Assembly: GCA_024695235.1 (NCBI GenBank)
Contig: JAILIP010000002.1
Span: 7,093 to 71,092 of the forward strand
From: Bacilli bacterium
Lineage (GTDB): Bacteria > Bacillota_I > Bacilli_A > RFN20 > CAG-826
Direction: 5' to 3'
Length of the DNA: 64,000 bases
Shown: positions 1-64,000 of the stretch, in pieces
Numbering within the stretch: the stretch's first letter is position 1
How the letters are laid out: each line of letters starts with the position of its first letter
Translations under genes and position numbers: made by a program
The notes under the pieces: model-generated
Seen by the model: only the letters and a program-made list of their open reading frames with translations
Database searches by the model: none
Told to the model about the DNA's origin: nothing

Positions 1-456
1 TTCTTAGATGAAGAAAATATCTCTTATAGTCTTCAATCTAATTACTGCAGTTCTGAAACAAGAATCATTGCAAAGAACTACAATATGCCACTAAAAGAAG
101 ACATCAACACTCTTCTAGACAAATGTATTCTTTTAAATACATACCTATCACATTTCTTTGTAGATGGCGGATATATTGAAGCTTATGACATTAGATATCG
201 CGTTGATTACTATAAAGAAAAAACCGAGATGTATCTTCAAACACAGAAGATAGATTTAATGCAAGCCGATAGAGTTCCGTATTGGTATGGATATACAACA
301 AGTGGCTATCAAAACTCTTTATTAATAAATAATTTAGTTGTTGTTAACACTGATGCATCTGATAATGTCGAAGAGTCAAATAATGGTGACTGGGTTGTTT
401 ATAATTACATTTATACCAAACTTGCTGAAGATTTAAAAAAGGAGGTAAGCAGATAG
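1..456 (+). CDS. hypothetical protein, 5'-truncated by window edge
   Basis: Frame 1 is open from base 1 into the 85..456 ORF; no recognisable motif. Confidence 0.45.
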   Translation, partial: FLDEENISYSLQSNYCSSETRIIAKNYNMPLKEDINTLLDKCILLNTYLSHFFVDGGYIEAYDIRYRVDYYKEKTEMYLQTQKIDLMQADRVPYWYGYTTSGYQNSLLINNLVVVNTDASDNVEESNNGDWVVYNYIYTKLAEDLKKEVSR

Positions 457-610
457 ATCTAATTGTTTAAACCTCCGACACATGGATGAGTGAAGGACGA
501 CATTCACTCTACTCATATTGTTTCCATAGTTCCTTCTGTTTATCGAATGAATAATTAATCCAGGATATCCTCAATCTCATCGTTATAATCCTCACTCGTT
601 ATTCTCCTGA

Positions 611-757
611 CACCAGGGTGAGATTCATCACGGAGAAGAAGCCGAACGTATGATTTCGGGACTTTATGATGAAAGAAAAGAAGCCCTTGAGAAGAAAAAT
701 ATTAAGTTGAATGGTGGATTAAAACAGCTTTTGAATAATTACGGAATAAAAGAATAA
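611..757 (+). pseudogene. possible C-terminal gene remnant (open frame without credible start; internal ATG at 650 gives a 35-aa coiled-coil-like peptide)
   Basis: Frame open from the stop at 608-610 to TAA at 755-757 with no RBS; terminator-like hairpin follows at 810-832. Confidence 0.15.
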
Positions 758-809
758 TCGAAACTAAGAACAACACAAAAACAATTAAACAATAAAGATA
801 TATTGATTT

Positions 810-832
810 CACCCGTTGGGTGTTTTCTTTTT
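810..832 (+). terminator. weak rho-independent terminator (caccc-gtt-gggtg + T-run)
   Basis: 5-bp GC stem followed by ttttcttttt. Confidence 0.35.
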
Positions 833-968
833 ATGCTTATATACAAAAGTGTTACACTCTTAAAAGCATCAAACAAACAAAACAAATAAAAACACAAAAA
901 CAATTTACAAACAACATGAGGAGCAATACAATAAAAGTGTCAAAATATTAGACCAGGAGGTAATTATT

Positions 969-1367
969 ATGCTTTGGGAAACTGTAAAAATTAAAAACGA
1001 AAGAAAAGGAAGAACTATGCCTTACGCGAGCGTTGGCTTTGGTAGATTATCTTTAAGTTGCGCTGCATGCGATTTAATTGATGATTTTGACACTTACGCT
1101 TATGTTGAATTACTTAAGGCCGTCGTTAATAATGAAACACTTATTGGTGTTAGATTCCTTAAAGAAGATGCTAAAACGACTAACTCTCTCCCTATTAAGA
1201 GAAGAAAATTGAAAGATGGCAGTGTTGTTGGTGGCATCGATATCTCGAACAAAGGAACAATGGCTGAACTTTTTGGTTTAGCTGGTACACAAAATAAAGC
1301 CACTCGTTATGGAGTTAAGAGAGATCCAGACGAAGAGAACGTTTTAATTATATTTGGAGAAAAATAA
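969..1367 (+). CDS. hypothetical protein (132 aa)
   Basis: Strong RBS ccAGGAGGtaattattATG; no recognisable domain; first gene of the co-directional block preceding AbiH. Confidence 0.5.
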   Translation: MLWETVKIKNERKGRTMPYASVGFGRLSLSCAACDLIDDFDTYAYVELLKAVVNNETLIGVRFLKEDAKTTNSLPIKRRKLKDGSVVGGIDISNKGTMAELFGLAGTQNKATRYGVKRDPDEENVLIIFGEK

Positions 1368-1422
1368 TCTTTGTTAAAGCACAGACATTTAATATAGTTA
1401 TCACCAGTGATTAACTAATGAA

Positions 1423-2526
1423 TTGAGGATTATGGAAAAACTTGTAATTTTAGGGAATGGATTTGATTTAGCATGTGGAATGAAAACATCGTTCTATGAT
1501 TTTTATAAAAATGTTAAAGCAAAAATTGAAATGCCGAACGGATATTTACCTAACTGCAATTTTATACTTTTCCTAATTTATGAAACATTCTTTGCCAACC
1601 AAGACACAACAAAAGCATTTCAAAAAGCATTGGCTATTGATTGTTATGACAATTGGATGGATATCGAGCTGTTATTAAATCATTTTGTTTTGGGTGAAAC
1701 TTTCAAAATAGCTGAGGGGGAATACAATCCAACTTTGCAAAATCGAAATGATTCCTTTATTGCACTACAATTCAGAAAATATTTTCAAAAAAGGAAAAGT
1801 GACATAAGCAATTTTGAACTCTTTGTTCATTCAGAGTTGTATGAATTTGAATTAATGCTGAGAAACTATATAGCTGCTGAAGCATCAAGTGATTTGATTT
1901 ATATGCAGTTTAAAGATGGATTGCTAGAAAAAATTGTTGGTGATCCAAAAACTTGCAAAATAATGACTTTTAATTACACAATACCAACCACGCTGGTCGA
2001 TTATAAAAATGTTAATTATGTGCATGGTTCACTTAGGGGAGAAATAATAGTTGGCATCGATGTTCTAGATTTGCAAAAAGGTGATGGCTACAAGAGAATC
2101 AATGGTGTGGTTAGTGATAAAACCATGTTCACAAAAACAAGAAAAAAACTATCTCATACAGCTATTGACGAAGCAAGCAACAGCGTTTTCGACAAAGATG
2201 TAAAAAAGATATATTTTTATGGTCATTCATTAAGCGAACAAGATTATTCCTATTTCCAAAGTTTGTTTGATTATTATGATATTTATTCGAGCGATATTTC
2301 ATTAGAATTTTGTTATAGCGAATATGATCCGAAAAACCCGGCAGTTGAAGTAGATCGTTTAACAACTCGTGTCTTTAATCTTCTCAATAAGTATGGAGAA
2401 ACATTCGACAACAAGAATCATGGCAATAATCTTTTGCACAAAATGCTCCTTGAAAATCGATTGTCTTTCAGAAAAATAGATTACAAATGTGGAAACAATT
2501 ATCTAAAATTCTTTTGCCAGTATTAG
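1423..2526 (+). CDS. AbiH-family abortive-infection protein
   Basis: N-terminal LVILGNGFDLACGMKTSFYDFY and C-terminal IYFYGHSLSEQDYSYF match the IIGNGFDL...TSY and GHSL..D..YF signatures I recall for AbiH (PF14253). Confidence 0.7.
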   Translation: MRIMEKLVILGNGFDLACGMKTSFYDFYKNVKAKIEMPNGYLPNCNFILFLIYETFFANQDTTKAFQKALAIDCYDNWMDIELLLNHFVLGETFKIAEGEYNPTLQNRNDSFIALQFRKYFQKRKSDISNFELFVHSELYEFELMLRNYIAAEASSDLIYMQFKDGLLEKIVGDPKTCKIMTFNYTIPTTLVDYKNVNYVHGSLRGEIIVGIDVLDLQKGDGYKRINGVVSDKTMFTKTRKKLSHTAIDEASNSVFDKDVKKIYFYGHSLSEQDYSYFQSLFDYYDIYSSDISLEFCYSEYDPKNPAVEVDRLTTRVFNLLNKYGETFDNKNHGNNLLHKMLLENRLSFRKIDYKCGNNYLKFFCQY

Positions 2527-2903
2527 TATTACTTCTTTTATGCACCGGTATTTTTATTAAAATTATAGATTTTTCGCTTTGGCTATTTGCTTTGAAAAAT
2601 TCTAGCCCTGATATCTCTATGGCTGGTGCTATTACCGCTAGAGCATTAGCGTTTATTACATCTTATTCATTGGTTGGCATAATTTTTGATATCTTTGGTT
2701 TGTGGAATAAAAGACTAATGTCAATTGCCTATATTGTTTTTTCGACATTATTAGGATTTTTAGTGGCGTATTTAATTTGGGTTATTGAAACACACATTGT
2801 CGTTCTGATGATTATTATGGGTGTGGCAGTGGTTCTAGTGGTTATTTACTTCCTTGTTACTAAGCTCATCCAAAAGAAAAAACCGGAATCGACTAAGCAA
2901 TAG
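2487..2903 (+). CDS. small integral membrane protein (about 4 TM), start overlaps the AbiH stop
   Basis: Four hydrophobic helices and a K-rich tail; 40-nt overlap with the upstream gene suggests translational coupling. Confidence 0.5.
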   Translation: MWKQLSKILLPVLVLLLLCTGIFIKIIDFSLWLFALKNSSPDISMAGAITARALAFITSYSLVGIIFDIFGLWNKRLMSIAYIVFSTLLGFLVAYLIWVIETHIVVLMIIMGVAVVLVVIYFLVTKLIQKKKPESTKQ

Positions 2904-2948
2904 TAAATTATATTAATAATTCCCTAACTAAAAGTTATAATATTTCCA

Positions 2949-5012
2949 ATGATTACTAAAACAGTTATTAAAGACTATGTAGCGAAAAGATGTCCTTATC
3001 TTGCATCTTTAGAATTAGAAGATAAGTCTCTTGTTCAACTGCTTGAAAAGTCCATTGATAATCAAGAGAAATATCAAGAGCTTCTTTTAGATCAAATTGA
3101 AGATGGAGAAGAAGCTGATTCTTTAATTAATCTTGTGGATGTTTTTAAAGACTATCCTCATTTAAAAAAACAATTAATTAAATATGCGAGCAATAAACCA
3201 AAAAATAAAGCAGAACAATTAGTGGAAAAATATAATGATGACCAAATTGTTTCTAAGCTATCTAGAAGATACTTTGAACTTATATATGGAAAAGATAAAT
3301 GTTTTAGATGTGATGTAAATCTTGATGGAGAAGAAATATTAAATCAGGGACTACTAAGTAAGATTACTGAAGACGCGTTAAAGAACAAAGAAATCAAAGT
3401 TATATTTGAAGGACAAATTGAGTTTTTAGATTTCCGTGCAAGGTTTGATATCATGGTTCGTCAAGATGATGGATCCTTTAGACTTATTGAAGTTAAAGGT
3501 TCTAATTCGGTATTTAAATCTAAAGATGATATTGATAAAGGAATCAAAGATAAATATCTCTATGATATGCTTTTTCAATATTATGTTTATTCTCACGCTG
3601 GATATAACATATCTTCTTTAGCATATATGTATTCTAGTAAAGACTTCTCTTTAAAAATACATTCATATCCTTTAGATGATTCTGAATTTAATGATTTCTT
3701 TATTGTGAAAGACTTCATTGCTTTAAAAGAAGAGACAATGTCACTTAAAAAATACTTTGATGGAGAATACTACGTTCCTAAAAAAGTAGATGATCCAAGC
3801 GAATACACGATTGAAGGAATCATATATGCGATTAAAGATATCGCTAAGATGAAAGATGTTAAACCTGAGATGAGATATCTATGTGTAAAAGGACCAAGAT
3901 GTCCATTCACATCAATGTGCTTCCCAAGTAGTGATGATCCAGATTCATTATTTAAATTAACTAGATGGAATCTATATGGTGGAAACTTTAGAGTGAGTGA
4001 AAAATTGTTAAGCTCAGGAGTAACAAAGATATCTTCTATTCCAGATAACTTAAATACATATTCACCTTTTAAAAGCGATCAAAAAAGACGTAATAATGTT
4101 GTCACTCAAATTGAATATCAAAAAGGAAAGATAAATAAAAAATATGTAATTGATAAATCTTTAATAAAAGAGATTTTAGAAAAAGACTATTTAAATGATG
4201 ATATTGATTACTTACTTTTCTTTGATTTTGAGTCATTTCAATATCCAATTCCTTTAGTAGAACATGTATGTGGTTGGAAACAAGTTGTCTCTCAATACTC
4301 AATGCATGTTGTTAAAAAAGGATATGACTTATCTAAGCATGATTTTGATAAAGGCATTGGAGGAGAAGTTAGACACTTTGAATATATCGCTAATCCGGAT
4401 GTAAGTGGATATATGAATCCGAGCATCGAATTATATGAAACACTAAAAAAACAATTAGAAGAATGCGGCATTGATCCATATGCATCAAACTATAGAGTCG
4501 TTGTTTTCAATAGAAACTTTGAAAAGACAAGAATGAATGAATTTGTAAAAGAATATATTGGACTTGCTAAAAGTGAATTAATAGAGTTTGTGAAAAACTT
4601 TAACAATAATGTTGTGGATCTATTAGACTTTTTCACCTCTGGAGGAATGTATTCAAAAGACTTTAATGGAAGAGGTTCACTTAAAGTTGTTCAACCTACC
4701 TTAGCAAGTGATAAAGATGTAATTGAATATTATAAGAAGATACTACCTTTTGATTTAAGTTATTCTCTTGATTATCACAAGGGCGAAAAGTGTCTTGTAT
4801 ATAACGGAGCGATTTGTCTAGATTTATATAAGTCTTTACTTGTTCGTTCTCATCTTGGTGGTCAAAAAGAAGGTGAACCATCTACAAGTGAATTACTGGC
4901 TGAAGCATTAGCATATTGTAAGATTGACTCTTGGGGCACGGTTATTATTTATGATGTTATTAAAAACGTCTATTTAGGAAAATTAAAACTAGATGCCTTA
5001 TTTGTGCAATAA
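2949..5012 (+). CDS. Cas4/RecB-like PD-(D/E)xK nuclease with Fe-S cysteines fused to an RNase-H-like/DnaQ-like (DUF2779-type) C-terminal domain
   Basis: Cys15, then FDIMV...LIEVKGS...FQYYVY (D / EVK / QxxxY motifs), then CVKGPRCPFTSMC (3 Cys); C-terminal half has LLFFDFESFQ (DEDD-like D-x-E motif). Confidence 0.55.
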   Translation: MITKTVIKDYVAKRCPYLASLELEDKSLVQLLEKSIDNQEKYQELLLDQIEDGEEADSLINLVDVFKDYPHLKKQLIKYASNKPKNKAEQLVEKYNDDQIVSKLSRRYFELIYGKDKCFRCDVNLDGEEILNQGLLSKITEDALKNKEIKVIFEGQIEFLDFRARFDIMVRQDDGSFRLIEVKGSNSVFKSKDDIDKGIKDKYLYDMLFQYYVYSHAGYNISSLAYMYSSKDFSLKIHSYPLDDSEFNDFFIVKDFIALKEETMSLKKYFDGEYYVPKKVDDPSEYTIEGIIYAIKDIAKMKDVKPEMRYLCVKGPRCPFTSMCFPSSDDPDSLFKLTRWNLYGGNFRVSEKLLSSGVTKISSIPDNLNTYSPFKSDQKRRNNVVTQIEYQKGKINKKYVIDKSLIKEILEKDYLNDDIDYLLFFDFESFQYPIPLVEHVCGWKQVVSQYSMHVVKKGYDLSKHDFDKGIGGEVRHFEYIANPDVSGYMNPSIELYETLKKQLEECGIDPYASNYRVVVFNRNFEKTRMNEFVKEYIGLAKSELIEFVKNFNNNVVDLLDFFTSGGMYSKDFNGRGSLKVVQPTLASDKDVIEYYKKILPFDLSYSLDYHKGEKCLVYNGAICLDLYKSLLVRSHLGGQKEGEPSTSELLAEALAYCKIDSWGTVIIYDVIKNVYLGKLKLDALFVQ

Positions 5013-5025
5013 CATTTAAAAAATT

Positions 5026-5051
5026 ATGGAAGCAATGCTTCCATTTTTTTG
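5026..5051 (+). terminator. rho-independent terminator
   Basis: atggaagc-aa-tgcttccat hairpin followed by TTTTTTT. Confidence 0.75.
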
Positions 5052-5105
5052 ACGAATGACACACTTTGGAATTTTTTGACTAGATAAAGGGTAGGAGGAT
5101 ATTTT
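5052..5105 (+). promoter_or_regulatory. promoter/RBS module, copy A (ATGACAcac...TAGATAaagGGTAGGAGG)
   Basis: Near-identical to the sequences at 7321-7371 and 8621-8673. Confidence 0.5.
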
Positions 5106-5870
5106 ATGAACGAATTCCAAATTGTTAAATATGAAGATAACGTCGTTGAATTAGATGTTAATTTTTCAACGGAAGATAATACTGTTTGGTTAACACTAAG
5201 CGAGATGTGCAAATTGTACAAGAAGGACAAGTCTGTTATATGGAGACAAATCAATAATATTTATGTTGAAAACAATGCCTTAAAAGGGGCAACTTATGCA
5301 AAATTTGCAACAGTTCAAACTGAAGGAAATAGAGTGATTAATAGGCTTGTTGATCATTATAAATTAGATATCGTTTTTGAGGTTGGTAAACGAATTAAAT
5401 CTAAGATAGCATCAGCCTTCTATAATTGGTGTCAAAATATACTAAATGAGTTAAAAAACGAACATAAAAGTAACTTTGTTACTTTCCACTCAAATGGACT
5501 AGTACTTGATGCATGTGTTTCTCCTGAAGAAAACACAGTCTACCTAACACAAAATGCAATGGCGGACTTATTTGAAACAAATCAACCAAATATTTCATAT
5601 CATATCAAGAGCATTATTGAAGAAGGAGAACTTAAAAATGAGGCAACTCATAAAAAATTTTTATTAGTTCAAATTGAGGGTGATAGGGAAGTAAAACGAG
5701 AGATGAGTTTTTATAATCTGGATATGATTCTTTCTGTTGGATATCGCGTGAAATCTAAGAACGCAATCCTTTTTAGAAGATGGGCAAGTGATGTTTTAAA
5801 AAGATATTTAGTCAAAGGGTACGCAATTGATGAAAAAAGAACACTTGTCGCACATTACATGAAAGAATAA
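5106..5870 (+). CDS. RhuM-family protein (two tandem RhuM N-domains, no C-terminal region)
   Basis: NTVYLTQNAMADLF...ISYHIKSIIEEGEL...YNLDMILSVGYRVKSKNAILFRRWASDVLKRYLVKGYAIDEKR matches the Virulence_RhuM family signature; the first half is a degenerate repeat of the same domain. Confidence 0.8.
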   Translation: MNEFQIVKYEDNVVELDVNFSTEDNTVWLTLSEMCKLYKKDKSVIWRQINNIYVENNALKGATYAKFATVQTEGNRVINRLVDHYKLDIVFEVGKRIKSKIASAFYNWCQNILNELKNEHKSNFVTFHSNGLVLDACVSPEENTVYLTQNAMADLFETNQPNISYHIKSIIEEGELKNEATHKKFLLVQIEGDREVKREMSFYNLDMILSVGYRVKSKNAILFRRWASDVLKRYLVKGYAIDEKRTLVAHYMKE

Positions 5871-5914
5871 AAAATTATCTTCCTTAATATCAATTAACAA
5901 AAGATAATATTACT

Positions 5915-6598
5915 ATGAAAAATTATCTCGTTACTTTCCTAAAGGGTATATTAGCAGGACTCGCTATTGGACTAGGTGGATTCTTATATATCCTTATGAC
6001 TTTTCTTTTTAGTGGTGATAACGCTGAACTAGGAAAGATATTTGGATCCATATTATTTTCAGTAGGTCTATTCCTTGTATGTACATTTTCTCTATCCTTA
6101 TATACCGGAAAGATAGGTCTAGTGTACGAAGAAAAACAAAGTAAAGAATTTTATATATCCTTACCTATCATGCTTATCGGTAATGCGATAGGAGCATTTG
6201 CGTTTGGATATATATGCTTTTTCATCTTTAGAAGTAGCGATGTATATTTCTCAGCATTAGCCACTGCAAATGCCAGATTACAGTTTAATGATGTATTGGA
6301 TTATCTTACTACTGCTATTAAAGCATTCTTATGTGGACTATGTGTCTATCTTGCAGTTAAATCATTTTCACTCAATAGACTTAAACCATTAGGTATTACC
6401 TTACTAGTATTCTTTGTATTCGTATTTGTCTATTGTGGTTTCCAACACTGTATCGCTAATATGTTCTATTTTGGAATGGCAAATACAATGAGTTGGTATA
6501 CACTCATAAATCTACTAATTGTTATCTTATTTAACTCCTTGGGACCTATTGTTGGAGTGAAACTAGTAAAACTAATTCAAAGTAATTATAGTAAGTAG
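5915..6598 (+). CDS. formate/nitrite transporter (FNT) family channel
   Basis: GILAGLAIGLGG, LYTGK (LFTGN-like) and HCIANMFY (HSIANMF signature); 6 TM. Confidence 0.6.
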   Translation: MKNYLVTFLKGILAGLAIGLGGFLYILMTFLFSGDNAELGKIFGSILFSVGLFLVCTFSLSLYTGKIGLVYEEKQSKEFYISLPIMLIGNAIGAFAFGYICFFIFRSSDVYFSALATANARLQFNDVLDYLTTAIKAFLCGLCVYLAVKSFSLNRLKPLGITLLVFFVFVFVYCGFQHCIANMFYFGMANTMSWYTLINLLIVILFNSLGPIVGVKLVKLIQSNYSK

Positions 6599-7267
6599 CA
6601 TTCCTATAACTATTAAAGCCTGAGCGATTAGATATGTTGACATAACTAAGACCTCGGCTTTTTTAATTGGCTTATAGAATTTGTTGTATACAAGGATAGA
6701 ATCAGATATCACGAACATAAATCCACCGATGGCTGTGATAAATAAATATAGTGGTATTGCCGTGGTTGATAAAATCATCACTAAGAAGTTAAAAAATAGG
6801 ATTGAGAAATACCCCATCATTGTGTATTGTTCAAACTTATTTTGAGTGAGTCTTTTGGCAATTAAATTTGTGGATGCTAAATAGAATAAAACTGCCACAA
6901 CAAAAGCGATGAGATATATCCACCATTGAAGGTGATTTCCGACGATGAGTATCAAAGATACTAAATATAAGATATGACTTGCTGCAAAAGAGAATGATCC
7001 AATATAAAATGGCATCTTCTTTTTAGACACCAAAAGTAAGTCTCCGAGCATTGAGAAGAACACTGCAATGTAAAGGATTGGCTTTGTCGGAATAGTGACT
7101 ATTACAAACACCATCAAAAAGAGAAGACAGAAAGTCTTTTCTTTACGACGAAGTTCATCTTTGTCTAAAGCCGCTAATGCAACTTGGATAATCGAAGCAA
7201 CTAAGAATAATCCGAAAAAGACATAACCTACGATAGGAATGTTTTTAAGAACATCAACAAAGTTCAT
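6572..7267 (-). CDS. YhhN-family (lysoplasmalogenase-like) membrane protein
   Basis: Polytopic membrane protein with a GDLLL motif; overlaps the FNT gene 3' end convergently. Confidence 0.4.
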   Translation of the reverse strand: MNFVDVLKNIPIVGYVFFGLFLVASIIQVALAALDKDELRRKEKTFCLLFLMVFVIVTIPTKPILYIAVFFSMLGDLLLVSKKKMPFYIGSFSFAASHILYLVSLILIVGNHLQWWIYLIAFVVAVLFYLASTNLIAKRLTQNKFEQYTMMGYFSILFFNFLVMILSTTAIPLYLFITAIGGFMFVISDSILVYNKFYKPIKKAEVLVMSTYLIAQALIVIGMLLTIITLN

Positions 7268-7299
7268 AACTAAGTTAATTTTATCTCACTTTCTAAATT

Positions 7300-7371
7300 T
7301 AGTCTCAAATTTTAACGAATTTTGACACACTTTTGATATTTTGGACTAGATAAAGTGTAGGAGGATATTTT
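7300..7371 (+). promoter_or_regulatory. promoter/RBS module, copy B (TTGACAcac...TAGATAaagtGTAGGAGG), including the 33-bp direct repeat at 7300-7332
   Basis: 7300-7332 is identical to 8603-8635; the promoter part resembles copies A and C. Confidence 0.55.
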
Positions 7372-8601
7372 ATGAAATATTCAAAACTAATATCAAATTT
7401 AGAAAAAGTCATTTTCACTGATGGTGATTTTCAGATGGAAATCGATGTAGAAAAAGGGACAAACGAGCCATGGCTATCATTGAATGAGCTGGCTTATTTC
7501 TATTCTAAAGATAAGTCTGATATTACTAGGCATTTAAACCAACGTGGTACAAAAATGCACCTAGCAGTTGCAAAAAATGCACCACCTAGAAGTGATGGTA
7601 AAGTGTACAAAACTTCTTGTTATAATCTTGAAACAATTATCGAAATCGGCTATCGAGTTAATTCGAAAAGAGGACAAAAACTAAAGGCGTTTTTAGATAA
7701 TTGTTTTGATTCAAATCTTATCGAAATTTCTAATGAAATTATTATATATAATAACGGAGATGTATCAATTGATGTTAGAATCTCTCCGCAAGAAAACACT
7801 GTATGGGTATCTCAAGACAAGATTGCCAAGCTATATGATTCATCTAAACAAGTAGTTTCTTATCACATTAAAAATATTCTTGATGATGAGGAACTCGATC
7901 GTTCAGTAGTCAAAGAAATTTTGACAACTGGATTAGATGGAAAAACGTACTCGATTTCTTACTACAATTTGGACATGGTCATTTCTATTGGTTATCGCAT
8001 AAATTCAAAGAAGGGAATTGCTTTTAGAAAATGGGCTGCATCCACACTTAAAGAGTATTTGATGAAAGGATATTTGGTTAATAAAGAAAGAACTCTTATT
8101 ACAAGTGAGAACTATCTTAATCTCGTAAACAAAGTTGATTCTCTTGAAAACAGAATGGACATCATTGAAGAAAAACAAAACCATCTTTTCATAGAGGATA
8201 AAGTCATATATGAGGGAACAGTATTTGATGCAATAGTGTTAATTAACAAACTCATTGAGATATCACACAGTTCCATTGTGCTTATCGATCCGTATATAGA
8301 TGTAAGAACTCTTGATGCCTTTAAAAGCAAAGAAAGAAATATAATGCTTTTCATCATCACATCGAGCAACAACAGACTCAGTGAAAAAGAGAAGCAAGCC
8401 TTCATAAAGCAATATGGTAGACTAAATGTTTTCTTGGATGATAGATATCATGATAGGTACTTAATCTTAGACAAAACATACTTTTACCATCTTGGCACTT
8501 CTATTAACTACCTTGGCAAACATTTCTCTCAAATCACCTTAGTGGTAGACGAAGACATCAAAGATGTTTTGCACCAAAGAATTAGGAACTATTTCCCTTG
8601 A
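7372..8601 (+). CDS. RhuM-family protein (two N-domains plus the about 150-aa C-terminal region)
   Basis: NTVWVSQDKIAKLYDSSKQVVSYHIKNILDDEEL...YNLDMVISIGYRINSKKGIAFRKWAASTLKEYLMKGYLVNKER. Confidence 0.8.
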   Translation: MKYSKLISNLEKVIFTDGDFQMEIDVEKGTNEPWLSLNELAYFYSKDKSDITRHLNQRGTKMHLAVAKNAPPRSDGKVYKTSCYNLETIIEIGYRVNSKRGQKLKAFLDNCFDSNLIEISNEIIIYNNGDVSIDVRISPQENTVWVSQDKIAKLYDSSKQVVSYHIKNILDDEELDRSVVKEILTTGLDGKTYSISYYNLDMVISIGYRINSKKGIAFRKWAASTLKEYLMKGYLVNKERTLITSENYLNLVNKVDSLENRMDIIEEKQNHLFIEDKVIYEGTVFDAIVLINKLIEISHSSIVLIDPYIDVRTLDAFKSKERNIMLFIITSSNNRLSEKEKQAFIKQYGRLNVFLDDRYHDRYLILDKTYFYHLGTSINYLGKHFSQITLVVDEDIKDVLHQRIRNYFP

Positions 8602-8602
8602 T

Positions 8603-8673
8603 TAGTCTCAAATTTTAACGAATTTTGACACACTTATTTGTTTTTTGACTATATAAAAGGGTGAGTGACGATG
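8603..8673 (+). promoter_or_regulatory. promoter/RBS module, copy C, driving only a 12-codon remnant ORF (8671-8709)
   Basis: 33-bp repeat, TTGACA...TATATAAAAGGGTGAGTGACGATG, then a short ORF MYPIRSRINYLY*. Confidence 0.45.
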
Positions 8674-8700
8674 TATCCCATACGCTCGCGAATAAATTAC

Positions 8701-8806
8701 TTGTATTAGTAACTGCATCTAATATATAATTTCATACGCGATAGAAATATCGCTTACTCTCTGCCATTAGCAAATAATGGCCAGAAGACCAAAGGGAGGT
8801 GTCTAT
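8701..8806 (+). promoter_or_regulatory. rpsF promoter (TTGTAT-18-TATAAT) and structured 5' leader
   Basis: -10 TATAAT at 8725-8730; the leader holds two hairpins (gcgata-gaaa-tatcgc and gccatt-agcaaat-aatggc) ahead of the GGGAGG RBS; an S6:S18-binding rpsF leader is known in Firmicutes. Confidence 0.45.
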
Positions 8807-9094
8807 ATGAAAAAGTACGAAGTAATGTACATCCTAAAAGCTGATCTCGAAGAAGAAGCTAGAAAGGCTGAAATTGAGAAGCTTCACGCCATTCTTACAA
8901 GCAATGGTGGTCAAGTCACAAATGTGAATGAATGGGGACTTAGAAACTTTGCATATCCAATCAATGATATGCTCAAAGGCTACTATGTCGTCATCAAAGT
9001 CACAACTGATGAAGTTGCTCTTAAAGAGTTTGTTCGCTTAGCAAAGATCAACCAAAACGTTGTCCGTCACTTAATCACAGTCGATAAAGACTAA
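8807..9094 (+). CDS. rpsF: 30S ribosomal protein S6
   Basis: MKKYEVMYILKADLEEE...; the start was moved from the ORF-track ATG at 8777 to the ATG preceded by the GGGAGG RBS. Confidence 0.9.
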   Translation: MKKYEVMYILKADLEEEARKAEIEKLHAILTSNGGQVTNVNEWGLRNFAYPINDMLKGYYVVIKVTTDEVALKEFVRLAKINQNVVRHLITVDKD

Positions 9095-9109
9095 TAGGAG
9101 GATTAAATT

Positions 9110-9529
9110 ATGATGAACAGAATCGTTGTCGTTGGTAGACTTACCCGCGACCCAGAACTAAGAAGAACCGCAAGCGATGTCGCTGTCTGCTCATTCTGCG
9201 TAGCAGTTGATGATCGTGAAAAAGATGCAAACGGAAACAGAACCACATCTTTCATTGATGTAACAGTATGGAGAGAAGCAGCAGATAATGTTGCTAAATT
9301 CTGCCGTAAAGGTTCACTCGTTGGAGTTGATGGAAGACTCCGTCAACGCCGCTTTGAAAGAAAAGATGGTACAAAAGGCTCCACATTTGAAATCGTTGCA
9401 GACAGTGTTCAATTCCTTGAACCAAAATCAAAAGATACTCCAAGTGAAATTGTGAGTGATGAACCTGCATTCGATGACAGCAAGAACTTAGATTCTATTG
9501 ATGTCACAGATGATGACCTTCCATTCTAA
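9110..9529 (+). CDS. ssb: single-stranded DNA-binding protein
   Basis: [18 protein letters not shown]-fold N-terminus, acidic DDDLPF tail; sits between rpsF and rpsR. Confidence 0.9.
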
Positions 9530-9546
9530 AAGAAAGGAATAAGAAA

Positions 9547-9774
9547 ATGGGATACAAAAAAATTAGACCACATAAAAAGGTTTGCTACTTTACCAAAAAT
9601 AAAGTCAAATATATCGACTACAAGGATGTTGAATTATTATCAAAATTCATCACCCCAACAGGTAAGATAGCTTCACGTCATAGCACCGGAACATGCGCTA
9701 AATATCAAAGAGAGCTTGCAAAAGCTATCAAGAACGCACGTTTCATGGGCTTATTACCATACGTTCAAGACTAA
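9547..9774 (+). CDS. rpsR: 30S ribosomal protein S18
   Basis: [29 protein letters not shown] typical of S18. Confidence 0.9.
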
Positions 9775-9790
9775 TTATGTGTTAAAAATA

Positions 9791-9817
9791 AGTCGTCCAT
9801 CATGGGCGACTTTTTTG
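9791..9817 (+). terminator. rho-independent terminator after rpsR
   Basis: agtcgtccatcatgggcgact hairpin followed by TTTTTT. Confidence 0.75.
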
Positions 9818-9892
9818 TTTATTTAACATTGTTCTTAAACCTAAAATATAATTCGGTATATAATACATTTATAATTCCAAAGGAGATCAATA

Positions 9893-10813
9893 ATGAAACA
9901 TTTAATTGTTGTTAATGGTAGTGCTGGTAGTTACACACCAGAATTCGAAGCCAAAATCGCTGAAGCTTTTAAAGATTTAGACTTTGAAATTTATAAAACT
10001 ACAGGTCCAAAAAGTGTCATCCCATTCTTAAAAGAATATCTCAAGAAAGCAAAAGACACCGTCCGTGTTTATGCTTGTGGTGGTGATGGTACAATCCATG
10101 AAGTCGTCAATGGTGTCATTGGCTTTAAAAATGCTGAAGTCGCTATTGTCGCTACAGGTACCGGTAATGACTTTGTCAAAATCTATGGCGGCAAAGAAAA
10201 ATTCCAAGATTTTGCTAGCTTAATTAAAGGCAAAGCTCATCCAATCGATGTCTCTGAACTTACCGGAGAAGGTGTTGAAGGATCAATGTATAGCGTTAAT
10301 GTCATTAACTTTGGTTTTGATGCGATCGTTGGAGCAATGGGCAACTACTATAAAGAACATGGTTTACCAGAAGGCACCAAAGAAGGTACAAACCCATATG
10401 ATTATGCTTTAAAGCATGACGCTATGAAACATGGTCGTTTCAACGATATTGAAGTATTCGCTGATGGTGAAAAACTCAATGAGAAACAAATGCTTCTTGC
10501 CACGCTTGCTCAAGGTCAATTCGTTGGTGGCCAATTCAAATGCGCTCCAAAGAGTGATAATACCGATGGTCTCATCGATGTCTGTGTTCTTAAGACTATG
10601 ACATTCCTTGGCTTAGGCATGATTATTGGAACATATACCAAAGGCAAACACCTTGATAAGCCACGTAAGAAAATCGTCTATCGTAGAGCAAAGGAAATTA
10701 AGTTCTGCTCACCAAAAGACTTCGATGTCTGTGTTGATGGCGAAATGATCAAAGGAAACAACTTCACAGTTAAAGTTGTTCCAGGCGCAGTCAATCTCGT
10801 CTTACCTGAATAA
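9893..10813 (+). CDS. DagK/YegS-family lipid kinase
   Basis: GGDGTIHEVVNG catalytic motif of the diacylglycerol-kinase catalytic domain. Confidence 0.75.
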   Translation: MKHLIVVNGSAGSYTPEFEAKIAEAFKDLDFEIYKTTGPKSVIPFLKEYLKKAKDTVRVYACGGDGTIHEVVNGVIGFKNAEVAIVATGTGNDFVKIYGGKEKFQDFASLIKGKAHPIDVSELTGEGVEGSMYSVNVINFGFDAIVGAMGNYYKEHGLPEGTKEGTNPYDYALKHDAMKHGRFNDIEVFADGEKLNEKQMLLATLAQGQFVGGQFKCAPKSDNTDGLIDVCVLKTMTFLGLGMIIGTYTKGKHLDKPRKKIVYRRAKEIKFCSPKDFDVCVDGEMIKGNNFTVKVVPGAVNLVLPE

Positions 10814-10872
10814 ATAATAAGAGACAGCCAGTAGGCTGTTTTCTTTAAATTTTTGTGATACAATCTAGCTAC

Positions 10873-11544
10873 ATGAAAAAGAGTGCAAAATTAGCAATCG
10901 TCATATCTAGTGCAGTAGTATCTGCTTTAGCGTTAGCAGTAGCAATTCCATTCACTGTTTTGGGTATAAAAACCGCTAGCATGAAAGCCGATTATTCATA
11001 CCTCAAAAACGATGAAAAATATTCAGAAAAAGTCGAAGCAAGTGGACTAGACTTAGTAACTCAACACATTTCATGTGGATACGCTACTATAGAGATGCTT
11101 TCTTCATATTATGGAGAGAAAATTGACGAGGATTCTTTGAGTGAAAAAAATCATGGAAAAATTACCACATCATCATCAAAAGGATTTGAAAAAGAAATCA
11201 ATGCTTCCATCCAAAACCAACACTTCGAAATGCATAGCTACCTTCAACATGATGTGATGCTAAAAGAGATATATGTTTCACTCAAAAACAACAACCCAGT
11301 TGCTATTGAATGGGCCGCTAAATATGAGAATGAATGGACACTACATTACTCAGTTGTGAGTGCTCTAGATTTAGTTAATGATAACGTTACAATATTCAAT
11401 CCTTATGGCTACATCGAGAACATCACAATTGATGAATTTGTGAGCAGAACTAGCTTCAAAGCATACAAGAATATTCCAGGGTTTTTAAACTTCGGTTTTG
11501 CCTATGGTGCATTTGATAAAAATGCAATTTTCTACGCAATTTAG
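10873..11544 (+). CDS. membrane-anchored papain-like (C39-like) cysteine peptidase domain protein
   Basis: N-terminal TM; HISCGYATIEMLSSYYG (Cys nucleophile context) and a later His; start set at MKKSAK directly after an extended -10 (TGTGATACAAT), so the mRNA may be leaderless. Confidence 0.4.
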   Translation: MKKSAKLAIVISSAVVSALALAVAIPFTVLGIKTASMKADYSYLKNDEKYSEKVEASGLDLVTQHISCGYATIEMLSSYYGEKIDEDSLSEKNHGKITTSSSKGFEKEINASIQNQHFEMHSYLQHDVMLKEIYVSLKNNNPVAIEWAAKYENEWTLHYSVVSALDLVNDNVTIFNPYGYIENITIDEFVSRTSFKAYKNIPGFLNFGFAYGAFDKNAIFYAI

Positions 11545-11567
11545 TTGAAAAAATTTTTACAAATTAA

Positions 11568-11594
11568 GGATAGCTGTTAGCTATCTTCTTTTCG
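11568..11594 (+). terminator. rho-independent terminator
   Basis: gatagct-gtt-agctatc hairpin followed by a T-run. Confidence 0.6.
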
Positions 11595-11628
11595 TATTAT
11601 ACGCATATGTTGTTATGGAAAAGAATAG

Positions 11629-11958
11629 TTTGACAAAGGTAATAGCGTTTTTGACAATGTCAGAATTGGTTCAAGCCCTACCGAACCAGGTCTTTTCAAT
11701 AAAACCACAACACTTGAAGTTGAAGGTCACTATTGGGTTAAAACTTCTTGGACAGGCGTTCTCCATAGCAACATATTTTCATTTAGTCAGAGTGGCATTG
11801 TCAGACAAATGGATTTAGGTGAAGGTCGTAGCCAATTTTACATTGAAGGTCTTACCACGGGAACTGTAACAGTAACGGCTACTTTGGTAGTAGGCTATGA
11901 TAGACGAATAATCACTGTTACTACAGATCCAATAACAGTAAATCCAAAAAGCAGTTAG
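11629..11958 (+). pseudogene. orphan C-terminal fragment of a Big_2 (bacterial Ig-like) surface protein, no start codon
   Basis: 109-codon open frame straight after the terminator, no ATG/RBS; ...LEVEGHYWVKTSW...GTVTVTATLVVGYDRRIITVTTDPITVN resembles the Big_2 repeats of the 51233..56146 protein. Confidence 0.35.
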
Positions 11959-12037
11959 AACAACCAAATAATTATCGTATAATTCGACAATATATTTTTA
12001 AGTGCAATAATGGTGTTAATCTAAAAGGAGAAAACAT

Positions 12038-12967
12038 ATGAAAGTGAATACTCATATTTATGATGCAATTGGTCATACTCCTCTTTTTGAGTTAGTTAAT
12101 ATCGAAAAAGAATTTGATCTAAAAGCAAAAGTTGTTGCAAAAGTTGAATATTTCAATCCAGGTGGAAGTGTTAAAGATAGAATTGCTTTAGCAATGATTG
12201 AAGATGCTGAAAGAAAAGGTCTTATCAACAAAAACACAACTATCATTGAACCAACAAGTGGAAACACTGGTATTGGTCTATCAATGATTGCTGCCTCAAA
12301 AGGCTACCGTATTATCATTGTCATGCCTGAAACAATGTCCATTGAAAGAAGAAAGCTCATGAAAGCCTATGGAGCAGAACTAGTTCTCACTGAAGGTAGT
12401 AAAGGCATGAAAGGCGCTATTGCTAAAGCAGAAGAACTTTCAAAAGAAATAAAAAATAGTTTCATTCCTTCACAATTCACAAATCCATCTAACCCGGAAG
12501 TTCACTACAAGACAACTGGTCCTGAAATATATGAGGATATAGATGGCAAACTAGATATCTTCGTTGCAGGTGTTGGAACTGGAGGCACTATCTCCGGAAC
12601 CGGCAAATACCTCAAGGAAAGAAAACCATCTATCAAAGTCGTAGCAGTGGAGCCTGAAACATCTCCAGTGCTTTCAAAAGGCACACCTGGTCCACACAAG
12701 ATTCAAGGTATCGGAGCAGGTTTTGTCCCAGACACTCTTGATACATCAATTTATGATGAGATCATCACGATTTCAAACGAAGAAGCATTCGAAATAGGTA
12801 GACTATCTGCTAGAAAAGAAGGATTACTTGTAGGTATATCCTCAGGTGCTGCTCTAGCGGCAGCCATTAGACTCGCTAAAAAAGAAGAAAACAAAGGCAA
12901 AACCATTGTTGTTTTACTTCCAGACACAGGTGAAAGATATCTTTCAACAGCAATGTTTGAGGAATAA
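12038..12967 (+). CDS. cysK: cysteine synthase A (O-acetylserine sulfhydrylase)
   Basis: [11 protein letters not shown] (PLP lysine), [19 protein letters not shown]. Confidence 0.9.
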
Positions 12968-13238
12968 TCTCCATCAAATCTATGCTTAGTTAAAATAATT
13001 TTATTTTCGCTATCAAAATACTTTTGTTTGAGATACAATTTTATTGTACGAATTATGTGTTATATTGGATTTCAAACATTAACACTCACCAATAAAAACA
13101 CTTTTAATATTGTTTAGACATGTAGAAGCACATGTCTTTATTTTATATTGGTATTTAGTTATCAATTAGAAACGTACGATCTAATTCTTAACTTAATATA
13201 AAAAGTAATAGAAGAAGGAGGAAAAACAAAAAACTAGT

Positions 13239-15779
13239 ATGAAAAAGAAAGTATTATTAGTTCTATTACCAGCCTTAGCAATGGCTCTTGGTAGCTGTAC
13301 TGGCAACTCTTCAGACGCCGCCGATGATGACGATGAAGAAACTAGTCAAGTTACTCCTGGTGGTGATATTGATCCAGCCGAATTTGGTACCAAAGACTCA
13401 CCATTAACAATTGCCCAAGCTAAAGCATTATTAGACAAACTTGATCCAGAAAAAACTGGTGAGACTTATCTTGGACAAAGAGTATATGTTGCAGGTAAAG
13501 TTTCAGCTAATGCTGAAAAAGCAGACGGCAAATATTCATATGCTTATATCGAAGATAAGACAGCTGGCGATTTCTCAATCAACTACTTTGTTTTAGACAG
13601 TGGCATCACAGGCGATTATTCCGCCAAGAACTCCATGAAAGACAAAATGGTTGTCGCGTCAGGTTTTGCATGCATCTTCAAAGATAGCAAGGGCGCATAC
13701 AAATACGAACTTACATCACCAAAAGATAGTGAAGAACAAGCAAAAATCGAATCAATTAGAGATCCAGGTGTATTACCTGATTTCAATCCAGGTACAGAAG
13801 CCGCTCCATTAACAGTTTCTCAAGCTATCGATCAAATTGATAACCACACCGAAGCAAGAACATCCGGCACAGCTGATATGTATATTGCAGGTAAGGTTAA
13901 ATCAAATAACGCTTGGTCAAAAGGAACGGGCTATTCCAACATTGACTTTGTTATTACAGACGGAGCAAAAGATTTCACAGTCTTTAGAGCAACAGAACTT
14001 CCAGGTTATACAACCGAACAAGCAGAAGCTATTGCAGCAAATGCATTAGTTGGAATGGATGCTGTCGTTAAAGCCCCAGCATATTACTATTCAAAGAGTA
14101 GTATTTATGAAACAGCTGCTAACCCAGATGTTTTATCACTTGGATTCCCAGCAGCGACTAGTGTTGAATTCAAACAAGAATCATACGATGCATATATCAA
14201 CGCAGAAGTCGATTTAGATAATCTTGTTAATTTATTACCAGCTGGTTCAGTTGGTACATATGAATTCGACATCCCAGCTGGTGTTGGTTCATTCGATTCA
14301 ACAACAAACGTTTATACAATGCCAAGTTCTGCTCAAGAATTTGATGTTGGTGTTAAACTAACTGGCGCAGCCGAGAATGCTGATACTCTACACTTTGTTG
14401 TTACAGTGCCAGAAGGCGATGCAATCACATCAATCACAGTCTCACCTGCATCACTTACATTCACCGAAGGTGGCGATGCACAAAACTTAACAGCCGTTAC
14501 AGATCCAGTTTCATCTGAATCAAATCATGTTGAATGGGCATTTGTTGAGGGTGAAGACGATGATGTCGTCTCACTAAATTACAGCGCCAACGAAAGAGTT
14601 TGTGTTGTTACCCCACTCAAAGCTGGTACAACCAAAGTTATCGCACGCGTTCAAGAAAATAATGATGTCAAATCTTCACAAATTTCCATCACTGTTAATG
14701 AAGATTTAAGTAAGTATGGTTCATTAGAAAGTCCACTTACCCCTGCACAAGCTTTAAGCCTCATGGCTGAAGAATGTCCAAATAACGATGATGTCACAAA
14801 ACATGTATTCTATGTTCGTGGTGTTGTCACACAAGATCCTACAGACAAAGGTTCATATTGGCAAAACATCTACATTGGAGCAACAGTTGATGCTGCTTCT
14901 GCTGATAGAGTAAGAGCTTATACAGCTAACAAGCCAGCTGGTGTTACCACCTTAATTAAGGGTGATACAGTCACACTCTGTGGTTATGGAACCAAATATT
15001 CTGGTGCATATCAAATGTCCACCAAGAATAGTACCAATGTCACTGTTAACAATATTGCTAGAGGCACATCCACAATTACTGTTACAGGCGATGAGCACGC
15101 AACAGTTACAGGCCTATCTGCAACTGCAGAAAACGCATCTGAACAAACATTTACAGTTACACCTGATAGCGGTTACGAAGTATCTGCAGTCAAAGTCAAT
15201 GGTGAAATAATTACACCAGAAGCAGGCAGCTATTCATTTGTTGTCACAGGCAATATGACAGTTGCCCTCACAATCATTGAAGAAGGTGCAGTTGTTGTTG
15301 ATCCAATTTCATTGACAGCCGAATCTCTTCTTGGATATGACGGTTCAGCCGATGTTGCATATGATACATCATATCAAAACGCAACTGTTGGTGGTGTTGC
15401 ATTTACATACCAACAAATCGGTGCTTACAAGAGCAATCATGCTGGTTTGCAATTCAGAAACAAATTGAATACTTCAGGCAATAACACAAAATCCAATTTA
15501 AACAATACAGTTGAATTTGATAATGCAATCACATCATTAGATTTTACATGGCATTCAACAAAATCAGTGTCTGCTAACTCTAACGTTTTAAAGATTACAT
15601 TTGACACTGTTTCAACCTTTGATAGTGAAGGCAAAGAAGTAATTATGCTTGATACAGTTGCGGATCAAAAAGCATATAATGTTGCACCTACAGGTTCATC
15701 GTTCAAATTTGTGAAGATTGAAATCGATGATGCATTCACATATTCATGCTACTGGGCAAGTATTGTTATTAATTTCTAA
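13239..15779 (+). CDS. surface lipoprotein with three repeats of an about 70-aa domain, a Big_2 domain and a C-terminal beta-rich domain
   Basis: Lipobox LALGSC; repeats DSPLTIAQAKAL.. / AAPLTVSQAIDQ.. / ESPLTPAQALSL..; Big_2-like ITSITVSPASLTFTEGGDAQNLTAVTDP. Confidence 0.6.
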   Translation: MKKKVLLVLLPALAMALGSCTGNSSDAADDDDEETSQVTPGGDIDPAEFGTKDSPLTIAQAKALLDKLDPEKTGETYLGQRVYVAGKVSANAEKADGKYSYAYIEDKTAGDFSINYFVLDSGITGDYSAKNSMKDKMVVASGFACIFKDSKGAYKYELTSPKDSEEQAKIESIRDPGVLPDFNPGTEAAPLTVSQAIDQIDNHTEARTSGTADMYIAGKVKSNNAWSKGTGYSNIDFVITDGAKDFTVFRATELPGYTTEQAEAIAANALVGMDAVVKAPAYYYSKSSIYETAANPDVLSLGFPAATSVEFKQESYDAYINAEVDLDNLVNLLPAGSVGTYEFDIPAGVGSFDSTTNVYTMPSSAQEFDVGVKLTGAAENADTLHFVVTVPEGDAITSITVSPASLTFTEGGDAQNLTAVTDPVSSESNHVEWAFVEGEDDDVVSLNYSANERVCVVTPLKAGTTKVIARVQENNDVKSSQISITVNEDLSKYGSLESPLTPAQALSLMAEECPNNDDVTKHVFYVRGVVTQDPTDKGSYWQNIYIGATVDAASADRVRAYTANKPAGVTTLIKGDTVTLCGYGTKYSGAYQMSTKNSTNVTVNNIARGTSTITVTGDEHATVTGLSATAENASEQTFTVTPDSGYEVSAVKVNGEIITPEAGSYSFVVTGNMTVALTIIEEGAVVVDPISLTAESLLGYDGSADVAYDTSYQNATVGGVAFTYQQIGAYKSNHAGLQFRNKLNTSGNNTKSNLNNTVEFDNAITSLDFTWHSTKSVSANSNVLKITFDTVSTFDSEGKEVIMLDTVADQKAYNVAPTGSSFKFVKIEIDDAFTYSCYWASIVINF

Positions 15780-15826
15780 TTATCTGAACTATAAAGATTA
15801 AATGTGTTTTACACAGCCAACTCGGT

Positions 15827-15858
15827 TAATCCGGGTTGGTTTTCTTTATTACTTCTTT
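15827..15858 (+). terminator. rho-independent terminator
   Basis: ccaactcgg-ttaat-ccgggttgg hairpin followed by ttttcttt. Confidence 0.75.
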
Positions 15859-15930
15859 AACATGTTTTTCAAATATTAATCAACTTTGTTAATTATATTT
15901 GGTGACTTTGTTGTATAATAGTAATCACTT

Positions 15931-17949
15931 ATGAGAACGAAACTCAGAAATTTTAGGTTTGTATTCTTTATAACAGCGATGGTAGAACTCGTTGCTATCG
16001 TTCTTTTTGGAGTGTTCTATTACACGAATGTTTTTAACCTAAAAGAGATAATGAATGTATCTGTTTTATACATCATTCTTTCTGTGTTTATCGTTTTAGA
16101 TATCATTTTCACATGGATAGCATCTTTAATTTTCGCGCGCATCCGTAGACAAAGTGATTTACACGCGGCAGATTTAATAGGTGCAGATATTCAAGAAGCA
16201 TATAACTTTGGTCTAATTGGTTTAGCAATTGTTGATGAAAACAACACTGTTATTTGGACCAATGATTTATTCAAAGAAAGACAAATTGATATTCTTGATA
16301 CCAATATTCTTGAATGGCAACCAAAATTAAAAGAGTTTGAATCATCTGCCAGTGATGCAGTTGTTAAACTTGTTATCAATTCACGTCACTATGAAGTTAA
16401 GTATCTTTCAAATGCCGGACTATATATCTTCAAAGATAATACCGAATATGAAAATACATATGACTTTTCAAAAAGACAAGCCACTGTCGTGGGTATTATC
16501 ATGATTGATAACTACTCTGATTTAAGTGGTACAACAGATGACTCTAACGATATTATCTCCAAAATCAGAAATATCATCTTTGAATACGTCAAAAGATTCA
16601 ACGTTTTAGTTCGTAGATATCGTAATGATGCCTACTATGTCATTTGTAACCATGAATCACTTCAGCAAATGGAAGATGATAAGTTCTCATTAATTGAACA
16701 AATCCATAAGATTGGTGAAAAACAAGAAACACCTCCAACTCTTTCTATTGGTTTAGCTCACGGATTCCCAGATGTAGTTAAGCTAAACGAAATGGCTGAA
16801 AATGCGATTGATATTGCTATGAGCCGTGGTGGTGACCAAGTTGTTGTCTCTAAATATGGTGAAGAACTTCAATTCTATGGCGGTAAGTTCGAAGCCCAAG
16901 AAAATAGAAACAAAGTTAAAGTCCGTGTTATGGCAGACTCTGTCATTTCCCTTATCCGCAACTCATCTAACGTTGTTATCATGGGTCACACAGATATGGA
17001 TATGGACGCTCTTGGATCATGTTTAGGTATGAAAGCCTTATGTGAACACTGCCGTAAACCATCAGTGGTCGTATATGATCAAAAAGATGCTGAAAGAAAA
17101 ACTAGAGGTGCTGTTACAGCTTCCTTCTCAAGAGAAGAAGTCGCAAAGATCACAGTATCTCCAAATGATGCTTTAGATTTAATTAAGTCAAACACCCTTG
17201 TTGTCGTGTGTGATGTTCATAGACCATCCCTCACCACAAATCCAAAGGTACTTGATAAGGCTACCAAGGTTATGGTCATTGATCACCATAGAAGAAGTGA
17301 AGAATTTATTGATTCACCTGTCTTTAGCTATGTTGAACCAAGTGCTTCATCTGCTTCTGAAATGGTCGCAGAACTTATTCATTACTGTTCTGAAAACCCA
17401 AGAGTTAATATTCCAAGTAGCTATGCTACTATCATGCTTTCAGGTATATTTATGGACACTAACTACTTCAAGAGTAAAACTTGTGGTATTCGTACATTTG
17501 AAGCCAGCATGATTCTAAAAGAATTCGGCGCAGATAACTCAACTGCTGATGACTTCTTGAAAGATGAATTCGAAGAATACACTCTTATTACAAGAATTAT
17601 TTCTACTCTTAAGACTCCATATTATGGAATCGTATATTGTCTAGCAGATGAAGATGACATCATTGAAGCTGCAACATTAGCTAAAGTTGGCAATCAATGT
17701 ATGCAAATGAGAGGCGTTAATGCTGCCTTTGTCATTGGTAAGACTGGTGAAAAAGAAGTTCGTGTTTCTTGTAGAAGTGATGGATCAGTTAACGTCCAAC
17801 TTCTTGCAGAACAACTTAACGGAGGAGGACACTTCACCTCTGCAGCAGGTTCTTTTAAGAACACTACTATTGCTAGAGTAGAATCCCGCCTCCTTGAAGT
17901 ATTAAATGAATATTTAAATGATGCAAAGACATCTAAGGAAGAAAAGTAG
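15931..17949 (+). CDS. gdpP: cyclic-di-AMP phosphodiesterase GdpP (TM-PAS-degenerate GGDEF-DHH-DHHA1)
   Basis: Two N-terminal TM helices, DHH domain (GHTDMDMDALGS), DHHA1 GGGH motif (LNGGGHFTSAAGS); conserved position immediately upstream of rplI-dnaB. Confidence 0.85.
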   Translation: MRTKLRNFRFVFFITAMVELVAIVLFGVFYYTNVFNLKEIMNVSVLYIILSVFIVLDIIFTWIASLIFARIRRQSDLHAADLIGADIQEAYNFGLIGLAIVDENNTVIWTNDLFKERQIDILDTNILEWQPKLKEFESSASDAVVKLVINSRHYEVKYLSNAGLYIFKDNTEYENTYDFSKRQATVVGIIMIDNYSDLSGTTDDSNDIISKIRNIIFEYVKRFNVLVRRYRNDAYYVICNHESLQQMEDDKFSLIEQIHKIGEKQETPPTLSIGLAHGFPDVVKLNEMAENAIDIAMSRGGDQVVVSKYGEELQFYGGKFEAQENRNKVKVRVMADSVISLIRNSSNVVIMGHTDMDMDALGSCLGMKALCEHCRKPSVVVYDQKDAERKTRGAVTASFSREEVAKITVSPNDALDLIKSNTLVVVCDVHRPSLTTNPKVLDKATKVMVIDHHRRSEEFIDSPVFSYVEPSASSASEMVAELIHYCSENPRVNIPSSYATIMLSGIFMDTNYFKSKTCGIRTFEASMILKEFGADNSTADDFLKDEFEEYTLITRIISTLKTPYYGIVYCLADEDDIIEAATLAKVGNQCMQMRGVNAAFVIGKTGEKEVRVSCRSDGSVNVQLLAEQLNGGGHFTSAAGSFKNTTIARVESRLLEVLNEYLNDAKTSKEEK

Positions 17950-17957
17950 GTAAGTCT

Positions 17958-18410
17958 ATGAGAGTAATACTATTAAAAGATGTCAAAGGCATCGGTAAGA
18001 AAAACGATATTGTTAATGTTAAAGATGGCTATGCTTCTAACTATTTAATTCCAAATGGTTTAGCAGTCATGGAATCAAAAGGTTCTATAGAAGTTCTTAA
18101 CAAACAAAAAGCAGATAAAGCTAAAAAAGATGCAGATGATAAAGCAAATGCTGAAGTCATTGCAAAGCAACTTGAAAACATCGTCTTAGAGTTTAAGGCC
18201 AATGTTGGAGAAGATGGAAGAATGTTTGGCACCATTTCCAACAAACAAGTTGAAGAAGAACTTAAAAAGACACATAACATCGTTATCGATAAAAGAAAAA
18301 TCATCACCAAAGTTCCAGTAGATAGACTTGGATACACAATTCTAGATATCGAACTATATAAAGGTGTTGTTGGCAAAATTAAAGTGCATGTAAGCGGAAA
18401 GGAGAAGTAA
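17958..18410 (+). CDS. rplI: 50S ribosomal protein L9
   Basis: MRVILLKDVKGIGKKNDIVNVKDGYASNYLIPNGLA. Confidence 0.9.
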   Translation: MRVILLKDVKGIGKKNDIVNVKDGYASNYLIPNGLAVMESKGSIEVLNKQKADKAKKDADDKANAEVIAKQLENIVLEFKANVGEDGRMFGTISNKQVEEELKKTHNIVIDKRKIITKVPVDRLGYTILDIELYKGVVGKIKVHVSGKEK

Positions 18411-18411
18411 A

Positions 18412-19905
18412 ATGGCTGAAATGATTAAATCACTACCTCATAATACTGAGGCTGAAAAAGCTGTTTTAGGAGCGATGATTCGCTCTGCAAGTAAACTTTC
18501 CGATGGAATGGGTGCTTTAGTTGAAGAAGATTTCTTTGAAGAAAATAAAAACCATCGTGCGATTTTCTCCGCGATGGCTCGTCTATATAAAAGAAGTGTT
18601 CCAGTAGACACTCAAACACTTGTTGATGAACTCATTAACTCTAAAGAGTTAGAAGTAAGTGGCGGAGTTCAATACTTAATCGAACTAGTGGATTCAGTTG
18701 TTACATTTGCAAACTTCAATCACTATGTCCGTATCATTCAAGATCAAGCTGTTCTTTGTAGATTCCTTAAATCAATTGCTCGTATTGAAAATGATTATCA
18801 TAAGAAAGACATTGGAAATGTCTCAGATTTCTTAGCACAAAGTGAAAAAGAATTACGTGAAATTGCTGAACTTAGAAAAGTTGGAGATTTCATGGATGCT
18901 AAGAAAGTATCATCCATTCTTTCCCAAGAATTTGAACAATTAAAAGAAGCTACAACTGATGATACAGTTACAGGCACTCCTACAGGATTTAGAAAACTTA
19001 ATCAACTTACCCATGGTTTCCAAAAAGGTGAATTCATTGTTTTGGCTGCTCGTCCTGGTGTAGGTAAAACTGCTTTAGCACTTAATCTTGCCTATAACGC
19101 GGCTTCACGTGGAAATAGACCAGTTGGATATTTCTCTCTTGAAATGCCTGCTACTACATTATTCAAAAGACTAGTTTCAAATGAGTCTCATGTTAGATTT
19201 GATTCACTTTTAACTGGTTATAACTTATCCAAAAACAACGCTAGACTTAAAATCATGCAAGCATGTGAATCTCTTTCAAAAATGAAATTCTATGTTGATG
19301 ATACATCTGGTATTCAACTCTTAGATTTAGTTGCCAAAGTTAGAACTCTATATAATAGAGAACCTGATTTAGGTTTAGTTGTTGTTGACTATATTGGTTT
19401 AGTAAACACCAACCTTAGAAACAAGGCTGATCGTCACTTAGAAGTTCAACTTGTTTCTCAAACACTTAAGAAACTCGCTCTTGAACTTAAGATTCCAATC
19501 ATCGGTGTTGCCCAACTTAACCGTAAAGTTGAAGATAGACCAGGTGGAGAGCCTCAACTTAGTGACCTTCGTGAATCTGGTTCCATTGAACAAGACGCTG
19601 ACATTGTTATGCTTCTACATGAACCAAAGATTGTTCAAGATGAAGATCAAGGTAAAAAGAAATCCATCTTTGATGAATCTGCTCAAAAGGTTGATGCTAT
19701 GCAAGATAAGGTTGCTAAAAAAGAAGGTGGACCATCTACTACAATTGTTAACGTTATCATTGCTAAGAATCGTTCTGGCAAGCAAGGTAAAGTCCCATTA
19801 CTCTTCTCTAAAGACTACTGTAGATTCGATTCTCCAAGCACTGAAAGTGAAAACGAGATTGCAGCATTAGAAAGCGAAAGAGTTTCATATTTTAACCGCG
19901 ATTAA
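18412..19905 (+). CDS. dnaB: replicative DNA helicase
   Basis: Walker A GVGKTALALNLAYNAA, RecA-like core, N-terminal DnaB domain; rplI-dnaB synteny. Confidence 0.9.
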   Translation: MAEMIKSLPHNTEAEKAVLGAMIRSASKLSDGMGALVEEDFFEENKNHRAIFSAMARLYKRSVPVDTQTLVDELINSKELEVSGGVQYLIELVDSVVTFANFNHYVRIIQDQAVLCRFLKSIARIENDYHKKDIGNVSDFLAQSEKELREIAELRKVGDFMDAKKVSSILSQEFEQLKEATTDDTVTGTPTGFRKLNQLTHGFQKGEFIVLAARPGVGKTALALNLAYNAASRGNRPVGYFSLEMPATTLFKRLVSNESHVRFDSLLTGYNLSKNNARLKIMQACESLSKMKFYVDDTSGIQLLDLVAKVRTLYNREPDLGLVVVDYIGLVNTNLRNKADRHLEVQLVSQTLKKLALELKIPIIGVAQLNRKVEDRPGGEPQLSDLRESGSIEQDADIVMLLHEPKIVQDEDQGKKKSIFDESAQKVDAMQDKVAKKEGGPSTTIVNVIIAKNRSGKQGKVPLLFSKDYCRFDSPSTESENEIAALESERVSYFNRD

Positions 19906-20651
19906 TGAAAATATACGTTATTGAATCTGGATCTAAAGGAAATGCGACCTTACTTGAAAATAATGGTCGATTTCTTTTAATTGATATGGGCGTATCATGG
20001 ACCAGCTTAAATAACGTTCTATTATCTTTAGATAAAAATATCTATGATGTCGATGCCCTTCTTTTAACGCATTCTCATAGCGATCACACGAAAGGAATTC
20101 AATATCTTCCTCCAATACCAATTTATTGCACAAAGGATACATATGATTCCTCTTCTGTTAATATAATTACTCCTTATGAGTCATTTAATCTTGAAGGAGT
20201 AAAGATAACACCTGTTAGAACTTCTCATGACGCACCTAACTCTGTTGGATATGTATTTGAATGTGGTGATGAAAAACTCGTTTATATCACCGATACAGGA
20301 TATATATCTGATAAGACTCTTTCATATATAAAAGATGCAAATTACTACGTTATGGAATCAAACCATAACTTAAAAATGTTATATCAATGTAATAGACCAG
20401 CTTCTTTGAAAGAAAGAATTGCCTCTGATTTAGGACATCTATCTAATGAAGATGCTGCTATGTATATGCTTGAAGTCATTGGACCTCATACAGAAGAAAT
20501 CATTCTTGCCCACATAAGTGAAGAATCTAATACATATGATTTAGCAGTGGAAACATTCGTGAAGAAGTTTAGAAAGGCACATGTTCCTTTAGACAATCTT
20601 AGAATTATCGCTGCTAAACAAAGAGAAATGGTCATAGGAGGAAAAAGATGA
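19905..20651 (+). CDS. MBL-fold metallo-hydrolase (YycJ-like)
   Basis: HSHSDHTKG metallo-beta-lactamase motif. Confidence 0.7.
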   Translation: MKIYVIESGSKGNATLLENNGRFLLIDMGVSWTSLNNVLLSLDKNIYDVDALLLTHSHSDHTKGIQYLPPIPIYCTKDTYDSSSVNIITPYESFNLEGVKITPVRTSHDAPNSVGYVFECGDEKLVYITDTGYISDKTLSYIKDANYYVMESNHNLKMLYQCNRPASLKERIASDLGHLSNEDAAMYMLEVIGPHTEEIILAHISEESNTYDLAVETFVKKFRKAHVPLDNLRIIAAKQREMVIGGKR

Positions 20652-20989
20652 ACTACGAAGAATTTTCTGAATTTGAAAAAGTAATCGATATCGCAAATCC
20701 TCTTGTGAAAGGTTTCAAGTTTAAAAGTGGTGAAACTTTCTTTGTTGAACCAGCTTTTTACACTCAACTAGTTAATTTTGAAGAGTTATATACAAGTGAA
20801 GACTTTCATCGCATTGTGAAGAAGATGAAAGAGCTAGCATTTGAAAGAAAAAGAGTCATATTCACATATGATTATGAAAATCCTTTTATGTTAAAAGATG
20901 ATTACATTTATCTTGAATTCACTGATGTCACTGATTCACTCAAGATATTCATTGAAGATAAATCTCGCGGAAGCGATTATGGAGATTAG
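20648..20989 (+). CDS. hypothetical protein (113 aa)
   Basis: 4-nt overlap with the upstream gene; no recognisable motif. Confidence 0.4.
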   Translation: MNYEEFSEFEKVIDIANPLVKGFKFKSGETFFVEPAFYTQLVNFEELYTSEDFHRIVKKMKELAFERKRVIFTYDYENPFMLKDDYIYLEFTDVTDSLKIFIEDKSRGSDYGD

Positions 20990-20992
20990 CTT

Positions 20993-22579
20993 ATGAAGAA
21001 GTTTTTACGTAATTTATTCTCAGGATATTTCTTAGTATTATTTATCCTTTTAATTGAACTAGCGGCAATTATCTTTGTTCAGTTCTATTTAGATGATGTT
21101 ATTAATTGGATTATCCAAGGCAAAGGTGTCAATGTCACAATCATTGTGACAGTGTCATATATTCTTTTAAGAATACTTGTCTTTGTTATCTCAATGATCA
21201 TCTTCTTTAAAATCATCAACAAACCAGAAGATCCGGAATTTAAGATCCCTTGGATTGTTGGAATGCTTCTTTTACCTTTATTCTGTTCAGTACTTTTCCT
21301 TATCTTTGGGAATCATGGTTTATCTAGAAGAGATAGACTTATCGTTGATGCGACAAGAAATGCTTATAACGCCCATTTCTTATTGTCTAAGAAAGATGAA
21401 GAAGTTGCCGCTGAAGAAATGGGGCATGCGGTTGGTACATTTAACTATATCCACAATGTTACAAAACTTGGTATTCATAAGAACTGTCGAGTTACCTACT
21501 ATAAATGTGGTGAAGAATTCTTTCCTGCCATGATTGAAGGACTTAAGAAAGCCAAAGAATTTATTCTTATGGAATTCTTTATCATCACTGATGGCAAAGA
21601 ATGGGATGAAGTAAAAGAAATACTTATCGAAAAAGCCAAAGAAGGCGTTGATATCCGTCTCATCTATGATGATATGGGTTGTGGTGGAACTATATCAGCG
21701 TTCACTCCAAGAAGACTTGGTAAATATGGAATCAAATGCTTTAAGTTCCATCCGTTTAGACCAATCCTTTCAGGAGTCTACAATAACCGCGACCATAGAA
21801 AAATCGTTGTTGTTGACCATCAAATGGCTTTCACAGGCGGAATCAACCTCGCTGATGAATACGCGAACGAAATTGTTCGTTTTGGCTATTGGAAAGACAC
21901 TATGGTGAAGATTGAAGGAAGTGCAATTAACAATTTAATCACAACATTCCTTCAAAACTATGACCTTGCTAGTAGATCAGTTTCTGATTACAACAAATAT
22001 CTTACATATGACTATCCTAAGTTTGACAACGAAGGATGTGTCATGCCATTCGGAGATGGTCCTGGCGGAATCGATGATGCCTTAATTGGCGAGCAAACAT
22101 ATATCAATATCCTTAACTACGCGAAAAAGAAAGTTTATATATCCACTCCATATTTAGTTCCAACATACTCATTACTTGACGCAATGAGAAACGCCGCCCT
22201 TCGTGGAGTAGAAGTGCATCTTATCGTTCCAGGTATTCCTGATAAGAAGATAGTGTACGCAGTAGCAAAATCTAACTTTAGATATCTTCTTGATGCTGGA
22301 GTGCATATTTACACATACACTCCTGGATTCAACCACATGAAATCTGCTATGGCGGATGACGAACTTGCCTTTGTTGGAACAATTAACTTTGACTTTAGAA
22401 GCCTTGTTCACCATTTTGAATGTGGAACAGTGTTATACAAATGTAACTGTATGAATGATATTAGAGATGACTTTGAAACTATGATTGCGCAAAGCGAAAA
22501 GGTTCCTGAAAACTTCAAACTTAAACACGGTACTAAATCTCTCACTAACTTGATTAAGATTATTACTCCATTATTATGA
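20993..22579 (+). CDS. cls: cardiolipin synthase
   Basis: N-terminal TM helices; two PLD HKD motifs HRKIVVVDHQMAFTGGINL and HMKSAMADDELAFVGTINFD. Confidence 0.85.
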   Translation: MKKFLRNLFSGYFLVLFILLIELAAIIFVQFYLDDVINWIIQGKGVNVTIIVTVSYILLRILVFVISMIIFFKIINKPEDPEFKIPWIVGMLLLPLFCSVLFLIFGNHGLSRRDRLIVDATRNAYNAHFLLSKKDEEVAAEEMGHAVGTFNYIHNVTKLGIHKNCRVTYYKCGEEFFPAMIEGLKKAKEFILMEFFIITDGKEWDEVKEILIEKAKEGVDIRLIYDDMGCGGTISAFTPRRLGKYGIKCFKFHPFRPILSGVYNNRDHRKIVVVDHQMAFTGGINLADEYANEIVRFGYWKDTMVKIEGSAINNLITTFLQNYDLASRSVSDYNKYLTYDYPKFDNEGCVMPFGDGPGGIDDALIGEQTYINILNYAKKKVYISTPYLVPTYSLLDAMRNAALRGVEVHLIVPGIPDKKIVYAVAKSNFRYLLDAGVHIYTYTPGFNHMKSAMADDELAFVGTINFDFRSLVHHFECGTVLYKCNCMNDIRDDFETMIAQSEKVPENFKLKHGTKSLTNLIKIITPLL

Positions 22580-23076
22580 TCAACTTTGATGAACTTGAAC
22601 CCATATATCTTTCACTCCTAAATGATGAAAGAATCAAAAAGATGAAAGATATTTCAATGCATAATGGATCTAATTGTTATATCCATTCTTTTAAGGTTGC
22701 AAAACGTTCACTTAAAAAAGCTGATAGATGCAAAAAAGAACTTAATGGTAAAGCTCTTCTATACGCGTGCATACTACATGACTATTATTTATATGATTGG
22801 AGAAAAGACCGTTCCAAAAAGAAACATCACGGAAGTAAACATCCATTAATTGCGGCAGAACAAGCTCAAAGAGATTTTGGAATTGATGAATTCACAGCAT
22901 CAATAATTAAATCTCACATGTATCCACTTAATCATAAATATAAGCCAGCATCCAAAGAGGCCAAGATTCTTCTTTGGAGTGATAATGTCATTGCGACAAA
23001 AGAGTTCATGACATCTAAAAGACGTAAAAAAAGAAAAGAAAACCAATATCTCGAATATATTTCTAAAATAAGATAA
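22576..23076 (+). CDS. HD-superfamily phosphohydrolase-like protein
   Basis: H...HD spacing (HSFKV...CILHDYYLYDW); 4-nt overlap with cls. Confidence 0.4.
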   Translation: MINFDELEPIYLSLLNDERIKKMKDISMHNGSNCYIHSFKVAKRSLKKADRCKKELNGKALLYACILHDYYLYDWRKDRSKKKHHGSKHPLIAAEQAQRDFGIDEFTASIIKSHMYPLNHKYKPASKEAKILLWSDNVIATKEFMTSKRRKKRKENQYLEYISKIR

Positions 23077-23168
23077 ATGTCCTAATAAATGGGCATTTTC
23101 TTTTTATGAACTTTTGCAATTGTAGACAAAATGCAAGATAATTGATATTGGGGGAGAAGCCAAAATAT

Positions 23169-24497
23169 ATGGAAATCACCATAATCGGTCTTGGATATGT
23201 TGGTTTAGTCAACGCAGTTTATCTTGCTAGCTTAGGCCATGAGATTTTTGGCTATGACATTGATAAGAACAAAATATCTCTTCTTAGACAAGGTGTTGCT
23301 ACTTTAGAAGAGCCTAATCTTCAGTCACTTTTAACTGAGTCACTCCCTAATTTAAGATTCTCCACAAATCATAAAGACGCCATTAGGCATGCTTCTCATA
23401 TATTTATATGTGTTGATACACCACAAGATAAAGATGGTTCAGTAGATATGAAAAACTTCTATGCTGTTTTGGATAACATCATTGAAGATTCAATATCTGA
23501 TCAATGTATCGTCATTAGATCAACAGTTCCAGTAGGCACAAATAAGATTGTTAAACAATACTTAGAAAGTAAATCTTCTAATCATTTTGACGTTATATCT
23601 TTCCCTGAATTTTTATCTCAAGGAAAAGCTATTAGCAATATGATTCAACCAGATAGATTAATTCTTGGTGTTAACGATCAAAAAGGTGTTGCACTTGCTA
23701 AAGAAATAGCACAGCTATACCTCATTAAAAAAGCACCAGTCATGATCACATCTAGTGAGAATGCTGAAATGATTAAATATGCATCTAATTGCTTTTTAGC
23801 AATGAAGATTTCATATATTAATAACATCGCTCAACTGTGTGAAAAGGTTGGAGCGGATGTAGATAAAGTTGCGAAAGGAATGTCGTATGATCCACGTATT
23901 GGTGAATCATTCCTTAAAGCAGGTATTGGTTATGGAGGAAGCTGTTTCCCTAAAGACACAAATGGACTATATTGGATCGCTAATGATAATTCCGTCTCTA
24001 TGGAAATTGTTAAATCAACAATTGATATCAATAAGTCACAAGTAGAATTCTTCCTTAACAAGATATATAGAAGATTTAAATCTCTAGCAGGACTAAATGT
24101 TGCAGTGCTTGGTGTAGCTTTTAAAGGTGGCACTGAAGATGTGAGAAATTCACAAGCCATTCCAATTGTTAAAGCAATACTTGAAAAGAATGCAAACATA
24201 ACAATATATGATCCACTTGCAATGGATAACTTCCAAAAGCTATTTACACGTCATACGCGTATTAAATATGTAGATTATCCGTATGATGCGCTTAAGAATG
24301 CAGATGTAGTGCTCATCTTAAATGATTCAGAAGAATTCGTGAATCTAAAACCATTAGATTTCATTACCTATATGCGTAAGCCAGTTATCTTTGATGGTAG
24401 AAACCTCTACAAAGTAGAGTCCATGGAAGGAACCGAATATCATTCTATCGGTAGACCATCTAGGGTAGATAAAGTTAAAACAAGAAAATCGTTATAA
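23169..24497 (+). CDS. ugd: UDP-glucose 6-dehydrogenase family nucleotide-sugar dehydrogenase
   Basis: IIGLGYVGL NAD fold, GYGGSCFPKD catalytic Cys motif; start moved to the ATG after the GGGGGAG RBS. Confidence 0.8.
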   Translation: MEITIIGLGYVGLVNAVYLASLGHEIFGYDIDKNKISLLRQGVATLEEPNLQSLLTESLPNLRFSTNHKDAIRHASHIFICVDTPQDKDGSVDMKNFYAVLDNIIEDSISDQCIVIRSTVPVGTNKIVKQYLESKSSNHFDVISFPEFLSQGKAISNMIQPDRLILGVNDQKGVALAKEIAQLYLIKKAPVMITSSENAEMIKYASNCFLAMKISYINNIAQLCEKVGADVDKVAKGMSYDPRIGESFLKAGIGYGGSCFPKDTNGLYWIANDNSVSMEIVKSTIDINKSQVEFFLNKIYRRFKSLAGLNVAVLGVAFKGGTEDVRNSQAIPIVKAILEKNANITIYDPLAMDNFQKLFTRHTRIKYVDYPYDALKNADVVLILNDSEEFVNLKPLDFITYMRKPVIFDGRNLYKVESMEGTEYHSIGRPSRVDKVKTRKSL

Positions 24498-24503
24498 GAA
24501 AAA

Positions 24504-24535
24504 AGCGACCGAAGTCGCTATTTCTTTTATTTTTT
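24504..24535. terminator. bidirectional terminator
   Basis: gcgac-cgaa-gtcgc hairpin flanked by A-run and T-run. Confidence 0.6.
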
Positions 24536-25624
24536 ATTCTTCACAGGTTTAACATCAACTGTTTTAACTTGCTTGGATTGATTTTGTTGTGGTGCACTTC
24601 CGTAGTCTGGACGAAGTGACTTCATTGATAACCACATGATACGTACACCAAGAAGTAATGGGAAGATGATTTGTGAGAATGATTTAATCAAGAATCCTAA
24701 ACCACTTGTGAGAATGGCTGGAGTGAGTGATGCCCAGCATGCAATCCACATACATTCGAAGATTGTAAAGATTCTGTATGGATTGTGTTTTCCTCTTGTG
24801 AGGATGAAGATCATAAGTCCCATGAAGATGACTAGACCAGCATTGATGCCAAACATGAGAAGTGTTGTCTTCCATGTGAGTTGTCCTCTTTGATATAGAT
24901 ATGCGTCATCAAAGAATTTGATCCAGTTAGCCCAGACACCATCAACATATGCTGCGTATGTTTGAGCATTTACATTTAAGGAGTTAACAATATTGCCATC
25001 GACTGAGACATTATCAAGATCGTTAAGTTTGAAGCCAACTTCACAATGCTTATAGTCTCCAACAAGGCTACCGACTTGGGCGCCTGACATGTTGTAGACA
25101 ATTGAATAGACGTCTTTGCTACCAAAGATGATGAAGGAGACTGTTCTTTTTTCAAAACCAATGAATTCACCATCGCTCCAAACAGGTTTGTTCTTGGTGA
25201 TTTCTTCAATGTCTACAGAAGTGAAGTTTTGAATGTAGTAGACTTCTAAATCAATTTGTCCAAGTTCAGAGTAATGTTGATAGACGTGATAGTCCTTGTG
25301 ATCAGTATATGTATAGGTGTTATCCCATGTTTCTTGATCAAGTGAGAGATATTTTTGTCCATCTTGTTCTTTAACTTCCATGATGAGACCTTTTTCGTTA
25401 ATATCTTCAACGAAACGTTGTGTTCCAACTTCTACTCCATAGGAGTTAGATGAGACAAAGCTTGATCCTTTCTTGGTAATTGTTTGAACAAAAACAGGTA
25501 TTACGGCAAGTACCATTGAAAGGAAGAACATTATTAAAGCAATCCAAAATGGATGCTTACGACCGCCTTCGACACAGGCGTCATTATTGATTAGTGATTT
25601 GAGAATTAATTTGAATCTTTTCAT
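24527..25624 (-). CDS. membrane protein (N-terminal TM, extracytoplasmic domain, C-terminal multi-TM, K-rich tail)
   Basis: Start set at the internal ATG (MKRFKLILK) with an AAAGGT RBS; the ORF-track start (GTG at 25711) would overlap the tmRNA promoter. Confidence 0.45.
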   Translation of the reverse strand: MKRFKLILKSLINNDACVEGGRKHPFWIALIMFFLSMVLAVIPVFVQTITKKGSSFVSSNSYGVEVGTQRFVEDINEKGLIMEVKEQDGQKYLSLDQETWDNTYTYTDHKDYHVYQHYSELGQIDLEVYYIQNFTSVDIEEITKNKPVWSDGEFIGFEKRTVSFIIFGSKDVYSIVYNMSGAQVGSLVGDYKHCEVGFKLNDLDNVSVDGNIVNSLNVNAQTYAAYVDGVWANWIKFFDDAYLYQRGQLTWKTTLLMFGINAGLVIFMGLMIFILTRGKHNPYRIFTIFECMWIACWASLTPAILTSGLGFLIKSFSQIIFPLLLGVRIMWLSMKSLRPDYGSAPQQNQSKQVKTVDVKPVKNKK

Positions 25625-25722
25625 AATTTTTACCTTTAATAGCATATACAAAATGTTATTTGTTTTCAAATAATAATTTTGAACTATCGATTTAATAATG
25701 CTATAATCCACATAATCATCAT

Positions 25723-26115
25723 GGGTCTGACACAGTTTCGACAGGGATGATTGCTTGGCAATAACTGCAGCCGAGTGGTGACGTAATCACCAAACAAAAA
25801 TAACTGACAACAGTTACATGAGAGCTCCAAGAGCTCAAGCATTCTGCGCAGCTTAATTAAGCTCCCGACATAGGGTTCCGACGCAAGGCGCCGGCCAGAT
25901 CACCTCTTGATGGATTAGCCTTTCTTCGTCAATAAAGGTGTTAAATGAAAGGATAGGTTAAGACAGTTGACTTGCTAACCTTAGCCGAATATCAAAAAGT
26001 CTCGCGAAGATAGTTACGATATACGATGCTTCGTTAAAGATAAATATCGTCTAAGCTGTAGACGTTATTGTAGGGCCTTCCTTGGACACGGGTGCAATTC
26101 CCGCCAGATCCACCA
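25723..26115 (+). ncRNA. ssrA: tmRNA (SsrA)
   Basis: 5' GGGUCUG pairs with 3' CAGAUCC-ACCA including a G3:U wobble (alanine identity); 3' GGACACGGGUGCAAUUCCCGCCAGAUCCACCA T-arm/acceptor; TATAAT -10 at 25702-25707; intrinsic terminator follows. Confidence 0.85.
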
Positions 26116-26127
26116 ATAGAAATTTAT

Positions 26128-26152
26128 CCTCAGATTAATCTGAGGTTTTTTC
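26128..26152 (+). terminator. rho-independent terminator of ssrA
   Basis: cctcaga-ttaa-tctgagg hairpin followed by TTTTTT. Confidence 0.8.
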
Positions 26153-26179
26153 TTACAAAAATGATAATATATTATCAAT

Positions 26180-26659
26180 ATGAAAATAAAAATTGTCGCG
26201 ATAGGTAAAGTTAAAGAAAAATATCTTAAAGAAGGTATTAATGAATATCTCACAAGGATATCTCCTTTTGCAGATATCTCAATTGTGGAAGTAAATGATC
26301 AACCTATCAAAGATAACCCAAACGATTCTGATATTAAAAAAGCAATCGATTTAGAAGGTAGAAGTGCTTTAAAGTATATATCAAATAATGAATATGTTAT
26401 TGCTTTAGATTTAAATAAAAAAGAAATGGATTCAGTGGAATTCTCTAACTATCTAATTAAGAAGTTAGAAGTTGGTGGTTCATCTATAACTTTTGTTATT
26501 GGTGGTAGCTATGGCTTAAGTGATGAACTTAAGTCTAGAGTGAATGATTCAATATCATTATCTAAAATGACATTCCTCCATCAGATGACTAGACTCATCC
26601 TTTTAGAACAAATCTACCGCGCTTTTAAGATACACAATCACCAAACATACCATAAATAG
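26180..26659 (+). CDS. rlmH: 23S rRNA (pseudouridine1915-N3)-methyltransferase RlmH (SPOUT)
   Basis: MKIKIVAIGKVKEKYLKEGINEYLTRISPFADISIVEV; 159 aa, typical RlmH. Confidence 0.85.
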   Translation: MKIKIVAIGKVKEKYLKEGINEYLTRISPFADISIVEVNDQPIKDNPNDSDIKKAIDLEGRSALKYISNNEYVIALDLNKKEMDSVEFSNYLIKKLEVGGSSITFVIGGSYGLSDELKSRVNDSISLSKMTFLHQMTRLILLEQIYRAFKIHNHQTYHK

Positions 26660-26807
26660 TTTCGATTAGCTTTTATTAGTCTTAAAAATTTTAGTATTGT
26701 ATTTGAAAAATACTACTAAAAGAAGGTAGAATTGATGTATAGAAAGTTTTAGTTAAATAAGAACTAAAAAATACTCTTTGCTGTGAAAAGATAATTGGAG
26801 GTCATTT

Positions 26808-27068
26808 ATGAAAAACACAAATGCATTTAGAACACGCGCAAAAGACGAAATTGTTAAACTTGAAAAAGACAATTATGGCAGAACCGTTACCCATGAAGAA
26901 ATTGAAATCGTTTCTTTAACTTACGTTATGGGCTTTATTAAAGGTATGTTCGTTGTCGCTAGAAATACACAAGGTAGAATTTACGAGATTTCTTCCAATC
27001 CTACTAACGGCAAGATGTATATTGATGTTTATAAAAAAGAAGGCAACAAGGTTGTTACTGTTGACTAA
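26808..27068 (+). CDS. hypothetical small protein (86 aa)
   Basis: Good RBS TTGGAGGT; immediately upstream of the EF-G-like GTPase. Confidence 0.45.
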   Translation: MKNTNAFRTRAKDEIVKLEKDNYGRTVTHEEIEIVSLTYVMGFIKGMFVVARNTQGRIYEISSNPTNGKMYIDVYKKEGNKVVTVD

Positions 27069-27086
27069 AGGAGTTGACTATCTTTT

Positions 27087-29135
27087 ATGAACACTGAAAA
27101 TATTCGTAATGTCGTTATCCTTGGTCACCAAGGAAGCGGCAAAACATCATTAGTTGAATCACTCGCATTCAACACAAAACTCATCCCTCAAAAAGGTGAA
27201 GTTGAAAAGAAAAATACTATTTCTGACTACACACCAGATGAACAAAAACGTGGTAGCTCAGTTCAAACAGCTGTTATCCCTCTAACATATGAAGGATATA
27301 AAGTTAACTTAATTGATATTCCTGGAAACGATGACTTCATTTCCGAAGCCATCGGCGTTACAGGTGTTGTTAAAGGTGCTGTCTTAGTCATCGATGCCTC
27401 TGTCGGTGTCCAAGTTGGCACACTCAAGCATTATAAAATGCTTAAGAAGAAAGGCGTTCCTACATTCATCTTTGTTAACAAGATGGATAAAGAAGACGTC
27501 GAATTCGAATTAGTCTTAGAAGATATCAGAGAAAAACTTGGTAAAGAAGTTATTTCCTTCTGCTATCCTCTTGGCCATGAAAAAACCTTTGATGGTTTTG
27601 CTAATGCAGTTGACCTAAAAGCCCACATCTTTAACGGAAAAGAATGCGTTGAAGCAGAAATCTATCCTGAAAAGAGAGCAAAAATTCTTGAACTTCATAA
27701 CACTATCGTTGAAGAAGTCGCTAAGACAGATGATGCCTTACTTGAAAAGTTCTTTAATGGCGAAGAATTCTCCCAACAAGAAATCCGCGATTCACTTCGT
27801 ATCGGAGTTCTTAAAGGTGAATTAACTCCACTTATCGTTGGTAGTGCTACTAAAAATATTGGTGTCCACACACTTCTAAATATGTTTATTAGATATTTAC
27901 CAAATCCAAATGATTTAAAACCTCTTGAAGCAGTTGATGGAGACGGAAAAGAGAAGATTGTTCCAACAGATGTTAAAGAACCATTCTCGGCTTATGTCTT
28001 TAAGACAATTGCTGATCCATATGCAGGCACAATTAACATTATTAAAGTGTGTTCTGGTGTCCTCCATGTTGGAGATGAAGTATTTGTTAATGGATCAACA
28101 CAACGTGTAAGTATGCTTTACACAATGTGTGGTAAGAAACTTGATAGTGTTAACGAACTTATCGCTGGTGATATCGGTGCAATTACAAGACTTGAAAAAG
28201 TCGCCTCTGGAAACACTCTTTCATCACCTAAATCAGTTACAGTCTTCAAACCAGTTAAATATCCTACAGCTGTCTTATTCAAAGCTATTGTTTTAGATAA
28301 TAAAAACGATGAAGCAAAGCTTGGACCAGCTTTAGCTAAACTTCAACTTGAAGATCCTGCCTTAGAAGTTAGAAGAAACAATGAAACCAAACAATTATTG
28401 CTTGGTGGACTCAGTGATTCTCATCTCGCATACGTTTTAGAAAAACTTAAATCCGTTTATAAGATTCCTCTAACAACTGAAAAGATGAAAATCATCTATC
28501 GTGAATCTATTAAAGGCACCGCTGAAGGTGATGGCCGTTATGTCAAACAATCTGGTGGTAGTGGATTCTATGGCGTCGTTAAGATGAGATTCGAACCAGC
28601 CGAAGAAAACTGCTTCGATGAAGAAGTTTATGGTGGTGCAGTTCCAAAGAACTACTTCCCAGCTGTTGAAAAAGGCTTTATGGAAGCCCTCAATAGTGGA
28701 CTTCTTGCTGGGTTCCCAGTTATCGGTGTTAAAGGTGTCCTTGTTGATGGTAAATACCATCCAGTAGATTCCAATGAACAAGCATTTAAGATGGCAGGCA
28801 TTCTTGCTTTCAAAGATGCATACATGAAATGTAAACCAATTATTCTTGAACCTATCATGAGAGTCAAAGTAAATATTGATTCTCGTTATACTGGTAACGT
28901 TCTATCTGATCTCAACACCAGAAGAGCAAGAATTCAAAACATTGAAGAAAAAGAACACGGCGCTCAAGAAATTGAAGCCCTTGTACCAGAAGCAGAAATT
29001 ATTGACTACGTTACCCAACTTAAGTCAATTACTCAAGCTAGTGGATTCTTCAATCGTGAATTCGTTGGTTATGAAGAATTACCAGACTACATGAAAGATA
29101 AGGTAATTGCTGAAAACAAGATTTCTAATCAATAA
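27087..29135 (+). CDS. EF-G family translational GTPase (divergent paralogue)
   Basis: P-loop GHQGSGKTSL, DIPGNDDF (G3), EF-G domains II-V; G1 is unlike canonical AHIDAGKTT. Confidence 0.7.
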   Translation: MNTENIRNVVILGHQGSGKTSLVESLAFNTKLIPQKGEVEKKNTISDYTPDEQKRGSSVQTAVIPLTYEGYKVNLIDIPGNDDFISEAIGVTGVVKGAVLVIDASVGVQVGTLKHYKMLKKKGVPTFIFVNKMDKEDVEFELVLEDIREKLGKEVISFCYPLGHEKTFDGFANAVDLKAHIFNGKECVEAEIYPEKRAKILELHNTIVEEVAKTDDALLEKFFNGEEFSQQEIRDSLRIGVLKGELTPLIVGSATKNIGVHTLLNMFIRYLPNPNDLKPLEAVDGDGKEKIVPTDVKEPFSAYVFKTIADPYAGTINIIKVCSGVLHVGDEVFVNGSTQRVSMLYTMCGKKLDSVNELIAGDIGAITRLEKVASGNTLSSPKSVTVFKPVKYPTAVLFKAIVLDNKNDEAKLGPALAKLQLEDPALEVRRNNETKQLLLGGLSDSHLAYVLEKLKSVYKIPLTTEKMKIIYRESIKGTAEGDGRYVKQSGGSGFYGVVKMRFEPAEENCFDEEVYGGAVPKNYFPAVEKGFMEALNSGLLAGFPVIGVKGVLVDGKYHPVDSNEQAFKMAGILAFKDAYMKCKPIILEPIMRVKVNIDSRYTGNVLSDLNTRRARIQNIEEKEHGAQEIEALVPEAEIIDYVTQLKSITQASGFFNREFVGYEELPDYMKDKVIAENKISNQ

Positions 29136-29148
29136 TTGGAAAACAAAA

Positions 29149-29179
29149 AGTTCTCACCGTAATGATGAGAACTTTTTTG
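29149..29179. terminator. bidirectional terminator
   Basis: agttctca-ccgtaatga-tgagaact hairpin followed by TTTTTTG. Confidence 0.7.
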
Positions 29180-29191
29180 TATTAGGTTCAA

Positions 29192-29539
29192 TTATCTTCT
29201 AACAGCGATAACGCCGAAGATACCACCAAGGATGTAGAAGATGTTTCCGCCAAGAACACCTAAGACGATGAAGAGGATATCCCATCCTTTGGAAGTATTT
29301 TTGCCTTTTGCTTTTCTAACCATTGCGATTGTGATTAATCCAACGATAAGAATGATAATACAGTAGACAAGTGTTCCGATACCATAGGCCATTCCGGCAA
29401 CTTCTGGTAAATCTTTGAAGATGTTGAACACATCTGCGATGGAAAGAATTGAGAATACGATACCAACAAGAGCAAAGATAACTAAAATCCATGTGAAGAT
29501 GTTGGCAATGGTGTACATAATTCTTGATGCTTTTTCCAT
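29192..29539 (-). CDS. small membrane protein (115 aa, 3 TM)
   Basis: Hydrophobic segments and GG-rich helices. Confidence 0.45.
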   Translation of the reverse strand: MEKASRIMYTIANIFTWILVIFALVGIVFSILSIADVFNIFKDLPEVAGMAYGIGTLVYCIIILIVGLITIAMVRKAKGKNTSKGWDILFIVLGVLGGNIFYILGGIFGVIAVRR

Positions 29540-29639
29540 TTATTTAACTCTCCTTATAAAAATTGCAAAAACAATAATATCACTAATCGCTGTAACTTGT
29601 ATTAAAAATATCATTTTTCTTTTATAAATGTATTGCATG

Positions 29640-29660
29640 TACACGAAATACGTGTATAAT
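29640..29660 (+). promoter_or_regulatory. higBA promoter with operator palindrome TACACG-N5-CGTGTA overlapping the TATAAT -10
   Basis: Perfect 6-bp inverted repeat; the -10 lies 6 nt upstream of the higB ATG. Confidence 0.5.
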
Positions 29661-29666
29661 TGAATT

Positions 29667-29954
29667 ATGATCAGAAGTTTCTTAGATAAAAAGACAGAAA
29701 AACTATTCAATCAAGAATATGTTAAGGGCATGCCTACTAACATACAAAAAGTAGCTTTGCGTAAGCTAATGATGATTGATGCTGCTGAAAAACTATCTGA
29801 TCTAAGAATTCCACCAGCAAATCATTTGGAAGCATTATCTGGCGATAGATTGGGCCAATGGAGCATTAGAATTAATGATCAATGGAGAATAGTCTTCGTT
29901 CCTGTTGATGGTGGAAAGAATTATGAAGACGTTGGAATAGTCGACTATCATTAA
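29667..29954 (+). CDS. higB: type II toxin HigB (RelE/ParE superfamily killer protein)
   Basis: GDRLGQWSIRINDQWRIVF...DYH matches the HigB killer-protein signature. Confidence 0.85.
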   Translation: MIRSFLDKKTEKLFNQEYVKGMPTNIQKVALRKLMMIDAAEKLSDLRIPPANHLEALSGDRLGQWSIRINDQWRIVFVPVDGGKNYEDVGIVDYH

Positions 29955-29967
29955 GGGGGATATAAGT

Positions 29968-30258
29968 ATGGCTAGAATTGAAACACCAAAGATTAGTGAA
30001 ATACTTAAGGAAGAATTCATGATTCCTTATGGACTTTCAGCGTATCGTTTAGCAAAAGCAATTGGCGTGCCCGTTTCTCGTGTGCAAGACATCCTTCATG
30101 ATAGAAGAAAAATTAGTGTCGAAACGTCTATTAGATTAGGAAGATATTTTGGATTAAGCGATAGATATTTCTTAAATCTCCAAAACGATATAGATATTCG
30201 TGATGCTTATGCATCAATAGGCGACAGTATTTCAGATATTATTCCTTTAGCTATATAA
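29968..30258 (+). CDS. higA: antitoxin HigA (XRE-family HTH)
   Basis: YGLSAYRLAKAIGVPVSRVQDILHDRRKISVETSIRLGRYFG HTH; toxin-first order typical of hig. Confidence 0.85.
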   Translation: MARIETPKISEILKEEFMIPYGLSAYRLAKAIGVPVSRVQDILHDRRKISVETSIRLGRYFGLSDRYFLNLQNDIDIRDAYASIGDSISDIIPLAI

Positions 30259-30285
30259 AATAATACAAAGTATTATATCAAAAAG

Positions 30286-30312
30286 TTGGCACTCTCACTT
30301 GTAGAGTGCTAA
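30286..30312 (+). promoter_or_regulatory. CIRCE element (HrcA operator) upstream of clpB
   Basis: TTGGCACTC-N9-GAGTGCTAA versus consensus TTAGCACTC-N9-GAGTGCTAA; followed by the extended -10 TGTGATACAAT. Confidence 0.8.
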
Positions 30313-30351
30313 TTTTGTGATACAATAATGTTGGTAAAGGAGGACAAACAT

Positions 30352-32460
30352 ATGCAAATGAATGAAGTACCAAATTATGAAAATGATAAAGAAATCCTTC
30401 AAAAATTCGGCCGTAACATTAACGAAGAAGTTAAAAAAGGAAAGATAAATCCTGTTATTGGTCGCGACGAAGAAATTCGTAAGATTATTGAGATCTTAGC
30501 TCGTAAGACTAAAAACAATGTCATCCTTTTAGGTGAACCTGGTGTTGGTAAAACCGCTATTTTGGAAGGACTTGCAGAACGTATTGTAAAAGATGATGTC
30601 CCTTCTATATTAAAAGATAAAGTTATTTATGAACTTGATATGGGAGCACTTGTTGCAGGTGCTAAGTATCGTGGTGAATTTGAAGAAAGACTAAAAGCAG
30701 TCTTAAATAAAATCAAAGAAAGTGAAGGAAAGATCATTCTTTTCATTGATGAAATTCATCTTATCGTAGGTGCTGGCAGAACTGATGGTGCTCTTGATGC
30801 ATCAAATATGCTTAAACCAATGCTTGCAAGAGGCGAAATTGATTGTATCGGTGCAACTACTTTAAAAGAGTATCGTGAATACATTGAAAAAGATCGTGCC
30901 CTTGAAAGACGTTTCCAACCAGTCATGGTCAATGAACCAAGTGTTGAAGATACAGTTACCATTCTTCGCGGACTTAAGAATAGATTTGAATCATTCCACG
31001 GGGTGAAGATTACTGATAACGCTTTAATTGCCGCAGCTACATTATCCAATAGATATTTAACTTCTCGTTTCCTTCCTGATAAGGCAATCGATTTAGTTGA
31101 TGAAGCATGCGCATCTATTAAAGTAGATTTAGCAAGCATGCCTCAAGAACTTGATGAACTTGAAAGAAAGATTAGACAACTTCAAATCGAAAAGGTCGCT
31201 CTATCAAAAGAAAAAGATGAAGCTTCTAAGAAGAGATTAGCAGCAGTGGAAGCTGAACTTTCTGAACTTCAAAAGAAAGATGATGAACTCACTACTGAAT
31301 GGAAGAAAGAAAAAGAAGAAATTCTTGAAATTAAATCCGTTAAAGAAAAACTTGAGAAGGCAAGATTTGATTTAGATGTTGCTCTTTCTCATGGGGAATA
31401 TGAAAAAGCAGGGGAACTTCAATATAAGACAATCCCTGAACTTGAAAAGAAACTCGTTGAAAATGATTCTTTAAAAGATAACAAGATGATTTCAGAAGTT
31501 GTAGACGAATCTCAAATTGCAAAGATTATATCTAAACTCACAAACATTCCTCTTTCAAAGATTGAAAAAGGCGATAGAGAAAAAGTCTTAGATCTTAAAA
31601 AGACATTATCTCGTAGAGTTATCGGACAAGATGAGGCTCTCACTTTAGTGAGTGACGCCATCTTACGTCAAAGAGCAGGTATTAAAGATGCTAATAGACC
31701 AATTGGTAGTTTCCTCTTCTTAGGTCCTACTGGTGTAGGTAAAACAGAGGTTGCGAAAGCGTTAGCAGAATCACTCTTTGATAGTGAATCTCATATCATC
31801 AGAATTGATATGTCTGAATATATGGAGAAGTACTCAACATCTAGACTTATAGGTGCTCCTCCAGGATATGTTGGTTATGAAGAAGGCGGTCAATTAACTG
31901 AAAAGGTTAGACGAAATCCATATTCAATTGTGTTATTTGATGAAATTGAAAAAGCTCATCCTGAAGTATTTAATCTTCTTCTTCAAATGCTTGATGATGG
32001 TAGATTAACTGACTCTCAAGGTAGAGTGGTGGACTTTAAAAACACAATTATCATCATGACATCAAACTTAGGAAGTGAATATTTACTTAATAATGAAAGA
32101 GATAAAGTCGAAACACTTCTCCATCAAACATTCAAACCAGAGTTTTTGAATCGTATTGATGAAATTGTGTATTTCTCACCTTTAGGCAAAGATACTCAAA
32201 GAAAGATTGTTGAAAAGATGTTATCTAACCTCAACAATAGACTCAAAGAATCATACTATAGCTTTGAATTCTCTGAAAAACTCAAAGACTATATCCTTGA
32301 TAGTGCCTATTCACCTACATTTGGAGCGCGTCCAATTAAACGCTTTATCCAAAATAAGGTAGAAACAACAATTGCAAATAAGATAATTTCTCAAGAGGTT
32401 GATACAAAACATAAATATCTTGTCGACTATGACAAAGATATAGTTGTTAAAGAAATCTAA
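30352..32460 (+). CDS. clpB: chaperone ClpB lacking the N-terminal Clp_N domain
   Basis: Two AAA+ modules ([10 protein letters not shown]; [14 protein letters not shown]) separated by a coiled-coil M-domain; start set at the ATG after AAAGGAGGA, since the 30328 ATG sits inside the promoter. Confidence 0.85.
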
Positions 32461-32480
32461 TTCTTATAGGTCATCAAAAA

Positions 32481-32508
32481 AAGATGGCCTTTTTCTTTGG
32501 CCATCTTA
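32481..32508. terminator. bidirectional terminator
   Basis: aagatggcc-loop-ggccatctt hairpin. Confidence 0.7.
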
Positions 32509-32511
32509 TCA

Positions 32512-33171
32512 TTAAGCAACTATAGGAGCAGTTACTGTTGTATTTCCCCAATCAGAGAATGTGTATGTATGAGAATAACCCTCATCATCGATATAATCCC
32601 ATTTCATAACAATATTGTTTTCAAAATAGAAATTTAGATTGGTATACGTTTTTTCACTTTGAAGAGCACTATCTGTGTGATATGCATGAGTAGATTCATT
32701 AAATGTCATTGAAGAGAAGGCTATATTATCAAAATAGTCTAGCCACCATTTGAAATCATCTAATGTCATATCATCAATTAGTCCATAGTCTTGAGGATCG
32801 GTATATGTGTCTTCGTAATAGTAATGATAGCCGCCAGTTTCTTTGATGTAGTATTGAATGCTTCCATTATAGTCAAACTTATAACTACCATGATCATAAT
32901 AGTAATGATAGTAATCTGATTGACTTTCGTCATCATCTCTAATTGTGTAGCTTATATCATCACTTAATAATCCATATCCATTTATATAGTTATTCCATAG
33001 TTCTTCACTTATTTGGTAATACTCAATTTGACCTCCGCTAGTAGTATCACTACCACTAGTGTCTGTTGTAGAAGTGCCACTTGTATCTTGATCTTTTGAT
33101 TGCTCTTTATCTTTACAACCACCTAAAGTTAAAGAAGATAATGCAATTAAGACTAATAAATGTTTTTTCAT
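32512..33171 (-). CDS. Tyr/Asp-rich lipoprotein
   Basis: Lipobox LTLGGC after an MKKHLLVLIALSS signal peptide; start set at the ATG after a GAGGT RBS. Confidence 0.55.
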   Translation of the reverse strand: MKKHLLVLIALSSLTLGGCKDKEQSKDQDTSGTSTTDTSGSDTTSGGQIEYYQISEELWNNYINGYGLLSDDISYTIRDDDESQSDYYHYYYDHGSYKFDYNGSIQYYIKETGGYHYYYEDTYTDPQDYGLIDDMTLDDFKWWLDYFDNIAFSSMTFNESTHAYHTDSALQSEKTYTNLNFYFENNIVMKWDYIDDEGYSHTYTFSDWGNTTVTAPIVA

Positions 33172-33373
33172 AGAGTTACCTCGCATGTATATATTCTACA
33201 CTCTTTAATTAAATATATATAATAATTGATTCTATATGCACGCGCGCATAGACAACGATAATTTATGATAGAAAAATATAAAAAAATAAAAAATATCAAA
33301 AAATTTTATCGAAAAAAAGTTTCGATGAATTCGAGCTTTTTAAGAAAATCGCAAAAAAATATAAAAAAAGTGC

Positions 33374-33402
33374 TTGCTTTATATATTCAATAAGAGCATA
33401 AT
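33374..33402 (+). promoter_or_regulatory. sigma-70-like promoter (TTGCTT-17-CATAAT) for the repeat ncRNA locus
   Basis: Hexamers with 17-nt spacing; AT-rich UP-like tract upstream. Confidence 0.5.
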
Positions 33403-33409
33403 ATACATC

Positions 33410-34494
33410 GTTCGGTCCGAGAGGAACGGACAAGCGCTAAGTACTGATAAGTACTTAGAGTAGCTTAGACTAGGTAAGCCAATCGACGCCTTCAAGAGAA
33501 GTTGTCACAGCGGTTCTGGAAATAAAAAAAGCTTAAAGAAAAATTCCAGATTAACGATTGCACTAGCACGAATACCTCGCAAGAGATATTCAGGGTGATT
33601 CTCCCTCCTAGAGTGGATGCTGAGTTAGAGCTTAACAGCGTAATACCACCGCCCGACAAGAACGAAGAGAATCAAGTAAAAAGCAAGGATCCTTAAGGCT
33701 AATAACCCAAAGGATGGCCGAATCACGTTAAAACAACTCAAAGCGTGAGATAAGTAAGAAGAGAGAAACTTCTACGAATAAGGCCCTAGAGAGCTCAGCC
33801 AGAGATAAGACGGTCAACCAATAAAACGACGTTGATAGTAAGGTATCTGGAGTCAAACTTCTCCAGTCAATGACCGCAATCGGCTTCTTCCCACTAGGGA
33901 AAGAAAACGGCACACCTCCCTGTTACAGTGGTCGCTGAGTTAGAGCTTAACAGCGTAAAACCACCGCCGGACACGATCAAAGAGGAAAGCAAAAAGAAGC
34001 TAATAGTTAACGCTATTAGAAAAAGCCTAAGCTACATTACTCAACCTAACGTGTAGCGATAAGAGAAGAACTGCAAATGACCTGGTATCTTCTCTAAAGA
34101 AACGGCCTAAAGAGTTCAAGACTAGATAAGACGATGCAGTCCTTAAATTGAACGAGGACGTCCAGGAGTCAAACACTACTGGTTAGGATATCGCACTAGC
34201 AAAGGGTTATTACGAAAGTAGTAATCATCGGTACGTCCCTCATGACGCAAGTCATCGGTCTCCACGTATGAGTTTGATGGAGTAAACCCGACACCGGACA
34301 CGACGAAGAGGGAAACAGCCCTGAAGCTAATAACTAAGGGAAGCCGGCCACTAGAGTGCTACGCAATTACATACACTCTAGAAGCAAGAAGCATCACCGG
34401 CCAAAAGGAACTCAACTTATGTATTGCGTGGCAGGGACTTGTCCCTGCTGCGGAATAACGGTTAAACGTGACGTGCGAACGTCACATTTTTTTA
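33410..34494 (+). ncRNA. candidate large structured ncRNA: at least 3.5 diverged tandem copies of a ~330-nt unit
   Basis: No ORF over 60 codons on either strand across about 1.1 kb; GC-enriched versus flanks; conserved islands recur (gagttagagcttaacagcgtaaTaccaccgcc, aagctaataa, agataagacg, ggagtcaaac, cgcactagca); perfect 9-bp hairpin near the 5' end; ends in an intrinsic terminator. Confidence 0.5.
34468..34494 (+). terminator. rho-independent terminator ending the repeat ncRNA locus
   Basis: gtgacg-tgcgaa-cgtcac hairpin followed by TTTTTTT. Confidence 0.75.
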
Positions 34495-34591
34495 TCTCTA
34501 AGGGTCCTTATGGGCTCTTTTTTTATATTTAGAATCAATAAACTTGTTATTTAACAATATTTTTATAAAATATTCATAAGGAGAATATCTT

Positions 34592-35839
34592 ATGCCAGAA
34601 TATGTTATCGTCTTACTTTTTGTTTTATTAGGAGTAGTCCTTATTGGATTAGTTGTTTTAGGAGTACTTATTCTTAAGTTATCTAAGAAACAAACAGTTA
34701 GTGGTGCTCCTATGGATCAACAAGCCATCGGTGAAGTAAAAGCAAAGATAGATTCCATTGATAAACAAGTTGAAAAGTCTCTTGAAATCGTCATGGCGAA
34801 AGAGATGATCAAACTTTCTAAAGAATATGGCGATAATACAGAAAAGTCTGCTCAAAGTCTTTCTAAATTCCAATCAAACATCAACGAATTCCTTCAAAAA
34901 AGAATCGATGCTTTGAATAAACAACTTGATGATAAGATTGCATTACTTGATAAAAAGGTAGATGACAAATTAAATCAAGGATTCAAAGGAACATCTGAAT
35001 CAATGGCCCAAGTTCGTGAAAGACTTAAAGCAATTGATGAGGCTCAAAAGCAAATGGAAGGCCTCGGAAAAGAAGTTGTTTCTCTTAAAAATGTTTTAGA
35101 AGGCAATCAAACACGTGGTCAATATGGTGAATATCAACTTTCGATGGTTCTCCATAATGTTTTTGGAGATACAGTTGGTTGCTATGAAGAGCAATACACG
35201 ATGAAAAAGGTTAAAGATGGTGATGATGTCCGCGCTGATGCGGTGGTCTTCATGCCAGAACCCAATAAAATGATTGCAATTGACTCTAAGTTCCCGTTCC
35301 AAGATTACAAACGTATCTTTGAAGCAGAAAGTGAAGAAGAAAAAGAATCACTTAAAAGAGATTTTGCAGCCGCTGTTAAAAAACACATCACAGTTATAAA
35401 AGATAAATATATTGTTGAAGGCAAAACTGCTCCTGAAGCACTTATGTTTATTCCAAATGATGGAGTATTTGCTTTTGTTCATCATGAACTTCAAGATGTG
35501 GTGGAATACGCTAGAGAAAAATGTGTCATCTTAACATCTCCATCAACCCTTCCTCCAATTCTTGTCACGATTAATATGGTGAGAATTGATGCTGAGAGAG
35601 CAAAGAATGCTAAAGAGATTTCCAAGCACTTAGCAAAGCTTGGCAAAGACTTCGAAATGTTCTCTAGAGAATGGGAAAGTCTATCAAGGCAAATTGATCA
35701 AGCTGCTAAATCAAGAGAAAAACTTGATTCAAGAGTGAACAAGATTACAACCAAATTTGACTCCATAAATGAGGTCGAATTACTCGAAGAAAAAGAAGAT
35801 AATTCAGTTCAAGAAATATCAATATTATCTGATGAATAA
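34592..35839 (+). CDS. rmuC: DNA recombination protein RmuC
   Basis: N-terminal TM, long coiled-coil, then a C-terminal RmuC nuclease-like region (ADAVVFMPEPNKMIAIDSKFPFQDY...FIPNDGVF). Confidence 0.75.
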   Translation: MPEYVIVLLFVLLGVVLIGLVVLGVLILKLSKKQTVSGAPMDQQAIGEVKAKIDSIDKQVEKSLEIVMAKEMIKLSKEYGDNTEKSAQSLSKFQSNINEFLQKRIDALNKQLDDKIALLDKKVDDKLNQGFKGTSESMAQVRERLKAIDEAQKQMEGLGKEVVSLKNVLEGNQTRGQYGEYQLSMVLHNVFGDTVGCYEEQYTMKKVKDGDDVRADAVVFMPEPNKMIAIDSKFPFQDYKRIFEAESEEEKESLKRDFAAAVKKHITVIKDKYIVEGKTAPEALMFIPNDGVFAFVHHELQDVVEYAREKCVILTSPSTLPPILVTINMVRIDAERAKNAKEISKHLAKLGKDFEMFSREWESLSRQIDQAAKSREKLDSRVNKITTKFDSINEVELLEEKEDNSVQEISILSDE

Positions 35840-35845
35840 AAAAGA

Positions 35846-35872
35846 AGTAGATACTATGTATCTACTTTTTAT
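35846..35872. terminator. bidirectional terminator
   Basis: agtagata-ctatg-tatctact hairpin flanked by A-run and T-run. Confidence 0.7.
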
Positions 35873-36695
35873 TAATTTCTAATGCAAGCTCACCGAGGAG
35901 TGGCTCGAATTTAACACCATACCAATGGTCTGGATCACCAATGGTATTTTTGATGCATTTGACAACGAAGTCTGCGGCAATCTTGCTTGATTTGAATGCA
36001 TCATTATTTTTTAGATATGCACCTAAGAAACTTGATGCATAGACATCACCTGTACCGTGATAGCTTTGTTGTAGTTTTTGATGTTCATAGTATTTAACAT
36101 CTTTTTCATAGACGACAACACCAGTCATGCCTTCCTTATATGAGACGCCTGTTAGGATGATTGTCTTTGCGCCTAACTTTCTTAAACCATCAAGAAGTGA
36201 TTTGATGTATTTTTCATCATATTCAGTTTTAAATTCAATTCCAGTTAAGAAGCTTGCTTCTGTGATATTTGGAAGAAGGATGTCTGCTTTAGCGCATAAC
36301 TTCTTCATTGCTTCAACATATTCGTTATTGAAGATTGGATATAGTTTTCCGTTATCTCCCATAACTGGATCAAGCACGAACTTGCCATCTTCTTTAAGTT
36401 CGTCTTTTATCATTCTTTCAACTAATGGGAAAATGCTAATGCTTCCTAAATATCCTGCATAGACAGCATCAAATTTAATCCCTTCTTTTTTGTGATGGTC
36501 TAGGATATGAGGAATATCATTACTTAAATCATTAAATGTAAAATCTTTGAATCCATATGTGTGGGTTGAAAGCACCGCACTAGGGATAATTGCAGTTTCA
36601 ACACCAGCTGCACTTAAGACAGGTAATGCTACAGTAATAGAACATTGTCCGTAGCATGAAATATCCTGAATTGTAATTACTTTTTTGTTGCTCAT
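35862..36695 (-). CDS. pdxK: pyridoxal/pyridoxamine kinase (ribokinase superfamily)
   Basis: GYLGS...DPVMGDNGKLY...TGVSY...HGTGDVYAS; start moved to the second ATG because TATATAAT (-10) lies within the first 10 codons of the ORF-track start. Confidence 0.7.
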   Translation of the reverse strand: MSNKKVITIQDISCYGQCSITVALPVLSAAGVETAIIPSAVLSTHTYGFKDFTFNDLSNDIPHILDHHKKEGIKFDAVYAGYLGSISIFPLVERMIKDELKEDGKFVLDPVMGDNGKLYPIFNNEYVEAMKKLCAKADILLPNITEASFLTGIEFKTEYDEKYIKSLLDGLRKLGAKTIILTGVSYKEGMTGVVVYEKDVKYYEHQKLQQSYHGTGDVYASSFLGAYLKNNDAFKSSKIAADFVVKCIKNTIGDPDHWYGVKFEPLLGELALEINKK

Positions 36696-36775
36696 AATAC
36701 ACACATTATATATATTTTTTTGCAAATGTTAAACATTTTAACAAAGTTAATATATTTTGCATTATAATCATAGTA

Positions 36776-36928
36776 ATGTTTTCCCCAGATAATAAGAAAA
36801 ACAATCCTCAAGCTCATCGTGAAGAGCCTTTAACAGGTGATGATTTAGAGATGATTCAAGAACTTGATTACGAAGAGAAGAAAAGAAATAGACCCTATGA
36901 TCCATATGAAAGACATTGGGATGAAGCA
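36776..36928 (+). CDS. possible leaderless small acidic protein (50 aa), below the ORF-track cutoff
   Basis: TATAAT at 36763-36768 lies 7 nt upstream of the ATG; MFSPDNKKNNPQAHREEPLTGDDLEMIQELDYEEKKRNRPYDPYERHWDEA; ends 13 nt before glyA. Confidence 0.3.
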
Positions 36929-36943
36929 TAAAGGAGAATAGCC

Positions 36944-38152
36944 ATGGATAAAGACATTGAAAGACTAATTAGAAAAGAAACCAAAAGACAAAACGAAGGC
37001 ATTGAACTAATCGCTAGTGAAAACTATGCCTCAAAAGATGTTCGTAAAGCATGTTCATCTATTTTGACAAATAAATATGCTGAAGGATATCCACACAAAA
37101 GATATTACGGTGGTTGTGAATTTGTTGATCAAGTAGAAGAACTCGCTCAAGAAAGATGCAAAGAACTTTTCGGCGCTAAGTTTGCTAACGTTCAACCTCA
37201 TTCTGGCTCACAAGCTAATGCCGAAGCTTATCGTGCTTTACTTCCAAATGGTGGAAAGATTCTTTCACTTGTCTTAAATGATGGTGGTCACCTCACTCAT
37301 GGTAGCCCAGTTTCATTTTCTTCTTTTATGTACAACTTTGTTTTCTATCCACTTAAAGATGGACATCTAGATTACAAAGGAATTCTAGAGATGGCTAAAA
37401 AAGAAAAGCCAGATTTAATCCTTGCTGGTTATAGCGCATACCCATACGCAATTGATTTCAAGAAACTCCGTGAAATCTGTGATGAAGTCGGATGTTTATT
37501 CATGGTTGATATGGCTCACATTGCTGGCCTTATTGCCGCTAAAGAACACATGTCACCAGTTCCATATGCTGATGTAGTTACATCTACAACACATAAGACA
37601 CTTAGGGGTCCTAGAGGCGGAATCATTCTTACAAATGATGAAGAATTAGCAAAGAGAATTAACTCTGCTGTATTCCCATTCTATCAAGGTGGACCACTTG
37701 AACATATTATTGCTGCAAAAGCAACATGCTTCAGAGAAGCATTATCACCAGAATTCAAGAAATATATTAAAGGTGTGGTGGAAAACACCAAAGCTTGCCA
37801 AGAAGAATTCGCACGTCTTGGAGATGAAGTAAGTGGAAGTGACAATCACCTCTTTTTACTCAATACTTTAAAATCCTTTGGATTAACCGGTTTAGATGCT
37901 CAAAAGAAGCTTGAGGGTATAAATGTTACAACCAACAAAAACATGCTTCCAAATGACACACTTAAACCAAACAAGACAAGTGGTCTAAGAATTGGTTTTG
38001 CTGCTATCACTACTAGAGGTTGCAATAAAACTGAAGCTAGAAAGATTGCTAAACTAATTCACGATTACTTAAGCGATAAGATCTCTCAAAAAGATGCTAA
38101 AATTATTGTTAAAGATTTAACAAAGAACTGGAAATTAATTCAACAAATCTAA
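36944..38152 (+). CDS. glyA: serine hydroxymethyltransferase
   Basis: LIASENYASKDV, TSTTHKTLRGPRGG (PLP Lys). Confidence 0.92.
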   Translation: MDKDIERLIRKETKRQNEGIELIASENYASKDVRKACSSILTNKYAEGYPHKRYYGGCEFVDQVEELAQERCKELFGAKFANVQPHSGSQANAEAYRALLPNGGKILSLVLNDGGHLTHGSPVSFSSFMYNFVFYPLKDGHLDYKGILEMAKKEKPDLILAGYSAYPYAIDFKKLREICDEVGCLFMVDMAHIAGLIAAKEHMSPVPYADVVTSTTHKTLRGPRGGIILTNDEELAKRINSAVFPFYQGGPLEHIIAAKATCFREALSPEFKKYIKGVVENTKACQEEFARLGDEVSGSDNHLFLLNTLKSFGLTGLDAQKKLEGINVTTNKNMLPNDTLKPNKTSGLRIGFAAITTRGCNKTEARKIAKLIHDYLSDKISQKDAKIIVKDLTKNWKLIQQI

Positions 38153-38163
38153 GAGGTGAAAAT

Positions 38164-39105
38164 ATGGATAAGTCGTTTAAAGAAATCATCATCAAAGATA
38201 ACTTTTATCAATCATCTTCATTTTTTCCAATGCCATTAACTCTTATTGGCACTTTAAATGAAGATGGAACATTAACTAGCTACGGAGCATATTCGTTAAT
38301 ATTCCCATACTACATTGCTGGGAAAGATTATTACGCCATGGTGCTTGAATGTAGAAATACTTCAAACACTGCTAAAGGTTTACTTAGACATGGCAAATGT
38401 ACAATTAATTTTTTGCCATTTACTAAATCCAACTTTGCTCAACATGTTGATCTAGGTTTCCCTGGAGATACACCAGAAGAGAAAATGAAAAATTTCAAAT
38501 TCACATGTGTTGATAGTAAATCTCAAGAAGAACATCCTAATGAAAAATTTCCAAAGATGATCAAAGAAGCCCTTCAAGTATTTGAATGTACTTGGGTTAA
38601 AGAACTTGATGACGCTCAAAACGATAAAGTCTTAGAAGAATATGATGGACCATATCATAACTTCAACGGAATCACTTCTAAATATGGTGCTCATTTCATT
38701 CTTAAAATTGATCATATTTTGCTTCAAGAAAAATACTATGATTCCTTAGTCGATGGAGCGACACGCGCTAACTTCTGTCCACTTCCAACTAACTGGGGAT
38801 ACCGTGATAGTAAAGATTTCTGGTGCTCACCATCCAAAAAGCCTATCGCCATTGGCATTCCAAATCGTGAAGTTGATTTATCCTCACTTAGATATGCCGC
38901 TACTAGACTCAATACTGATGTTGAATTCACAGATGATGCTTTAAAAACAATTGTTAAAGTACCACGTCCATTCATCAAACTTGTTTTGCAAGGTTGTGTT
39001 AAATGGGCTAATGAAAACAATGTTAAAGTAATCACCGAAAAAGAAATGAAAATCATCGCTGATAAAAGAGCGAATGAAAAGAAAGCTAAAAAAGGAGCTA
39101 AATAA
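38164..39105 (+). CDS. flavin-reductase-like domain protein with C-terminal extension
   Basis: N-terminal FFPMPLTLIGTLNEDGTLTSYGAYS resembles the FMN-binding split-barrel flavin-reductase fold. Confidence 0.35.
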   Translation: MDKSFKEIIIKDNFYQSSSFFPMPLTLIGTLNEDGTLTSYGAYSLIFPYYIAGKDYYAMVLECRNTSNTAKGLLRHGKCTINFLPFTKSNFAQHVDLGFPGDTPEEKMKNFKFTCVDSKSQEEHPNEKFPKMIKEALQVFECTWVKELDDAQNDKVLEEYDGPYHNFNGITSKYGAHFILKIDHILLQEKYYDSLVDGATRANFCPLPTNWGYRDSKDFWCSPSKKPIAIGIPNREVDLSSLRYAATRLNTDVEFTDDALKTIVKVPRPFIKLVLQGCVKWANENNVKVITEKEMKIIADKRANEKKAKKGAK

Positions 39106-39106
39106 T

Positions 39107-39262
39107 ATGCACACCTATAAAGTGATTTTTGCAAAAGATGGTGAATTAATCACCGAACTTGTTATTGCAACAAGTGAAGAAGATGCAAAAGCAACAATTA
39201 AAAGAAATCATCCAGGTGTTGGCATTAAATCTGTCACATGCATGGATTTAAAAATTATTTAA
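39107..39262 (+). CDS. small hypothetical protein (about 51 aa)
   Basis: Short ORF between two genes; start placed after the stop of the upstream gene. Confidence 0.3.
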   Translation: MHTYKVIFAKDGELITELVIATSEEDAKATIKRNHPGVGIKSVTCMDLKII

Positions 39263-39263
39263 C

Positions 39264-39809
39264 ATGAATAAGAAAGTTCTTTTGATAATTACAATCGCTT
39301 TATATCTATTTATAGGTATTTTTGCATTGGTTCACAATAATACATCTTTTATTGGTGAGAAATATTTCATCGCAGGAATGATTACTGCTTCGATTCTCCC
39401 GTTAATTGCTGTTTATATAACACATGAATATTATCGAAATAGTTTTAAGATTCCATATCTAATTATTATCATTGCTGGTATCACTATTGGTGCATTATTT
39501 GCCTTATCAAATTCAATTGATTTAGTTGCAATGTTAATAACATGGGGAATATTTGATATTGTAAAAGCTTCTTATGAAATATTTGATGCTTCCTTTGAAA
39601 TCAAAGAAAACAAATTTGAAATCATGGAAATTGTAGCAGGTATCGGAGAAATCGCCTTTGGCATTCTCCTTATCATTCACCTGCATCACGGAATTAGCCA
39701 TCACCTCATTTATATGGGTGTTTCATTTATATTCATCGCGATTAAATACACGATCGATTTATTTATGCATCATCATCACGATGAGCATGAAGAAGAAAAA
39801 AACGCCTAA
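39264..39809 (+). CDS. membrane protein with His-rich C-terminus
   Basis: About 5 TM; HHHHDEHEEEK tail (possible metal binding). Confidence 0.45.
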   Translation: MNKKVLLIITIALYLFIGIFALVHNNTSFIGEKYFIAGMITASILPLIAVYITHEYYRNSFKIPYLIIIIAGITIGALFALSNSIDLVAMLITWGIFDIVKASYEIFDASFEIKENKFEIMEIVAGIGEIAFGILLIIHLHHGISHHLIYMGVSFIFIAIKYTIDLFMHHHHDEHEEEKNA

Positions 39810-39817
39810 TTGGCGTT

Positions 39818-41008
39818 TTATTTTTTCTCCATTACAAACTTCTGGAAGTTAAGCGCATCATCCACTTGTTTGAATCTTCCGAAGAAGAATTCGTCGCCCA
39901 TAGCATCTGCGATAGCCTTATCATAGTAGCCATGTTGGATAATGTTATCTTTAAATGATGAATATATCTCATCTAGTGAATGAACATAACTGAATCTATT
40001 CTTACGAGAGACAGATATCGAGATGAAATGTTCTTTGTTTAGATCAACATTTGTTTCGTTATATACGATTGTATCCGCGTATACATCGTAGTAGCTATCA
40101 TTTAAGGCAATTGATAATAGATCTGGAGTGTTTCCTCCTGGTGATCTCATATTAACTTCTAGACCGAGGATATCATCTTTCTTTCCTAAGCCAGGCTTAT
40201 CTTCTTTGAGTCTAAAGAATTCAATATGGAAACATCTTTTTCTCACCCCAAAGGACTTGATGACTGCTTCCCCAAGTTTACGGAGGTTATCACTCATCTC
40301 CATATTCGCATAGTAATAGTCATCAACATCTTGATTAACTACTTCTGCAACAGGAATTGGGAATATTTCATTGAATGATAAAACAACATTGCTTTCATCA
40401 TCACACACTCCATCAAATGTGGTGATTTCACCATTGATATATTCTTCCATGATGTATGGAACGTTTGATTTAGAATTGAAGAAATGAATTAAATCATCCT
40501 TATTGTTAATTTTGTATGTGCCACCTGCTCCAACTCCGTTATCTGGTTTAGCAAATGTTGGATAACCAACGCTTTCAATAAACTTCTCACATTCTTCAAG
40601 TGAATTAACAAGAGTGTATCTAGCGACTTTAACTCCTGCTTTGATGAAATATTCTTTCATCTTTGATTTATATTTGATTTTCTCCATTTCACTAGGATAA
40701 AAACCATTTGGAACGCGTTTATATTCTCTAAGGACAGAATCGTTCATGAGCCAAAACTCATTGTTTGATTCAACGTAGTCTAGTTGACCATATTTACCTT
40801 CTAAGTAATCAAGTGTATTCTTCATCCACTCAATATTTGCTAGATTAGTCACTCGACAATATTCACAAAGATGCGTTTTAAGTTCATCGTTGAGCTCATT
40901 ATATGGAGCGTCGCCAATACCTAAGACTCTCACACCTCTTTCAGTGAGTGATTTTACAAAGTGTGAATAAATCGTAGGAAAGTTTGGAGAAATAAATACA
41001 AAGTTCAT
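39818..41008 (-). CDS. ATP-grasp domain protein
   Basis: ATP-grasp-like architecture; glycine-rich GVGAGGTYKIN. Confidence 0.5.
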   Translation of the reverse strand: MNFVFISPNFPTIYSHFVKSLTERGVRVLGIGDAPYNELNDELKTHLCEYCRVTNLANIEWMKNTLDYLEGKYGQLDYVESNNEFWLMNDSVLREYKRVPNGFYPSEMEKIKYKSKMKEYFIKAGVKVARYTLVNSLEECEKFIESVGYPTFAKPDNGVGAGGTYKINNKDDLIHFFNSKSNVPYIMEEYINGEITTFDGVCDDESNVVLSFNEIFPIPVAEVVNQDVDDYYYANMEMSDNLRKLGEAVIKSFGVRKRCFHIEFFRLKEDKPGLGKKDDILGLEVNMRSPGGNTPDLLSIALNDSYYDVYADTIVYNETNVDLNKEHFISISVSRKNRFSYVHSLDEIYSSFKDNIIQHGYYDKAIADAMGDEFFFGRFKQVDDALNFQKFVMEKK

Positions 41009-41063
41009 AAGTCGTTAATATTATAAGACAAAATGTCTTTCTATCGTGTAAAATAATAGCATT

Positions 41064-42407
41064 ATGAAACCGTCATTCAAGGAACTGTTCACAAAAGTAT
41101 ATGTTTCATATCAAGGTATGGATCCTCATTTTGTGTACTATCTTGATGAAGATGATTACCAAATCAAAAGAATTGAGAAGAAACGCTTCTTAGATTTTGA
41201 ACGTAACTTCATGAGCAAAGACTTTAGAAAAGATGGTAATTCAGATGAAAATCTCATGATGAATCTTGCCTTATCAAATGGTAAATACATTCTTCCTAAA
41301 ACATTCTCTGATAAAGAGTTTGATGCTTACTATGAAGAATCTAATAAAGATGTTCCGCTTGAATCAATTAAGGACATGATTCTTACACGTATTATTCAAG
41401 TATGGTTGGACTTCCATAACCTATACACGATAGAAGCAGACGAAACGTATTACCAAGAAGTTTTCTATTTCTTAGCGATGGTGTTCAATGCTCATCTATT
41501 CGATTTCTTCCCAAAGAACAATATTCTTCATTATCAAGATGGTGAAGGACAAAACTTCTATTACGTATTCAATCGCAAAGACTTATCATTCACATTAACT
41601 GATAACTATCTTGGGTTATCAAATATGCAATGTATGATTTCCTCGCCGAATGCATTTGATAAGAATATCCTTAGAACACTTAGAAAGTCATTTGTTATTA
41701 CATTTAAAAAAGAAAACAGGTGCACGCAGGACACGATATCTTTATATGAAAAATATGAATCCAAGGATGTTGATTTCGGAGCGTTTGTCCCAAAGATAAC
41801 GTGCTATGAAGACGGTCTAATTACTGAAAATGGATTAAGAATGTCTCAAGCTCAAATCCTTGCATTAATGCTTTCTTCTTTAGTAACTCTTGTGAACACT
41901 CTTGTCGAACAAAAGATATATCCTGAACCAGGTAAATGTTATATCTACAAGAACAACTCTCATGAAGTAGGCATTGATCCAGATGTTGATCTAATTTCAA
42001 AATCACCATTTATTAATTTAATGCCATATCATCAAGCATGCTTTGGAGTTATTCAAAACAAAATAAATGCGGTGGAGCTTAAACTCCGCGTGATGTCATT
42101 TAAAAAGATATCCTCAAGAGCAAAAGCCGCCGTATATGAATGTTTAATTGTAAATCATGAAACAGGCGAATTACTTGAAAGAGTAGAAGTAAAAGCCAGT
42201 AAAACCACGATTAATGATTTAATGCAACAACTCATCGAATATGCATATCGTAATGGCTGGGCAGAAAGAACTATTGTTGATAGTCCGCTTGATTTTCATC
42301 TTGCTAATGTCCTCTCAGGAGGCAAGACAAGAATCGAATATGATGAATTACTTCAAATCAATAGATTAGATGAAGATGAGGATGATTCAGTAAATATCTC
42401 AGCATAA
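41064..42407 (+). CDS. hypothetical protein (447 aa)
   Basis: Long ORF, no recognisable motif. Confidence 0.45.
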   Translation: MKPSFKELFTKVYVSYQGMDPHFVYYLDEDDYQIKRIEKKRFLDFERNFMSKDFRKDGNSDENLMMNLALSNGKYILPKTFSDKEFDAYYEESNKDVPLESIKDMILTRIIQVWLDFHNLYTIEADETYYQEVFYFLAMVFNAHLFDFFPKNNILHYQDGEGQNFYYVFNRKDLSFTLTDNYLGLSNMQCMISSPNAFDKNILRTLRKSFVITFKKENRCTQDTISLYEKYESKDVDFGAFVPKITCYEDGLITENGLRMSQAQILALMLSSLVTLVNTLVEQKIYPEPGKCYIYKNNSHEVGIDPDVDLISKSPFINLMPYHQACFGVIQNKINAVELKLRVMSFKKISSRAKAAVYECLIVNHETGELLERVEVKASKTTINDLMQQLIEYAYRNGWAERTIVDSPLDFHLANVLSGGKTRIEYDELLQINRLDEDEDDSVNISA

Positions 42408-42412
42408 TAAAA

Positions 42413-42442
42413 GAGAACCTCGTGATTGAAGTTCTCTTTTTG
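42413..42442. terminator. bidirectional terminator
   Basis: agagaac-loop-gttctct hairpin followed by TTTTTG. Confidence 0.6.
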
Positions 42443-42444
42443 CT

Positions 42445-44439
42445 TTATTCAAGTTCGAATGCACCTGTATATAGTTGATAATATGTACCTTTTTCTTTGA
42501 TGAGATCATCATGAGTACCTCTTTCGATGATGACACCATTTTGAAGAACCATAATACAGTCTGAATTTTGAACAGTAGATAATCTATGTGCGATAACAAA
42601 GACGGTTCTACCTTCCATGAGTTTATATGTACCTTCTTGGACTAGCTTTTCAGTACGAGTATCAATGGAGGAAGTAGCTTCATCAAGAATCATAACTGGA
42701 GCATCTGCAACAGCTGCTCTAGCAATGGATAAGAGTTGTCTTTGACCTTGAGACAAGTTTGCTCCATCACTTGTGAGCATGGTATTGAAGCCTTCTGGAA
42801 GACGCATTATGAAATCATAGGCATTAGCAATCTTAGCTGCTTTATAAACTTCTTCATCAGTAGCGTCTAATCTACCATAACGGATATTTTCCATGACTGT
42901 TCCAGTGAACAAGTTAGTGTCTTGCAAAACAATACCAAGTGAACGACGTAAATCAGCTTTCTTAATCTTGTTGATATTAATTCCGTCGTAGCGAATCTTA
43001 CCATCTGCAATATCGTAGAATCTATTGATTAAATTAGTGATTGTTGTTTTACCAGCACCTGTTGCTCCAACAAAGGCAATCTTTTGTCCTGGATGTGCAT
43101 ATACATTAACGCCATGTAAAACAATTTTTTCTGGGACATATCCAAAGTCGACATTATCTAAGACAATATCACCTTTGAGTTCTTTATATTCAAGCGTGCC
43201 ATCATGGTGTTGATGTTTCCAAGCATAGTCATGAGTGTGTTCACTCGTCTCTTCAAATGTTCCGTCTTCATGACGTTTGATATTGCATAGATAAACGTAT
43301 CCATTATCTTCTTCTTTCTTTTCATCCATGAGATCAAAGCAACGTGAAGCACCTGCCATACCCATAACAATGAATGTGACGTGTTGAGAGAATTGAGAAA
43401 TGTTATTTGTAAACATTCTATTCATCATTAAGAAACCAACGATGGTGGAGTTGAATGCTGCAACATCTAAATGCATATCTACTAAACCTTTGACCATGGT
43501 GAGATTTCTAAATCCAGGAATAGCGAAGATTAAGAATCCAACAAAGGCAGTTAAAACATAAATGAAGTTACCAATATTACCATTGATTGGCATGGTGATA
43601 TTACCGGCAATATTAGCTTCTGTTGAGAATTCGCCAAGCTGATCGTTAAGTTTATCAAAGTCTTCACATGATTTTTCTTCATGGGTAAATACTTTGATAA
43701 CTTTAAGACCTTTGATTGACTCTTCGACATTTCCTTCAACTTTACCTAACGCGATTTGTTGTTTGATGAAGTATCTAGATGCACGGCCACCGATATATTT
43801 GGTATTAAGTACCATCATGAATGCACCAAACAAGACGACCAATGTCATCCAGACAGAGTTGATAAGCATAAGTGTTAATGCAAATAACACTGATAGACCA
43901 GTTCTTAAGAATTCTGGAAGTGATTGAGAAATAAATTGACGGATTGTATCAATATCGTTTGTGTATAACGACATGATGTCACCATGAGGATGTGAATCAA
44001 AATACTTGATTGGTAAATCTTCCATATGGTTAAACATTGCGATGCGGAAGTTATTCAAGTATTTTTGAGTGACAATCGCCATCGAACGATTCCACCACCA
44101 AGCAGCGAATACACCAAGTACGTAGATGGAACCCATCATAACGAGTAATACTGGAATATTTGTGTTAATGGTGAAACTGTTTCCCATAACATTTGTTTCG
44201 TATGTTCTAGACCAATCAAAAGCATTGTAGGCTCCGCCGTTTTCAATAACACCTTTGGTAAGAACACCAGCAATCAAGCTTGCAAATACTGATGAACAGA
44301 GGTTTGCAAAGACGTTAAAGGCAATACAAATAGCAGCAATTGTTAGTCTAACTGGGAATTGCTTAAATAGAGCTTTGATCAAACGTTTCATTGTGCCTTT
44401 TTTTGCACGACTACGTTCTTTTATTCTTACTGGAGGCAT
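42445..44439 (-). CDS. ABC transporter permease/ATP-binding protein (type I exporter half-transporter)
   Basis: 6-TM domain plus NBD with Walker A GATGAGKTT, signature LSQGQRQ, Walker B ILDEATS. Confidence 0.85.
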   Translation of the reverse strand: MPPVRIKERSRAKKGTMKRLIKALFKQFPVRLTIAAICIAFNVFANLCSSVFASLIAGVLTKGVIENGGAYNAFDWSRTYETNVMGNSFTINTNIPVLLVMMGSIYVLGVFAAWWWNRSMAIVTQKYLNNFRIAMFNHMEDLPIKYFDSHPHGDIMSLYTNDIDTIRQFISQSLPEFLRTGLSVLFALTLMLINSVWMTLVVLFGAFMMVLNTKYIGGRASRYFIKQQIALGKVEGNVEESIKGLKVIKVFTHEEKSCEDFDKLNDQLGEFSTEANIAGNITMPINGNIGNFIYVLTAFVGFLIFAIPGFRNLTMVKGLVDMHLDVAAFNSTIVGFLMMNRMFTNNISQFSQHVTFIVMGMAGASRCFDLMDEKKEEDNGYVYLCNIKRHEDGTFEETSEHTHDYAWKHQHHDGTLEYKELKGDIVLDNVDFGYVPEKIVLHGVNVYAHPGQKIAFVGATGAGKTTITNLINRFYDIADGKIRYDGININKIKKADLRRSLGIVLQDTNLFTGTVMENIRYGRLDATDEEVYKAAKIANAYDFIMRLPEGFNTMLTSDGANLSQGQRQLLSIARAAVADAPVMILDEATSSIDTRTEKLVQEGTYKLMEGRTVFVIAHRLSTVQNSDCIMVLQNGVIIERGTHDDLIKEKGTYYQLYTGAFELE

Positions 44440-46310
44440 TATTGTTCACCTCCTACTCTATTTTGGGTGTAGTAGACTTCTTGATAAATAGCGTTATTCT
44501 TTAGTAACTCTTCATGAGTACCAATAGCATTTATCTTTCCATCATCTACGACGATGATTTGATCGGCGTCTTCAATAGAAGATATACGTTGAGCGATGAC
44601 AATCTTTGTGACATCAGGAATATCTTCTTTAAGACCTTTTCTAATTAATCTATCTGTCTTGGTATCAACAGCAGAGGTTGAGTCATCAAGAATTAAAATC
44701 TTTGGATGTTTTAAAATTGCACGAGCAATACAAAGTCTTTGCTTTTGACCACCAGAGACGTTTGCACCACCTTGTTCAATATGTGTATTTAAACCATCTT
44801 TAAGTTGGTTAACAAATTCACTTGCTTGAGCAATATCAAGTGCTCTTCTCATCTCTTCTTCGGTAGCGTTTAAATCACCCCATCTGAGGTTATCAGCAAT
44901 TGTGCCCGAGAAAAGAACGTTCTTTTGAAGGACTACTGAAACATTATCTCTAAGGGTTTTGAGATCATATTCTTTAACATTAACTCCTCCAACAAGAACT
45001 TCACCTTCACTTACATCGTAAAGTCTTGAGATAAGATTGATGATACTGGTCTTACCACTTCCGGTTGAACCAAGAATTCCGACAAATTGACCACTCTTGA
45101 TGTGGATATCAATATTGGAAAGTGTATCTTTTTCAGCATCTTCTTTATAACGGAAGTTGACTCCGGAGAAATCAACTGAACCATCAATCACCTCAAATAA
45201 TGGGAATTCTGGATTTTCAATTGTAGGTTCTTCTTCAAGAACTTCACCGATACGGCGAATAGCTTCAAGAGACATTGTGAGCATAACCATGATCATTGAA
45301 ATCATCATGATGTTCATCAAGATTTGAATGCCATATGTTAATAATGCGGACATTTGTCCAATTGATAGAACGTTATTGATGACAACAATATTACCTTCCT
45401 CATTAACCATAGTGGTGGAATATTTGCCAATAATATATGCAGCGATTGAAACAACTGCGATATTTGAAATATGAATAGTCGTGTTCATCAAAGGCGTATT
45501 CAATGCGACTATCTTTTCAGCCTTAATGAAGTCTTTGCTCATATTTGTAGAAGCAGTATTGAATTTTTCTTTTTCGAAGTCTTCACGAACATAAGCTTTA
45601 ACAACACGAATACCAGTTACGTTTTCTTGCACTGATTGATTAAGTGCGTCGTAACGTTTGAAAACACGTGTGAATATTCTCATGGCAAATTTAACAATGA
45701 AGAATAATCCAATTCCTAATATTGGAATAAGACCAATGAATAACCATGCGACTTGTCCACCTGCAACAAATGCCATAACAGCAGAGAAGATCATCATAAG
45801 TGGTGCTCTTACAACGATGCGAATCATCATTTGAAACGCCATTTGTACAGAACTAACATCTGTAGTTAATCTTGTAACTAATGATGAAGTTGAAAATTTA
45901 TCAATATTAGCAAAGCTGAATGATTGAATCTTTTTATAAATGTCACTTCTTAGATTTGTGGCAAGTCCAACACTTGCTTTCGCACCATATCTTCCGCCCA
46001 AAATACCACTAAGTAGTGAAAGCATCGCCATAACTACCATGGTGATAATTAAAACTAATAAACTCACCATAAACGGAATTCTTGCGTGATCATAGAAGGT
46101 TGTTATATCTTCAAATGAATTGACCTTAATTGCCAAATCAAGAAAGATTGACATTACAAAAGGAAGAGCACTTTCTAGTAGTGCTTCAAAAACCATAAAA
46201 ATAGGTGTGATAATAGCATATCTTTTGTATTGTCTTAGCGAACCAAGAATCAATTTAATCTTATGTTTCACGCCTATCTCCTTCTTATCATTTGATATTA
46301 TTTTTGCCAT
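44439..46310 (-). CDS. ABC transporter permease/ATP-binding protein (heterodimer partner)
   Basis: GSTGSGKTS, VSGGQKQRLCIARA, ILILDDSTSAVD; 1-nt overlap with the partner gene. Confidence 0.85.
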   Translation of the reverse strand: MAKIISNDKKEIGVKHKIKLILGSLRQYKRYAIITPIFMVFEALLESALPFVMSIFLDLAIKVNSFEDITTFYDHARIPFMVSLLVLIITMVVMAMLSLLSGILGGRYGAKASVGLATNLRSDIYKKIQSFSFANIDKFSTSSLVTRLTTDVSSVQMAFQMMIRIVVRAPLMMIFSAVMAFVAGGQVAWLFIGLIPILGIGLFFIVKFAMRIFTRVFKRYDALNQSVQENVTGIRVVKAYVREDFEKEKFNTASTNMSKDFIKAEKIVALNTPLMNTTIHISNIAVVSIAAYIIGKYSTTMVNEEGNIVVINNVLSIGQMSALLTYGIQILMNIMMISMIMVMLTMSLEAIRRIGEVLEEEPTIENPEFPLFEVIDGSVDFSGVNFRYKEDAEKDTLSNIDIHIKSGQFVGILGSTGSGKTSIINLISRLYDVSEGEVLVGGVNVKEYDLKTLRDNVSVVLQKNVLFSGTIADNLRWGDLNATEEEMRRALDIAQASEFVNQLKDGLNTHIEQGGANVSGGQKQRLCIARAILKHPKILILDDSTSAVDTKTDRLIRKGLKEDIPDVTKIVIAQRISSIEDADQIIVVDDGKINAIGTHEELLKNNAIYQEVYYTQNRVGGEQ

Positions 46311-46463
46311 CTCTTAGATGGTGGTTGTTAATGAATATAATAAATCAGGATTGAAATTATTCAAGTTAAGAAATGAAAAAAACACAAAAAAGCCTACATA
46401 AAAACGATATATGTTAAATTCAGAATGATATATCATTTAATTAGTGTGTTTGTTAAAATAACA

Positions 46464-46600
46464 ATGTCAGAGGTAGAGAATCAGTACACGACCACGGCGC
46501 ATTCCCCCAGGAATGGATGCAGCGTTCCAGAATGGTAACTGCTCTGGCTGACATTAAGATAGGGGGATAGACGTATCTCTCTTTTCTTTTTATTTTTTGT
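46464..46600 (+). promoter_or_regulatory. structured RNA element (riboswitch-like or sRNA) upstream of the flavodiiron gene
   Basis: 8-bp closing stem AATGTCAG/CTGACATT (46463-70 with 46548-55) enclosing at least two hairpins (CATTCC-ccca-GGAATG; GCAG..CTGC), then GATAgacgTATC + T-run; TAAAAT -10 about 7 nt upstream. Confidence 0.4.
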
Positions 46601-46624
46601 TATTATAAATAACGAGGTATTTTT

Positions 46625-47782
46625 ATGTTGAAAGTTGGAAATGAAATTTATTATGTTGGCGCTTCAAGCCACGATGTTGATCTTTTTGAATCACACTTTG
46701 TCGTACCTAATGGTATGGCATATAACTCCTATATCATCATGGATGAAAAGATTGCTATCTTAGATTCTTGTGATGTAATTGTTCAAAAAGAATGGCTCAA
46801 GAATGTTAAAGAAGTTTTAGGAAATAGAAAACCTGATTACTTAATCATTCAACATATGGAGCCAGATCATTCTGCATCCTTAGTGGAACTCATTAAGTTA
46901 TATCCAGATGTTACAGTTGTAGCAGGGGAGATGGCATTTAATATGTTCCATAACTACTTTAGGGGTGTCGAATTAAAAAACAAATTAGTGTTATCTGAAG
47001 GACAAGAACTTTCACTTGGAAAACATGTCTTAAAATTCTTCTCTGCACCTATGGTGCACTGGCCAGAAGTTTTCGTCACATATGATATGAGTGAAAAAGC
47101 TTTATTCTCTGCTGATGCGTTTGGAAAATTTGGTGCGTTTGACTTTGAAGAAGATTGGGCATGTGAAGCACGTAGATACTATTTCGGTATTGTTGGAAAA
47201 TATGGTCTACAAGTTCAAATGCTTTTAAGAAAACTTTCAGGGGCAGAACTTAAAGCAATCTATCCACTTCATGGACCAATTTTAAAAGAAAATCTATCTT
47301 ATTATCTTGGCTTATATGACAAATGGTCTAAATATGAGCCAGAAGCTGATGGAGTGTTCATTGCCTATACTTCAGTATATGGTCACACCAAAGCAGTCGT
47401 TGAAGAAATCGCTGAAAAACTTAAAGCAAAAGGCTGCCCAAAAGTATCCACAATGGATATTGCTAGAGAAGACATTTGGGAAGCCGTCGAAGATTCATTT
47501 AAATATGGCAAAGTTATCTTTGCAACAACGACATACAATATGTCAATTTTCCCATATATGAACGAACTTCTTACTGCTTTAGTAGAACGTAACTATCAAA
47601 ATAGAAGAGTCGGCTTTGTTCAAAATGGTAGTTGGGCTCCTGTAAGTGGTAAACTCATGAAAGAAAAACTCGCTGGTTGTAAGAACCTTGAATTTGTTGA
47701 ACCAATGGTCCAACTAGTTTCTTCTAAATCAGAAGCTAACGAAAAAGAAATAGATGCATTAGTAGATGCAATGCTTAAGTAA
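46625..47782 (+). CDS. flavodiiron protein (FprA-type: metallo-beta-lactamase-like + flavodoxin domains)
   Basis: IYYVGA...NSYII, HMEPDH di-iron motif, C-terminal flavodoxin (VFIAYTSVYGHTKAV). Confidence 0.8.
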   Translation: MLKVGNEIYYVGASSHDVDLFESHFVVPNGMAYNSYIIMDEKIAILDSCDVIVQKEWLKNVKEVLGNRKPDYLIIQHMEPDHSASLVELIKLYPDVTVVAGEMAFNMFHNYFRGVELKNKLVLSEGQELSLGKHVLKFFSAPMVHWPEVFVTYDMSEKALFSADAFGKFGAFDFEEDWACEARRYYFGIVGKYGLQVQMLLRKLSGAELKAIYPLHGPILKENLSYYLGLYDKWSKYEPEADGVFIAYTSVYGHTKAVVEEIAEKLKAKGCPKVSTMDIAREDIWEAVEDSFKYGKVIFATTTYNMSIFPYMNELLTALVERNYQNRRVGFVQNGSWAPVSGKLMKEKLAGCKNLEFVEPMVQLVSSKSEANEKEIDALVDAMLK

Positions 47783-48655
47783 ATGATAAAAGGTCTCATC
47801 ATTGTTAACGGATATATGCTTGCTCATGGAACTGAGCATCAACTTTCACGTTTGAAAGAAGAATTTTCAAAAAGAAATGTTGCTATTGACGTTAAGAAAA
47901 ACAATGAAGTTTTGACCTATATTCAAGATGGCGAAATCAAGACAAAATTACCATCTTATGACTTTGTTATATATCTTGATAAAGACAAGTTCATTGCAAG
48001 GATGCTTGAGAAGCTTGGTTATCGTCTTTTTAACTCTGCTGAATCAATTGAATTTTGCGATGATAAAATGCTCACTCATATTGAGTTAGCAAACCATAAT
48101 ATCAATATGCCTTTAACCATCTCATCTACACTTTGTTATCACGATGATGGCAATAGAGATTTATTGAAGATTGTTGAAGAAAAACTCTCATATCCATTAA
48201 TCGTTAAAGAAGACTATGGTTCACTAGGAAAACAAGTGTATCTTGTTAATAATCATGATGAACTAGTTGAAACAGAGAATAGATTGATTCACGTTCCACA
48301 CATATTCCAAGAATTCGTCTCCTCATCTAGAGGTATTGATTATCGCCTCATTGTTATTGGTGGGGAAGTTATTGCTCACATGAAGCGTGAGAATAAACAC
48401 TCATATTTATCTAACTTAGCATGTGGGGGAAAAGCTTCTGTTTGTGATCTTCCAAATGAATATTTTGAAGTCGCTAAAAAGGCTGCTAAAATTCTTAAAT
48501 TAGATTACTGCGGTGTAGATCTCCTTCAAGGTAAAAATGGTGAACCAATCATTTCAGAGGTTAATTCAAACGCTTTCTATGAGGGTATTGAAAAGACCAC
48601 AAAAGTCAATGTCGCTGGAGCGTATGTTGACTACATCTTATCAAAGATAAAATAA
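47783..48655 (+). CDS. ATP-grasp protein (RimK-like)
   Basis: YPLIVKEDYGSLGKQVYLV, RimK-type ATP-grasp core. Confidence 0.55.
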   Translation: MIKGLIIVNGYMLAHGTEHQLSRLKEEFSKRNVAIDVKKNNEVLTYIQDGEIKTKLPSYDFVIYLDKDKFIARMLEKLGYRLFNSAESIEFCDDKMLTHIELANHNINMPLTISSTLCYHDDGNRDLLKIVEEKLSYPLIVKEDYGSLGKQVYLVNNHDELVETENRLIHVPHIFQEFVSSSRGIDYRLIVIGGEVIAHMKRENKHSYLSNLACGGKASVCDLPNEYFEVAKKAAKILKLDYCGVDLLQGKNGEPIISEVNSNAFYEGIEKTTKVNVAGAYVDYILSKIK

Positions 48656-48664
48656 GGATTTATT

Positions 48665-49336
48665 ATGAAATTTACTAAGTTATTAACTCTTATATCTGCC
48701 GCACTTCTTTTAGTGAGTTGTAGCAACGAATCAAATAAGAAAAACTCTGATGGTTCACAATGCGAAATTGCTCAAGAAGTGACTATTCAAACAAACAATG
48801 ATTCCTGGAAATCTGAGTTTTCAGGTGGCACAGGATTTGTTGATGCAGATATGACGGATAACTCCAAAAATAGAGGTAGACTCTTAACTTATTTTTCATC
48901 CGCTCATGTTGAATCACTCGAATGTAGTGGTGCAATCACAAGTCTTAACTATGGAGAAATGGATCCTAGTGATAACAAGAAACAACTCGGTGTTGGTTTA
49001 GCTATTGGAGGAGGTTCTAAAGTTGGAACATTCACTTTGAACTTTGAAGTTGCTCCGATAAGCGTGACTGTGTATGCATTATCCTATTACAAAAAATATA
49101 AGACATACGAAGGCGATCCAAATAATGGATTATCAAAAGATAAAAATAGTCAATTAATTATTACTGCCGGAACAGACTTTGAAACATTAGATTTAAGAGA
49201 TACAAGCGAGATGGAAGTTAAGACAGTTTCACTAACTGATATCGAATCAAAACAATTAGTGTTTCAAAATAAAAGTGCAACTGCTGGAAGAGTGATAATT
49301 GATAAGATTGTGTTCACATATCCAGCAAGTTGCTAA
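48665..49336 (+). CDS. lipoprotein with a beta-rich domain shared with the large surface proteins
   Basis: Lipobox LLVSCSN; C-terminal region resembles the C-terminal domains of the 13239 and 51233 proteins. Confidence 0.55.
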   Translation: MKFTKLLTLISAALLLVSCSNESNKKNSDGSQCEIAQEVTIQTNNDSWKSEFSGGTGFVDADMTDNSKNRGRLLTYFSSAHVESLECSGAITSLNYGEMDPSDNKKQLGVGLAIGGGSKVGTFTLNFEVAPISVTVYALSYYKKYKTYEGDPNNGLSKDKNSQLIITAGTDFETLDLRDTSEMEVKTVSLTDIESKQLVFQNKSATAGRVIIDKIVFTYPASC

Positions 49337-49425
49337 TTACATTTAATTTGTTATAATGTAGACAAGAAGAACGAATCCTCCAGGGCTTTGTCAGGGCCCC
49401 TAACAGGGTCTTCTTTTTTATTAAT
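49330..49425 (+). ncRNA. promoter plus hairpin-terminated mini-transcript (about 60 nt): candidate sRNA or attenuator
   Basis: TTGCTA-16-TATAAT, then aagaagaac...gtcttctt stem (GC-rich interior with a GGGCCC palindrome) followed by TTTTTT. Confidence 0.35.
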
Positions 49426-49448
49426 TCATCACTTTAAGGAGAAAAACG

Positions 49449-49541
49449 ATGAATAATATGATGGCTACAAGAAATAGGAGCAGTTCCAATTCTTTTAGTT
49501 TCATAAGACGTCCTCCTTTCTCCTGGAGGCATCCGTTCTGA
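49449..49541 (+). CDS. possible 30-aa Arg/Ser-rich sORF
   Basis: RBS TTAAGGAGAaaaacgATG; MNNMMATRNRSSSNSFSFIRRPPFSWRHPF; a cctcc..ggagg hairpin overlaps its 3' end. Confidence 0.3.
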   Translation: MNNMMATRNRSSSNSFSFIRRPPFSWRHPF

Positions 49542-49625
49542 GTTTTAACGTCTTTCTTTGATGGATAATTATCGCGTATATAATACAAAATCTTTTTATA
49601 AAAAACAGTAGTTCAGATGAAAGTT

Positions 49626-49661
49626 TGAGACTACGTGAGACTAATTGAGACTAATGAGACT
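49626..49661 (+). repeat. four phased direct repeats of GAGACTA (10/10/9-bp spacing) in the eno upstream region
   Basis: tGAGACTAcgtGAGACTAattGAGACTAatGAGACTAatttt, downstream of a TATAAT at 49579-49584. Confidence 0.6.
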
Positions 49662-49792
49662 AATTTTGAAATCGCACATCTTTGATGTGAATCATTTTGA
49701 ATATCGAAAATTATACATAAAATTTTTTCATCGTAAATATTGCGAAATTTAGATAGATGTAATACTATCTATGCGGAAGAGGAATTTTAAAA

Positions 49793-51091
49793 ATGGAATA
49801 TTCTATTAAATCTATCCACGGTCGTGAAATCCTTGACTCCCGTGGAAACCCTACCGTTGAAGTTGATGTCACCCTCGAAAACGGTATGTTTGCTCGTGCT
49901 GAAGTACCATCAGGTGCTTCCACAGGTATTTACGAAGCTCTTGAACTTCGTGATGGTGATAAAAAACGTTATCTTGGCAAAGGTACTCTCAAAGCAGTTG
50001 CAAATGTGAATGAGATCCTTGCTAAAGAACTCAAAGGAATGGATGCATCTAAGCCAGAAGAAATTGATGCAAAGATGCTCAAAGTTGATGGCACTAAAGG
50101 CAAAAATAAATTAGGTGCTAATGCAATTCTTGCCGTTTCCTTGGCAGTTAATAAACTTGCTGCTCAAATCTCCGGAAAACCACTTTATCGTTATCTTGCA
50201 AAAGATGGTGAAGTGCTTCTCCCAGTTCCTATGATGAACATCCTTAATGGTGGATGCCACGCATCAAATACTGTTGACTCCCAAGAATTCATGATTATGC
50301 CAGTTGGCGCTCCTAACTTCAGAGAGTGCTTACGTTGGTGTAGTGAAGTCTATCACGTTCTTGCTAAGAACTTAAAAGCCAAAGGTATGGCTGTCTCTGT
50401 TGGTGATGAAGGTGGATTCGCTCCAAACCTCAAATCTGATGAAGATGTCTTAACAGAAATCGTCAAAGCCATCGAAGATGCTGGTTATGTTCCAGGCAAA
50501 GACTTCATGCTTGCTATGGATGCTGCTGCATCTGAATGGAAAGATGAAAAACGTGGTGTTGGCTTCTATCATTTACCAAAACAAGATAAGTACATGACAA
50601 GTGATGAACTTATTGATCACTGGGACAAGTTATCAAAACAATTCCCAATCATCTCCTATGAAGATATTCTTGATGAAGAAGACTGGGAAGGTTGGAAGAA
50701 ACTCACTAAACGTATTGGCAATCGTGTCCAACTCGTCGGTGATGACTTATTCGTCACAAACGTTGAAAGATTAGCAAACGGTATCAAAGTTGGTGCAGCT
50801 AACTCCATTCTTATCAAACTTAACCAAATTGGTTCAGTTTCTGAAACAATCGCTGCGATTAAGATGGCTCATGATGCTGGCTATACAGCAGTCACATCCC
50901 ACCGTAGTGGTGAAACAGAAGATACATTCATCGCTGATCTCTGCGTTGGCTTAGCAACTGGTCAAATTAAAACAGGTGCTCCATGCCGTGGTGAACGTGT
51001 CAATAAGTACAATCAACTTCTCCGTATCGAAGAAGAACTTGGTCCAAAAGCAAAATATGCTGGACTTAAAGCCTTCAAATTCGGTAAATAA
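49793..51091 (+). CDS. eno: enolase
   Basis: [53 protein letters not shown]. Confidence 0.95.
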
Positions 51092-51106
51092 TTGTCTTTA
51101 AAAATT

Positions 51107-51129
51107 AGGTCCCTATGGGACCTTTTTTC
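51107..51129 (+). terminator. rho-independent terminator after eno
   Basis: aggtccc-tat-gggacct hairpin followed by TTTTTT. Confidence 0.8.
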
Positions 51130-51232
51130 TTTTCCAATATTTCCACATGCACGTGTGTTTATTTTACGAGCGTATTCGCTTGTTTATTTTTCGTACGTCG
51201 CGTATGATGTACATATCTCTCGAGGTTAGATT

Positions 51233-54200
51233 ATGAGTAAAAATTTATCAAAACATGGATTAATATTCTTCGCTTCGGTTGCTCTTATTGGGGTGACAGT
51301 AGCGGCCGCAAGTGTAGCCGGTGGCAAAGGCTTACTTGGTGCGAGTGGTCTATTAGGCGGTAATACTTCTGATTATACTGTCACATTAGATGACTCAAAC
51401 GCTTACGTTAATAACGAATCAATGCCAAAACACGTTACCACATCATCTGGTAGCTGGGAAATTTATTTCAACTACACAAATGCTTCGGCATTAAGTGGTG
51501 GTCACGTCACACTTGCTGATGGTGGTACTTTAGTAAACACACGTTTGATCAAGTCAATTGATTATCTTAAGTTCCATTTCGACGGAAATCTCCAATTCCG
51601 CACATCTTATGATGGCAATACTTGGTCAGAATATGCCCAAGCCAAAGATAACGAGATTTATAACCTCCCATCTAATCCATATTTTGTCGAATTACAAGCA
51701 AATGGTGGTTCGGTAAGTCTTTACTCCGCTATATATCAATATACTTGCGTTGATAATCCTGCAGCCGAAGGATACGAACATCAAGAAGATGACATCATCA
51801 CTTGGGAAAAAGTAAAAACTGTAAGTGATTTTGCTGTCGGAGATGAAGTAATCCTAACAGCCGGAGATTCATCGATTGCATATGCAATGTCCACAACCCA
51901 AAACTACAACAATAGAAACGGTGTTTTAGGTGAAAAGAACGGAGATTTATTTGTTCCAACAGATGATACCGCAATTTTTGAAGTTGAAAGTGGCACTACA
52001 AGTGGATCGTTTGCACTTAATAATATTAACGGAGATAGTACTGGCTATATTTATGCGGCTGGTTCGACCGATTCAACTGTTACAAACCAAAACTACTTAA
52101 AGACCCAATCAACAAAAGATGATTTTGCATCATTCTCTATTTCTATTTCTAGTGGAGTTGCTACGATTGAGTCTCTTGGCGGTTCTACTAGTAGATATAT
52201 GAGATACAATCCTAACACTGGTACCAACAGTGATGGAATTCCAAGATTCTCTTTCTATCGCTCAGGAAGTTCTATTACAACCGAAATTACAATCTATAAA
52301 AAAGTGACCACTCCTGGTGAGTCGTATTACACATATGATACACCTAACGATATAGTTGGTTTCTCAGCTATAGATAACAATGCATCTAGCTATGACACCA
52401 ACAGTATTTATTCAGAAGATAAAGGATTAGTAGTTAAAGCTATTTACCAAAATGGTACACAAACAGCTTTAGCTGCTAGTGATTATACATATAAAGTTTC
52501 TACCGACAGTGCTGGTTTAAATGTTATTGACCACACTAAGGCGTTTGGAACTGTAGGCATTTATTTTGTAACAGTTTCGTACAAAGATTTCATTCCTTCA
52601 GTTTTACAACTTAATGTTGGTGTACCTGATCCAGTATTGACAGGCATTACAGTCGATAGTGATACTTTAACATTTAATACAGCGCAAAAACTTGGTGATT
52701 ATACAAACGGAATTACCGTAAATCTTACATATGATCAACCGAATGCAAATGTTGATAATGTTCCATATAGTCAATTCAGCAGTTACAATCTTTCCTTGTC
52801 GTTAATAAGCCCAAGTAGTGTTGCTTATGACATTTCAACCGCGTTTGGTACATCAGGCAACTGGGTTATTAAGGTAACATCTAATAGTGATTCTACTGTC
52901 TTTGGACAACTTGGTATTACAGTTGAAGCAATTCCTGTACAATCCATTTCCTTAGATGAATCATCTGTCACAATTGAACAAGGTGATACACTTCAACTAT
53001 TAGCAACTGTTTTACCAGACAATGCAACTAACAAAAACATCGAATGGTCAGTTCAAAATGATGATCCAAAAGATTGTGTTACTGTAAACGCAAATGGTCT
53101 TGTTACCGGTTCTGCTATTGGCACAGCAACTGTTGTTGCGACTGCTCAAGATGGCAGCACGAAGTTTGGCAGCTGTGATGTTACTGTTATAGCTAAAACA
53201 CAACCAATTGATGAAGGCACATTTACATATGTTGAGCATGCCAACTTACAGGTAGGTTCCTATGTTGTTATTGCTAGCAGCGCTACTTCTGGTAGTGCGT
53301 ACGCAATTGGCGAACAACGAACATCTAATAGACTTGCTGTTTCTACAACAATTACTAGCAATCAAACAATAGAAAGAACAAGTTCTAGCACATTCTATGC
53401 ATTCAGAGTTGAAGAAGGCACAATAAGCGGAACAGTTTCGTTCTATGATACCGTTAACGAAGGATATCTTTATGCTTCAAGCAGCTCTTCAAATGAACTC
53501 AAAGTTGAATCAACAAAATCTGCTAATAGCAGTTTTGCACTTGGTGGTTCTACAAGCATAAACGCTTCTGGTAGTAACTCAAGGAATTCGATGAGGTTTA
53601 ATGAAAGTGCATCGACGAAACTTTTCTCGTGCTATGCATCAAATAACACAACAATGGGTGGCGTTTATTTCTTTGCTAAAGCAGGACAAACCATTTATCC
53701 TACAGGTGTTGAAATTTCAGGTGATTCTACAGTTGGTGTAAATGCTACTACTCAATTAACTGCTACTGTTACACCTACAAATGCAACTGATAAAACAGTT
53801 TCTTGGTCAAGTAGCAACGATGATATTGCAACAGTTTCATCTTCTGGTCTTGTTACCGGTGTCGCACTTGGCGGTCCAGTGACAATCACCGCTTCAGTTG
53901 CTGGCGAGAACGGAACTATTTCAGATACTCATGAAATATCTGTAGTTACAATACCTGTTTCCTCTGTTACTCTTGATAAAAATAACTTATCAATCAAAGT
54001 TGGGGGGTCGGACACATTAAGTGCATCTGTCCTTCCTGCTGATGCCACAAACAAGGAAGTGACATGGAGCATTGTTGAAGAAAATCCATGCATTTCTGTT
54101 AGTAATGGCACAGTTACTGGTGACTCCGAAGGAACGGCAACGGTCAAAGTAACATCTAATGCTGATAATACTAAATATGATACATGTCTAGTCACTGTTA

Positions 54201-56146
54201 CGGCTGCTAGTGCGGGTGAAGAAACTACAACATACATGTTTAATAGCAAATCATGGGGTGCAACACCTGCCAACTGGTCATCTGGCAAGGATGGTAATCA
54301 ATATGACTCTAGTAAAGGTGGTATTCAAGTTACTACAGGCGCATCTGGCGCAAACGGAACATCCCCAATTTCGTTTGAAAGTGTTCAATCTGTCACAGTC
54401 AATTATTGTACTAACGCTTCTAATGGTGAAGGAAGTATCACTGTAAGCGTTGGCAATACAGAAATCGCCACACAAAGCGTAACTAAAACCGGTGGTGCTA
54501 CAGGCAGAGATATGGTGTTTGAATCTGATGGTTCATTATCAGGCAAAATCAACATTTCTGTCGAATGTACAACCAATAGTATCTATATTATTTCGTGTTC
54601 CATTACTACAGGCACTCCTGAACCTATAGATCCAACAGGTGTTTATGTTTCAAATATGGATATCACTCCTGGCAGCAAAAAGACTCCTACACCTGAATAC
54701 ACTCCAAGCAACGCAAATCAAAATTTAGGAATCACGTGGAGTAAAGTAAGTGGATCAACCAATTTAAGCATTGATGCAAGCACCGGTGAAGTAGATGCTA
54801 CAAACGCTGTTGCAGGAGATAGTGCTATCTTTAAAGCGGCGTTAAATCAAGTTGCCGGCGATAAGTCTTGTAACTTCACCGTAACTGTTACTGAAACTGT
54901 ATTGCCAAAATGGACAATCATGGTATACATGTGTGGTTCCGACTTAGAAAGTGGCGGACAGACGACAGCAAGCAAAGCATCAGGTTATGCATCAAGTGAT
55001 ATTGACGAAATGCTCAAAGCATCAGGTCAAACAGAAGATACAAATATCATTATTGAGACTGGTGGTGCAAAATGCTGGTCTTCAAAATATAATTTTGGTT
55101 ATTCAATATCTAAAGATAAACTTCAAAGACATCATATTTCAAATAAAACATTGAATCTTGATAGTACTCTTGATACATATACATCAATGGGTCAAAAATC
55201 CACATTCCAAAGCTTTATTGAATGGGGCCTCACAGAATATCCTGCTGAAAAAACTGGTGTTATTCTTTGGAACCATGGTGGTGCTATGGAAGGATGCTGC
55301 TATGACGAAAAAAGTAGTAGTGATTCAATTTCAAATAGCGAAGTCAAATCCGCTTTAAGCAGTGCCTTTAGCAATACTGGAAGAACACAAAAACTAGAGT
55401 GGATTGGTTATGATTGCTGCTTAATGTCTGTTCAAGATATTGCCGAATTCAATAGCAATTATTTCAACTATATGGTTGCTTCTGAAGAATCTGAGGCTGG
55501 CTCCGGATGGGATTATGATACATGGCTACCAAAAGTGTTCAACAATTCCGCTACTACAACAATTTTGAAGTCTATTGTTGATAGTTTCGTTGCTGAAACA
55601 CAATCAATCTATTGGTATGATCAATCATTAAGTTATTATTCACTTGCCAATATGGCTGCTTATAAGACAGCGTTTGAAAACTTTGCCGCAGCTGCTCAAA
55701 GTGTGTTTAATTCTTATGGTAAAGCGAACCTCAAATCATTCATGAAGGGTGTAAAATCATTCGGAAATAGTTTAACAACCACCGAAGAGTATCAAGCAGA
55801 TTCGGATTATTATGACCAATACGGATATACTTGGGACGCTGATTTCGGATACTATGGAGATTGGGAAAACGGTATTGAGCGATTTGGTTCGTTTGACGTT
55901 ATGGATTTTATGACAAAACTTAAAGAAAATAGTACATTTAAAAATGCATTAGGCTCATATATCTCTGCAATTGAAACAGCATTTGCTAATTTAAATGTTT
56001 ACATCCAGACAAGCGGTAGTGTTGCTGCAGGATCTAATGGTTTAGCATTTATTTACTCTTATGATTCTTATACCGATTATTACTACAAGCAATCCGAGAC
56101 GAACTTTAGCAATTGGTTTGAACTAAATACTGATCTTGGCGCATAG
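51233..56146 (+). CDS. giant surface protein: signal anchor, multiple Big_2 domains, C-terminal clostripain-like (peptidase C11) domain
   Basis: N-terminal hydrophobic anchor; at least 4 Big_2 repeats (e.g. IQSISLDESSVTIEQGDTLQLLATVLPDNATNKNIEWS...GTATVVATAQDGS); C11 motifs WTIMVYMCGSDLE, ILWNHGGAMEGCCYDE (His), IGYDCCLMSVQDIAEF (Cys), MVASEESEAGSGWDY. Confidence 0.8.
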   Translation: MSKNLSKHGLIFFASVALIGVTVAAASVAGGKGLLGASGLLGGNTSDYTVTLDDSNAYVNNESMPKHVTTSSGSWEIYFNYTNASALSGGHVTLADGGTLVNTRLIKSIDYLKFHFDGNLQFRTSYDGNTWSEYAQAKDNEIYNLPSNPYFVELQANGGSVSLYSAIYQYTCVDNPAAEGYEHQEDDIITWEKVKTVSDFAVGDEVILTAGDSSIAYAMSTTQNYNNRNGVLGEKNGDLFVPTDDTAIFEVESGTTSGSFALNNINGDSTGYIYAAGSTDSTVTNQNYLKTQSTKDDFASFSISISSGVATIESLGGSTSRYMRYNPNTGTNSDGIPRFSFYRSGSSITTEITIYKKVTTPGESYYTYDTPNDIVGFSAIDNNASSYDTNSIYSEDKGLVVKAIYQNGTQTALAASDYTYKVSTDSAGLNVIDHTKAFGTVGIYFVTVSYKDFIPSVLQLNVGVPDPVLTGITVDSDTLTFNTAQKLGDYTNGITVNLTYDQPNANVDNVPYSQFSSYNLSLSLISPSSVAYDISTAFGTSGNWVIKVTSNSDSTVFGQLGITVEAIPVQSISLDESSVTIEQGDTLQLLATVLPDNATNKNIEWSVQNDDPKDCVTVNANGLVTGSAIGTATVVATAQDGSTKFGSCDVTVIAKTQPIDEGTFTYVEHANLQVGSYVVIASSATSGSAYAIGEQRTSNRLAVSTTITSNQTIERTSSSTFYAFRVEEGTISGTVSFYDTVNEGYLYASSSSSNELKVESTKSANSSFALGGSTSINASGSNSRNSMRFNESASTKLFSCYASNNTTMGGVYFFAKAGQTIYPTGVEISGDSTVGVNATTQLTATVTPTNATDKTVSWSSSNDDIATVSSSGLVTGVALGGPVTITASVAGENGTISDTHEISVVTIPVSSVTLDKNNLSIKVGGSDTLSASVLPADATNKEVTWSIVEENPCISVSNGTVTGDSEGTATVKVTSNADNTKYDTCLVTVTAASAGEETTTYMFNSKSWGATPANWSSGKDGNQYDSSKGGIQVTTGASGANGTSPISFESVQSVTVNYCTNASNGEGSITVSVGNTEIATQSVTKTGGATGRDMVFESDGSLSGKINISVECTTNSIYIISCSITTGTPEPIDPTGVYVSNMDITPGSKKTPTPEYTPSNANQNLGITWSKVSGSTNLSIDASTGEVDATNAVAGDSAIFKAALNQVAGDKSCNFTVTVTETVLPKWTIMVYMCGSDLESGGQTTASKASGYASSDIDEMLKASGQTEDTNIIIETGGAKCWSSKYNFGYSISKDKLQRHHISNKTLNLDSTLDTYTSMGQKSTFQSFIEWGLTEYPAEKTGVILWNHGGAMEGCCYDEKSSSDSISNSEVKSALSSAFSNTGRTQKLEWIGYDCCLMSVQDIAEFNSNYFNYMVASEESEAGSGWDYDTWLPKVFNNSATTTILKSIVDSFVAETQSIYWYDQSLSYYSLANMAAYKTAFENFAAAAQSVFNSYGKANLKSFMKGVKSFGNSLTTTEEYQADSDYYDQYGYTWDADFGYYGDWENGIERFGSFDVMDFMTKLKENSTFKNALGSYISAIETAFANLNVYIQTSGSVAAGSNGLAFIYSYDSYTDYYYKQSETNFSNWFELNTDLGA

Positions 56147-56163
56147 TAATTATTTATTACAAT

Positions 56164-56200
56164 AGAGGATGTCTTGTGGCATCCTCTTTAATTTGATATT
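56164..56200 (+). terminator. rho-independent terminator
   Basis: agaggatg-tcttgtgg-catcctct 8-bp hairpin followed by a T-rich tract. Confidence 0.65.
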
Positions 56201-56228
56201 TAAAGCAATATTTGAAACAATATATTCT

Positions 56229-57104
56229 ATGAATAAGAAAGTCGTTAATGTTCCATATTTAGGTTATAAAACCCATTGCATTATTTGTGGTGATCTATCA
56301 AAAGGCACACCTCTAATTTTGATGCATGGCGGACCTGGTGGATGCATCGAAAGATATGAGGTTCTTTCTAAGCTTGCTGATAGAGGAATTCCTTGTATTT
56401 TTTATGATCAACTCGGTAGCGGATACTCTCGTGTTAGTAAAGGGCATCTTGAATTATGGAATTATGATACATTCATGAATGAACTTGAAAATATCATCAA
56501 ATATTTCAAATTAGATAAGTATCATCTTTTAGGACATTCTTGGGGAGGAATGCTTGCTTTAGAATATCTTGCTAAAAGAGAACACAAAGGACTTGATAAA
56601 GTAATCTTATTTTCTACTCTTCCATCTACAAGAATATGGAACGAAGAACATCTTAAGATGATTGAATCATATCCAAAAGAAGAAAAAGAATCTTTGATTA
56701 ACGAACTTAATGGCAAAGACTTTGATAAAAAGATACATAAAAAAGCTCTTAAGCGTTTCTATGATGAACATGTTGGAAAGAAATCAGATCGAAAATATAT
56801 TTCTTTAAGGAAACGTTTCCCTAAAACAAATAAAGAGATTTATAACTACATGTGGGGACCATCTGAATTATTTGGAACAGGCTCATTGAAAGATTGGAAT
56901 AGAGAAGATGATTTACATCTAATCAAAAATAAAACGCTTATCCTTTCTGGCAAATACGATGAATCAACACCTAGAATAAACGAACTTATGAATCAAAAAA
57001 TACCCAACTCTAAGTGGGTACTTCTTGAGCATTCTCATCATGGAGGTTATAACGAAGAACCTGATAAAGTGCTAGATGAGATATCTAAATTCTTAAAAGA
57101 TTAA
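56229..57104 (+). CDS. pip: proline iminopeptidase (S33 alpha/beta hydrolase)
   Basis: LILMHGGPGG, nucleophile elbow GHSWGG; the ORF-track ATG at 56169 lies inside the upstream terminator hairpin, so the start was moved to MNKKVV. Confidence 0.8.
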   Translation: MNKKVVNVPYLGYKTHCIICGDLSKGTPLILMHGGPGGCIERYEVLSKLADRGIPCIFYDQLGSGYSRVSKGHLELWNYDTFMNELENIIKYFKLDKYHLLGHSWGGMLALEYLAKREHKGLDKVILFSTLPSTRIWNEEHLKMIESYPKEEKESLINELNGKDFDKKIHKKALKRFYDEHVGKKSDRKYISLRKRFPKTNKEIYNYMWGPSELFGTGSLKDWNREDDLHLIKNKTLILSGKYDESTPRINELMNQKIPNSKWVLLEHSHHGGYNEEPDKVLDEISKFLKD

Positions 57105-58093
57105 TTGAGGTAACTGAGAAGTTCCTCTTTTTCTTTATCAGAAATGAAAGCAGATTTAATTGTGTTTTCTGATAGCGTCTTTAATTCTTCATCACTATAT
57201 CCAATTGAAGAGAGAATATTATATTCATTTACAAGGTTTGTGCTAGACACAGTCATGTCGTCTGTATTTAAAGTCACAATAATTCCTCTTTTCAAGAATT
57301 CTCTAATTGGAAGTTCTTCAAAACTCTTGATTGTCTTGGTGTCTAAATTAGATTTAGGACATATTTCTAATGGAATCTTCTTTTCAACAAGTGATTTCAT
57401 TACGCTTTCATCATCAATAGAATGAATGCCATGACCAATACGTGATGCGCCCATATTAATCGCGCTTCTAACTGATTCTGCACCTGATGCTTCACCAGCG
57501 TGAATTGTAAACGGAATACGCATATTGCGTGCGAGCTCGAATAAGGCCTCGAAGTTTTCATTTGGGAATAACGCTTCTGCACCTGCTAAATCAAGGGCTA
57601 CAACGCCTTTATTGAGGTATTTCGCGGCAACCTCAATTGTTTTGAGATTTACCATCATGTTATTTTGCATTCTCATGAGGCACAAAATGAGATTTGATTT
57701 GATTTTATATTTATCAAAGGCATCTTTAGATGCTTGGAGCAATATCTCCACGACTTCGTTTTGTTTCAAACCTTTTTGAGTGGATAGTTGTGGAGCCATT
57801 CTAACCTCAACATATTTAAGTCCTGCATCAGCTTCTCTTTTAAGCAAATTAAGCATACATTTATAAAGTCCGTTCTTACTTTGAAGAACACGGTTAGGAA
57901 TATCGAATCTTTCAAGGTATTCGTTTAGGGATTTGCAATCTTCAGGAACTTCTAAATACTTTCTAAGTTCTTTTGCATCATATGTTGGCAAATTAATACC
58001 TTCTTCTTTTGCAACTTCGATGATGATTTCTGGTGAAAGAGATCCATCTAAATGGAGATGAAGATCTACTAAAGCGTATTTTTTATAGTCCAT
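57101..58093 (-). CDS. add: adenosine deaminase
   Basis: DLHLHLDGSL metal-binding motif, HAGE, TLNTDD. Confidence 0.85.
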   Translation of the reverse strand: MDYKKYALVDLHLHLDGSLSPEIIIEVAKEEGINLPTYDAKELRKYLEVPEDCKSLNEYLERFDIPNRVLQSKNGLYKCMLNLLKREADAGLKYVEVRMAPQLSTQKGLKQNEVVEILLQASKDAFDKYKIKSNLILCLMRMQNNMMVNLKTIEVAAKYLNKGVVALDLAGAEALFPNENFEALFELARNMRIPFTIHAGEASGAESVRSAINMGASRIGHGIHSIDDESVMKSLVEKKIPLEICPKSNLDTKTIKSFEELPIREFLKRGIIVTLNTDDMTVSSTNLVNEYNILSSIGYSDEELKTLSENTIKSAFISDKEKEELLSYLN

Positions 58094-58156
58094 AGTTTTT
58101 TACCCTAATTGATTTTAACAAAAAATATCGCGAATAATATAGAAATATTAATTTCA

Positions 58157-58172
58157 GTTAGTATATTCTAAC
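58157..58172 (+). promoter_or_regulatory. inverted repeat GTTAG-N6-CTAAC upstream of the HMA-zupT operon (candidate metalloregulator operator)
   Basis: Perfect 5-bp arms around TATATT, immediately upstream of the extended -10 TGTGTATAAT. Confidence 0.35.
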
Positions 58173-58216
58173 TCATATGTGTATAATATTGTGTTACATC
58201 TAAAGGAGGTAACAGT

Positions 58217-58465
58217 ATGTACAAGATTATATTAGGTATTGATGGTATGGGATGTGGTTCATGTGAAGCACATGTTAATAGTGAGATTAGAAAGAACTTT
58301 CAGGTTAAGAAAGTGACATCTTCTCATATTAAGAATCAAACAATAATTATTACCCCCTTAGATTTAAGTGAAGAAGATATTAAGAAAGTGATGGATCCAA
58401 CTGGATATAGAGTCACATCATTTTCTAAATGCGAGGCAAAAATGAAATTTCTTTCCTGGAGATAA
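58217..58465 (+). CDS. heavy-metal-associated (HMA) domain metallochaperone
   Basis: GMGCGSCEAHV (GMxCxxC). Confidence 0.75.
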   Translation: MYKIILGIDGMGCGSCEAHVNSEIRKNFQVKKVTSSHIKNQTIIITPLDLSEEDIKKVMDPTGYRVTSFSKCEAKMKFLSWR

Positions 58466-58468
58466 CAT

Positions 58469-59263
58469 ATGAAAGATTGGATGTATGCATTAATTGGAAT
58501 ATCTCTTATCTTTGTATGCACGAGCATCGGCGCCCTTTTTGTCTTTTTCATTAGAAAACAAGTCTTACCAGAAAAGATTAGCAAGATATTTATTGGCTTT
58601 GCTTCAGGTGTCATGCTCTCTGCATCATTCTTTTCTTTGATTAAGCCAGCGTTAGAAACACATGTAACGTATATGCCTATATGGTTAGTTGTCGCTATAT
58701 CAGTTGTGTTAGGCGGTTTGTTTTTGTGGGCAATTGATAAAATCATTCCTCACTTTCACACGAAAGAAAATAAAGACGAAGGTTTGCCTACTAAAAGAAT
58801 GAGCAAAACAGGCAAGATGTTCCTTGCTGTAACAATCCACAATGTACCTGAAGGATTATCTGTCGGTATTGCCTTTGGTGTAGCATTTGCTAATGGCGGA
58901 GATAAAACTCTCCTTCTAGGAGCACTGCTCCTTGCCATCGGCATTGGCATTCAAAATATTCCGGAAGGGGCTGTTGTTTCTTTGCCAGTTAAAGCTGAAA
59001 CAGGTTCGTCTATGAAAGCTTTTTTGTACGGAATGTTCTCAGGTATTGTTGAACCTATTGCAGCAGTTATTGGATTATTCTTAGCAATGCAAATTCAAGG
59101 CATTATGCCATGGGCATTAGCATTTGCTGCTGGATGTATGATTTATGTCGTAGCAGAAGAGATGATTCCGGAGATGACTAGTGAAGGTCATGACCACTTT
59201 GGTGTGTGGTCTTTTATCATCGGTTTTGTCATTATGCTAGCTTTAGATTGCATCCAATTTTAA
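58469..59263 (+). CDS. zupT: ZIP-family zinc transporter
   Basis: HNVPEGLSVGIAF and IQNIPEGAVVSLP ZIP signature helices. Confidence 0.8.
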   Translation: MKDWMYALIGISLIFVCTSIGALFVFFIRKQVLPEKISKIFIGFASGVMLSASFFSLIKPALETHVTYMPIWLVVAISVVLGGLFLWAIDKIIPHFHTKENKDEGLPTKRMSKTGKMFLAVTIHNVPEGLSVGIAFGVAFANGGDKTLLLGALLLAIGIGIQNIPEGAVVSLPVKAETGSSMKAFLYGMFSGIVEPIAAVIGLFLAMQIQGIMPWALAFAAGCMIYVVAEEMIPEMTSEGHDHFGVWSFIIGFVIMLALDCIQF

Positions 59264-59337
59264 TTATTTATTCGTATTAGTGGAAATAATTTTATAAGTA
59301 TTTTAAAATACTTCATGCATGGAGGTTATATGAAAAT

Positions 59338-60666
59338 ATGAACGCTATTGATAAAAAACACTTATCAGCAGTCCTTGCTGAATATAAAAAAGATAAAGCA
59401 TCCACAGTTGCTCGTCATGCTCTTAGCAACGGAGAAATTGCTAATGTCGCTTTAGATAAAGACAGCGTCAAAGATATGGATTTCAATTTTGACATCAATA
59501 TTAAGACGATGACTGCAACAAACCAAAAACAATCAGGTAGATGCTGGATATTTGCCGCAACAAATGTCCTTCGTGAAATGATTGGAAAGAAGAAAAATAT
59601 TCCTTTCTTTGAGTTATCACAAAGCTATATCGCTTTCTATGACAAGCTTGAAAAGCTTAATTATGTCTTAGAAGCACATATTGAACTTATCGATAAAGAT
59701 TACGATGACCGTACACTTCAATTCATTCTTCAAAGCGGAATTGGTGATGGTGGTCAATGGGATATGTTTGTAAATGTCGTTAAAAAATACGGCGTTTGCC
59801 CAAAAAATGTCTATCCTGAAACATATACATCAAGCTCAACAAGATACATTAATTCACTCGCTAACGCTGAATTAAGAAAATTCGCTTCTGAGGCACATGC
59901 TTTATATAAAAAAGAAGGTCTTGAAGCAGTTAGAAAACTTAAAGATAGCTATCTTGATAGATTCTATCGTGCACTTGTTTCTTGCTATGGTCTACCTCCA
60001 GAAAAATTTGACTTCGAATACACAGATAAAGACGAAGTCTACCACATTGAAAAAGGCTACACTCCAGAAAGCTTCTATAAAGAATACGTTGGAGATATGC
60101 TTGATGAGTATGTAAGTGTCATTAACGCCCCAACAAAAGATAAACCATTCAATAAGAGCTTCACAGTTAAGTACCTTGGCAATGTAGCAGGTGGAAAGAA
60201 AGTCACTCACCTTAACTTACCAATGGAAAGAATGAAAGAACTTATTCTTGCTCAACTTAAAGATGGTCAAATTGTTTGGTTTGGTAGTGATGTTGCCTTC
60301 TATGGTGATAGACCAAAAGGTATTTGGGATGATAACGATTTTGATTTCAAATCACTTCTTGATTTAGACTATAAGATGGACAAAGGTGAATCGCTTGATT
60401 ATAGAGAATCACAAATGAATCACGCGATGTGTATTACCGGTGTTGCCCTAAAAGATGGTGTTCCATCCAAGTGGAAAATTGAAAACTCTTGGGGTGAAGA
60501 TGCTGGTAAAAAAGGATACTATATCATGTCCTCTTCTTGGTTTGATCAATACACATATCAAGCTGTCATTAATAAAAAATATCTTACCAAAGAAGAACTC
60601 GCAGCATATAATGCTGAACCAATTGAACTTAAACCATGGGATCCAATGGGATCACTTGCAAAATAA
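59338..60666 (+). CDS. pepC: aminopeptidase C (bleomycin hydrolase, C1B)
   Basis: QKQSGRCWIFAATNVLRE catalytic Cys region, C-terminal ...ENSWGED. Confidence 0.88.
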   Translation: MNAIDKKHLSAVLAEYKKDKASTVARHALSNGEIANVALDKDSVKDMDFNFDINIKTMTATNQKQSGRCWIFAATNVLREMIGKKKNIPFFELSQSYIAFYDKLEKLNYVLEAHIELIDKDYDDRTLQFILQSGIGDGGQWDMFVNVVKKYGVCPKNVYPETYTSSSTRYINSLANAELRKFASEAHALYKKEGLEAVRKLKDSYLDRFYRALVSCYGLPPEKFDFEYTDKDEVYHIEKGYTPESFYKEYVGDMLDEYVSVINAPTKDKPFNKSFTVKYLGNVAGGKKVTHLNLPMERMKELILAQLKDGQIVWFGSDVAFYGDRPKGIWDDNDFDFKSLLDLDYKMDKGESLDYRESQMNHAMCITGVALKDGVPSKWKIENSWGEDAGKKGYYIMSSSWFDQYTYQAVINKKYLTKEELAAYNAEPIELKPWDPMGSLAK

Positions 60667-60678
60667 GGAGAAAAAACA

Positions 60679-61425
60679 ATGCACAAACTCGTATTAATTA
60701 GACACGGTGAAAGCGAATGGAACAAACTCAATCTTTTCACCGGATGGACAGATGTTGAACTTTCTGAAAAAGGTGTAGAGGAAGCACATCGTGCTGGTAA
60801 AACACTTAAAGAAAAAGGTTATGACTTTGATATTGTTCACACCTCACTTCTTAAACGCGCTATTCACACAATGAATAACGTATTATTCGAACTTGATCGT
60901 GAATGGTTACCAGTTTATAAGTCCTGGAGACTCAATGAACGTCACTATGGTGCACTTCAAGGATTAAACAAAGCTGAAACAGCTGCTAAATATGGTGAAG
61001 ACCAAGTTAAGATCTGGAGAAGATCATATGATTGCCCACCTCCAGCCCTTGAACCAAATGATCCACGTAACCCAGCTTTGCAAGCTCAATTCAGAGAAGT
61101 TGATCCAAAGGATCTCCCACTAAATGAATCTCTTGAAATGACAGTTGCTCGTGCTGTTCCATACTTTGAAGAAGTTATTAAACCAGAAATGGAAGCAGGT
61201 AAAAGAGTCTTGATCGTTGCTCATGGTAATTCACTTCGTGCTTTAGTCAAATATTTTGACAACATGAAAGATGAAGAAATCGTTGGAGTTAACATTCCTA
61301 CAGGCGTTCCACTAGTTTATGAATTCGACGACAACATGAAAGCAGTTAAACACTACTATCTCATGGATGAAGAAGAATTAAGAAAACAAATGGAAGCTGT
61401 CGCCAATCAAGGCAAAGCAAAATAA
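60679..61425 (+). CDS. gpmA: 2,3-bisphosphoglycerate-dependent phosphoglycerate mutase
   Basis: [29 protein letters not shown] (RHGE His), HGNSLRAL. Confidence 0.92.
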
Positions 61426-61434
61426 ATCAAAATT

Positions 61435-61458
61435 GGAGTGATATTCACTCCTTTTTTG
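61435..61458 (+). terminator. rho-independent terminator after gpmA
   Basis: ggagtg-atatt-cactcc hairpin followed by TTTTTT. Confidence 0.75.
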
Positions 61459-61485
61459 TATACAATCAATTTAGAGGAATAATAT

Positions 61486-62331
61486 ATGAAATTTTGTCCT
61501 AAATGCGGTCAACAATTAGACGACGATGCTATCGTTTGTCCACGTTGTGGAGCGTCTCAAGAAAATTCTTCGAATGCAGTTTATTCGACAAAATTTAAAG
61601 ATTCTCCAACTGTTTCAAAAAGTGTTGAACAATCAGATTCAGCCCAACAACATATAGAAATCAATCCAGAAATCTATAATGATCCATCTTTTAGTAAGTA
61701 TTACAAACTACGTAAGATTAAAAGCTTATTGTCTTTGACAATAATACTTATTATCGTTAACGTTTTACTTGTTTTGTTCTTGCCATTCTTTACATTCAAT
61801 GGAGTTAACGTTGGTGATCCAACACTTATATCTTCATATCCAGTTACATTCAGTATTGTTGAACATTTTAAATATGGATTTATGCACGATACTGGTGCAA
61901 ATAATTTGTATTTTAACTTTGCTCCTGAATCAATCGTTAGTATGCCCGCAATTGTTTTAGCACTTGGTGCAATTGTGCCTGCTGTTATTGCTCTTATGGA
62001 CTTAGCATCTGCAATCCCTTCTAAGAAAGGATTAGCTACAGCATTAACCGTTTCTAAAAAGCAAGCAAAGAGACATTTAAATATGTTGGTTCATTCAATC
62101 CTTGGTGGATTCGCTGGAGTTATGAGCATTGCAACATTTATTTACATGCATTCAGTCATGAAGAATGTCGAATATGTTTACACTGATGGCAGAAGATATG
62201 CATTAGGAGAAATTATTGAAAATAAAGGCATGTTTGCAGCTGGTTTATCAGTATCAATTATTACCACATTAATTGTGGTTGCTACAGGCATCGTATTTAA
62301 CATCATTTTTGTTAAGAATTTAGAGGAATAA
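61486..62331 (+). CDS. zinc-ribbon domain membrane protein
   Basis: CPKCG...CPRCG N-terminus, 4-5 TM C-terminal. Confidence 0.5.
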   Translation: MKFCPKCGQQLDDDAIVCPRCGASQENSSNAVYSTKFKDSPTVSKSVEQSDSAQQHIEINPEIYNDPSFSKYYKLRKIKSLLSLTIILIIVNVLLVLFLPFFTFNGVNVGDPTLISSYPVTFSIVEHFKYGFMHDTGANNLYFNFAPESIVSMPAIVLALGAIVPAVIALMDLASAIPSKKGLATALTVSKKQAKRHLNMLVHSILGGFAGVMSIATFIYMHSVMKNVEYVYTDGRRYALGEIIENKGMFAAGLSVSIITTLIVVATGIVFNIIFVKNLEE

Positions 62332-62332
62332 T

Positions 62333-62674
62333 ATGGATAAAAAATTATATGATCGTTTGATGAAATTTAGAGACGATAGAGACTGGTCTCAATTCCATAC
62401 TGGAGAGAACCTCGCTAAGTCAATTTGCATTGAAGCAGCAGAACTTCTTGAAGTGTATCAATGGGACCACACTGAAAAATCTATTGATAAAGTAAAAGAA
62501 GAACTCGCTGATGTATTTTTATACGCTACTTTAATGGCGGATCACTACCATTTAAACATCGAAGAAATCATGCTTGAAAAGCTTAAGAAAAATGAAGAGA
62601 AATATCCTGCTGAATTAGTTAAAGGATCATCAAAAAAATATAATGAATACAAAATAAAAGCTCGTCAGAAATAA
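62333..62674 (+). CDS. MazG-like nucleotide pyrophosphohydrolase
   Basis: RDWSQFHTGENLAKSICIEAAELLE...ELADVFLY all-alpha NTP-PPase motifs. Confidence 0.75.
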   Translation: MDKKLYDRLMKFRDDRDWSQFHTGENLAKSICIEAAELLEVYQWDHTEKSIDKVKEELADVFLYATLMADHYHLNIEEIMLEKLKKNEEKYPAELVKGSSKKYNEYKIKARQK

Positions 62675-62704
62675 CTGACGAGTTTTTTATATCTAATTAA
62701 TATA

Positions 62705-63226
62705 TTAATTATTCTCTTCTTTTGGTGATTTGAAAATAAAGAATTTTCTTGATAAATAATTCCAAGCAAGAACCACTAAGGTTTTAAATCCGAAGAAAAG
62801 AATTGCCCACCAGAAAGACTTGGCAGAGAAACTATAATTTTTGTTATCTACAATAAACTTTAACCAGTCTTCAAAATTAGAATGTAAAGCGTGTGTGTCA
62901 ATTGCCTTAAAACCAATCATAATTCCGATTCCTAAAGCTAAACCTACACAGGACAATCCAACAAATAACGCAATATTTTTGAATGATTTTTTATCAACGG
63001 ATTTATCAACATTCTTGTATACCCAATATGCTGATAGGAAGTAGTTAATTACAAGCGAAACAATGAACCCGGCAGCGGTATAAATTACCTCTTTCCAAAC
63101 ACCTATTGAATCAGGTAAAAATGAGGCCACTAAATAGCTAACTAAAAAGTCTACAAGTGTAGCAATTACACCTGTGATGATGAAACGAATTATTTCTCCA
63201 GTTAGATATTTCTTTTTCTCATCCAT
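62705..63226 (-). CDS. GtrA-family membrane protein
   Basis: GEIIRFIITGVIATLVDFLVSYLV N-terminal GtrA signature, 4 TM. Confidence 0.7.
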   Translation of the reverse strand: MDEKKKYLTGEIIRFIITGVIATLVDFLVSYLVASFLPDSIGVWKEVIYTAAGFIVSLVINYFLSAYWVYKNVDKSVDKKSFKNIALFVGLSCVGLALGIGIMIGFKAIDTHALHSNFEDWLKFIVDNKNYSFSAKSFWWAILFFGFKTLVVLAWNYLSRKFFIFKSPKEENN

Positions 63227-63852
63227 TGTTTCTCCATTATAACCTAAAATGTTATAATCGTCGTATGGAAAAATTGCTCATCCACAAAAAAGAATATGAA
63301 ATTATCTCTTTACTTAAAGAAGGAGAGTTTTCTAAATCGTATAAATGCCACTTAAAAGGAAAGTTATTCTTTATTAAAGTTTTTAACGATGAATCTTCTT
63401 TAAAAGCAGATTTAGCAAACTATAAAACTTTAAAGAAATGTGGTATTAGAATTCCTAAATTAATTAAAGCATTGCCAAAAGAGAAAATATTAATCTATCA
63501 ATTCATTGATGGAGAGAACGCTTTAGTGAAAATTTCTCAAGGTGATTTAGATGAGATATATTACACAGAACTGTTTGAGCAATATCGTTTTGCTAGATTC
63601 TCTAAAATTGAGCTAAATTATCTACCAGAAAACTTTGTTTTATATAAAAATCAGCTCTATTATTTGTCACACGATTTTATGTCGCAAAACAAAGATAAAA
63701 ATCTTGAAAATTATGGCATATATTTTTGGTTTTATTCAAACGAACTAGCAAATCATTTACAAGAGCATGATTTACCAGTTGATAAGAAACGTATTCTCTC
63801 TAAAGGAGAGGTAAATAAAAAGATTGTTTTAACTTCTATCATGAAATGGTAG
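63226..63852 (+). CDS. hypothetical protein (possibly kinase-like); the true start may be the internal MEKLLIH
   Basis: No confident motif. Confidence 0.35.
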   Translation: MFLHYNLKCYNRRMEKLLIHKKEYEIISLLKEGEFSKSYKCHLKGKLFFIKVFNDESSLKADLANYKTLKKCGIRIPKLIKALPKEKILIYQFIDGENALVKISQGDLDEIYYTELFEQYRFARFSKIELNYLPENFVLYKNQLYYLSHDFMSQNKDKNLENYGIYFWFYSNELANHLQEHDLPVDKKRILSKGEVNKKIVLTSIMKW

Positions 63853-63864
63853 AATTATCTCACG

Positions 63865-64000
63865 ATGGAAAACGCGATTGTATTTTATCTATCTGCAAAT
63901 AAAAAACTTGCCACAGATGTAGCAAGAAAACTTTCACTTCCTTTGGGTGAGGTTGAACTTGAACGTTTTAAAGATGGCGAAATAATGGCTAGAAATCTTT
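63865..64000 (+). CDS. prs: ribose-phosphate pyrophosphokinase, 3'-truncated by window edge
   Basis: MENAIVFYLSANKKLATDVARKLSLPLGEVELERFKDGEIMARNL matches the Prs N-terminus. Confidence 0.75.
   Translation, partial: MENAIVFYLSANKKLATDVARKLSLPLGEVELERFKDGEIMARNL

Follow-up and report, generated by a model that had tools for sequence, protein, structure and literature searches.

The 64,000-nucleotide stretch of DNA analyzed here (the window) contains a compact block of three co-directional genes on the forward strand. Gene 1 (positions 1432 to 2526) encodes an AbiH-family, SIR2-like protein of 364 amino acids when read from the ATG at 1432 (a TTG at 1423 is an alternative start), gene 2 (2487 to 2903) encodes a membrane protein of 138 amino acids with about four transmembrane (TM) segments, and gene 3 (2949 to 5012) encodes a DUF2779 protein that combines a Cas4-like PD-(D/E)XK domain with a DEDDh domain. 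Genes 1 and 2 overlap by 40 nt, genes 2 and 3 are separated by 45 nt, and an intrinsic terminator on the same strand (5026 to 5051), a bidirectional hairpin (ATGGAAGC-AAT-GCTTCCAT) with a T-run, follows gene 3, which confirms the layout given in a preliminary description of this DNA. A consensus scan located a promoter-like site on the forward strand at 1371 to 1398 (TTGTTA-16-TATAGT, 9/12), between the stop codon of the open reading frame at 969 to 1367 and the ATG at 1432, and a second one ahead of gene 3 at 2913 to 2941 (TTAATA-17-TATAAT, 10/12); both are predictions from consensus matches, whose count in this region equals the shuffled expectation. No terminator was found between genes 2 and 3 and, given the overlap of genes 1 and 2, all three genes could be co-transcribed from the gene 1 promoter. 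A Pfam scan of the flanking genes (85 to 8601) identified hypothetical ORFs, AbiH, gene 2, RhuM, FNT, YhhN and again RhuM, and rpsF follows at 8777. The block had rightly been placed in an accessory island near rpsF. The same scan revealed no cas gene, and gene 3 does not have the location of a CRISPR-associated Cas4. An Rfam scan of positions 1 to 9000 gave no matches, a PHROGs search was uninformative, and no convincing integrase, tRNA or flanking direct or inverted repeat that would mark an insertion was found around the AbiH segment.

The assignment of gene 1 to AbiH was borne out by the Pfam model PF14253 (89.3 bits, cut-off 30.9; model positions 1 to 249 of 260) and by the presence of both motifs, the N-terminal GNGFD loop and the C-terminal GHSL..DxxYF, whereas the match to the PADLOC AbiH model PDLC02345 was partial (E 5e-8, 30.8 bits, positions 2 to 211 of 343). 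The fold is a SIR2-like Rossmann fold with a Gly-rich loop and a sirtuin-type Asn/His pair, and its closest matches in a fold comparison were defence SIR2 proteins, in agreement with the SIR2-like fold of AbiH in the literature (PMC13064643; bioRxiv 2024.09.18.613514). The codon score of the gene, a measure that also mirrors amino-acid composition, was atypical (0.147, below all 29 training genes). AbiH was found in 77 viral or prophage loci and on 55 plasmids, of which 35 are mobilizable or conjugative; the plasmid genes are solitary, and those elsewhere have variable neighbours. Relatives of gene 1 sit in R-M/BREX islands, prophages and plasmids, and its homologues are sparse, unlike the dense ladder of gene 3 homologues. 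Its closest relative (61%, locus L113) has a gene for a polytopic membrane protein 40 nt downstream, which was considered as a distant relative of gene 2 and found not to be homologous, and in the next-closest relatives a soluble DUF2971 protein comes after AbiH. DUF2971/PDC-S31 genes recur downstream of type I hsdR and AbiH genes; no DUF2971 remnant was found in the window. The C-terminal 10 to 14 residues or so of the gene 1 product, encoded where the gene runs over the start of gene 2, are non-conserved and disordered. Gene 1 is most probably a horizontally acquired, single-gene, AbiH-type predicted abortive-infection protein. If it acts like other defence SIR2 proteins, it would most likely be triggered by a phage component and consume NAD+, which would abort the infection.

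Gene 2, correctly identified beforehand as a small 4-TM membrane protein, had no match in Pfam, PADLOC (E<=0.01), NCBIfam or PHROG, and none among plasmids and phages. A word-index search returned gene 2 alone, as expected of an orphan, but an exhaustive HMMER search overturned this result and yielded 77 relatives at E<=1e-3, whose alignment shows conserved W32, L33, S44, G64, S86 and E101. The codon score of gene 2 (0.147) is coding-like and equals the atypical value of gene 1, a value that native membrane genes of this DNA (FNT and YhhN) typically have as well, and its start has no Shine-Dalgarno sequence. Gene 2 is thus a member of an uncharacterised family of predicted proteins of about 140 amino acids and about four TM segments; the definition of this family, with 77 representative clusters, is a possibly useful by-product of the analysis.

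The description of gene 3 as a Cas4-like/RNase-H-like nuclease also held. The protein matches the DUF2779 model PF11074 (76.4 bits, cut-off 23.3; residues 424 to 577) and has an N-terminal Cas4-like PD-(D/E)XK domain with the D...E-x-K motif, followed at the C terminus by a DEDD(h/y) 3'-5' exonuclease domain that retains every acidic residue, so that both predicted nuclease active sites are intact. Residues C15, C312, C318 and C324, candidate ligands of an Fe-S cluster, are invariant in a Cas4-type pattern, the structure model being of low confidence at residues 1 to 39. With 39.9 bits against a cut-off of 225 for the UU173 model (NCBIfam NF045869), gene 3 falls into a different DUF2779 subfamily. 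A search of PADLOC-DB v2 gave no matches at E<=0.01. Among the family checks that had been proposed, the AbiH and DUF2779 Pfam models matched, whereas PADLOC gave a partial match for gene 1 and none for genes 2 and 3. Because the gene 3 profile retrieved only noise from the PDB sequences, a fold comparison was needed, and it returned DEDDh plus Cas4, the architecture already published for DUF2779 (PMC3985635, PMC13621843). The quasi-essentiality of DUF2779 in JCVI-syn3.0, a phage-free minimal cell, suggests that gene 3 likely has a housekeeping role in the processing of DNA ends, in repair or recombination.

Gene 3 has more than 120 full-length homologues at 50 to 81% identity, and the boundaries of the AbiH insertion rest on comparisons at such distances, the closest gene 3 relative compared being 81% identical. 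As a single-protein query of the genome collection it retrieved one locus, and a metagenome alignment scan was more useful. The DAGK gene of the window (9893 to 10813) lies directly upstream of gene 3 in one related locus (L018), and in another (L001) gene 3 is directly followed by the region that in the window spans 20993 to 23076 (cls and HD). The codon score (0.374) is within the native range, no relatives were found in viral contigs, and the only plasmid matches were eight distant ones on non-mobilizable plasmids. The -10 box of gene 3 is separated from the ATG by 7 nt, with no Shine-Dalgarno sequence, and a TATAAT-like box recurs 6 to 10 nt before the ATG in six other loci (L011, L001, L031, L013, L025 and L018); moreover, DNA homology with the gene 3 loci of relatives starts at 2934 to 2936, inside the promoter-like site, and runs to about 5001. 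Gene 3 is, on this comparative evidence, the native, vertically inherited DUF2779 gene of the lineage with its own conserved predicted promoter, from which it would be transcribed with a very short leader or none.

The preliminary description had regarded the block as a dedicated three-gene composite defence system, a proposal that failed the co-occurrence test set for it beforehand. When 122 fetched sources (1.26 Mb) were searched with profiles, the window alone had the trio, the pair of genes 1 and 2 or the pair of genes 2 and 3, and the same gene order was not found in multiple unrelated genomes, as a conserved operon would have it. None of about 88 other AbiH loci contained a gene 2 relative or DUF2779, AbiH was missing upstream of gene 3 in all 13 distinct loci whose upstream sequence reached 1.5 kb or more, and both partners were absent from the contexts of the gene 2 family (L116-119 and L120-121), whose members were never found with AbiH or DUF2779 elsewhere. 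In L120, genes of 387 and 684 amino acids were considered as AbiH and DUF2779 and are neither; the 684-residue protein has a signal-peptide-like N terminus. The proposed linkage of gene 3 with AbiH was met in one other distinct locus only (L004/L005), where an AbiH of 24% identity is encoded 2.5 kb downstream of gene 3, behind a type II R-M pair. These counts refer to about 18 distinct gene 3 contexts, many of them short metagenome contigs, and to two other distinct contexts for the gene 2 family. At the DNA level, homology to relatives falls into separate blocks, one for AbiH at 1430 to 2482 and one at 2934 to 5001 for gene 3 together with its -10 box.

Taken together, these results make it probable that three genes with independent functions lie side by side here and do not form one system. 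The 40-nt overlap would most simply be a junction effect, in which the AbiH frame runs some 10 to 14 codons past the family homology into the start of gene 2. Counting against independence are the tight packing and possible co-transcription of the genes, a local functional unit being compatible with the comparative data, as well as the membrane protein of L113, which, though unrelated to gene 2, hints at a possible analogous pairing, and the second occurrence of AbiH near gene 3 in L004.

Nevertheless, AbiH might work with gene 2 as a two-gene module, the membrane protein acting for instance as anchor, sensor or second effector, with gene 3 as an unrelated neighbour. The overlap and the missing Shine-Dalgarno sequence of gene 2 are compatible with translational coupling, but the overlap falls in the non-conserved, disordered AbiH tail; likewise, genes 1 and 2 have the same atypical codon score, but so do the native FNT and YhhN genes. 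The closest AbiH relative also has a small polytopic membrane protein next to it, and small TM ORFs come after a few prophage AbiH genes (L093, L082, L054 and L079); however, the former is not homologous to gene 2, the next-closest relatives precede soluble DUF2971 proteins, and the gene 2 family, whose members occur alone or in other contexts, stands beside none of the roughly 88 other AbiH genes. Since, in addition, plasmid AbiH genes are solitary and AbiH is defined as a single-gene system (PMC13064643), we consider such a module unlikely.

Gene 3 has different neighbours in each locus, and these are in many cases defence genes; in about half of the distinct loci (~9 of ~18) an R-M or defence gene is directly adjacent. 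They include GmrSD, starting 10 nt after gene 3 (L014), PDC-S05 (L025), HNH (L006), a C5 MTase (L032), type I R-M with DUF2971 (L029 and L030, in the latter of which DUF2971/PDC-S31 overlaps the gene 3 start by 4 nt), and type II R-M, AbiH and NERD/AAA-protease genes (L004), and no defence neighbour was seen in L001, L011, L018, L026 and L027. This pattern, drawn from about 18 metagenomic loci, suggests that in related genomes a variety of defence and R-M genes have repeatedly landed in the flanks of gene 3; in this genome the cargo would be AbiH on one flank and RhuM/PDC-S05 on the opposite one. Hotspots beside arbitrary core genes are common, which argues against reading a shared function into the clustering.

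One possibility is that this Bacilli/Mollicutes-related lineage uses the conserved DUF2779 Cas4-DEDDh protein as a core nuclease in immunity or against mobile DNA, and that exchangeable defence modules gather around it and perhaps act together with it; AbiH and the membrane protein would be the modules here, and type I R-M-DUF2971, GmrSD, type II R-M and PDC-S05 those elsewhere. We regard this as improbable. Slightly less probable still is that gene 3 is a conserved nuclease that acts in immunity or against mobile elements and forms the nucleus of a defence island, its neighbours clustering by shared function and not by mere preference for an insertion site. The frequent adjacent R-M and defence genes, some in operon-like arrangement (L014 and L030), the Cas4-like domain, and the 'immunity connection' proposed for MMSYN1_0389 (PMC13621843) speak for this nucleation, but DUF2779 is quasi-essential in a cell that meets no phage, gene 3 is vertically inherited, its homologues form a dense ladder and its chromosomal surroundings are stable, it has no PADLOC match, and several of its loci have no defence neighbour.

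That genes 1 to 3 form one composite defence operon, an AbiH-based system to which the Cas4-like/DEDDh nuclease would contribute the effector or the processing function, is hardly credible: co-directional, tight packing with a single strong terminator after gene 3 and none between, two intact predicted nuclease sites and the AbiH 2.5 kb from gene 3 in L004 would fit it, but the trio occurs nowhere else in the 122 sources, gene 3 has wholly different neighbours in every other locus and its own conserved predicted promoter, and was found neither at AbiH loci nor in viral contigs or on mobilizable plasmids, the homology blocks of genes 1 and 3 are separate, and neither gene 2 nor gene 3 matches a PADLOC model. 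A composite system would have represented a novel multi-gene architecture with AbiH at its centre; the evidence points instead to an ordinary single-gene AbiH homologue that landed beside a conserved nuclease, which is not a new system. The flanks of DUF2779 in rumen or gut Bacilli may provide an inexpensive route to new defence genes, and the defence genes there offer a hint, no more, on the biology of this quasi-essential family.

With AbiH of Lactococcus lactis (one of the 'SIRim' SIR2-like proteins), gene 1 shares the Pfam family, both motifs and the SIR2-like fold, and the R-M/BREX islands, prophages and plasmids that harbour its relatives resemble the setting of other AbiH genes. It differs from known AbiH in that its identity to the AbiH proteins on plasmids of lactic acid bacteria is only about 28 to 30%, its PADLOC match is partial, and its non-conserved C-terminal tail extends over the next gene. 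The surroundings of gene 3 resemble defence-island or integration hotspots flanked by core genes, in that gene 3 is conserved and its neighbours change wholly and are rich in R-M, Abi and candidate defence genes, whereas, unlike in known integration hotspots, no integrase, tRNA or direct repeats were found around the AbiH segment. Gene 3 itself shares the two-domain architecture of the DUF2779/PF11074 proteins (MMSYN1_0389 of JCVI-syn3.0, Mbov_0804; RNase-H-like family F.17), including Tyr at the h position of DEDD(h/y), and like them it is chromosomal and lineage-conserved. MMSYN1_0389 keeps only two of the four Cas4-type cysteines; all four are conserved in gene 3, whose N-terminal half shares its fold, catalytic motif and four-Cys pattern with Cas4 and solo-Cas4 proteins.

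The anatomy drawn in the preliminary description was found in full, and its gene calls were good. Three co-directional ORFs encode an AbiH-family SIR2-like protein (g1, 1423-2526), a small membrane protein (g2, 2487-2903, 138 aa) and a DUF2779 (PF11074) nuclease (g3, 2949-5012, 687 aa), with a 40-nt overlap between g1 and g2, a 45-nt spacing between g2 and g3, and a terminator-like 8-bp GC-containing hairpin plus T-run 3' of g3 (5026-5051). The start of g1 at ATG 1432, which gives the 364-aa protein annotated by NCBI, agrees with the N termini of its homologues. Close packing is not unusual in this genome, as illustrated by the 44-nt gap between the first RhuM-family gene downstream of g3 and the FNT transporter gene, and by the overlapping FNT and YhhN genes.

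The proposal that g1, g2 and g3 form one composite phage-defence system was checked in 122 sources (1.26 Mb) seeded separately on each gene, all ORFs being searched with profiles of the three families. In this profile search the g2 family was found together with AbiH or DUF2779 nowhere except in the window, and, outside the window, L004/L005 alone combined DUF2779 with AbiH. The AbiH protein of L004 shares 24% identity with g1; 2.5 kb separate its gene from the DUF2779 gene upstream, with genes for a type II methylase and a restriction enzyme and one gene of no assigned family in between. For 13 distinct g3 loci the upstream sequence extends to 1.5 kb or more, and none of them has an AbiH gene there; DUF2779 was absent from about 88 other AbiH loci. 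With the trio restricted to the window and a single co-occurrence of two families elsewhere, the composite system was not upheld.

The histories of g1 and g3 are separate. DNA similarity to AbiH loci covers 1430-2482, that to g3 loci, seen in many independent contigs, begins at 2934/2936 and ends near 5001, and the 451-nt segment between these blocks, which holds g2, matches neither set of loci. More than 120 full-length homologues of g3 form a dense ladder from 81 to 50% identity, and the AbiH series steps from 100% to 61, 59, 47 and 41%. Homologues of g3 keep near the same core genes as in the window: the diacylglycerol-kinase gene (9893-10813) is directly upstream of g3 in L018 (88% amino acid identity), and in L001 the cardiolipin-synthase-like and HD genes (20993-23076) are directly downstream, with the gene at 12135-12714 also nearby. 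The codon score, which partly reflects amino acid composition, was inside the native range (0.466 ± 0.128) for g3 (0.374) and below all 29 training genes for g1 (0.147). AbiH relatives occurred on 55 plasmids, of which 35 are mobilizable or conjugative, as well as in 77 viral or prophage contigs; relatives of g3 were found in no viral contigs and, only as distant ones, in 8 non-mobilizable plasmids. Because AbiH homology ends at about residue 350 of g1 (close homologues have 350-355 aa) and the last 12 residues, encoded in the stretch overlapping g2, are predicted to be disordered, we infer that the 40-nt overlap is a by-product of the junction rather than a designed coupling.

Among the nearest AbiH relatives with readable context, AbiH is followed by DUF2971 in L007 (59% identity to g1), lies between type I hsdS-hsdR and DUF2971 in L008/L009 (47%), comes after BREX in L010 (39%) and ends the order DUF2971, C5 MTase, Eco57I, AbiH in L115 (40%); plasmid AbiH genes are solitary. 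The nearest relative of all (L113, 61%) has a polytopic membrane protein gene 40 nt downstream (1474-1875, cut by the contig end), whose product was ruled out as a g2 homologue by BLASTP and profile comparison. DUF2971 genes (PADLOC candidate PDC-S31; L008 4804-5763, L007 1817-2752, L029 2680-3603, L030 4966-6087, L115 1-829) recur after type I hsdR, AbiH or both, and in many cases the stop codon of one gene overlaps the start codon of the next; a type I R-M-DUF2971 block immediately precedes the DUF2779 gene of L029 and L030. Such genes may represent a conserved module that travels with type I R-M loci as a hitch-hiker.

g2 had no match in Pfam, NCBIfam, PADLOC or PHROGs, and a word-index protein search returned only g2 itself, missing the family entirely. 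An exhaustive HMMER search yielded 77 representative clusters (P0242-P0317), 34 at E ≤ 1e-10, of 130-160 aa, with about 30-46% identity in end-to-end alignment; positions W32, L33, S44, G64, S86 and E101 are conserved in the family alignment. The g2 codon score (0.147 per codon) lies above the highest value among 51 decoy ORFs, 0.066, and matches those of the other membrane genes in the window (FNT, 0.151; YhhN, 0.146). On account of these relatives, conserved positions and coding-like score, g2 is a real gene, a member of an uncharacterised 4-TM family of proteins of about 140 aa. In the two other distinct contexts, neither of which has AbiH or DUF2779, the gene of this family is solitary with surface-protein genes on either side (L116-119) or follows two DNA methylases (L120-121). 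The g2 product is thus a conserved small polytopic membrane protein, and no evidence linking it to defence was seen.

Promoter-like sites are predicted before g1 (1371-1398, 9/12 consensus match) and before g3 (2913-2941, TTAATA-17-TATAAT, 10/12), the latter ending 7 nt before the ATG. Since promoter-like matches across the region equal the shuffled expectation in total number, the argument for a g3 promoter rests on conservation and not on the scan. A box resembling TATAAT, 6-10 nt upstream of the DUF2779 ATG, with no Shine-Dalgarno sequence, is shared by the window (2936-2949), L011, L001, L031, L013, L025 and L018, and a terminator-like hairpin precedes it in L001 and L031; the more distant genes of L006, L017 and L028 have a normal Shine-Dalgarno sequence. 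These recurrent predicted signals suggest that g3 is normally transcribed as a monocistronic mRNA whose leader is very short or absent. Read-through from g1 into g3 is possible because no terminator lies between g2 and g3 in the window.

The immediate neighbours of g3 homologues change with every locus, and many of them have restriction or defence functions: GmrSD, 10 nt beyond the end of g3 (L014), ORF6N/PDC-S05 in the slot that RhuM/PDC-S05 occupies in the window (L025), an HNH protein (L006), a C5 methylase (L032), type I hsdR followed by DUF2971/PDC-S31, which runs 4 nt into the start of g3 (L030), and type I hsdR, DUF2971 and a HEPN-AbiU2-like gene, this last a sub-threshold match (L029). 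L004 has NERD helicase, AAA-protease and ADP-ribosylglycohydrolase genes upstream and type II R-M plus AbiH downstream. Its upstream run of defence-like genes (1-5135) comprises a NERD/ResIII helicase, a small RNAP-alpha-CTD-like protein, the ADP-ribosylglycohydrolase and an AAA-ATPase fused to a trypsin-like protease (similar to PADLOC RT-Protease_XI/PDC-M35A). In L001, L011, L012, L018, L021, L026 and L027 the neighbours are ordinary or of no assigned family. Defence-type genes thus directly adjoin g3 in roughly 9 of 18 distinct loci, a purely qualitative indication. The most economical interpretation places g3 next to a hotspot where accessory and defence genes accumulate; that the nuclease has an immune role of its own is less likely.

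In the window, g1, g2 and g3 lie in a variable region upstream of rpsF, and reading them as a single system is not supported. Two RhuM-family genes (5106-5870 and 7372-8601), both scoring strongly (up to 283 bits) against PDC-S05, a PADLOC candidate system, flank the FNT transporter (5915-6598) and YhhN (6572-7267, minus strand) genes; the second is extended C-terminally by a stretch of weak VPA1262-like and AAA_12 similarity. A 56-nt element with TTGACA...TAGATAAA stands before RhuM1, RhuM2 and rpsF (5033-5088, 7299-7354 and 8602-8657; 68-88% identity), with a partial inverted copy at 925-946, and a 118-nt repeat occurs at 5057-5174 and 7323-7440. Each RhuM-containing insertion appears to have been accompanied by a duplication of the rpsF promoter region. 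Upstream of g1, a 500-nt A-rich intergenic region (457-968) carries imperfect direct repeats (753-795 and 872-914, core CACAAAAACAATT); it has no Rfam match, and the flanking ORFs (85-456 and 969-1367) gave no family match. A tmRNA gene (25723-26115) encodes the tag peptide DNSYMRAPRAQAFCAA, and ARAGORN detected no tRNA gene within the 64 kb.

As an AbiH family member with a SIR2-like fold and conserved Asn and His residues, g1 would respond to a phage trigger by consuming NAD+, leading to abortive infection. The g3 protein combines two nuclease folds (Cas4-like and DEDDh) whose catalytic residues are intact, has four conserved Cys and may be an Fe-S-containing nuclease that processes DNA ends in a housekeeping role. 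The locus is an acquired AbiH homologue beside a g2-family membrane gene and the conserved DUF2779 nuclease of the lineage. What it still offers is a newly defined g2 family and the association of the hotspot with DUF2779.

Follow-up and report, generated by a model that had tools for sequence, protein, structure and literature searches.

A DUF2779-family protein of an uncultured rumen Bacilli bacterium with predicted Cas4-like and DnaQ-like nuclease domains

Described DUF2779 proteins and related nucleases

DUF2779 is a widespread protein family, one member of which, MMSYN1_0389, is quasi-essential in JCVI-syn3.0 (PMC13621843). DUF2779 has been listed as family F.17 among the 3'-5' exonucleases that co-occur with DUF83 (Majorek 2014; PMC3985635), and HHpred analysis of MMSYN1_0389 led to the two-domain architecture that is also found here, with a DUF2779 member matching the MrfB structure 8UN9 (mSphere 2026; PMC13621843). 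MrfB, also known as YprB, is a Mg-dependent exonuclease that acts on linear dsDNA and belongs to DNA repair (10.1101/426304). No biochemically assayed DUF2779 protein was found in the literature, and for this family the enzymatic activities, their polarity and the choice between DNA and RNA as substrate are therefore predictions.

In this study, we analysed a new member of this known, uncharacterised family, a protein of 687 residues encoded in a window of 64,000 nucleotides (the whole stretch of DNA considered here) from uncultured rumen Bacilli. Its architecture is not new, having been published (Majorek 2014; mSphere 2026), and NCBI already names the protein, since the product is identical to MCR5332420.1. 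The discovery value is small for these reasons, and the useful outcome is a negative one: the Abi context of the gene is no ground for annotating the DUF2779 protein as a defence effector. Because none of the four cysteines and none of the catalytic residues is missing from it, the protein is a reasonable candidate for the first biochemistry of the family.

The closest described systems share one or both of its halves. With MMSYN1_0389 and family F.17 it has in common an N-terminal Cas4-like PD-(D/E)xK domain, a C-terminal DEDD domain with a Tyr before the last Asp, the conserved D...E-x-K and four acidic residues; it differs from the Mycoplasma protein in being a long form with a helical and acidic insertion of ~90 aa and a clade-specific CxxC, and in having four cysteines where MMSYN1_0389 has two (PMC13621843). 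Cas4 proteins resemble it in the RecB-type motifs and in one N-terminal and three C-terminal cysteines around the core, whereas the present protein is fused to an exonuclease and has a large helical insertion. MrfB resembles it in the DnaQ-like exonuclease of RNase H fold, and viral "YprB RNase H-like" proteins were its best structural matches; however, MrfB is of DEDDh type, ends in TPR repeats and has the helicase MrfA/YprA as its partner, whereas the present protein is of DEDDy type with a Glu at Exo II, lacks TPR repeats and has a PD-(D/E)xK domain fused to it. A parallel fusion of DUF83/Cas4-like and RNase_H_2-type domains exists in the COG2251/TM0106-type "RecB family nucleases" (F.13), which fall under PF13482 rather than PF11074 and often contain tandem AAA/helicase domains (PMC3985635), while a Pfam scan of the 687-aa protein revealed no ATPase or helicase domain. 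AddB, AdnAB and EXO5 contain a PD-(D/E)xK nuclease stapled by four cysteines, a staple that is only predicted in our protein. The likeness to AddAB is also conceptual, as two nucleases are paired there so that each strand of a DNA end is processed, but unlike AddB and AdnAB the DUF2779 protein has neither a helicase or helicase-like domain nor a partner subunit, and its second nuclease is DEDD instead of RecB-type.

Domain composition and conserved residues

The DUF2779-family coding sequence is complete and lies at 2949..5012 of the forward strand, as do all features given below by coordinates, with an ATG start and 687 codons plus a stop; the reading frame and all motif strings of the original prediction were recovered there. 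Pfam DUF2779 (PF11074) matched residues 424-577 over profile positions 2-126 of 126, scoring 76.4 bits where 23.3 is the cut-off (E 3e-21), while the NCBIfam UU173 family (NF045869, UU173_fam) gave 39.9 bits, far below its curated cut-off of 225. The AlphaFold model was confident (pLDDT 86.6, pTM 0.83), and phmmer against PDB sequences returned no match at E <= 10. With this protein alone as the query, 478 clusters (50% identity) were reached at E <= 0.001; most of the family are forms of ~500 aa, and the 687-aa protein belongs to the long forms of ~640-715 aa.

Motif conservation was counted over 86-117 relatives at a mean column identity of 18-19%. In the alignment of 86 relatives (19% mean column identity; 86/86 matching DUF2779), residues D167, K183, D206, D426, E428, E525, D557, Y656 and D660 were invariant, and E181 and Q210 were each kept in 84/86. 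The residues of the published architecture, namely D167 and E181-x-K183 in the first half and D426, E428, E525 and D660 with Y656 in the second, are thus all present and either invariant or kept in at least 84/86, and at 19% mean identity such conservation exceeds chance. The fusion of a Cas4-like PD-(D/E)xK nuclease to a DnaQ-like 3'-5' exonuclease, proposed originally as a Cas4-like plus RNase-H-like two-nuclease protein, is supported by Pfam, by the AlphaFold model and Foldseek, and by the Cas_Cas4 and RNase_H_2 matches of the relatives.

Conservation, the model and Foldseek support a RecB/Cas4-type PD-(D/E)xK domain at residues 116-326, the nuclease core occupying residues 116-309 (3294..3875). 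The RecB-type motifs D, (D/E)-x-K and QxxxY are all present, as D167 (3447-3449), E181-V-K183 (E181 at 3489-3491, K183 at 3495-3497) and Q210-x3-Y214 (Q210 at 3576-3578), with D206 as a further core residue. The segment FDIMVRQDDGSFRLIEVKGS (aa 166-185) holds D167, E181 and K183, and FQYYVY (aa 209-214) holds Q210 and Y214. The QxxxY motif named in the original prediction is therefore found at aa 209-214 and its glutamine is nearly invariant, but Y214 is conserved only in the close subfamily, with 15/86 family-wide. The model follows the order alpha-beta-beta-beta-alpha-beta, with D167 in strand 2, E181-x-K183 in strand 3 and Q210 in the next helix. When the N-domain model was compared with the PDB by Foldseek, ranks 1-6 were all Cas4-family proteins (E 2.2e-3 to 1e-2), in agreement with the fold first proposed for this half; these statistics are modest, with no match at E <= 1e-3. 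The best matches were the Argonaute-associated ACE1 (9IAC, E 2.2e-3), Pcal_0546 (4R5Q, probability 0.97) and Cas4 SSO0001 (4IC1). AdnAB, EXO5, MGME1 and AddB ranked below Cas4, and the AddB, AdnAB and EXO5 matches (entries 6ppr, 7lw8 and 3u44) were weak (probability 0.16-0.63, AddB 0.16). The protein further departs from Cas4 in sequence: its N-terminal half did not match Pfam Cas_Cas4 (PF01930/DUF83) even at E <= 10, and its sole Pfam match was PDDEXK_1, whose 15.1 bits fall short of the cut-off of 22. Among the relatives, 23/86 reached Cas_Cas4 (best E 5.1e-7). An hhalign comparison of the family profile with the nuclease domain of E. coli RecB, used as a single-sequence template, placed the motifs in the right register without significance (E 0.089, probability 0.65%).

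The nuclease core is bracketed by cysteines. Cys15 (2991-2993), the proposed first Fe-S ligand, lies in the N-terminal helical segment (aa 1-24; 2949..3020), where model helices at aa 4-13 and 16-23 flank it, and the triad C312-x5-C318-x5-C324 lies in aa 310-326 (3876..3926), within CVKGPRCPFTSMC (aa 312-324). These are the four cysteines of the original prediction, and they are retained in 78 (C15), 67 (C312), 73 (C318) and 66 (C324) of the 86 relatives, some of the apparent losses being a shifted CxC...C arrangement. The N-terminal cysteine and the triad tend to be kept or lost together (94/12/2/9, Fisher p = 1.6e-6, a value that ignores the kinship of the relatives). In Cas4 and AddB the spacing of the triad is C-x2-C-x5-C, in contrast to the C-x5-C-x5-C found here. 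We propose for the four cysteines an arrangement around the nuclease that resembles the "iron staple" known from Cas4, AddB and EXO5, and a 4Fe-4S cluster is predicted from their conservation. A clade-specific CxxC (C118 and C121) inside the nuclease core was considered as an alternative ligand pair and rejected: it does not extend beyond the clade of at least 50% identity, and other long forms have R-A-D-T at this place.

Two further segments separate the conserved parts. A helical insertion at aa 25-115 (3021..3293), present only in the long forms and missing from those of ~500 aa, includes a disordered acidic stretch at aa 41-58 (pLDDT < 50). A linker of about 90 residues (aa 327-420; 3927..4208) joins both nuclease domains and may be a helix-hairpin-helix DNA-binding module: G344-G345 lie between model helices 334-343 and 347-355, and 3/86 relatives matched Pfam DNA_pol_lambd_f and 1/86 matched SAM_BAF, while the linker of the 687-aa protein itself had no Pfam match. 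A search of the PDB with the 117-sequence family profile (hmmsearch) returned nothing significant, the only hints being matches at E ~0.2 with the HhH region of Pol beta and with an IS transposase.

DEDD exonucleases are recognised by Exo I (DxE), Exo II (NxxF[D]) and Exo III ([H/Y]x3-4D). Residues 421-687 (4209..5009) are supported by Pfam, the model, Foldseek and conservation as a DnaQ-like 3'-5' exonuclease of RNase H fold and DEDDy type, with D426, E428, E525, Y656 and D660 as its signature. Exo I is D426-F-E428 (4224-4232), which lies in LLFFDFESFQYPIP (aa 422-435) and is the D-x-E motif that had been noticed at the start of this half. Exo II is F-N-R-N-F-E525 (N521-R-N-F-E525; E525 at 4521-4523), where Glu replaces the usual Asp in 86/86, and Exo III is Y656-C-K-I-D660 (4914-4928), also in 86/86. 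D669 was rejected as the last DEDD acid, being variable whereas D660 is invariant and has Y656 four residues earlier. Further invariant residues of the domain are D557, S577, K579, Y609 and C657. The model of aa 421-557 follows the RNase-H-like order beta-beta-beta-alpha-beta-alpha-beta, as anticipated for this half. Foldseek with the full model matched CRN-4, TREX1, RNase T and ERI1 in the PDB (probability 0.8-0.98), and giant-virus "YprB-like" proteins matched over the whole length (E 3e-10 to 8e-8). The PDB fold matches as a whole carry little statistical weight (best E 2e-3 to 6e-3, TM 0.15-0.34). Pfam RNase_H_2 (PF13482) did not match the 687-aa protein, whole or halved, and was reached by 17/86 relatives; an hhalign comparison of the family profile with E. 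coli DnaQ as a single-sequence template, a kind of template too weak for residues to be mapped this way, gave a meaningless, non-significant alignment. The DUF2779 score together with these viral and RNase_H_2 matches bears out the DUF2779 architecture and the resemblance to YprB-type domains that had been suspected.

Gene neighbourhood and expression signals

The original prediction had placed the gene in an Abi cassette and proposed that it degrades foreign DNA rather than serving in repair. An AbiH gene (1423-2526; Pfam AbiH E 5.7e-25, PADLOC AbiH 5e-8) and a small membrane-protein gene (2487-2903), which overlap by 40 nt and together span 1423..2903, do lie directly upstream on the same strand and end 46 nt before the DUF2779 reading frame, two RhuM/PDC-S05 genes lie downstream, and the GC content at 1-8 kb of the window is slightly below that of the rest. 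These observations would suit an effector nuclease of an AbiH-centred cassette, degrading phage DNA together with AbiH and the membrane protein, yet we consider such a role very improbable. AbiH is described as a single-gene system. An AbiH homologue occurred within 4 kb at only one of ~30 other places of DUF2779 homologues (L004/L005), where it lies 2.5 kb downstream with three genes between rather than adjacent upstream, and none was found near the four closest relatives (78-81% identity). The membrane-protein gene recurs next to a DUF2779 homologue only in L010, and the DUF2779 protein matched 0 families of PADLOC-DB v2 at E <= 0.01.

The expression signals also argue against a cassette. 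A TATAAT -10-like box (2936..2941) ends 7 nt ahead of the start codon, a gap that holds no Shine-Dalgarno sequence, and the box may be the gene's own promoter, giving a putative leaderless or near-leaderless mRNA. TATAAT, TAAAAT or TACAAT boxes stand 7-13 nt before the ATG, without a Shine-Dalgarno sequence, in at least 12 homologous loci of the close clade, and the arrangement is kept where AbiH is missing; the distant clade carries GGAGG before the start. A strong intrinsic-terminator-like hairpin (5026..5051; an 8-bp stem that includes 4 G-C pairs, and then a T7 run) begins 14 nt past the stop, in a region where such sites number 9 in 9.2 kb against 2.8 +/- 1.5 expected. We infer that the gene is probably transcribed alone and that its AbiH neighbourhood is incidental. 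The sparse AbiH linkage, the gene's own promoter-like -10 box and terminator and the missing PADLOC match thus speak against the step from "Abi cassette" to degradation of foreign DNA. The preference for foreign DNA over repair is countered by YprB (MrfB): among characterised proteins it is the one nearest to the C-terminal half, and it is a repair exonuclease.

Other associations were likewise considered. A CRISPR link of the CAS-Cas4 type was rejected, as no CRISPR-like array was present in the 64 kb and neither cas1/cas2 nor Argonaute genes were found among the neighbours and large reading frames scanned in the window. A conserved operon partner was rejected because, except in very close relatives, the small reading frames immediately upstream encode membrane proteins unrelated to one another, and no YprA/MrfA-type helicase neighboured the DUF2779 loci examined. 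A phage origin was rejected because neither the phage records (n = 50,697) nor the PHROGs were matched; among 72,556 plasmids there were only 17 distant matches.

The homologous loci bear on a second defence reading, namely a stand-alone nuclease against mobile elements (a "solo-Cas4-plus-exonuclease") that has its habitual place in defence islands, lacks a fixed partner and attacks linear DNA as it enters the cell. This reading was weighed because DUF2779 flanks are often defence-island-like. Within 4 kb in the close clade, raw counts gave five RhuM/PDC-S05 proteins, five AAA_14-DUF4143/PDC-S01 proteins and seven XRE-type HTH proteins, besides an SLFN-type helicase, a YhcG nuclease, nucleotidyltransferases and an ADP-ribosylglycohydrolase. 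AbiH occurs with a NERD helicase in L004 and AbiEii with TIR in L033, the genome UBA4278 has two DUF2779 paralogues, giant viruses carry the same architecture, and the family was discussed under "immunity connections" in mSphere (PMC13621843). Such defence-rich flanks are explained about equally well by a defence role and by a hotspot that happens to adjoin a core gene. Against the solo defence role stands the stable place of the gene by housekeeping genes: synteny with SIR2 and a xanthine/uracil permease was found at six places (five species-representative genomes and one metagenome contig), and the pairwise identity of the DUF2779 proteins (84-98%) parallels that of the permeases (83-97%). 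In the distant clade the surroundings are metabolic genes throughout, with synteny to acyl-ACP thioesterase, PNP_UDP_1 and PTAC; the protein has no match in PADLOC, the phage records or the PHROGs and very few among plasmids, and quasi-essentiality has been observed in a minimal cell facing no phages (PMC13621843). We regard the solo defence role as unlikely on balance, and the distribution points instead to a vertically inherited, resident chromosomal gene beside a variable, defence-island-like stretch.

Proposed function in DNA-end processing

Taken with the domain composition, the neighbourhood makes it probable that the protein is a stand-alone, cytoplasmic two-nuclease enzyme that is independent of AbiH and most likely serves housekeeping DNA-end processing. 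The protein would bind where a DNA molecule ends or where single strand meets duplex; the predicted Fe-S nuclease would cut or degrade the 5'-ended strand, and the DEDDy domain would trim the 3'-ended strand. With two nucleases of opposite strand choice, both strands of a DNA end could be handled by one polypeptide that uses divalent metal ions and no helicase motor, and the likely job would be repair, recombination or the clearance of broken or linear DNA. A repair-like role agrees with MrfB being a repair exonuclease, with the quasi-essentiality of MMSYN1_0389 and with the growth phenotype of an M. bovis DUF2779 mutant described below.

A role in nucleic-acid turnover and salvage or in RNA processing, in which the DEDD domain would be a 3'-5' exoribonuclease or oligonucleotidase fed by the PD-(D/E)xK domain as an endonuclease, seems improbable to us. 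It draws on the Foldseek matches to RNase T, ERI1/3'hExo and ERI3 beside DNases, and on lineage contigs of ~1 Mb, which suggest reduced, salvage-dependent genomes. A transposon mutant of the M. bovis DUF2779 gene also came from the same screen as mutants of the nanoRNase NrnA and of GdpP; however, its growth phenotype is common to dnaB, holA and recD mutants, and these classes of the screen, the closest in kind, belong to DNA replication and repair (PMC7373297). The leading N-domain matches, Fe-S nucleases of the Cas4/AddB/EXO5 type, are DNA enzymes, linear dsDNA is the substrate of MrfB, to which the C-domain is most closely related among characterised proteins (10.1101/426304), and the possible helix-hairpin-helix linker suggests binding of duplex DNA, all of which speak against this reading.

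A bolder form of DNA-end processing, which we offer tentatively and hold to be rather doubtful, is that the long-form DUF2779 proteins are helicase-independent, single-polypeptide resection enzymes replacing AddAB/RecBCD in Bacilli with reduced genomes and in Mollicutes. If true, this would account for the quasi-essentiality of MMSYN1_0389, and unprotected linear DNA would be destroyed, which would place the gene at the borders of defence islands and perhaps let it protect them. The module carried by giant viruses would then be the same one, captured.

Family membership and motif conservation

The ORF at 2949..5012 (+) starts with ATG and encodes 687 residues, and all of the motif strings on which the original prediction of a two-nuclease fusion was built were found in place in it, namely Cys15, FQYYVY (209-214), FDIMVRQDDGSFRLIEVKGS (residues 166-185), CVKGPRCPFTSMC (residues 312-324) and LLFFDFESFQYPIP (residues 422-435). 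The proposed cysteine triad is also present, with its spacing corrected to C-x5-C-x5-C. Residues 424-577 were assigned to DUF2779 (Pfam PF11074, E 3e-21, 76 bits vs cut-off 23), while no model covered the N-terminal half in the Pfam scan (PDDEXK_1 alone was reached, below threshold) and the PADLOC scan of the protein gave no match. The same sequence already has a public record, MCR5332420.1 ("MAG: DUF2779 domain-containing protein [Bacilli bacterium]"). The protein adds a member to a known, uncharacterised family, and both the observation and the architecture are already in the literature and public annotation; all that sets the protein apart is the long-form insertion, the retention of all four cysteines, a CxxC specific to its clade and a conserved, putatively leaderless-type promoter.

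A word-indexed search retrieved 147 full-length relatives with >50% identity, and an exhaustive representative search returned 478 clusters at E <= 1e-3, of which about 15 were "long" forms (640-715 aa) and the remainder the usual forms of about 500 aa. The SIGNIFICANCE of motifs was assessed in an alignment of 86 sequences with a mean column identity of 19%. D167, K183 and D206 were invariant in the N-terminal half and D426, E428, E525, D557, S577, K579, Y609, Y656, C657 and D660 in the C-terminal half, and E181 and Q210 were each kept in 84/86. Since the motif residues are invariant or nearly so at such low identity, the motifs are family-defining and not due to chance. The predicted QxxxY motif held for Q210, but Y214 was conserved only within the close subfamily.

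The two nuclease domains

The full-length AlphaFold model was confident (pLDDT 86.6, pTM 0.83) and its N-terminal elements follow the order alpha-beta-beta-beta-alpha-beta, as in PD-(D/E)xK nucleases; strands 2 and 3 carry D167 and E181-x-K183, respectively, and the helix that follows carries D206/Q210/Y214. When a separate model of residues 1-332 (pLDDT 80.4) was searched against the PDB with Foldseek, Cas4-family proteins filled ranks 1-6, including Argonaute-associated ACE1 (9iac, E 2.2e-3), Pcal_0546 (4r5q, probability 0.97) and SSO0001 (4ic1), followed by AdnAB, EXO5, MGME1, AddB and RecE; these statistics are modest, none reaching E <= 1e-3, but the ranking is nonetheless coherent. Transitive sequence evidence came from the 23 of 86 relatives that reached Pfam Cas_Cas4 (best E 5e-7). 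In hhalign, every motif was in register with the E. coli RecB nuclease domain, but the alignment was not significant. The Cas4-like reading of this half is supported by the element order, the PDB ranking and the Cas_Cas4 matches.

Among the 86 relatives C15 was kept in 78, C312 in 67, C318 in 73 and C324 in 66, and a shifted CxC...C pattern accounts for many of the apparent losses. Retention or loss of the N-terminal cysteine went with that of the C-terminal triad (>=3 Cys) (94/12/2/9, Fisher p = 1.6e-6, without correction for phylogeny), as would be expected if they jointly ligate a single cluster, and the four cysteines are proposed as putative Fe-S ligands. An additional CxxC, C118/C121 (3300-3311), is carried by a beta-hairpin that is inserted ahead of the nuclease core. 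Within the clade with >=50% identity it is fully or almost fully conserved, and other long forms have R-A-D-T in its place; being confined to the close clade, it was ruled out as a family ligand and could be a metal or redox site specific to that clade.

In the AlphaFold model, the elements of the C-terminal half are ordered beta-beta-beta-alpha-beta-alpha-beta, as in the RNase H fold. D426/E428 (Exo I) are on strand 1, D557 is on strand 5 and Exo III is of the DEDDy type, with Y656-x3-D660 on the long last helix; the helix that follows strand 4 begins with F-N-R-N-F-E525, corresponding to Exo II ("HNxxFD"), in which Glu (4521-4523, +) replaces Asp in 86/86 sequences. Beyond the DEDD set, family-specific residues invariant in 86/86 are D557 (4617-4619), S577-x-K579 (4677-4685), Y609 (4773-4775) and C657 (4917-4919), all on the + strand, the last beside the Exo III Tyr. 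The predicted RNase-H-like fold and YprB-type likeness were borne out by this fold order, by PDB matches of the full model to CRN-4, TREX1, RNase T and ERI1 (Foldseek probability up to 0.98, E about 6e-3) and by matches of 17/86 relatives to Pfam RNase_H_2 (YprB family). In BFVD, the whole protein aligned to giant-virus proteins over 630-895 columns (E 3e-10 to 8e-8, probability 1.00) from Yasminevirus (A0A5K0U8I2), Cafeteria roenbergensis virus (E3T4R0, named "YprB ribonuclease H-like domain-containing protein"), Faunusvirus and Sylvanvirus. Given these whole-length structural matches, the Cas4-like plus YprB-like architecture exists in Nucleocytoviricota too, while no counterpart was found in tailed-phage records. 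The linker of about 90 residues may, on weak grounds, be a helix-hairpin-helix.

The DUF2779 family was previously placed in the 3'-5' exonuclease clade of the RNase H-like superfamily, co-occurring with DUF83, a PD-(D/E)xK domain (Majorek et al. 2014, PMC3985635). In MMSYN1_0389, a quasi-essential member in JCVI-syn3.0, two fused nucleases have been described, one Cas4-like (HHpred to 7MID, 4IC1) and one of the DEDD class whose "h" position is occupied by Tyr (HHpred to MrfB, 8UN9) (mSphere 2026, PMC13621843); only 2/4 of its cysteines survive, whereas the present protein has the full set. YprB (MrfB) of Bacillus subtilis takes part in mitomycin C repair and is an exonuclease that depends on Mg and acts on linear dsDNA (10.1101/426304). 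Transposon disruption of DUF2779 in M. bovis causes a growth defect in cell culture that is also seen in dnaB, holA, recD, gdpP and nrnA mutants (PMC7373297). No biochemical study of any DUF2779 protein was found in the literature search.

The domains and catalytic residues of both nucleases are present, Pfam PF11074 and both domain folds support the predicted DUF2779-type arrangement, and we regard the Cas4-like plus DEDD architecture as highly probable. The best-supported mechanism, for which we infer activities, polarity, cluster binding and biological role, would be a stand-alone, metal-dependent DNA-end processor with two nucleases in one polypeptide, the Fe-S PD-(D/E)xK domain acting on the 5'-ended strand and the DEDDy exonuclease on the 3'-ended strand. 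It is quite improbable that the protein is instead a nucleic-acid turnover enzyme or RNase.

Genomic neighbourhood of the DUF2779 gene

Upstream of the DUF2779 gene lie an AbiH gene (1423-2526, Pfam E 6e-25) and a small membrane-protein gene overlapping it; downstream, two RhuM/PDC-S05 genes (5106-5870 and 7372-8601) are followed by a formate/nitrite-type transporter gene and a YhhN gene. Beyond these, 4 kb downstream of the DUF2779 gene, is the classic Firmicutes core cluster rpsF-ssb-rpsR ... gdpP-rplI-dnaB (8777-19905), so that the AbiH/RhuM stretch amounts to a short patch of variable content within a core region of the chromosome. The first RhuM protein is a tandem duplication of the RhuM N-terminal module, and the second has an extra C-terminal domain of about 170 aa weakly similar to the VPA1262 N-terminal domain and PDC-S05 long forms.

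A total of 34 homologue loci (L001-L034, some pairs being the same place twice) were compared, nine from metagenome or assembly contigs for seven chosen homologues (L001-L005, L031-L034) and 25 from species-representative genomes, all uncultured rumen or gut Bacilli-like MAGs. The Abi cassette had been taken to suggest a role against foreign DNA. This found no support: outside the window, a homologue of the AbiH gene was present just once (L004/L005), 2.5 kb downstream and separated by three genes, no AbiH was near the genes of the four closest relatives (78-81% identity), and the local synteny of the DUF2779 gene is with housekeeping genes. That the protein is the effector of the cassette is accordingly very improbable. 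The membrane-protein gene recurred only in L010, and no conserved operon partner was found among the ORFs of the homologue loci.

SIR2 and a xanthine/uracil permease accompanied the DUF2779 gene in six places, of which five are in species-representative genomes and one is on a metagenome contig, and acyl-ACP thioesterase, PNP_UDP_1, PTAC, YhfT and RDD were neighbours in the clade with 33-39% identity. Pairwise DUF2779 identities (84-98%) tracked those of the permease (83-97%), which is the expectation under vertical descent. No DUF2779 match was found among 50,697 phage records or in PHROG, and the plasmid search gave 17 matches in 72,556, all distant and non-mobilizable. A housekeeping role is judged evenly poised; architecture and housekeeping role, put as one statement, are considered fairly probable.

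Raw counts among the 118 proteins within 4 kb of the gene in the close clade gave five RhuM/PDC-S05, five AAA_14 (four with DUF4143; five matching PDC-S01 models) and seven XRE-type HTH proteins, besides SLFN-type helicases, YhcG nucleases, nucleotidyltransferases and ADP-ribosylglycohydrolases; a NERD helicase flanks the gene in L004, and AbiEii and TIR in L033. Two long-form paralogues occur in MAG UBA4278 (L009, L017) on different contigs, with 62% and 55% identity to the present protein. Because of these neighbours and the two paralogues in one genome, the DUF2779 gene is seen often to border a variable, defence-island-like stretch, and the same features are those that would favor a solo defence nuclease, a reading we hold to be unlikely; the raw counts fit either enrichment or a hotspot adjoining a core gene. 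Of about 20 close-clade loci, 6-7 had RhuM/PDC-S05 genes no more than about 4 kb from the long-form gene, in most cases immediately downstream of it (besides the window, L009 13893-15170; L011 2483-3397; L013 12809-13783; L020 12290-13189 and 13373-14608; L034 3194-4381), and nothing else in the flank was constant. This recurrence could reflect an insertion hotspot or a functional link.

Transcription signals and other features of the window

A TATAAT box (within 2936-2948) ends 7 nt before the DUF2779 ATG with no Shine-Dalgarno sequence between them, and an 8-bp hairpin and T7 run follow the stop codon. A -10-like box at 7-13 nt without a Shine-Dalgarno sequence was found in at least 12 close-clade loci (L001, L002, L006-L009, L011, L012, L014, L015, L020, L031, L033), irrespective of the upstream gene; canonical GGAGG sites precede the start in the clade with 33-39% identity. 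Because the gene has its own box and hairpin, and the box recurs whatever lies upstream, these signals point to an autonomous transcription unit with a probably leaderless mRNA.

No tRNA genes were found in the 64-kb window; a tmRNA gene is located at 25723-26115 (tag DNSYMRAPRAQAFCAA), and the length of contigs from related MAGs, about 1.0-1.1 Mb, suggests that the genomes are small. The Rfam 'cow-rumen-1 RNA' motif (RF02946) occurs three times on the + strand, at 33610-33670, 33925-33985 and 34252-34311 (72, 85 and 68 bits vs gathering score 53); the copies are about 315-327 nt apart, and an RmuC-family (DNA recombination) gene (34592-35839) lies directly downstream of them; an orphan RNA motif triplicated ahead of a recombination gene may be of interest in itself.

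Follow-up and report, generated by a model that had tools for sequence, protein, structure and literature searches.

The region upstream of rpsF in the 64-kb window (the window being the whole stretch of DNA analysed) raises the question of why one short module, resembling a promoter with a ribosome-binding site, stands in front of two RhuM-family genes as well as in front of rpsF, in which direction it was copied and whether the copying was recent. The best explanation, which we regard as fairly probable, is that the distal part of the rpsF upstream region was duplicated locally so that it came to front the two RhuM genes, and that this happened long ago and by non-mobile means. The features concerned are listed below.

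1423-2526, plus strand: AbiH-family abortive-infection gene, marking the block as defence-island-like
2949-5012, plus strand: gene for a DUF2779 protein, bounding the block on its left side
5026-5044, plus strand: intrinsic terminator belonging to the DUF2779 gene, with module A immediately after it
5046-5108, plus strand: module copy A (TTTTTGACGAATGACACACTT…GACTAGATAAAGGGTAGGAGGATATTTTATG), filling the entire gap from the DUF2779 terminator to the start codon of RhuM slot 1
5106-5870, plus strand: RhuM slot 1, 254 aa, a truncated allele (PF13310; PADLOC PDC-S05/S23 match)
5915-6598, plus strand: formate/nitrite transporter (FNT) family gene
6572-7267, minus strand: gene of the YhhN family (lysoplasmalogenase-like), divergent to RhuM slot 2
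7299-7374, plus strand: module copy B, inside the 104-bp divergent gap between YhhN (minus) and RhuM slot 2
7372-8601, plus strand: RhuM slot 2, 409 aa, intact, with two N-terminal repeats, RhuM core and C-terminal domain
7375-7705, plus strand: replaced N-terminal segment of RhuM slot 2, ~110 codons, 54% DNA identity to L001
8602-8673, plus strand: module copy C, beginning directly after the stop codon of RhuM slot 2; probable native distal upstream region of rpsF
8671-8709, plus strand: 12-codon mini-ORF (translation MYPIRSRINYLY, then stop), part of the conserved element (A/T)TGTATCCC…GCGAATAAA
8701-8730, plus strand: predicted proximal rpsF promoter P2, read from the sequence (-35 TTGTAT, 18-nt spacer, -10 TATAAT)
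8731-8806, plus strand: rpsF 5' leader with conserved hairpins CGCGATAGAAATATCGC and GCCATTAGCAAATAATGGC and the motif CTCTCTGC…AGAAGACC
8807-9094, plus strand: rpsF (ribosomal protein S6), likely start ATG 8807 behind GGGAGG; the longest ORF begins at 8777

The sequence-only reading of this DNA had described a triplicated module, a shared sequence ahead of both RhuM genes, and a block from A to C holding RhuM, FNT, YhhN-like and RhuM genes; all of this stands, with the block now given coordinates and the module coordinates slightly corrected. The module is ~60 bp long and its three copies are direct repeats in the same orientation within 3.6 kb. A profile built from six module copies, those of the window and of the independent metagenome lineage L001, found precisely three sites in the 64-kb window, and in 1.2 Mb of related loci it gave no copies beyond the known ones at E<0.08. 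The repeat bracketing the long RhuM gene is perfect, as claimed, and measures 34 bp instead of 33 (TTAGTCTCAAATTTTAACGAATTTTGACACACTT, 7299-7332 and 8602-8635; chance matches expected in shuffles, 0), its second occurrence directly following the TGA stop of slot 2. The sequence GACTAGATAAAG[G/T]GTAGGAGGATATTTTATG precedes both RhuM start codons (5078-5108 and 7344-7374) with 30/31 bases the same, where shuffles again predict none. The core box is TTGACACACTT in B and C and ATGACACACTT in A. A and B agree in 56 of 66 aligned columns, against ~58% identity in the coding DNA that follows them; copy A is 95.8% conserved between the window and L001.

When comparing the DNA upstream of rpsF among relatives, those with the order mfd…dus-lysS-terminator-rpsF, which have no RhuM gene, were found to carry the upstream elements of copy C all the same, C being conserved there from the TA-rich box onward. 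The elements are TGA(N)CACTTTT, the TA-rich box, GTGGAGG, (A/T)TGTATCCC, GCGAATAAA and P2, and the core TGA(N)CACTT together with the TA box is kept upstream of rpsF across species. The mini-ORF start (ATGTATCCC…) and its flanking motifs are likewise kept in the lysS-rpsF relatives without RhuM and in a closer lineage that has only one module; the start motif is present in L004, L009, L014, L056-L064 and L075, and the position of the stop varies. In the single-module lineage (L074-L080, order lysS-DegV-RhuM-two small genes-rpsF, DAGK 94% identical in protein) the module is situated at rpsF and the region upstream of its RhuM gene is unrelated. Judged by this comparison, copy C is the original, native to rpsF, and A and B are derived, since RhuM-less relatives keep the right half of C in front of their rpsF. 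The argument on the direction of copying is strongest for that right half; homology of the left and middle parts to L075 can be seen by eye, though the profile does not detect it. Copy C had been taken for a decayed copy driving a remnant ORF, and of this the divergence and the 12-codon ORF are real, while the decay is not. A RhuM origin of the mini-ORF is ruled out by the conservation of its start motif upstream of rpsF in RhuM-less relatives.

Further downstream, P2 is kept as CTTGAAT-N17/18-TATAAT in all relatives, and so are the leader hairpins and CTCTCTGC…AGAAGACC, which form invariant alignment columns. A search of the leader against Rfam gave no family at E ≤ 1; it may be the S6:S18-binding leader described for rpsF. 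The rpsF start agrees with gene calls of 95 aa in L061 and L074, and the genes for S6, SSB and S18 (the rpsF-ssb-rpsR operon) lie downstream of RhuM slot 2.

Copy B is composed of two parts. Its left arm (7299-7332) equals copy C in 34/34 positions and its right arm (7344-7374) matches A in 30/31, the two being joined at the shared core GACACACTT; the variants of the spacer and the TA box likewise group A with B. The RhuM start codon in A and B occupies the position held by the mini-ORF start in C. Such a left-C/right-A chimera is the signature expected from recombination between copies, B being the kind of hybrid junction copy that unequal crossing-over between direct repeats would leave, and it supports the earlier proposal that duplication or recombination produced homologous copies. 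Each segment bounded by the repeats has a RhuM gene at its head, and in the core the two genes match one another best (58%). The ~31% identity of the paralogues within the window and the single occurrence of FNT and YhhN fit less well with the segments being duplicates of each other.

Both RhuM genes are members of PF13310 (122.4 bits for slot 1 and 101.7 bits for slot 2, cut-off 33.7) and carry the NCBI name "virulence RhuM family protein". Matches to the PADLOC PDC-S05/S23 profiles reach E-values of 6.6e-75 (slot 1) and 6.2e-85 (slot 2), and by this profile match the genes are candidate phage-defence genes. The two proteins of the window share ~31% identity over ~245 common residues, while residues 120-409 of slot 2 have their best non-self match in slot 1 of L001 (58%, 352 bits; 119 other database homologues score ≤327 bits). 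Compared with L001, slot 1 has suffered a deletion of ~470 bp with its junction at about 5847-5850, by which the C-terminal domain was lost and the frame shifted, and slot 2 is 91.5% identical in DNA outside its replaced N-terminal segment. The divergent tracts begin at the modules, with 69% identity in slot 1 from 5109 on and 54% in the slot 2 segment over 7375-7705. Contigs from two other samples stop at the slot 2 start codon and resume at the end of this tract at 7705. The RhuM genes are hypervariable and mostly degraded, and because three of the four sampled alleles are damaged (truncated, frameshifted or carrying a stop codon) the present function of the RhuM expression units is doubtful.

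The age of the duplication can be read from L001, which also has three copies (at 2085-2143, 4823-4881 and 6117-6175). Its flanking genes are 5-7% diverged from those of the window (DNA identity 92.5-94.4%, the flanks ranging to 98.5%), and since the same three copies occur at that distance the duplication is judged not recent and to predate the split of the two sampled lineages. The triplication is known from these two lineages, the order of events and the mechanism being inferred. The sequence-only reading had instead seen a recent, repeat-mediated insertion or duplication of a RhuM segment that could still be excised or amplified. A perfect 34-bp direct repeat around slot 2, the chimeric copy B and the contig breaks at slot 2 in other samples, which point to population heterogeneity there, would fit that view, and excision by homologous recombination across 34 bp is possible in principle. 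However, the left arms of B and C differ at 2/34 positions in L001, at such divergence a single lineage may well show no change in 68 bp, and the contig breaks fall at the replaced N-terminal tract and not at the repeat pair. An empty site, with C abutting the region at 5052, was looked for among the relatives compared, and neither this nor an intermediate genome was found; defence content varies by lineage between none, one RhuM, and two RhuM plus others. As far as two sampled lineages allow, this is the outcome that the sequence-only reading had named as refuting a recent event, and we consider a recent insertion improbable.

Evidence of mobility was not obtained either. A Pfam search of 19 ORFs ≥150 aa at 1423-23076 and three of the small ORFs upstream of 2949 gave no recombinase, integrase, invertase or transposase, the 64-kb window holds no tRNA gene, and there were no phage or plasmid DNA matches. 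The only inverted pairs touching the modules, I5 and I7 (26 nt, 73%), run into the adjacent RhuM coding sequence. A miniature or insertion-sequence-type element was rejected, as terminal inverted repeats, target duplications and dispersed copies were not found next to the three local direct copies; an integron was rejected for lack of an IntI-type recombinase in the 19 + 3 scanned ORFs and of attC sites. That the module could be the target of a site-specific recombinase, with the RhuM genes as exchangeable cassettes of an integron- or shufflon-like kind, is suggested by copy B, which with a C left arm, a core and an A right arm looks like a hybrid attachment site, and by RhuM alleles that are swapped between strains from the module onward. 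RhuM genes are also enriched beside genes with programmed inversions (PMC9881135). Against this, apart from the missing enzyme, the repeats are direct and hold no attC-like or other inverted-repeat arms, and the replaced tracts have their right edges inside genes and not at a repeat, so that such a role appears very improbable. Hardly credible at all is a misjoined or duplicated contig: the window does derive from a metagenome-assembled genome, but assemblies of other samples by other methods give the same three copies and gene order, and the k-mers suggested by the contig names of the independent relative assemblies (k141) are longer than 34 bp, a point that applies to those assemblies.

When analysing the anatomy of the module, an AT-rich stretch, a TTGACA-like box (core GACACACTT), a TAnATA box 19 bp downstream, a Shine-Dalgarno sequence and the mini-ORF start could be distinguished. 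A and B have AGGAGG 7 nt upstream of the ATG, inside the 5-10 nt range usual for a Shine-Dalgarno sequence, and copy C a weaker GGGTGAG/GTGA ahead of the mini-ORF ATG. The pair of boxes departs from sigma-70 promoters (16-18 bp spacing, -10 box with A in second and T in sixth place) with its 19 bp and with TA[G/C/T]ATA, in which the last T is missing, and a promoter scan did not return it. The first box itself varies, being TTGACA, ATGACA in A and TCGACA in B and C of L001, with a spacing to the TA box of 23 bp in L075, and may be no -35 box at all. A and B would supply the RhuM genes with their ribosome-binding site and most likely with a promoter, the latter placed by position only: module A is the sole non-coding DNA between the terminator at 5026-5044 and the start codon of slot 1, which leaves no other place for a slot 1 promoter, and module B occupies most of its divergent gap.

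A further reading is that selection keeps the copies alike as operator or activator sites of a single regulator, by which the RhuM genes and the rpsF operon would be co-regulated. It would be compatible with the local duplication of the rpsF upstream region favoured here. The module is better conserved than the adjacent coding DNA, its TGA(N)CACTT core and TA box persist upstream of rpsF across species, two TTGAC-like boxes ~21 bp apart can be read from the sequence, and B and C of L001 both read TTTCGACACAC, an identical, concerted T-to-C change where the window and the outgroups have T. However, neither a regulator gene nor a known motif was identified, the 64-kb window contains no more copies, the perfectly identical 23 bp ahead of the core resemble shared descent or gene conversion, and damaged RhuM genes weigh against strong selection on their control regions, which together leave co-regulation unlikely, if worth considering. 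Speculative, and put forward with little confidence, is the idea that the distal rpsF block is a new control element sensing the state of translation (strong Shine-Dalgarno, (A/T)TGTATCCC mini-ORF start, TGA(N)CACTT box), that the RhuM-family genes, as candidate toxin or defence genes, would thereby be controlled by ribosome status, and that the block would act as a portable homology anchor turning the site next to rpsF into a hotspot for cassette exchange of RhuM N-terminal, perhaps target-recognition, domains.

Under the local duplication that we favour, two paralogous RhuM-family genes would have come to sit behind the extra copies A and B in the lineage of the window. The copies would have arisen by homologous or illegitimate recombination among themselves, with no mobile element involved, and after an insertion that duplicates the module the essential rpsF operon would still have its upstream region complete. 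Today the modules form the conserved left border of RhuM segments that have undergone replacement or decay in one strain or another, and they may act as homology anchors for this exchange.

Among known systems, the closest likeness is to local segmental duplication with promoter capture, as seen in direct copies within 3.6 kb, a hybrid middle copy, copies that end at start codons (the same translation start region) and an original that stays before the resident operon. Unlike a plain case, the segments between copies are not simple duplicates (slot proteins 31-58% identical; FNT and YhhN present once), and the history therefore needs extra steps such as allele replacement, deletion or gene conversion. 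The block also resembles defence islands or hotspots, with AbiH, DUF2779 and two RhuM genes (PDC-S05/S23) beside the core rpsF-ssb-rpsR operon, lineage-variable content, and alleles replaced and pseudogenised. It differs in that the cargo gained copies of the region upstream of the core operon itself, which is not known as a hallmark of such hotspots. The YhhN orthologues of other species stand in unrelated contexts. With integron cassettes it shares ORFs separated by short repeats with a common core and a cassette-like exchange of alleles; here, however, the scanned ORFs include no integrase, the repeats are not of attC type, exchange tracts end inside genes, and each copy brings a putative promoter and ribosome-binding site where integrons use one common promoter. 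Promoter-bearing intergenic repeats or miniature elements include the Correia elements of Neisseria and BOX/RUP of pneumococci, which similarly give promoter-like boxes to downstream genes, but the present module has three local copies, no terminal inverted repeats or target duplications, and none dispersed in 64 kb/1.2 Mb. The locus is, overall, an ordinary local duplication in a defence-island-like block.

For annotation, the locus is a caution that a perfect short repeat around a gene proves by itself neither a recent nor a mobile insertion; comparison with two other lineages reversed the presumed direction of copying and pushed the event back in time. The remaining biology is ordinary, and the RhuM genes are mostly degraded. 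What the locus would offer is a small, clear case in which accessory, candidate defence genes were wired in through duplication of the DNA upstream of an essential operon, which meanwhile keeps its own copy of the module, and in which conserved 5' modules delimit the replacement of alleles in fast-evolving genes.

Pfam searches around rpsF placed two RhuM genes in a block with other genes, and three related modules of DNA (copies A, B and C) precede RhuM slot 1, RhuM slot 2 and rpsF, respectively.

Genes (assigned with Pfam), module copies and mini-ORF in the region
1423-2526, AbiH abortive-infection gene (5.7e-25)
2949-5012, DUF2779
5046-5108, module copy A
5106-5870, RhuM (slot 1, 254 aa, truncated)
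5915-6598, plus strand, formate/nitrite transporter (FNT)
6572-7267, minus strand, YhhN
7299-7374, module copy B
7372-8601, RhuM (slot 2, 409 aa)
8602-8673, module copy C
8671-8709, 12-codon ORF after copy C (mini-ORF)
downstream of RhuM slot 2, S6, SSB and S18

The FNT and YhhN genes are convergent, with 3' ends overlapping by 27 bp (6572-6598). Both RhuM proteins match PDC-S05 and PDC-S23, candidate defence profiles of PADLOC, and, with AbiH and DUF2779 upstream, the block looks like a defence island; it stands in place of the lysS gene that relatives have next to rpsF, and lysS is absent from the window. RhuM-like proteins have been described as putative toxins linked with restriction-modification loci (PMC3710099) and as enriched beside genes with programmed inversions (PMC9881135). 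A tmRNA gene (tag peptide DNSYMRAPRAQAFCAA) is located at 25723-26115.

When comparing the DNA in front of the RhuM genes, the sequence GACTAGATAAAG[G/T]GTAGGAGGATATTTTATG was found to end at the start codons of both ORFs (5078-5108 and 7344-7374) with a single base difference and with 0 matches in shuffled sequence, which bears out the shared sequence reported there by a sequence-only reading. The perfect direct repeat that this reading placed around the long RhuM gene is also real but measures 34 bp, not 33 (TTAGTCTCAAATTTTAACGAATTTTGACACACTT, 7299-7332 and 8602-8635), the latter copy beginning directly after the TGA stop of slot 2. Copies B and C share the core box TTGACACACTT, which is ATGACACACTT in copy A. 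Once a 2-nt gap is allowed, the similarity between A and B/C reaches upstream to TTTT[G/A]ACGAAT, giving a module length of about 60 bp. A profile built from six copies, three from the window and three from L001, a contig of a second lineage, matched the 64-kb window at A, B and C only and gave no other convincing match across related loci totalling 1.2 Mb. Scans for the module pattern gave 0 matches in species-representative genomes and 0 in JGI metagenomes, and the mini-ORF motif gave 0 in the latter.

The region upstream of rpsF was compared with species-representative genomes (S6 72–86% identical) and with metagenome contigs encoding an identical S18. In these relatives the conserved order is mfd, S4-domain gene, tilS, ftsH, dus, lysS, terminator, rpsF, ssb and rpsR, and RhuM, FNT, YhhN and DUF2779 are found within 10 kb upstream in none of them. 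Their lysS-rpsF spacers have a series of elements in common with module C and the DNA that follows it.

Elements common to module C with its following DNA and the lysS-rpsF spacers of relatives
TGA(N)CACTTTT box
TA-rich hexamer
GTGGAGG(TGA)
(A/T)TGTATCCC
GCGAA(A)TAAA
canonical promoter, CTTGAAT-N17/18-TATAAT
leader with conserved hairpins

In a closer lineage (L074-L080; 94% identical in DAGK, a gene family downstream of rpsR) the genes after lysS are DegV, a RhuM of 404 aa and two small genes on the minus strand, followed by a single module and rpsF; the mini-ORF reads TTG-YPMRSRTNILY*, and the RhuM gene, preceded by unrelated DNA, has a terminator-like hairpin of its own. The rpsF-upstream elements in RhuM-free relatives, together with this single module, argue that copy C is native to rpsF and copies A and B are derived, the reverse of the direction first proposed, in which C was a diverged copy driving a remnant ORF. 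The 12-codon ORF begins at the conserved ATGTATCCC; as this start is conserved at rpsF in RhuM-free relatives, the mini-ORF is no RhuM remnant.

A block at 8640-8700, upstream of the canonical rpsF promoter, is conserved in many uncultured Bacilli (loci L004, L009, L014, L056-L064 and L075). It consists of a strong Shine-Dalgarno sequence GGAGGTGA, (A/T)TG TAT CCC and GCGAA(A)TAAA, with a mini-ORF reading MYP[VISM]R…. Among relatives the mini-ORF ranges from 4 to about 30 codons with a variable stop position, and the nucleotides of its TAT CCC never change, so the block seems to be an element at the DNA or RNA level rather than a peptide. A search of 4000-10000 against Rfam at E ≤ 1 gave chance matches only, none of them for this block. 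The longest rpsF ORF runs from 8777, but ATG 8807 behind GGGAGG gives the usual MKKYEVMYILK start and a protein of 95 aa, in line with the gene calls of L061 and L074, 8777-8806 being part of the conserved leader.

Aligning the three copies segment by segment revealed that their similarities change partner along the module.

Segments of the module copies
Left arm: B identical to C (34/34); A has only TTTTRACGAAT in common and otherwise consists of the T-run from the DUF2779 terminator
Core: GACACACTT in every copy
Spacer: A similar to B (TTGAWWTTTT); ATTTRWTTTT in C
TA box: A and B with TAGATA (L001 B with TACATA), C with TATATA
Shine-Dalgarno to ATG: A similar to B (30/31); C unlike

Copy B is thus a chimera, with its left arm from C and its right arm from A, which is the junction expected of direct-repeat recombination, via unequal crossing-over or Campbell-type integration. 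Copy B adjoins a divergent minus-strand membrane-protein gene, like the single module of L075 (L074-L080 lineage), and C has kept the right context. These contexts suggest that a single ancestral module received RhuM slot 2 as an insertion and was duplicated in the process, and such an insertion would have left the upstream region of an essential operon intact. Of the original proposal, recombination copying a putative promoter and ribosome-binding region is retained; the age, the copying direction and the remnant ORF are not.

The S6 protein of the window is identically encoded on metagenome contigs of other samples. L001 has the gene order of the window and three module copies at matching relative positions (2085-2143, 4823-4881 and 6117-6175), with DNA identities to the window of 94.4% (DUF2779), 92.7% (FNT), 92.5% (YhhN), 96.3% (DAGK) and 98.5% (rpsF-ssb-rpsR), from which it follows that the triplication is older than the 5–7% divergence of the less constrained flanks. 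The left arms of L001 B and C differ at 2/34 positions (AATAAA vs AACGAA), and both carry TTTCGACACAC where the window and, at the aligned position, the outgroups have T, this one shared derived change being modest evidence for gene conversion between copies. At the observed divergence, an unchanged 68 bp in the lineage of the window is unremarkable, so the perfect repeat, previously read as the mark of a recent event, is no sign of one.

Exact-protein look-ups for RhuM slot 2, YhhN, FNT, SSB and DAGK of the window returned no record, so no closer strain of its lineage was found, and in a third lineage (P0143, DAGK 96.4% identical) the retrieved locus begins inside ssb, after the rpsF upstream region. 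YhhN orthologues were dropped as an aid in dating the block; other species have them in unrelated contexts. Between rpsR and the DAGK-family gene L001 harbours an additional 230-aa minus-strand gene (7338-8030), lacking in the window (~9821), and L074 has an insertion-sequence transposase (rve + HTH_Tnp_1, 15787-16892) just downstream of its DAGK-family gene, none being seen in the window.

The RhuM proteins of slots 1 and 2 are about 31% identical across their common ~245 residues. For residues 120–409 of slot 2 the best non-self match is slot 1 of L001 (58%, 352 bits), the 119 other homologues in the database scoring no more than 327 bits, which fits local paralogy. Identity is 85% between modules A and B and about 58% in the adjoining coding DNA, and between the window and L001 divergence climbs sharply right after each module. 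The two slot 1 genes have 69% identity, and about 470 bp are gone from the window gene relative to L001 (~5847-5850), with loss of the C-terminal domain and a shifted frame. Across the opening ~110 codons of slot 2 (7375-7705) identity is 54% in DNA and 42% in protein, L001 being no closer to the window here than homologues of unrelated sources, and the remainder is 91.5% identical. In two other independent samples contigs stop at precisely the start codon of slot 2 and resume at precisely the end of the divergent tract (L066 ends, and L002 and L003 start, at L001 4902 and 5227, the edges of the ~324-bp N-terminal segment), which suggests that several slot 2 alleles co-exist in those communities.

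In L001, slot 1 (2158-3410) carries a frameshift near A6 runs, recurring in contigs of four samples, and slot 2 a CAA-to-TAA stop (L001 5304-5306), leaving slot 2 of the window as the only intact allele of the two lineages. Its C-terminal domain (residues ~280–400, …IVLIDPYID…RYHDRYLILD…YHLGTSINYLG…) gave weak matches to the VPA1262 N-terminal domain (8.6e-08) and AAA_12 (0.004), one homologue bears a PLD-like domain annotation, and a PDB sequence search with slot 2 gave no match. In L075 a different RhuM (10001-11215, 404 aa, 44% identical) sits between lysS/DegV and rpsF with no module copy of its own; RhuM thus recurs near rpsF in the clade.

Each RhuM ORF starts at an ATG 7 nt downstream of AGGAGG inside its module. 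An intrinsic terminator (5026-5044) adjoins module A, which thereby makes up all DNA up to the slot 1 start codon, and module B takes up most of the 104 bp between YhhN and slot 2, which are divergent; by position, the module would also hold the promoter. The single consistent candidate is TTGACA/ATGACA/TCGACA, 19 bp and TA[G/C/T]ATA, whose variable third position fits a -10 box while the 19-bp spacer and absent final T do not. A promoter scan did not call this pair, and in L075 the boxes are 23 bp apart. On these features it is about an even question whether the module is a promoter, and the core may serve as a site for a regulator instead. No terminator could be read between slot 2 and module C, so slot 2 transcripts probably run on into the rpsF leader. 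Three further readings were rejected: TTGACT as a -35 box with a -10 box overlapping the start codon (scan, 5076-5105), not conserved in copy B of L001 or in C and placing the start of transcription within the ORF; a hairpin of the module A spacer with slot 1 codons 3–5 (I5), broken in L001 and upstream of any in-module start site; and a CodY box at AATTTTAACGAATTT, matching by eye at 11/15 positions.

A recent mobile insertion of the RhuM segment is contradicted by the three-copy layout of the diverged L001 and by the native position of copy C; moreover, the scanned neighbours (ORFs from 1423 to 23076 and three small ORFs upstream) include no recombinase, a tRNA search returned only the distant tmRNA, no module contains an inverted repeat, and phage and plasmid DNA searches gave no match. 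Integron-like cassettes fail as an explanation, with no integrase in those scanned ORFs and no attC site at the modules, and independent assemblies exclude an assembly artefact. A shared operator, its copies held alike by selection, would agree with the data and does not conflict with duplication, but neither a regulator nor further module copies were found.

Specific to this lineage, the arrangement results from an older local duplication that placed the distal upstream module of rpsF before two RhuM genes, both decaying and hypervariable, in the defence-island-like block. It adds one more case to a known kind of genome change, and the modules may here be anchors of RhuM cassette exchange.
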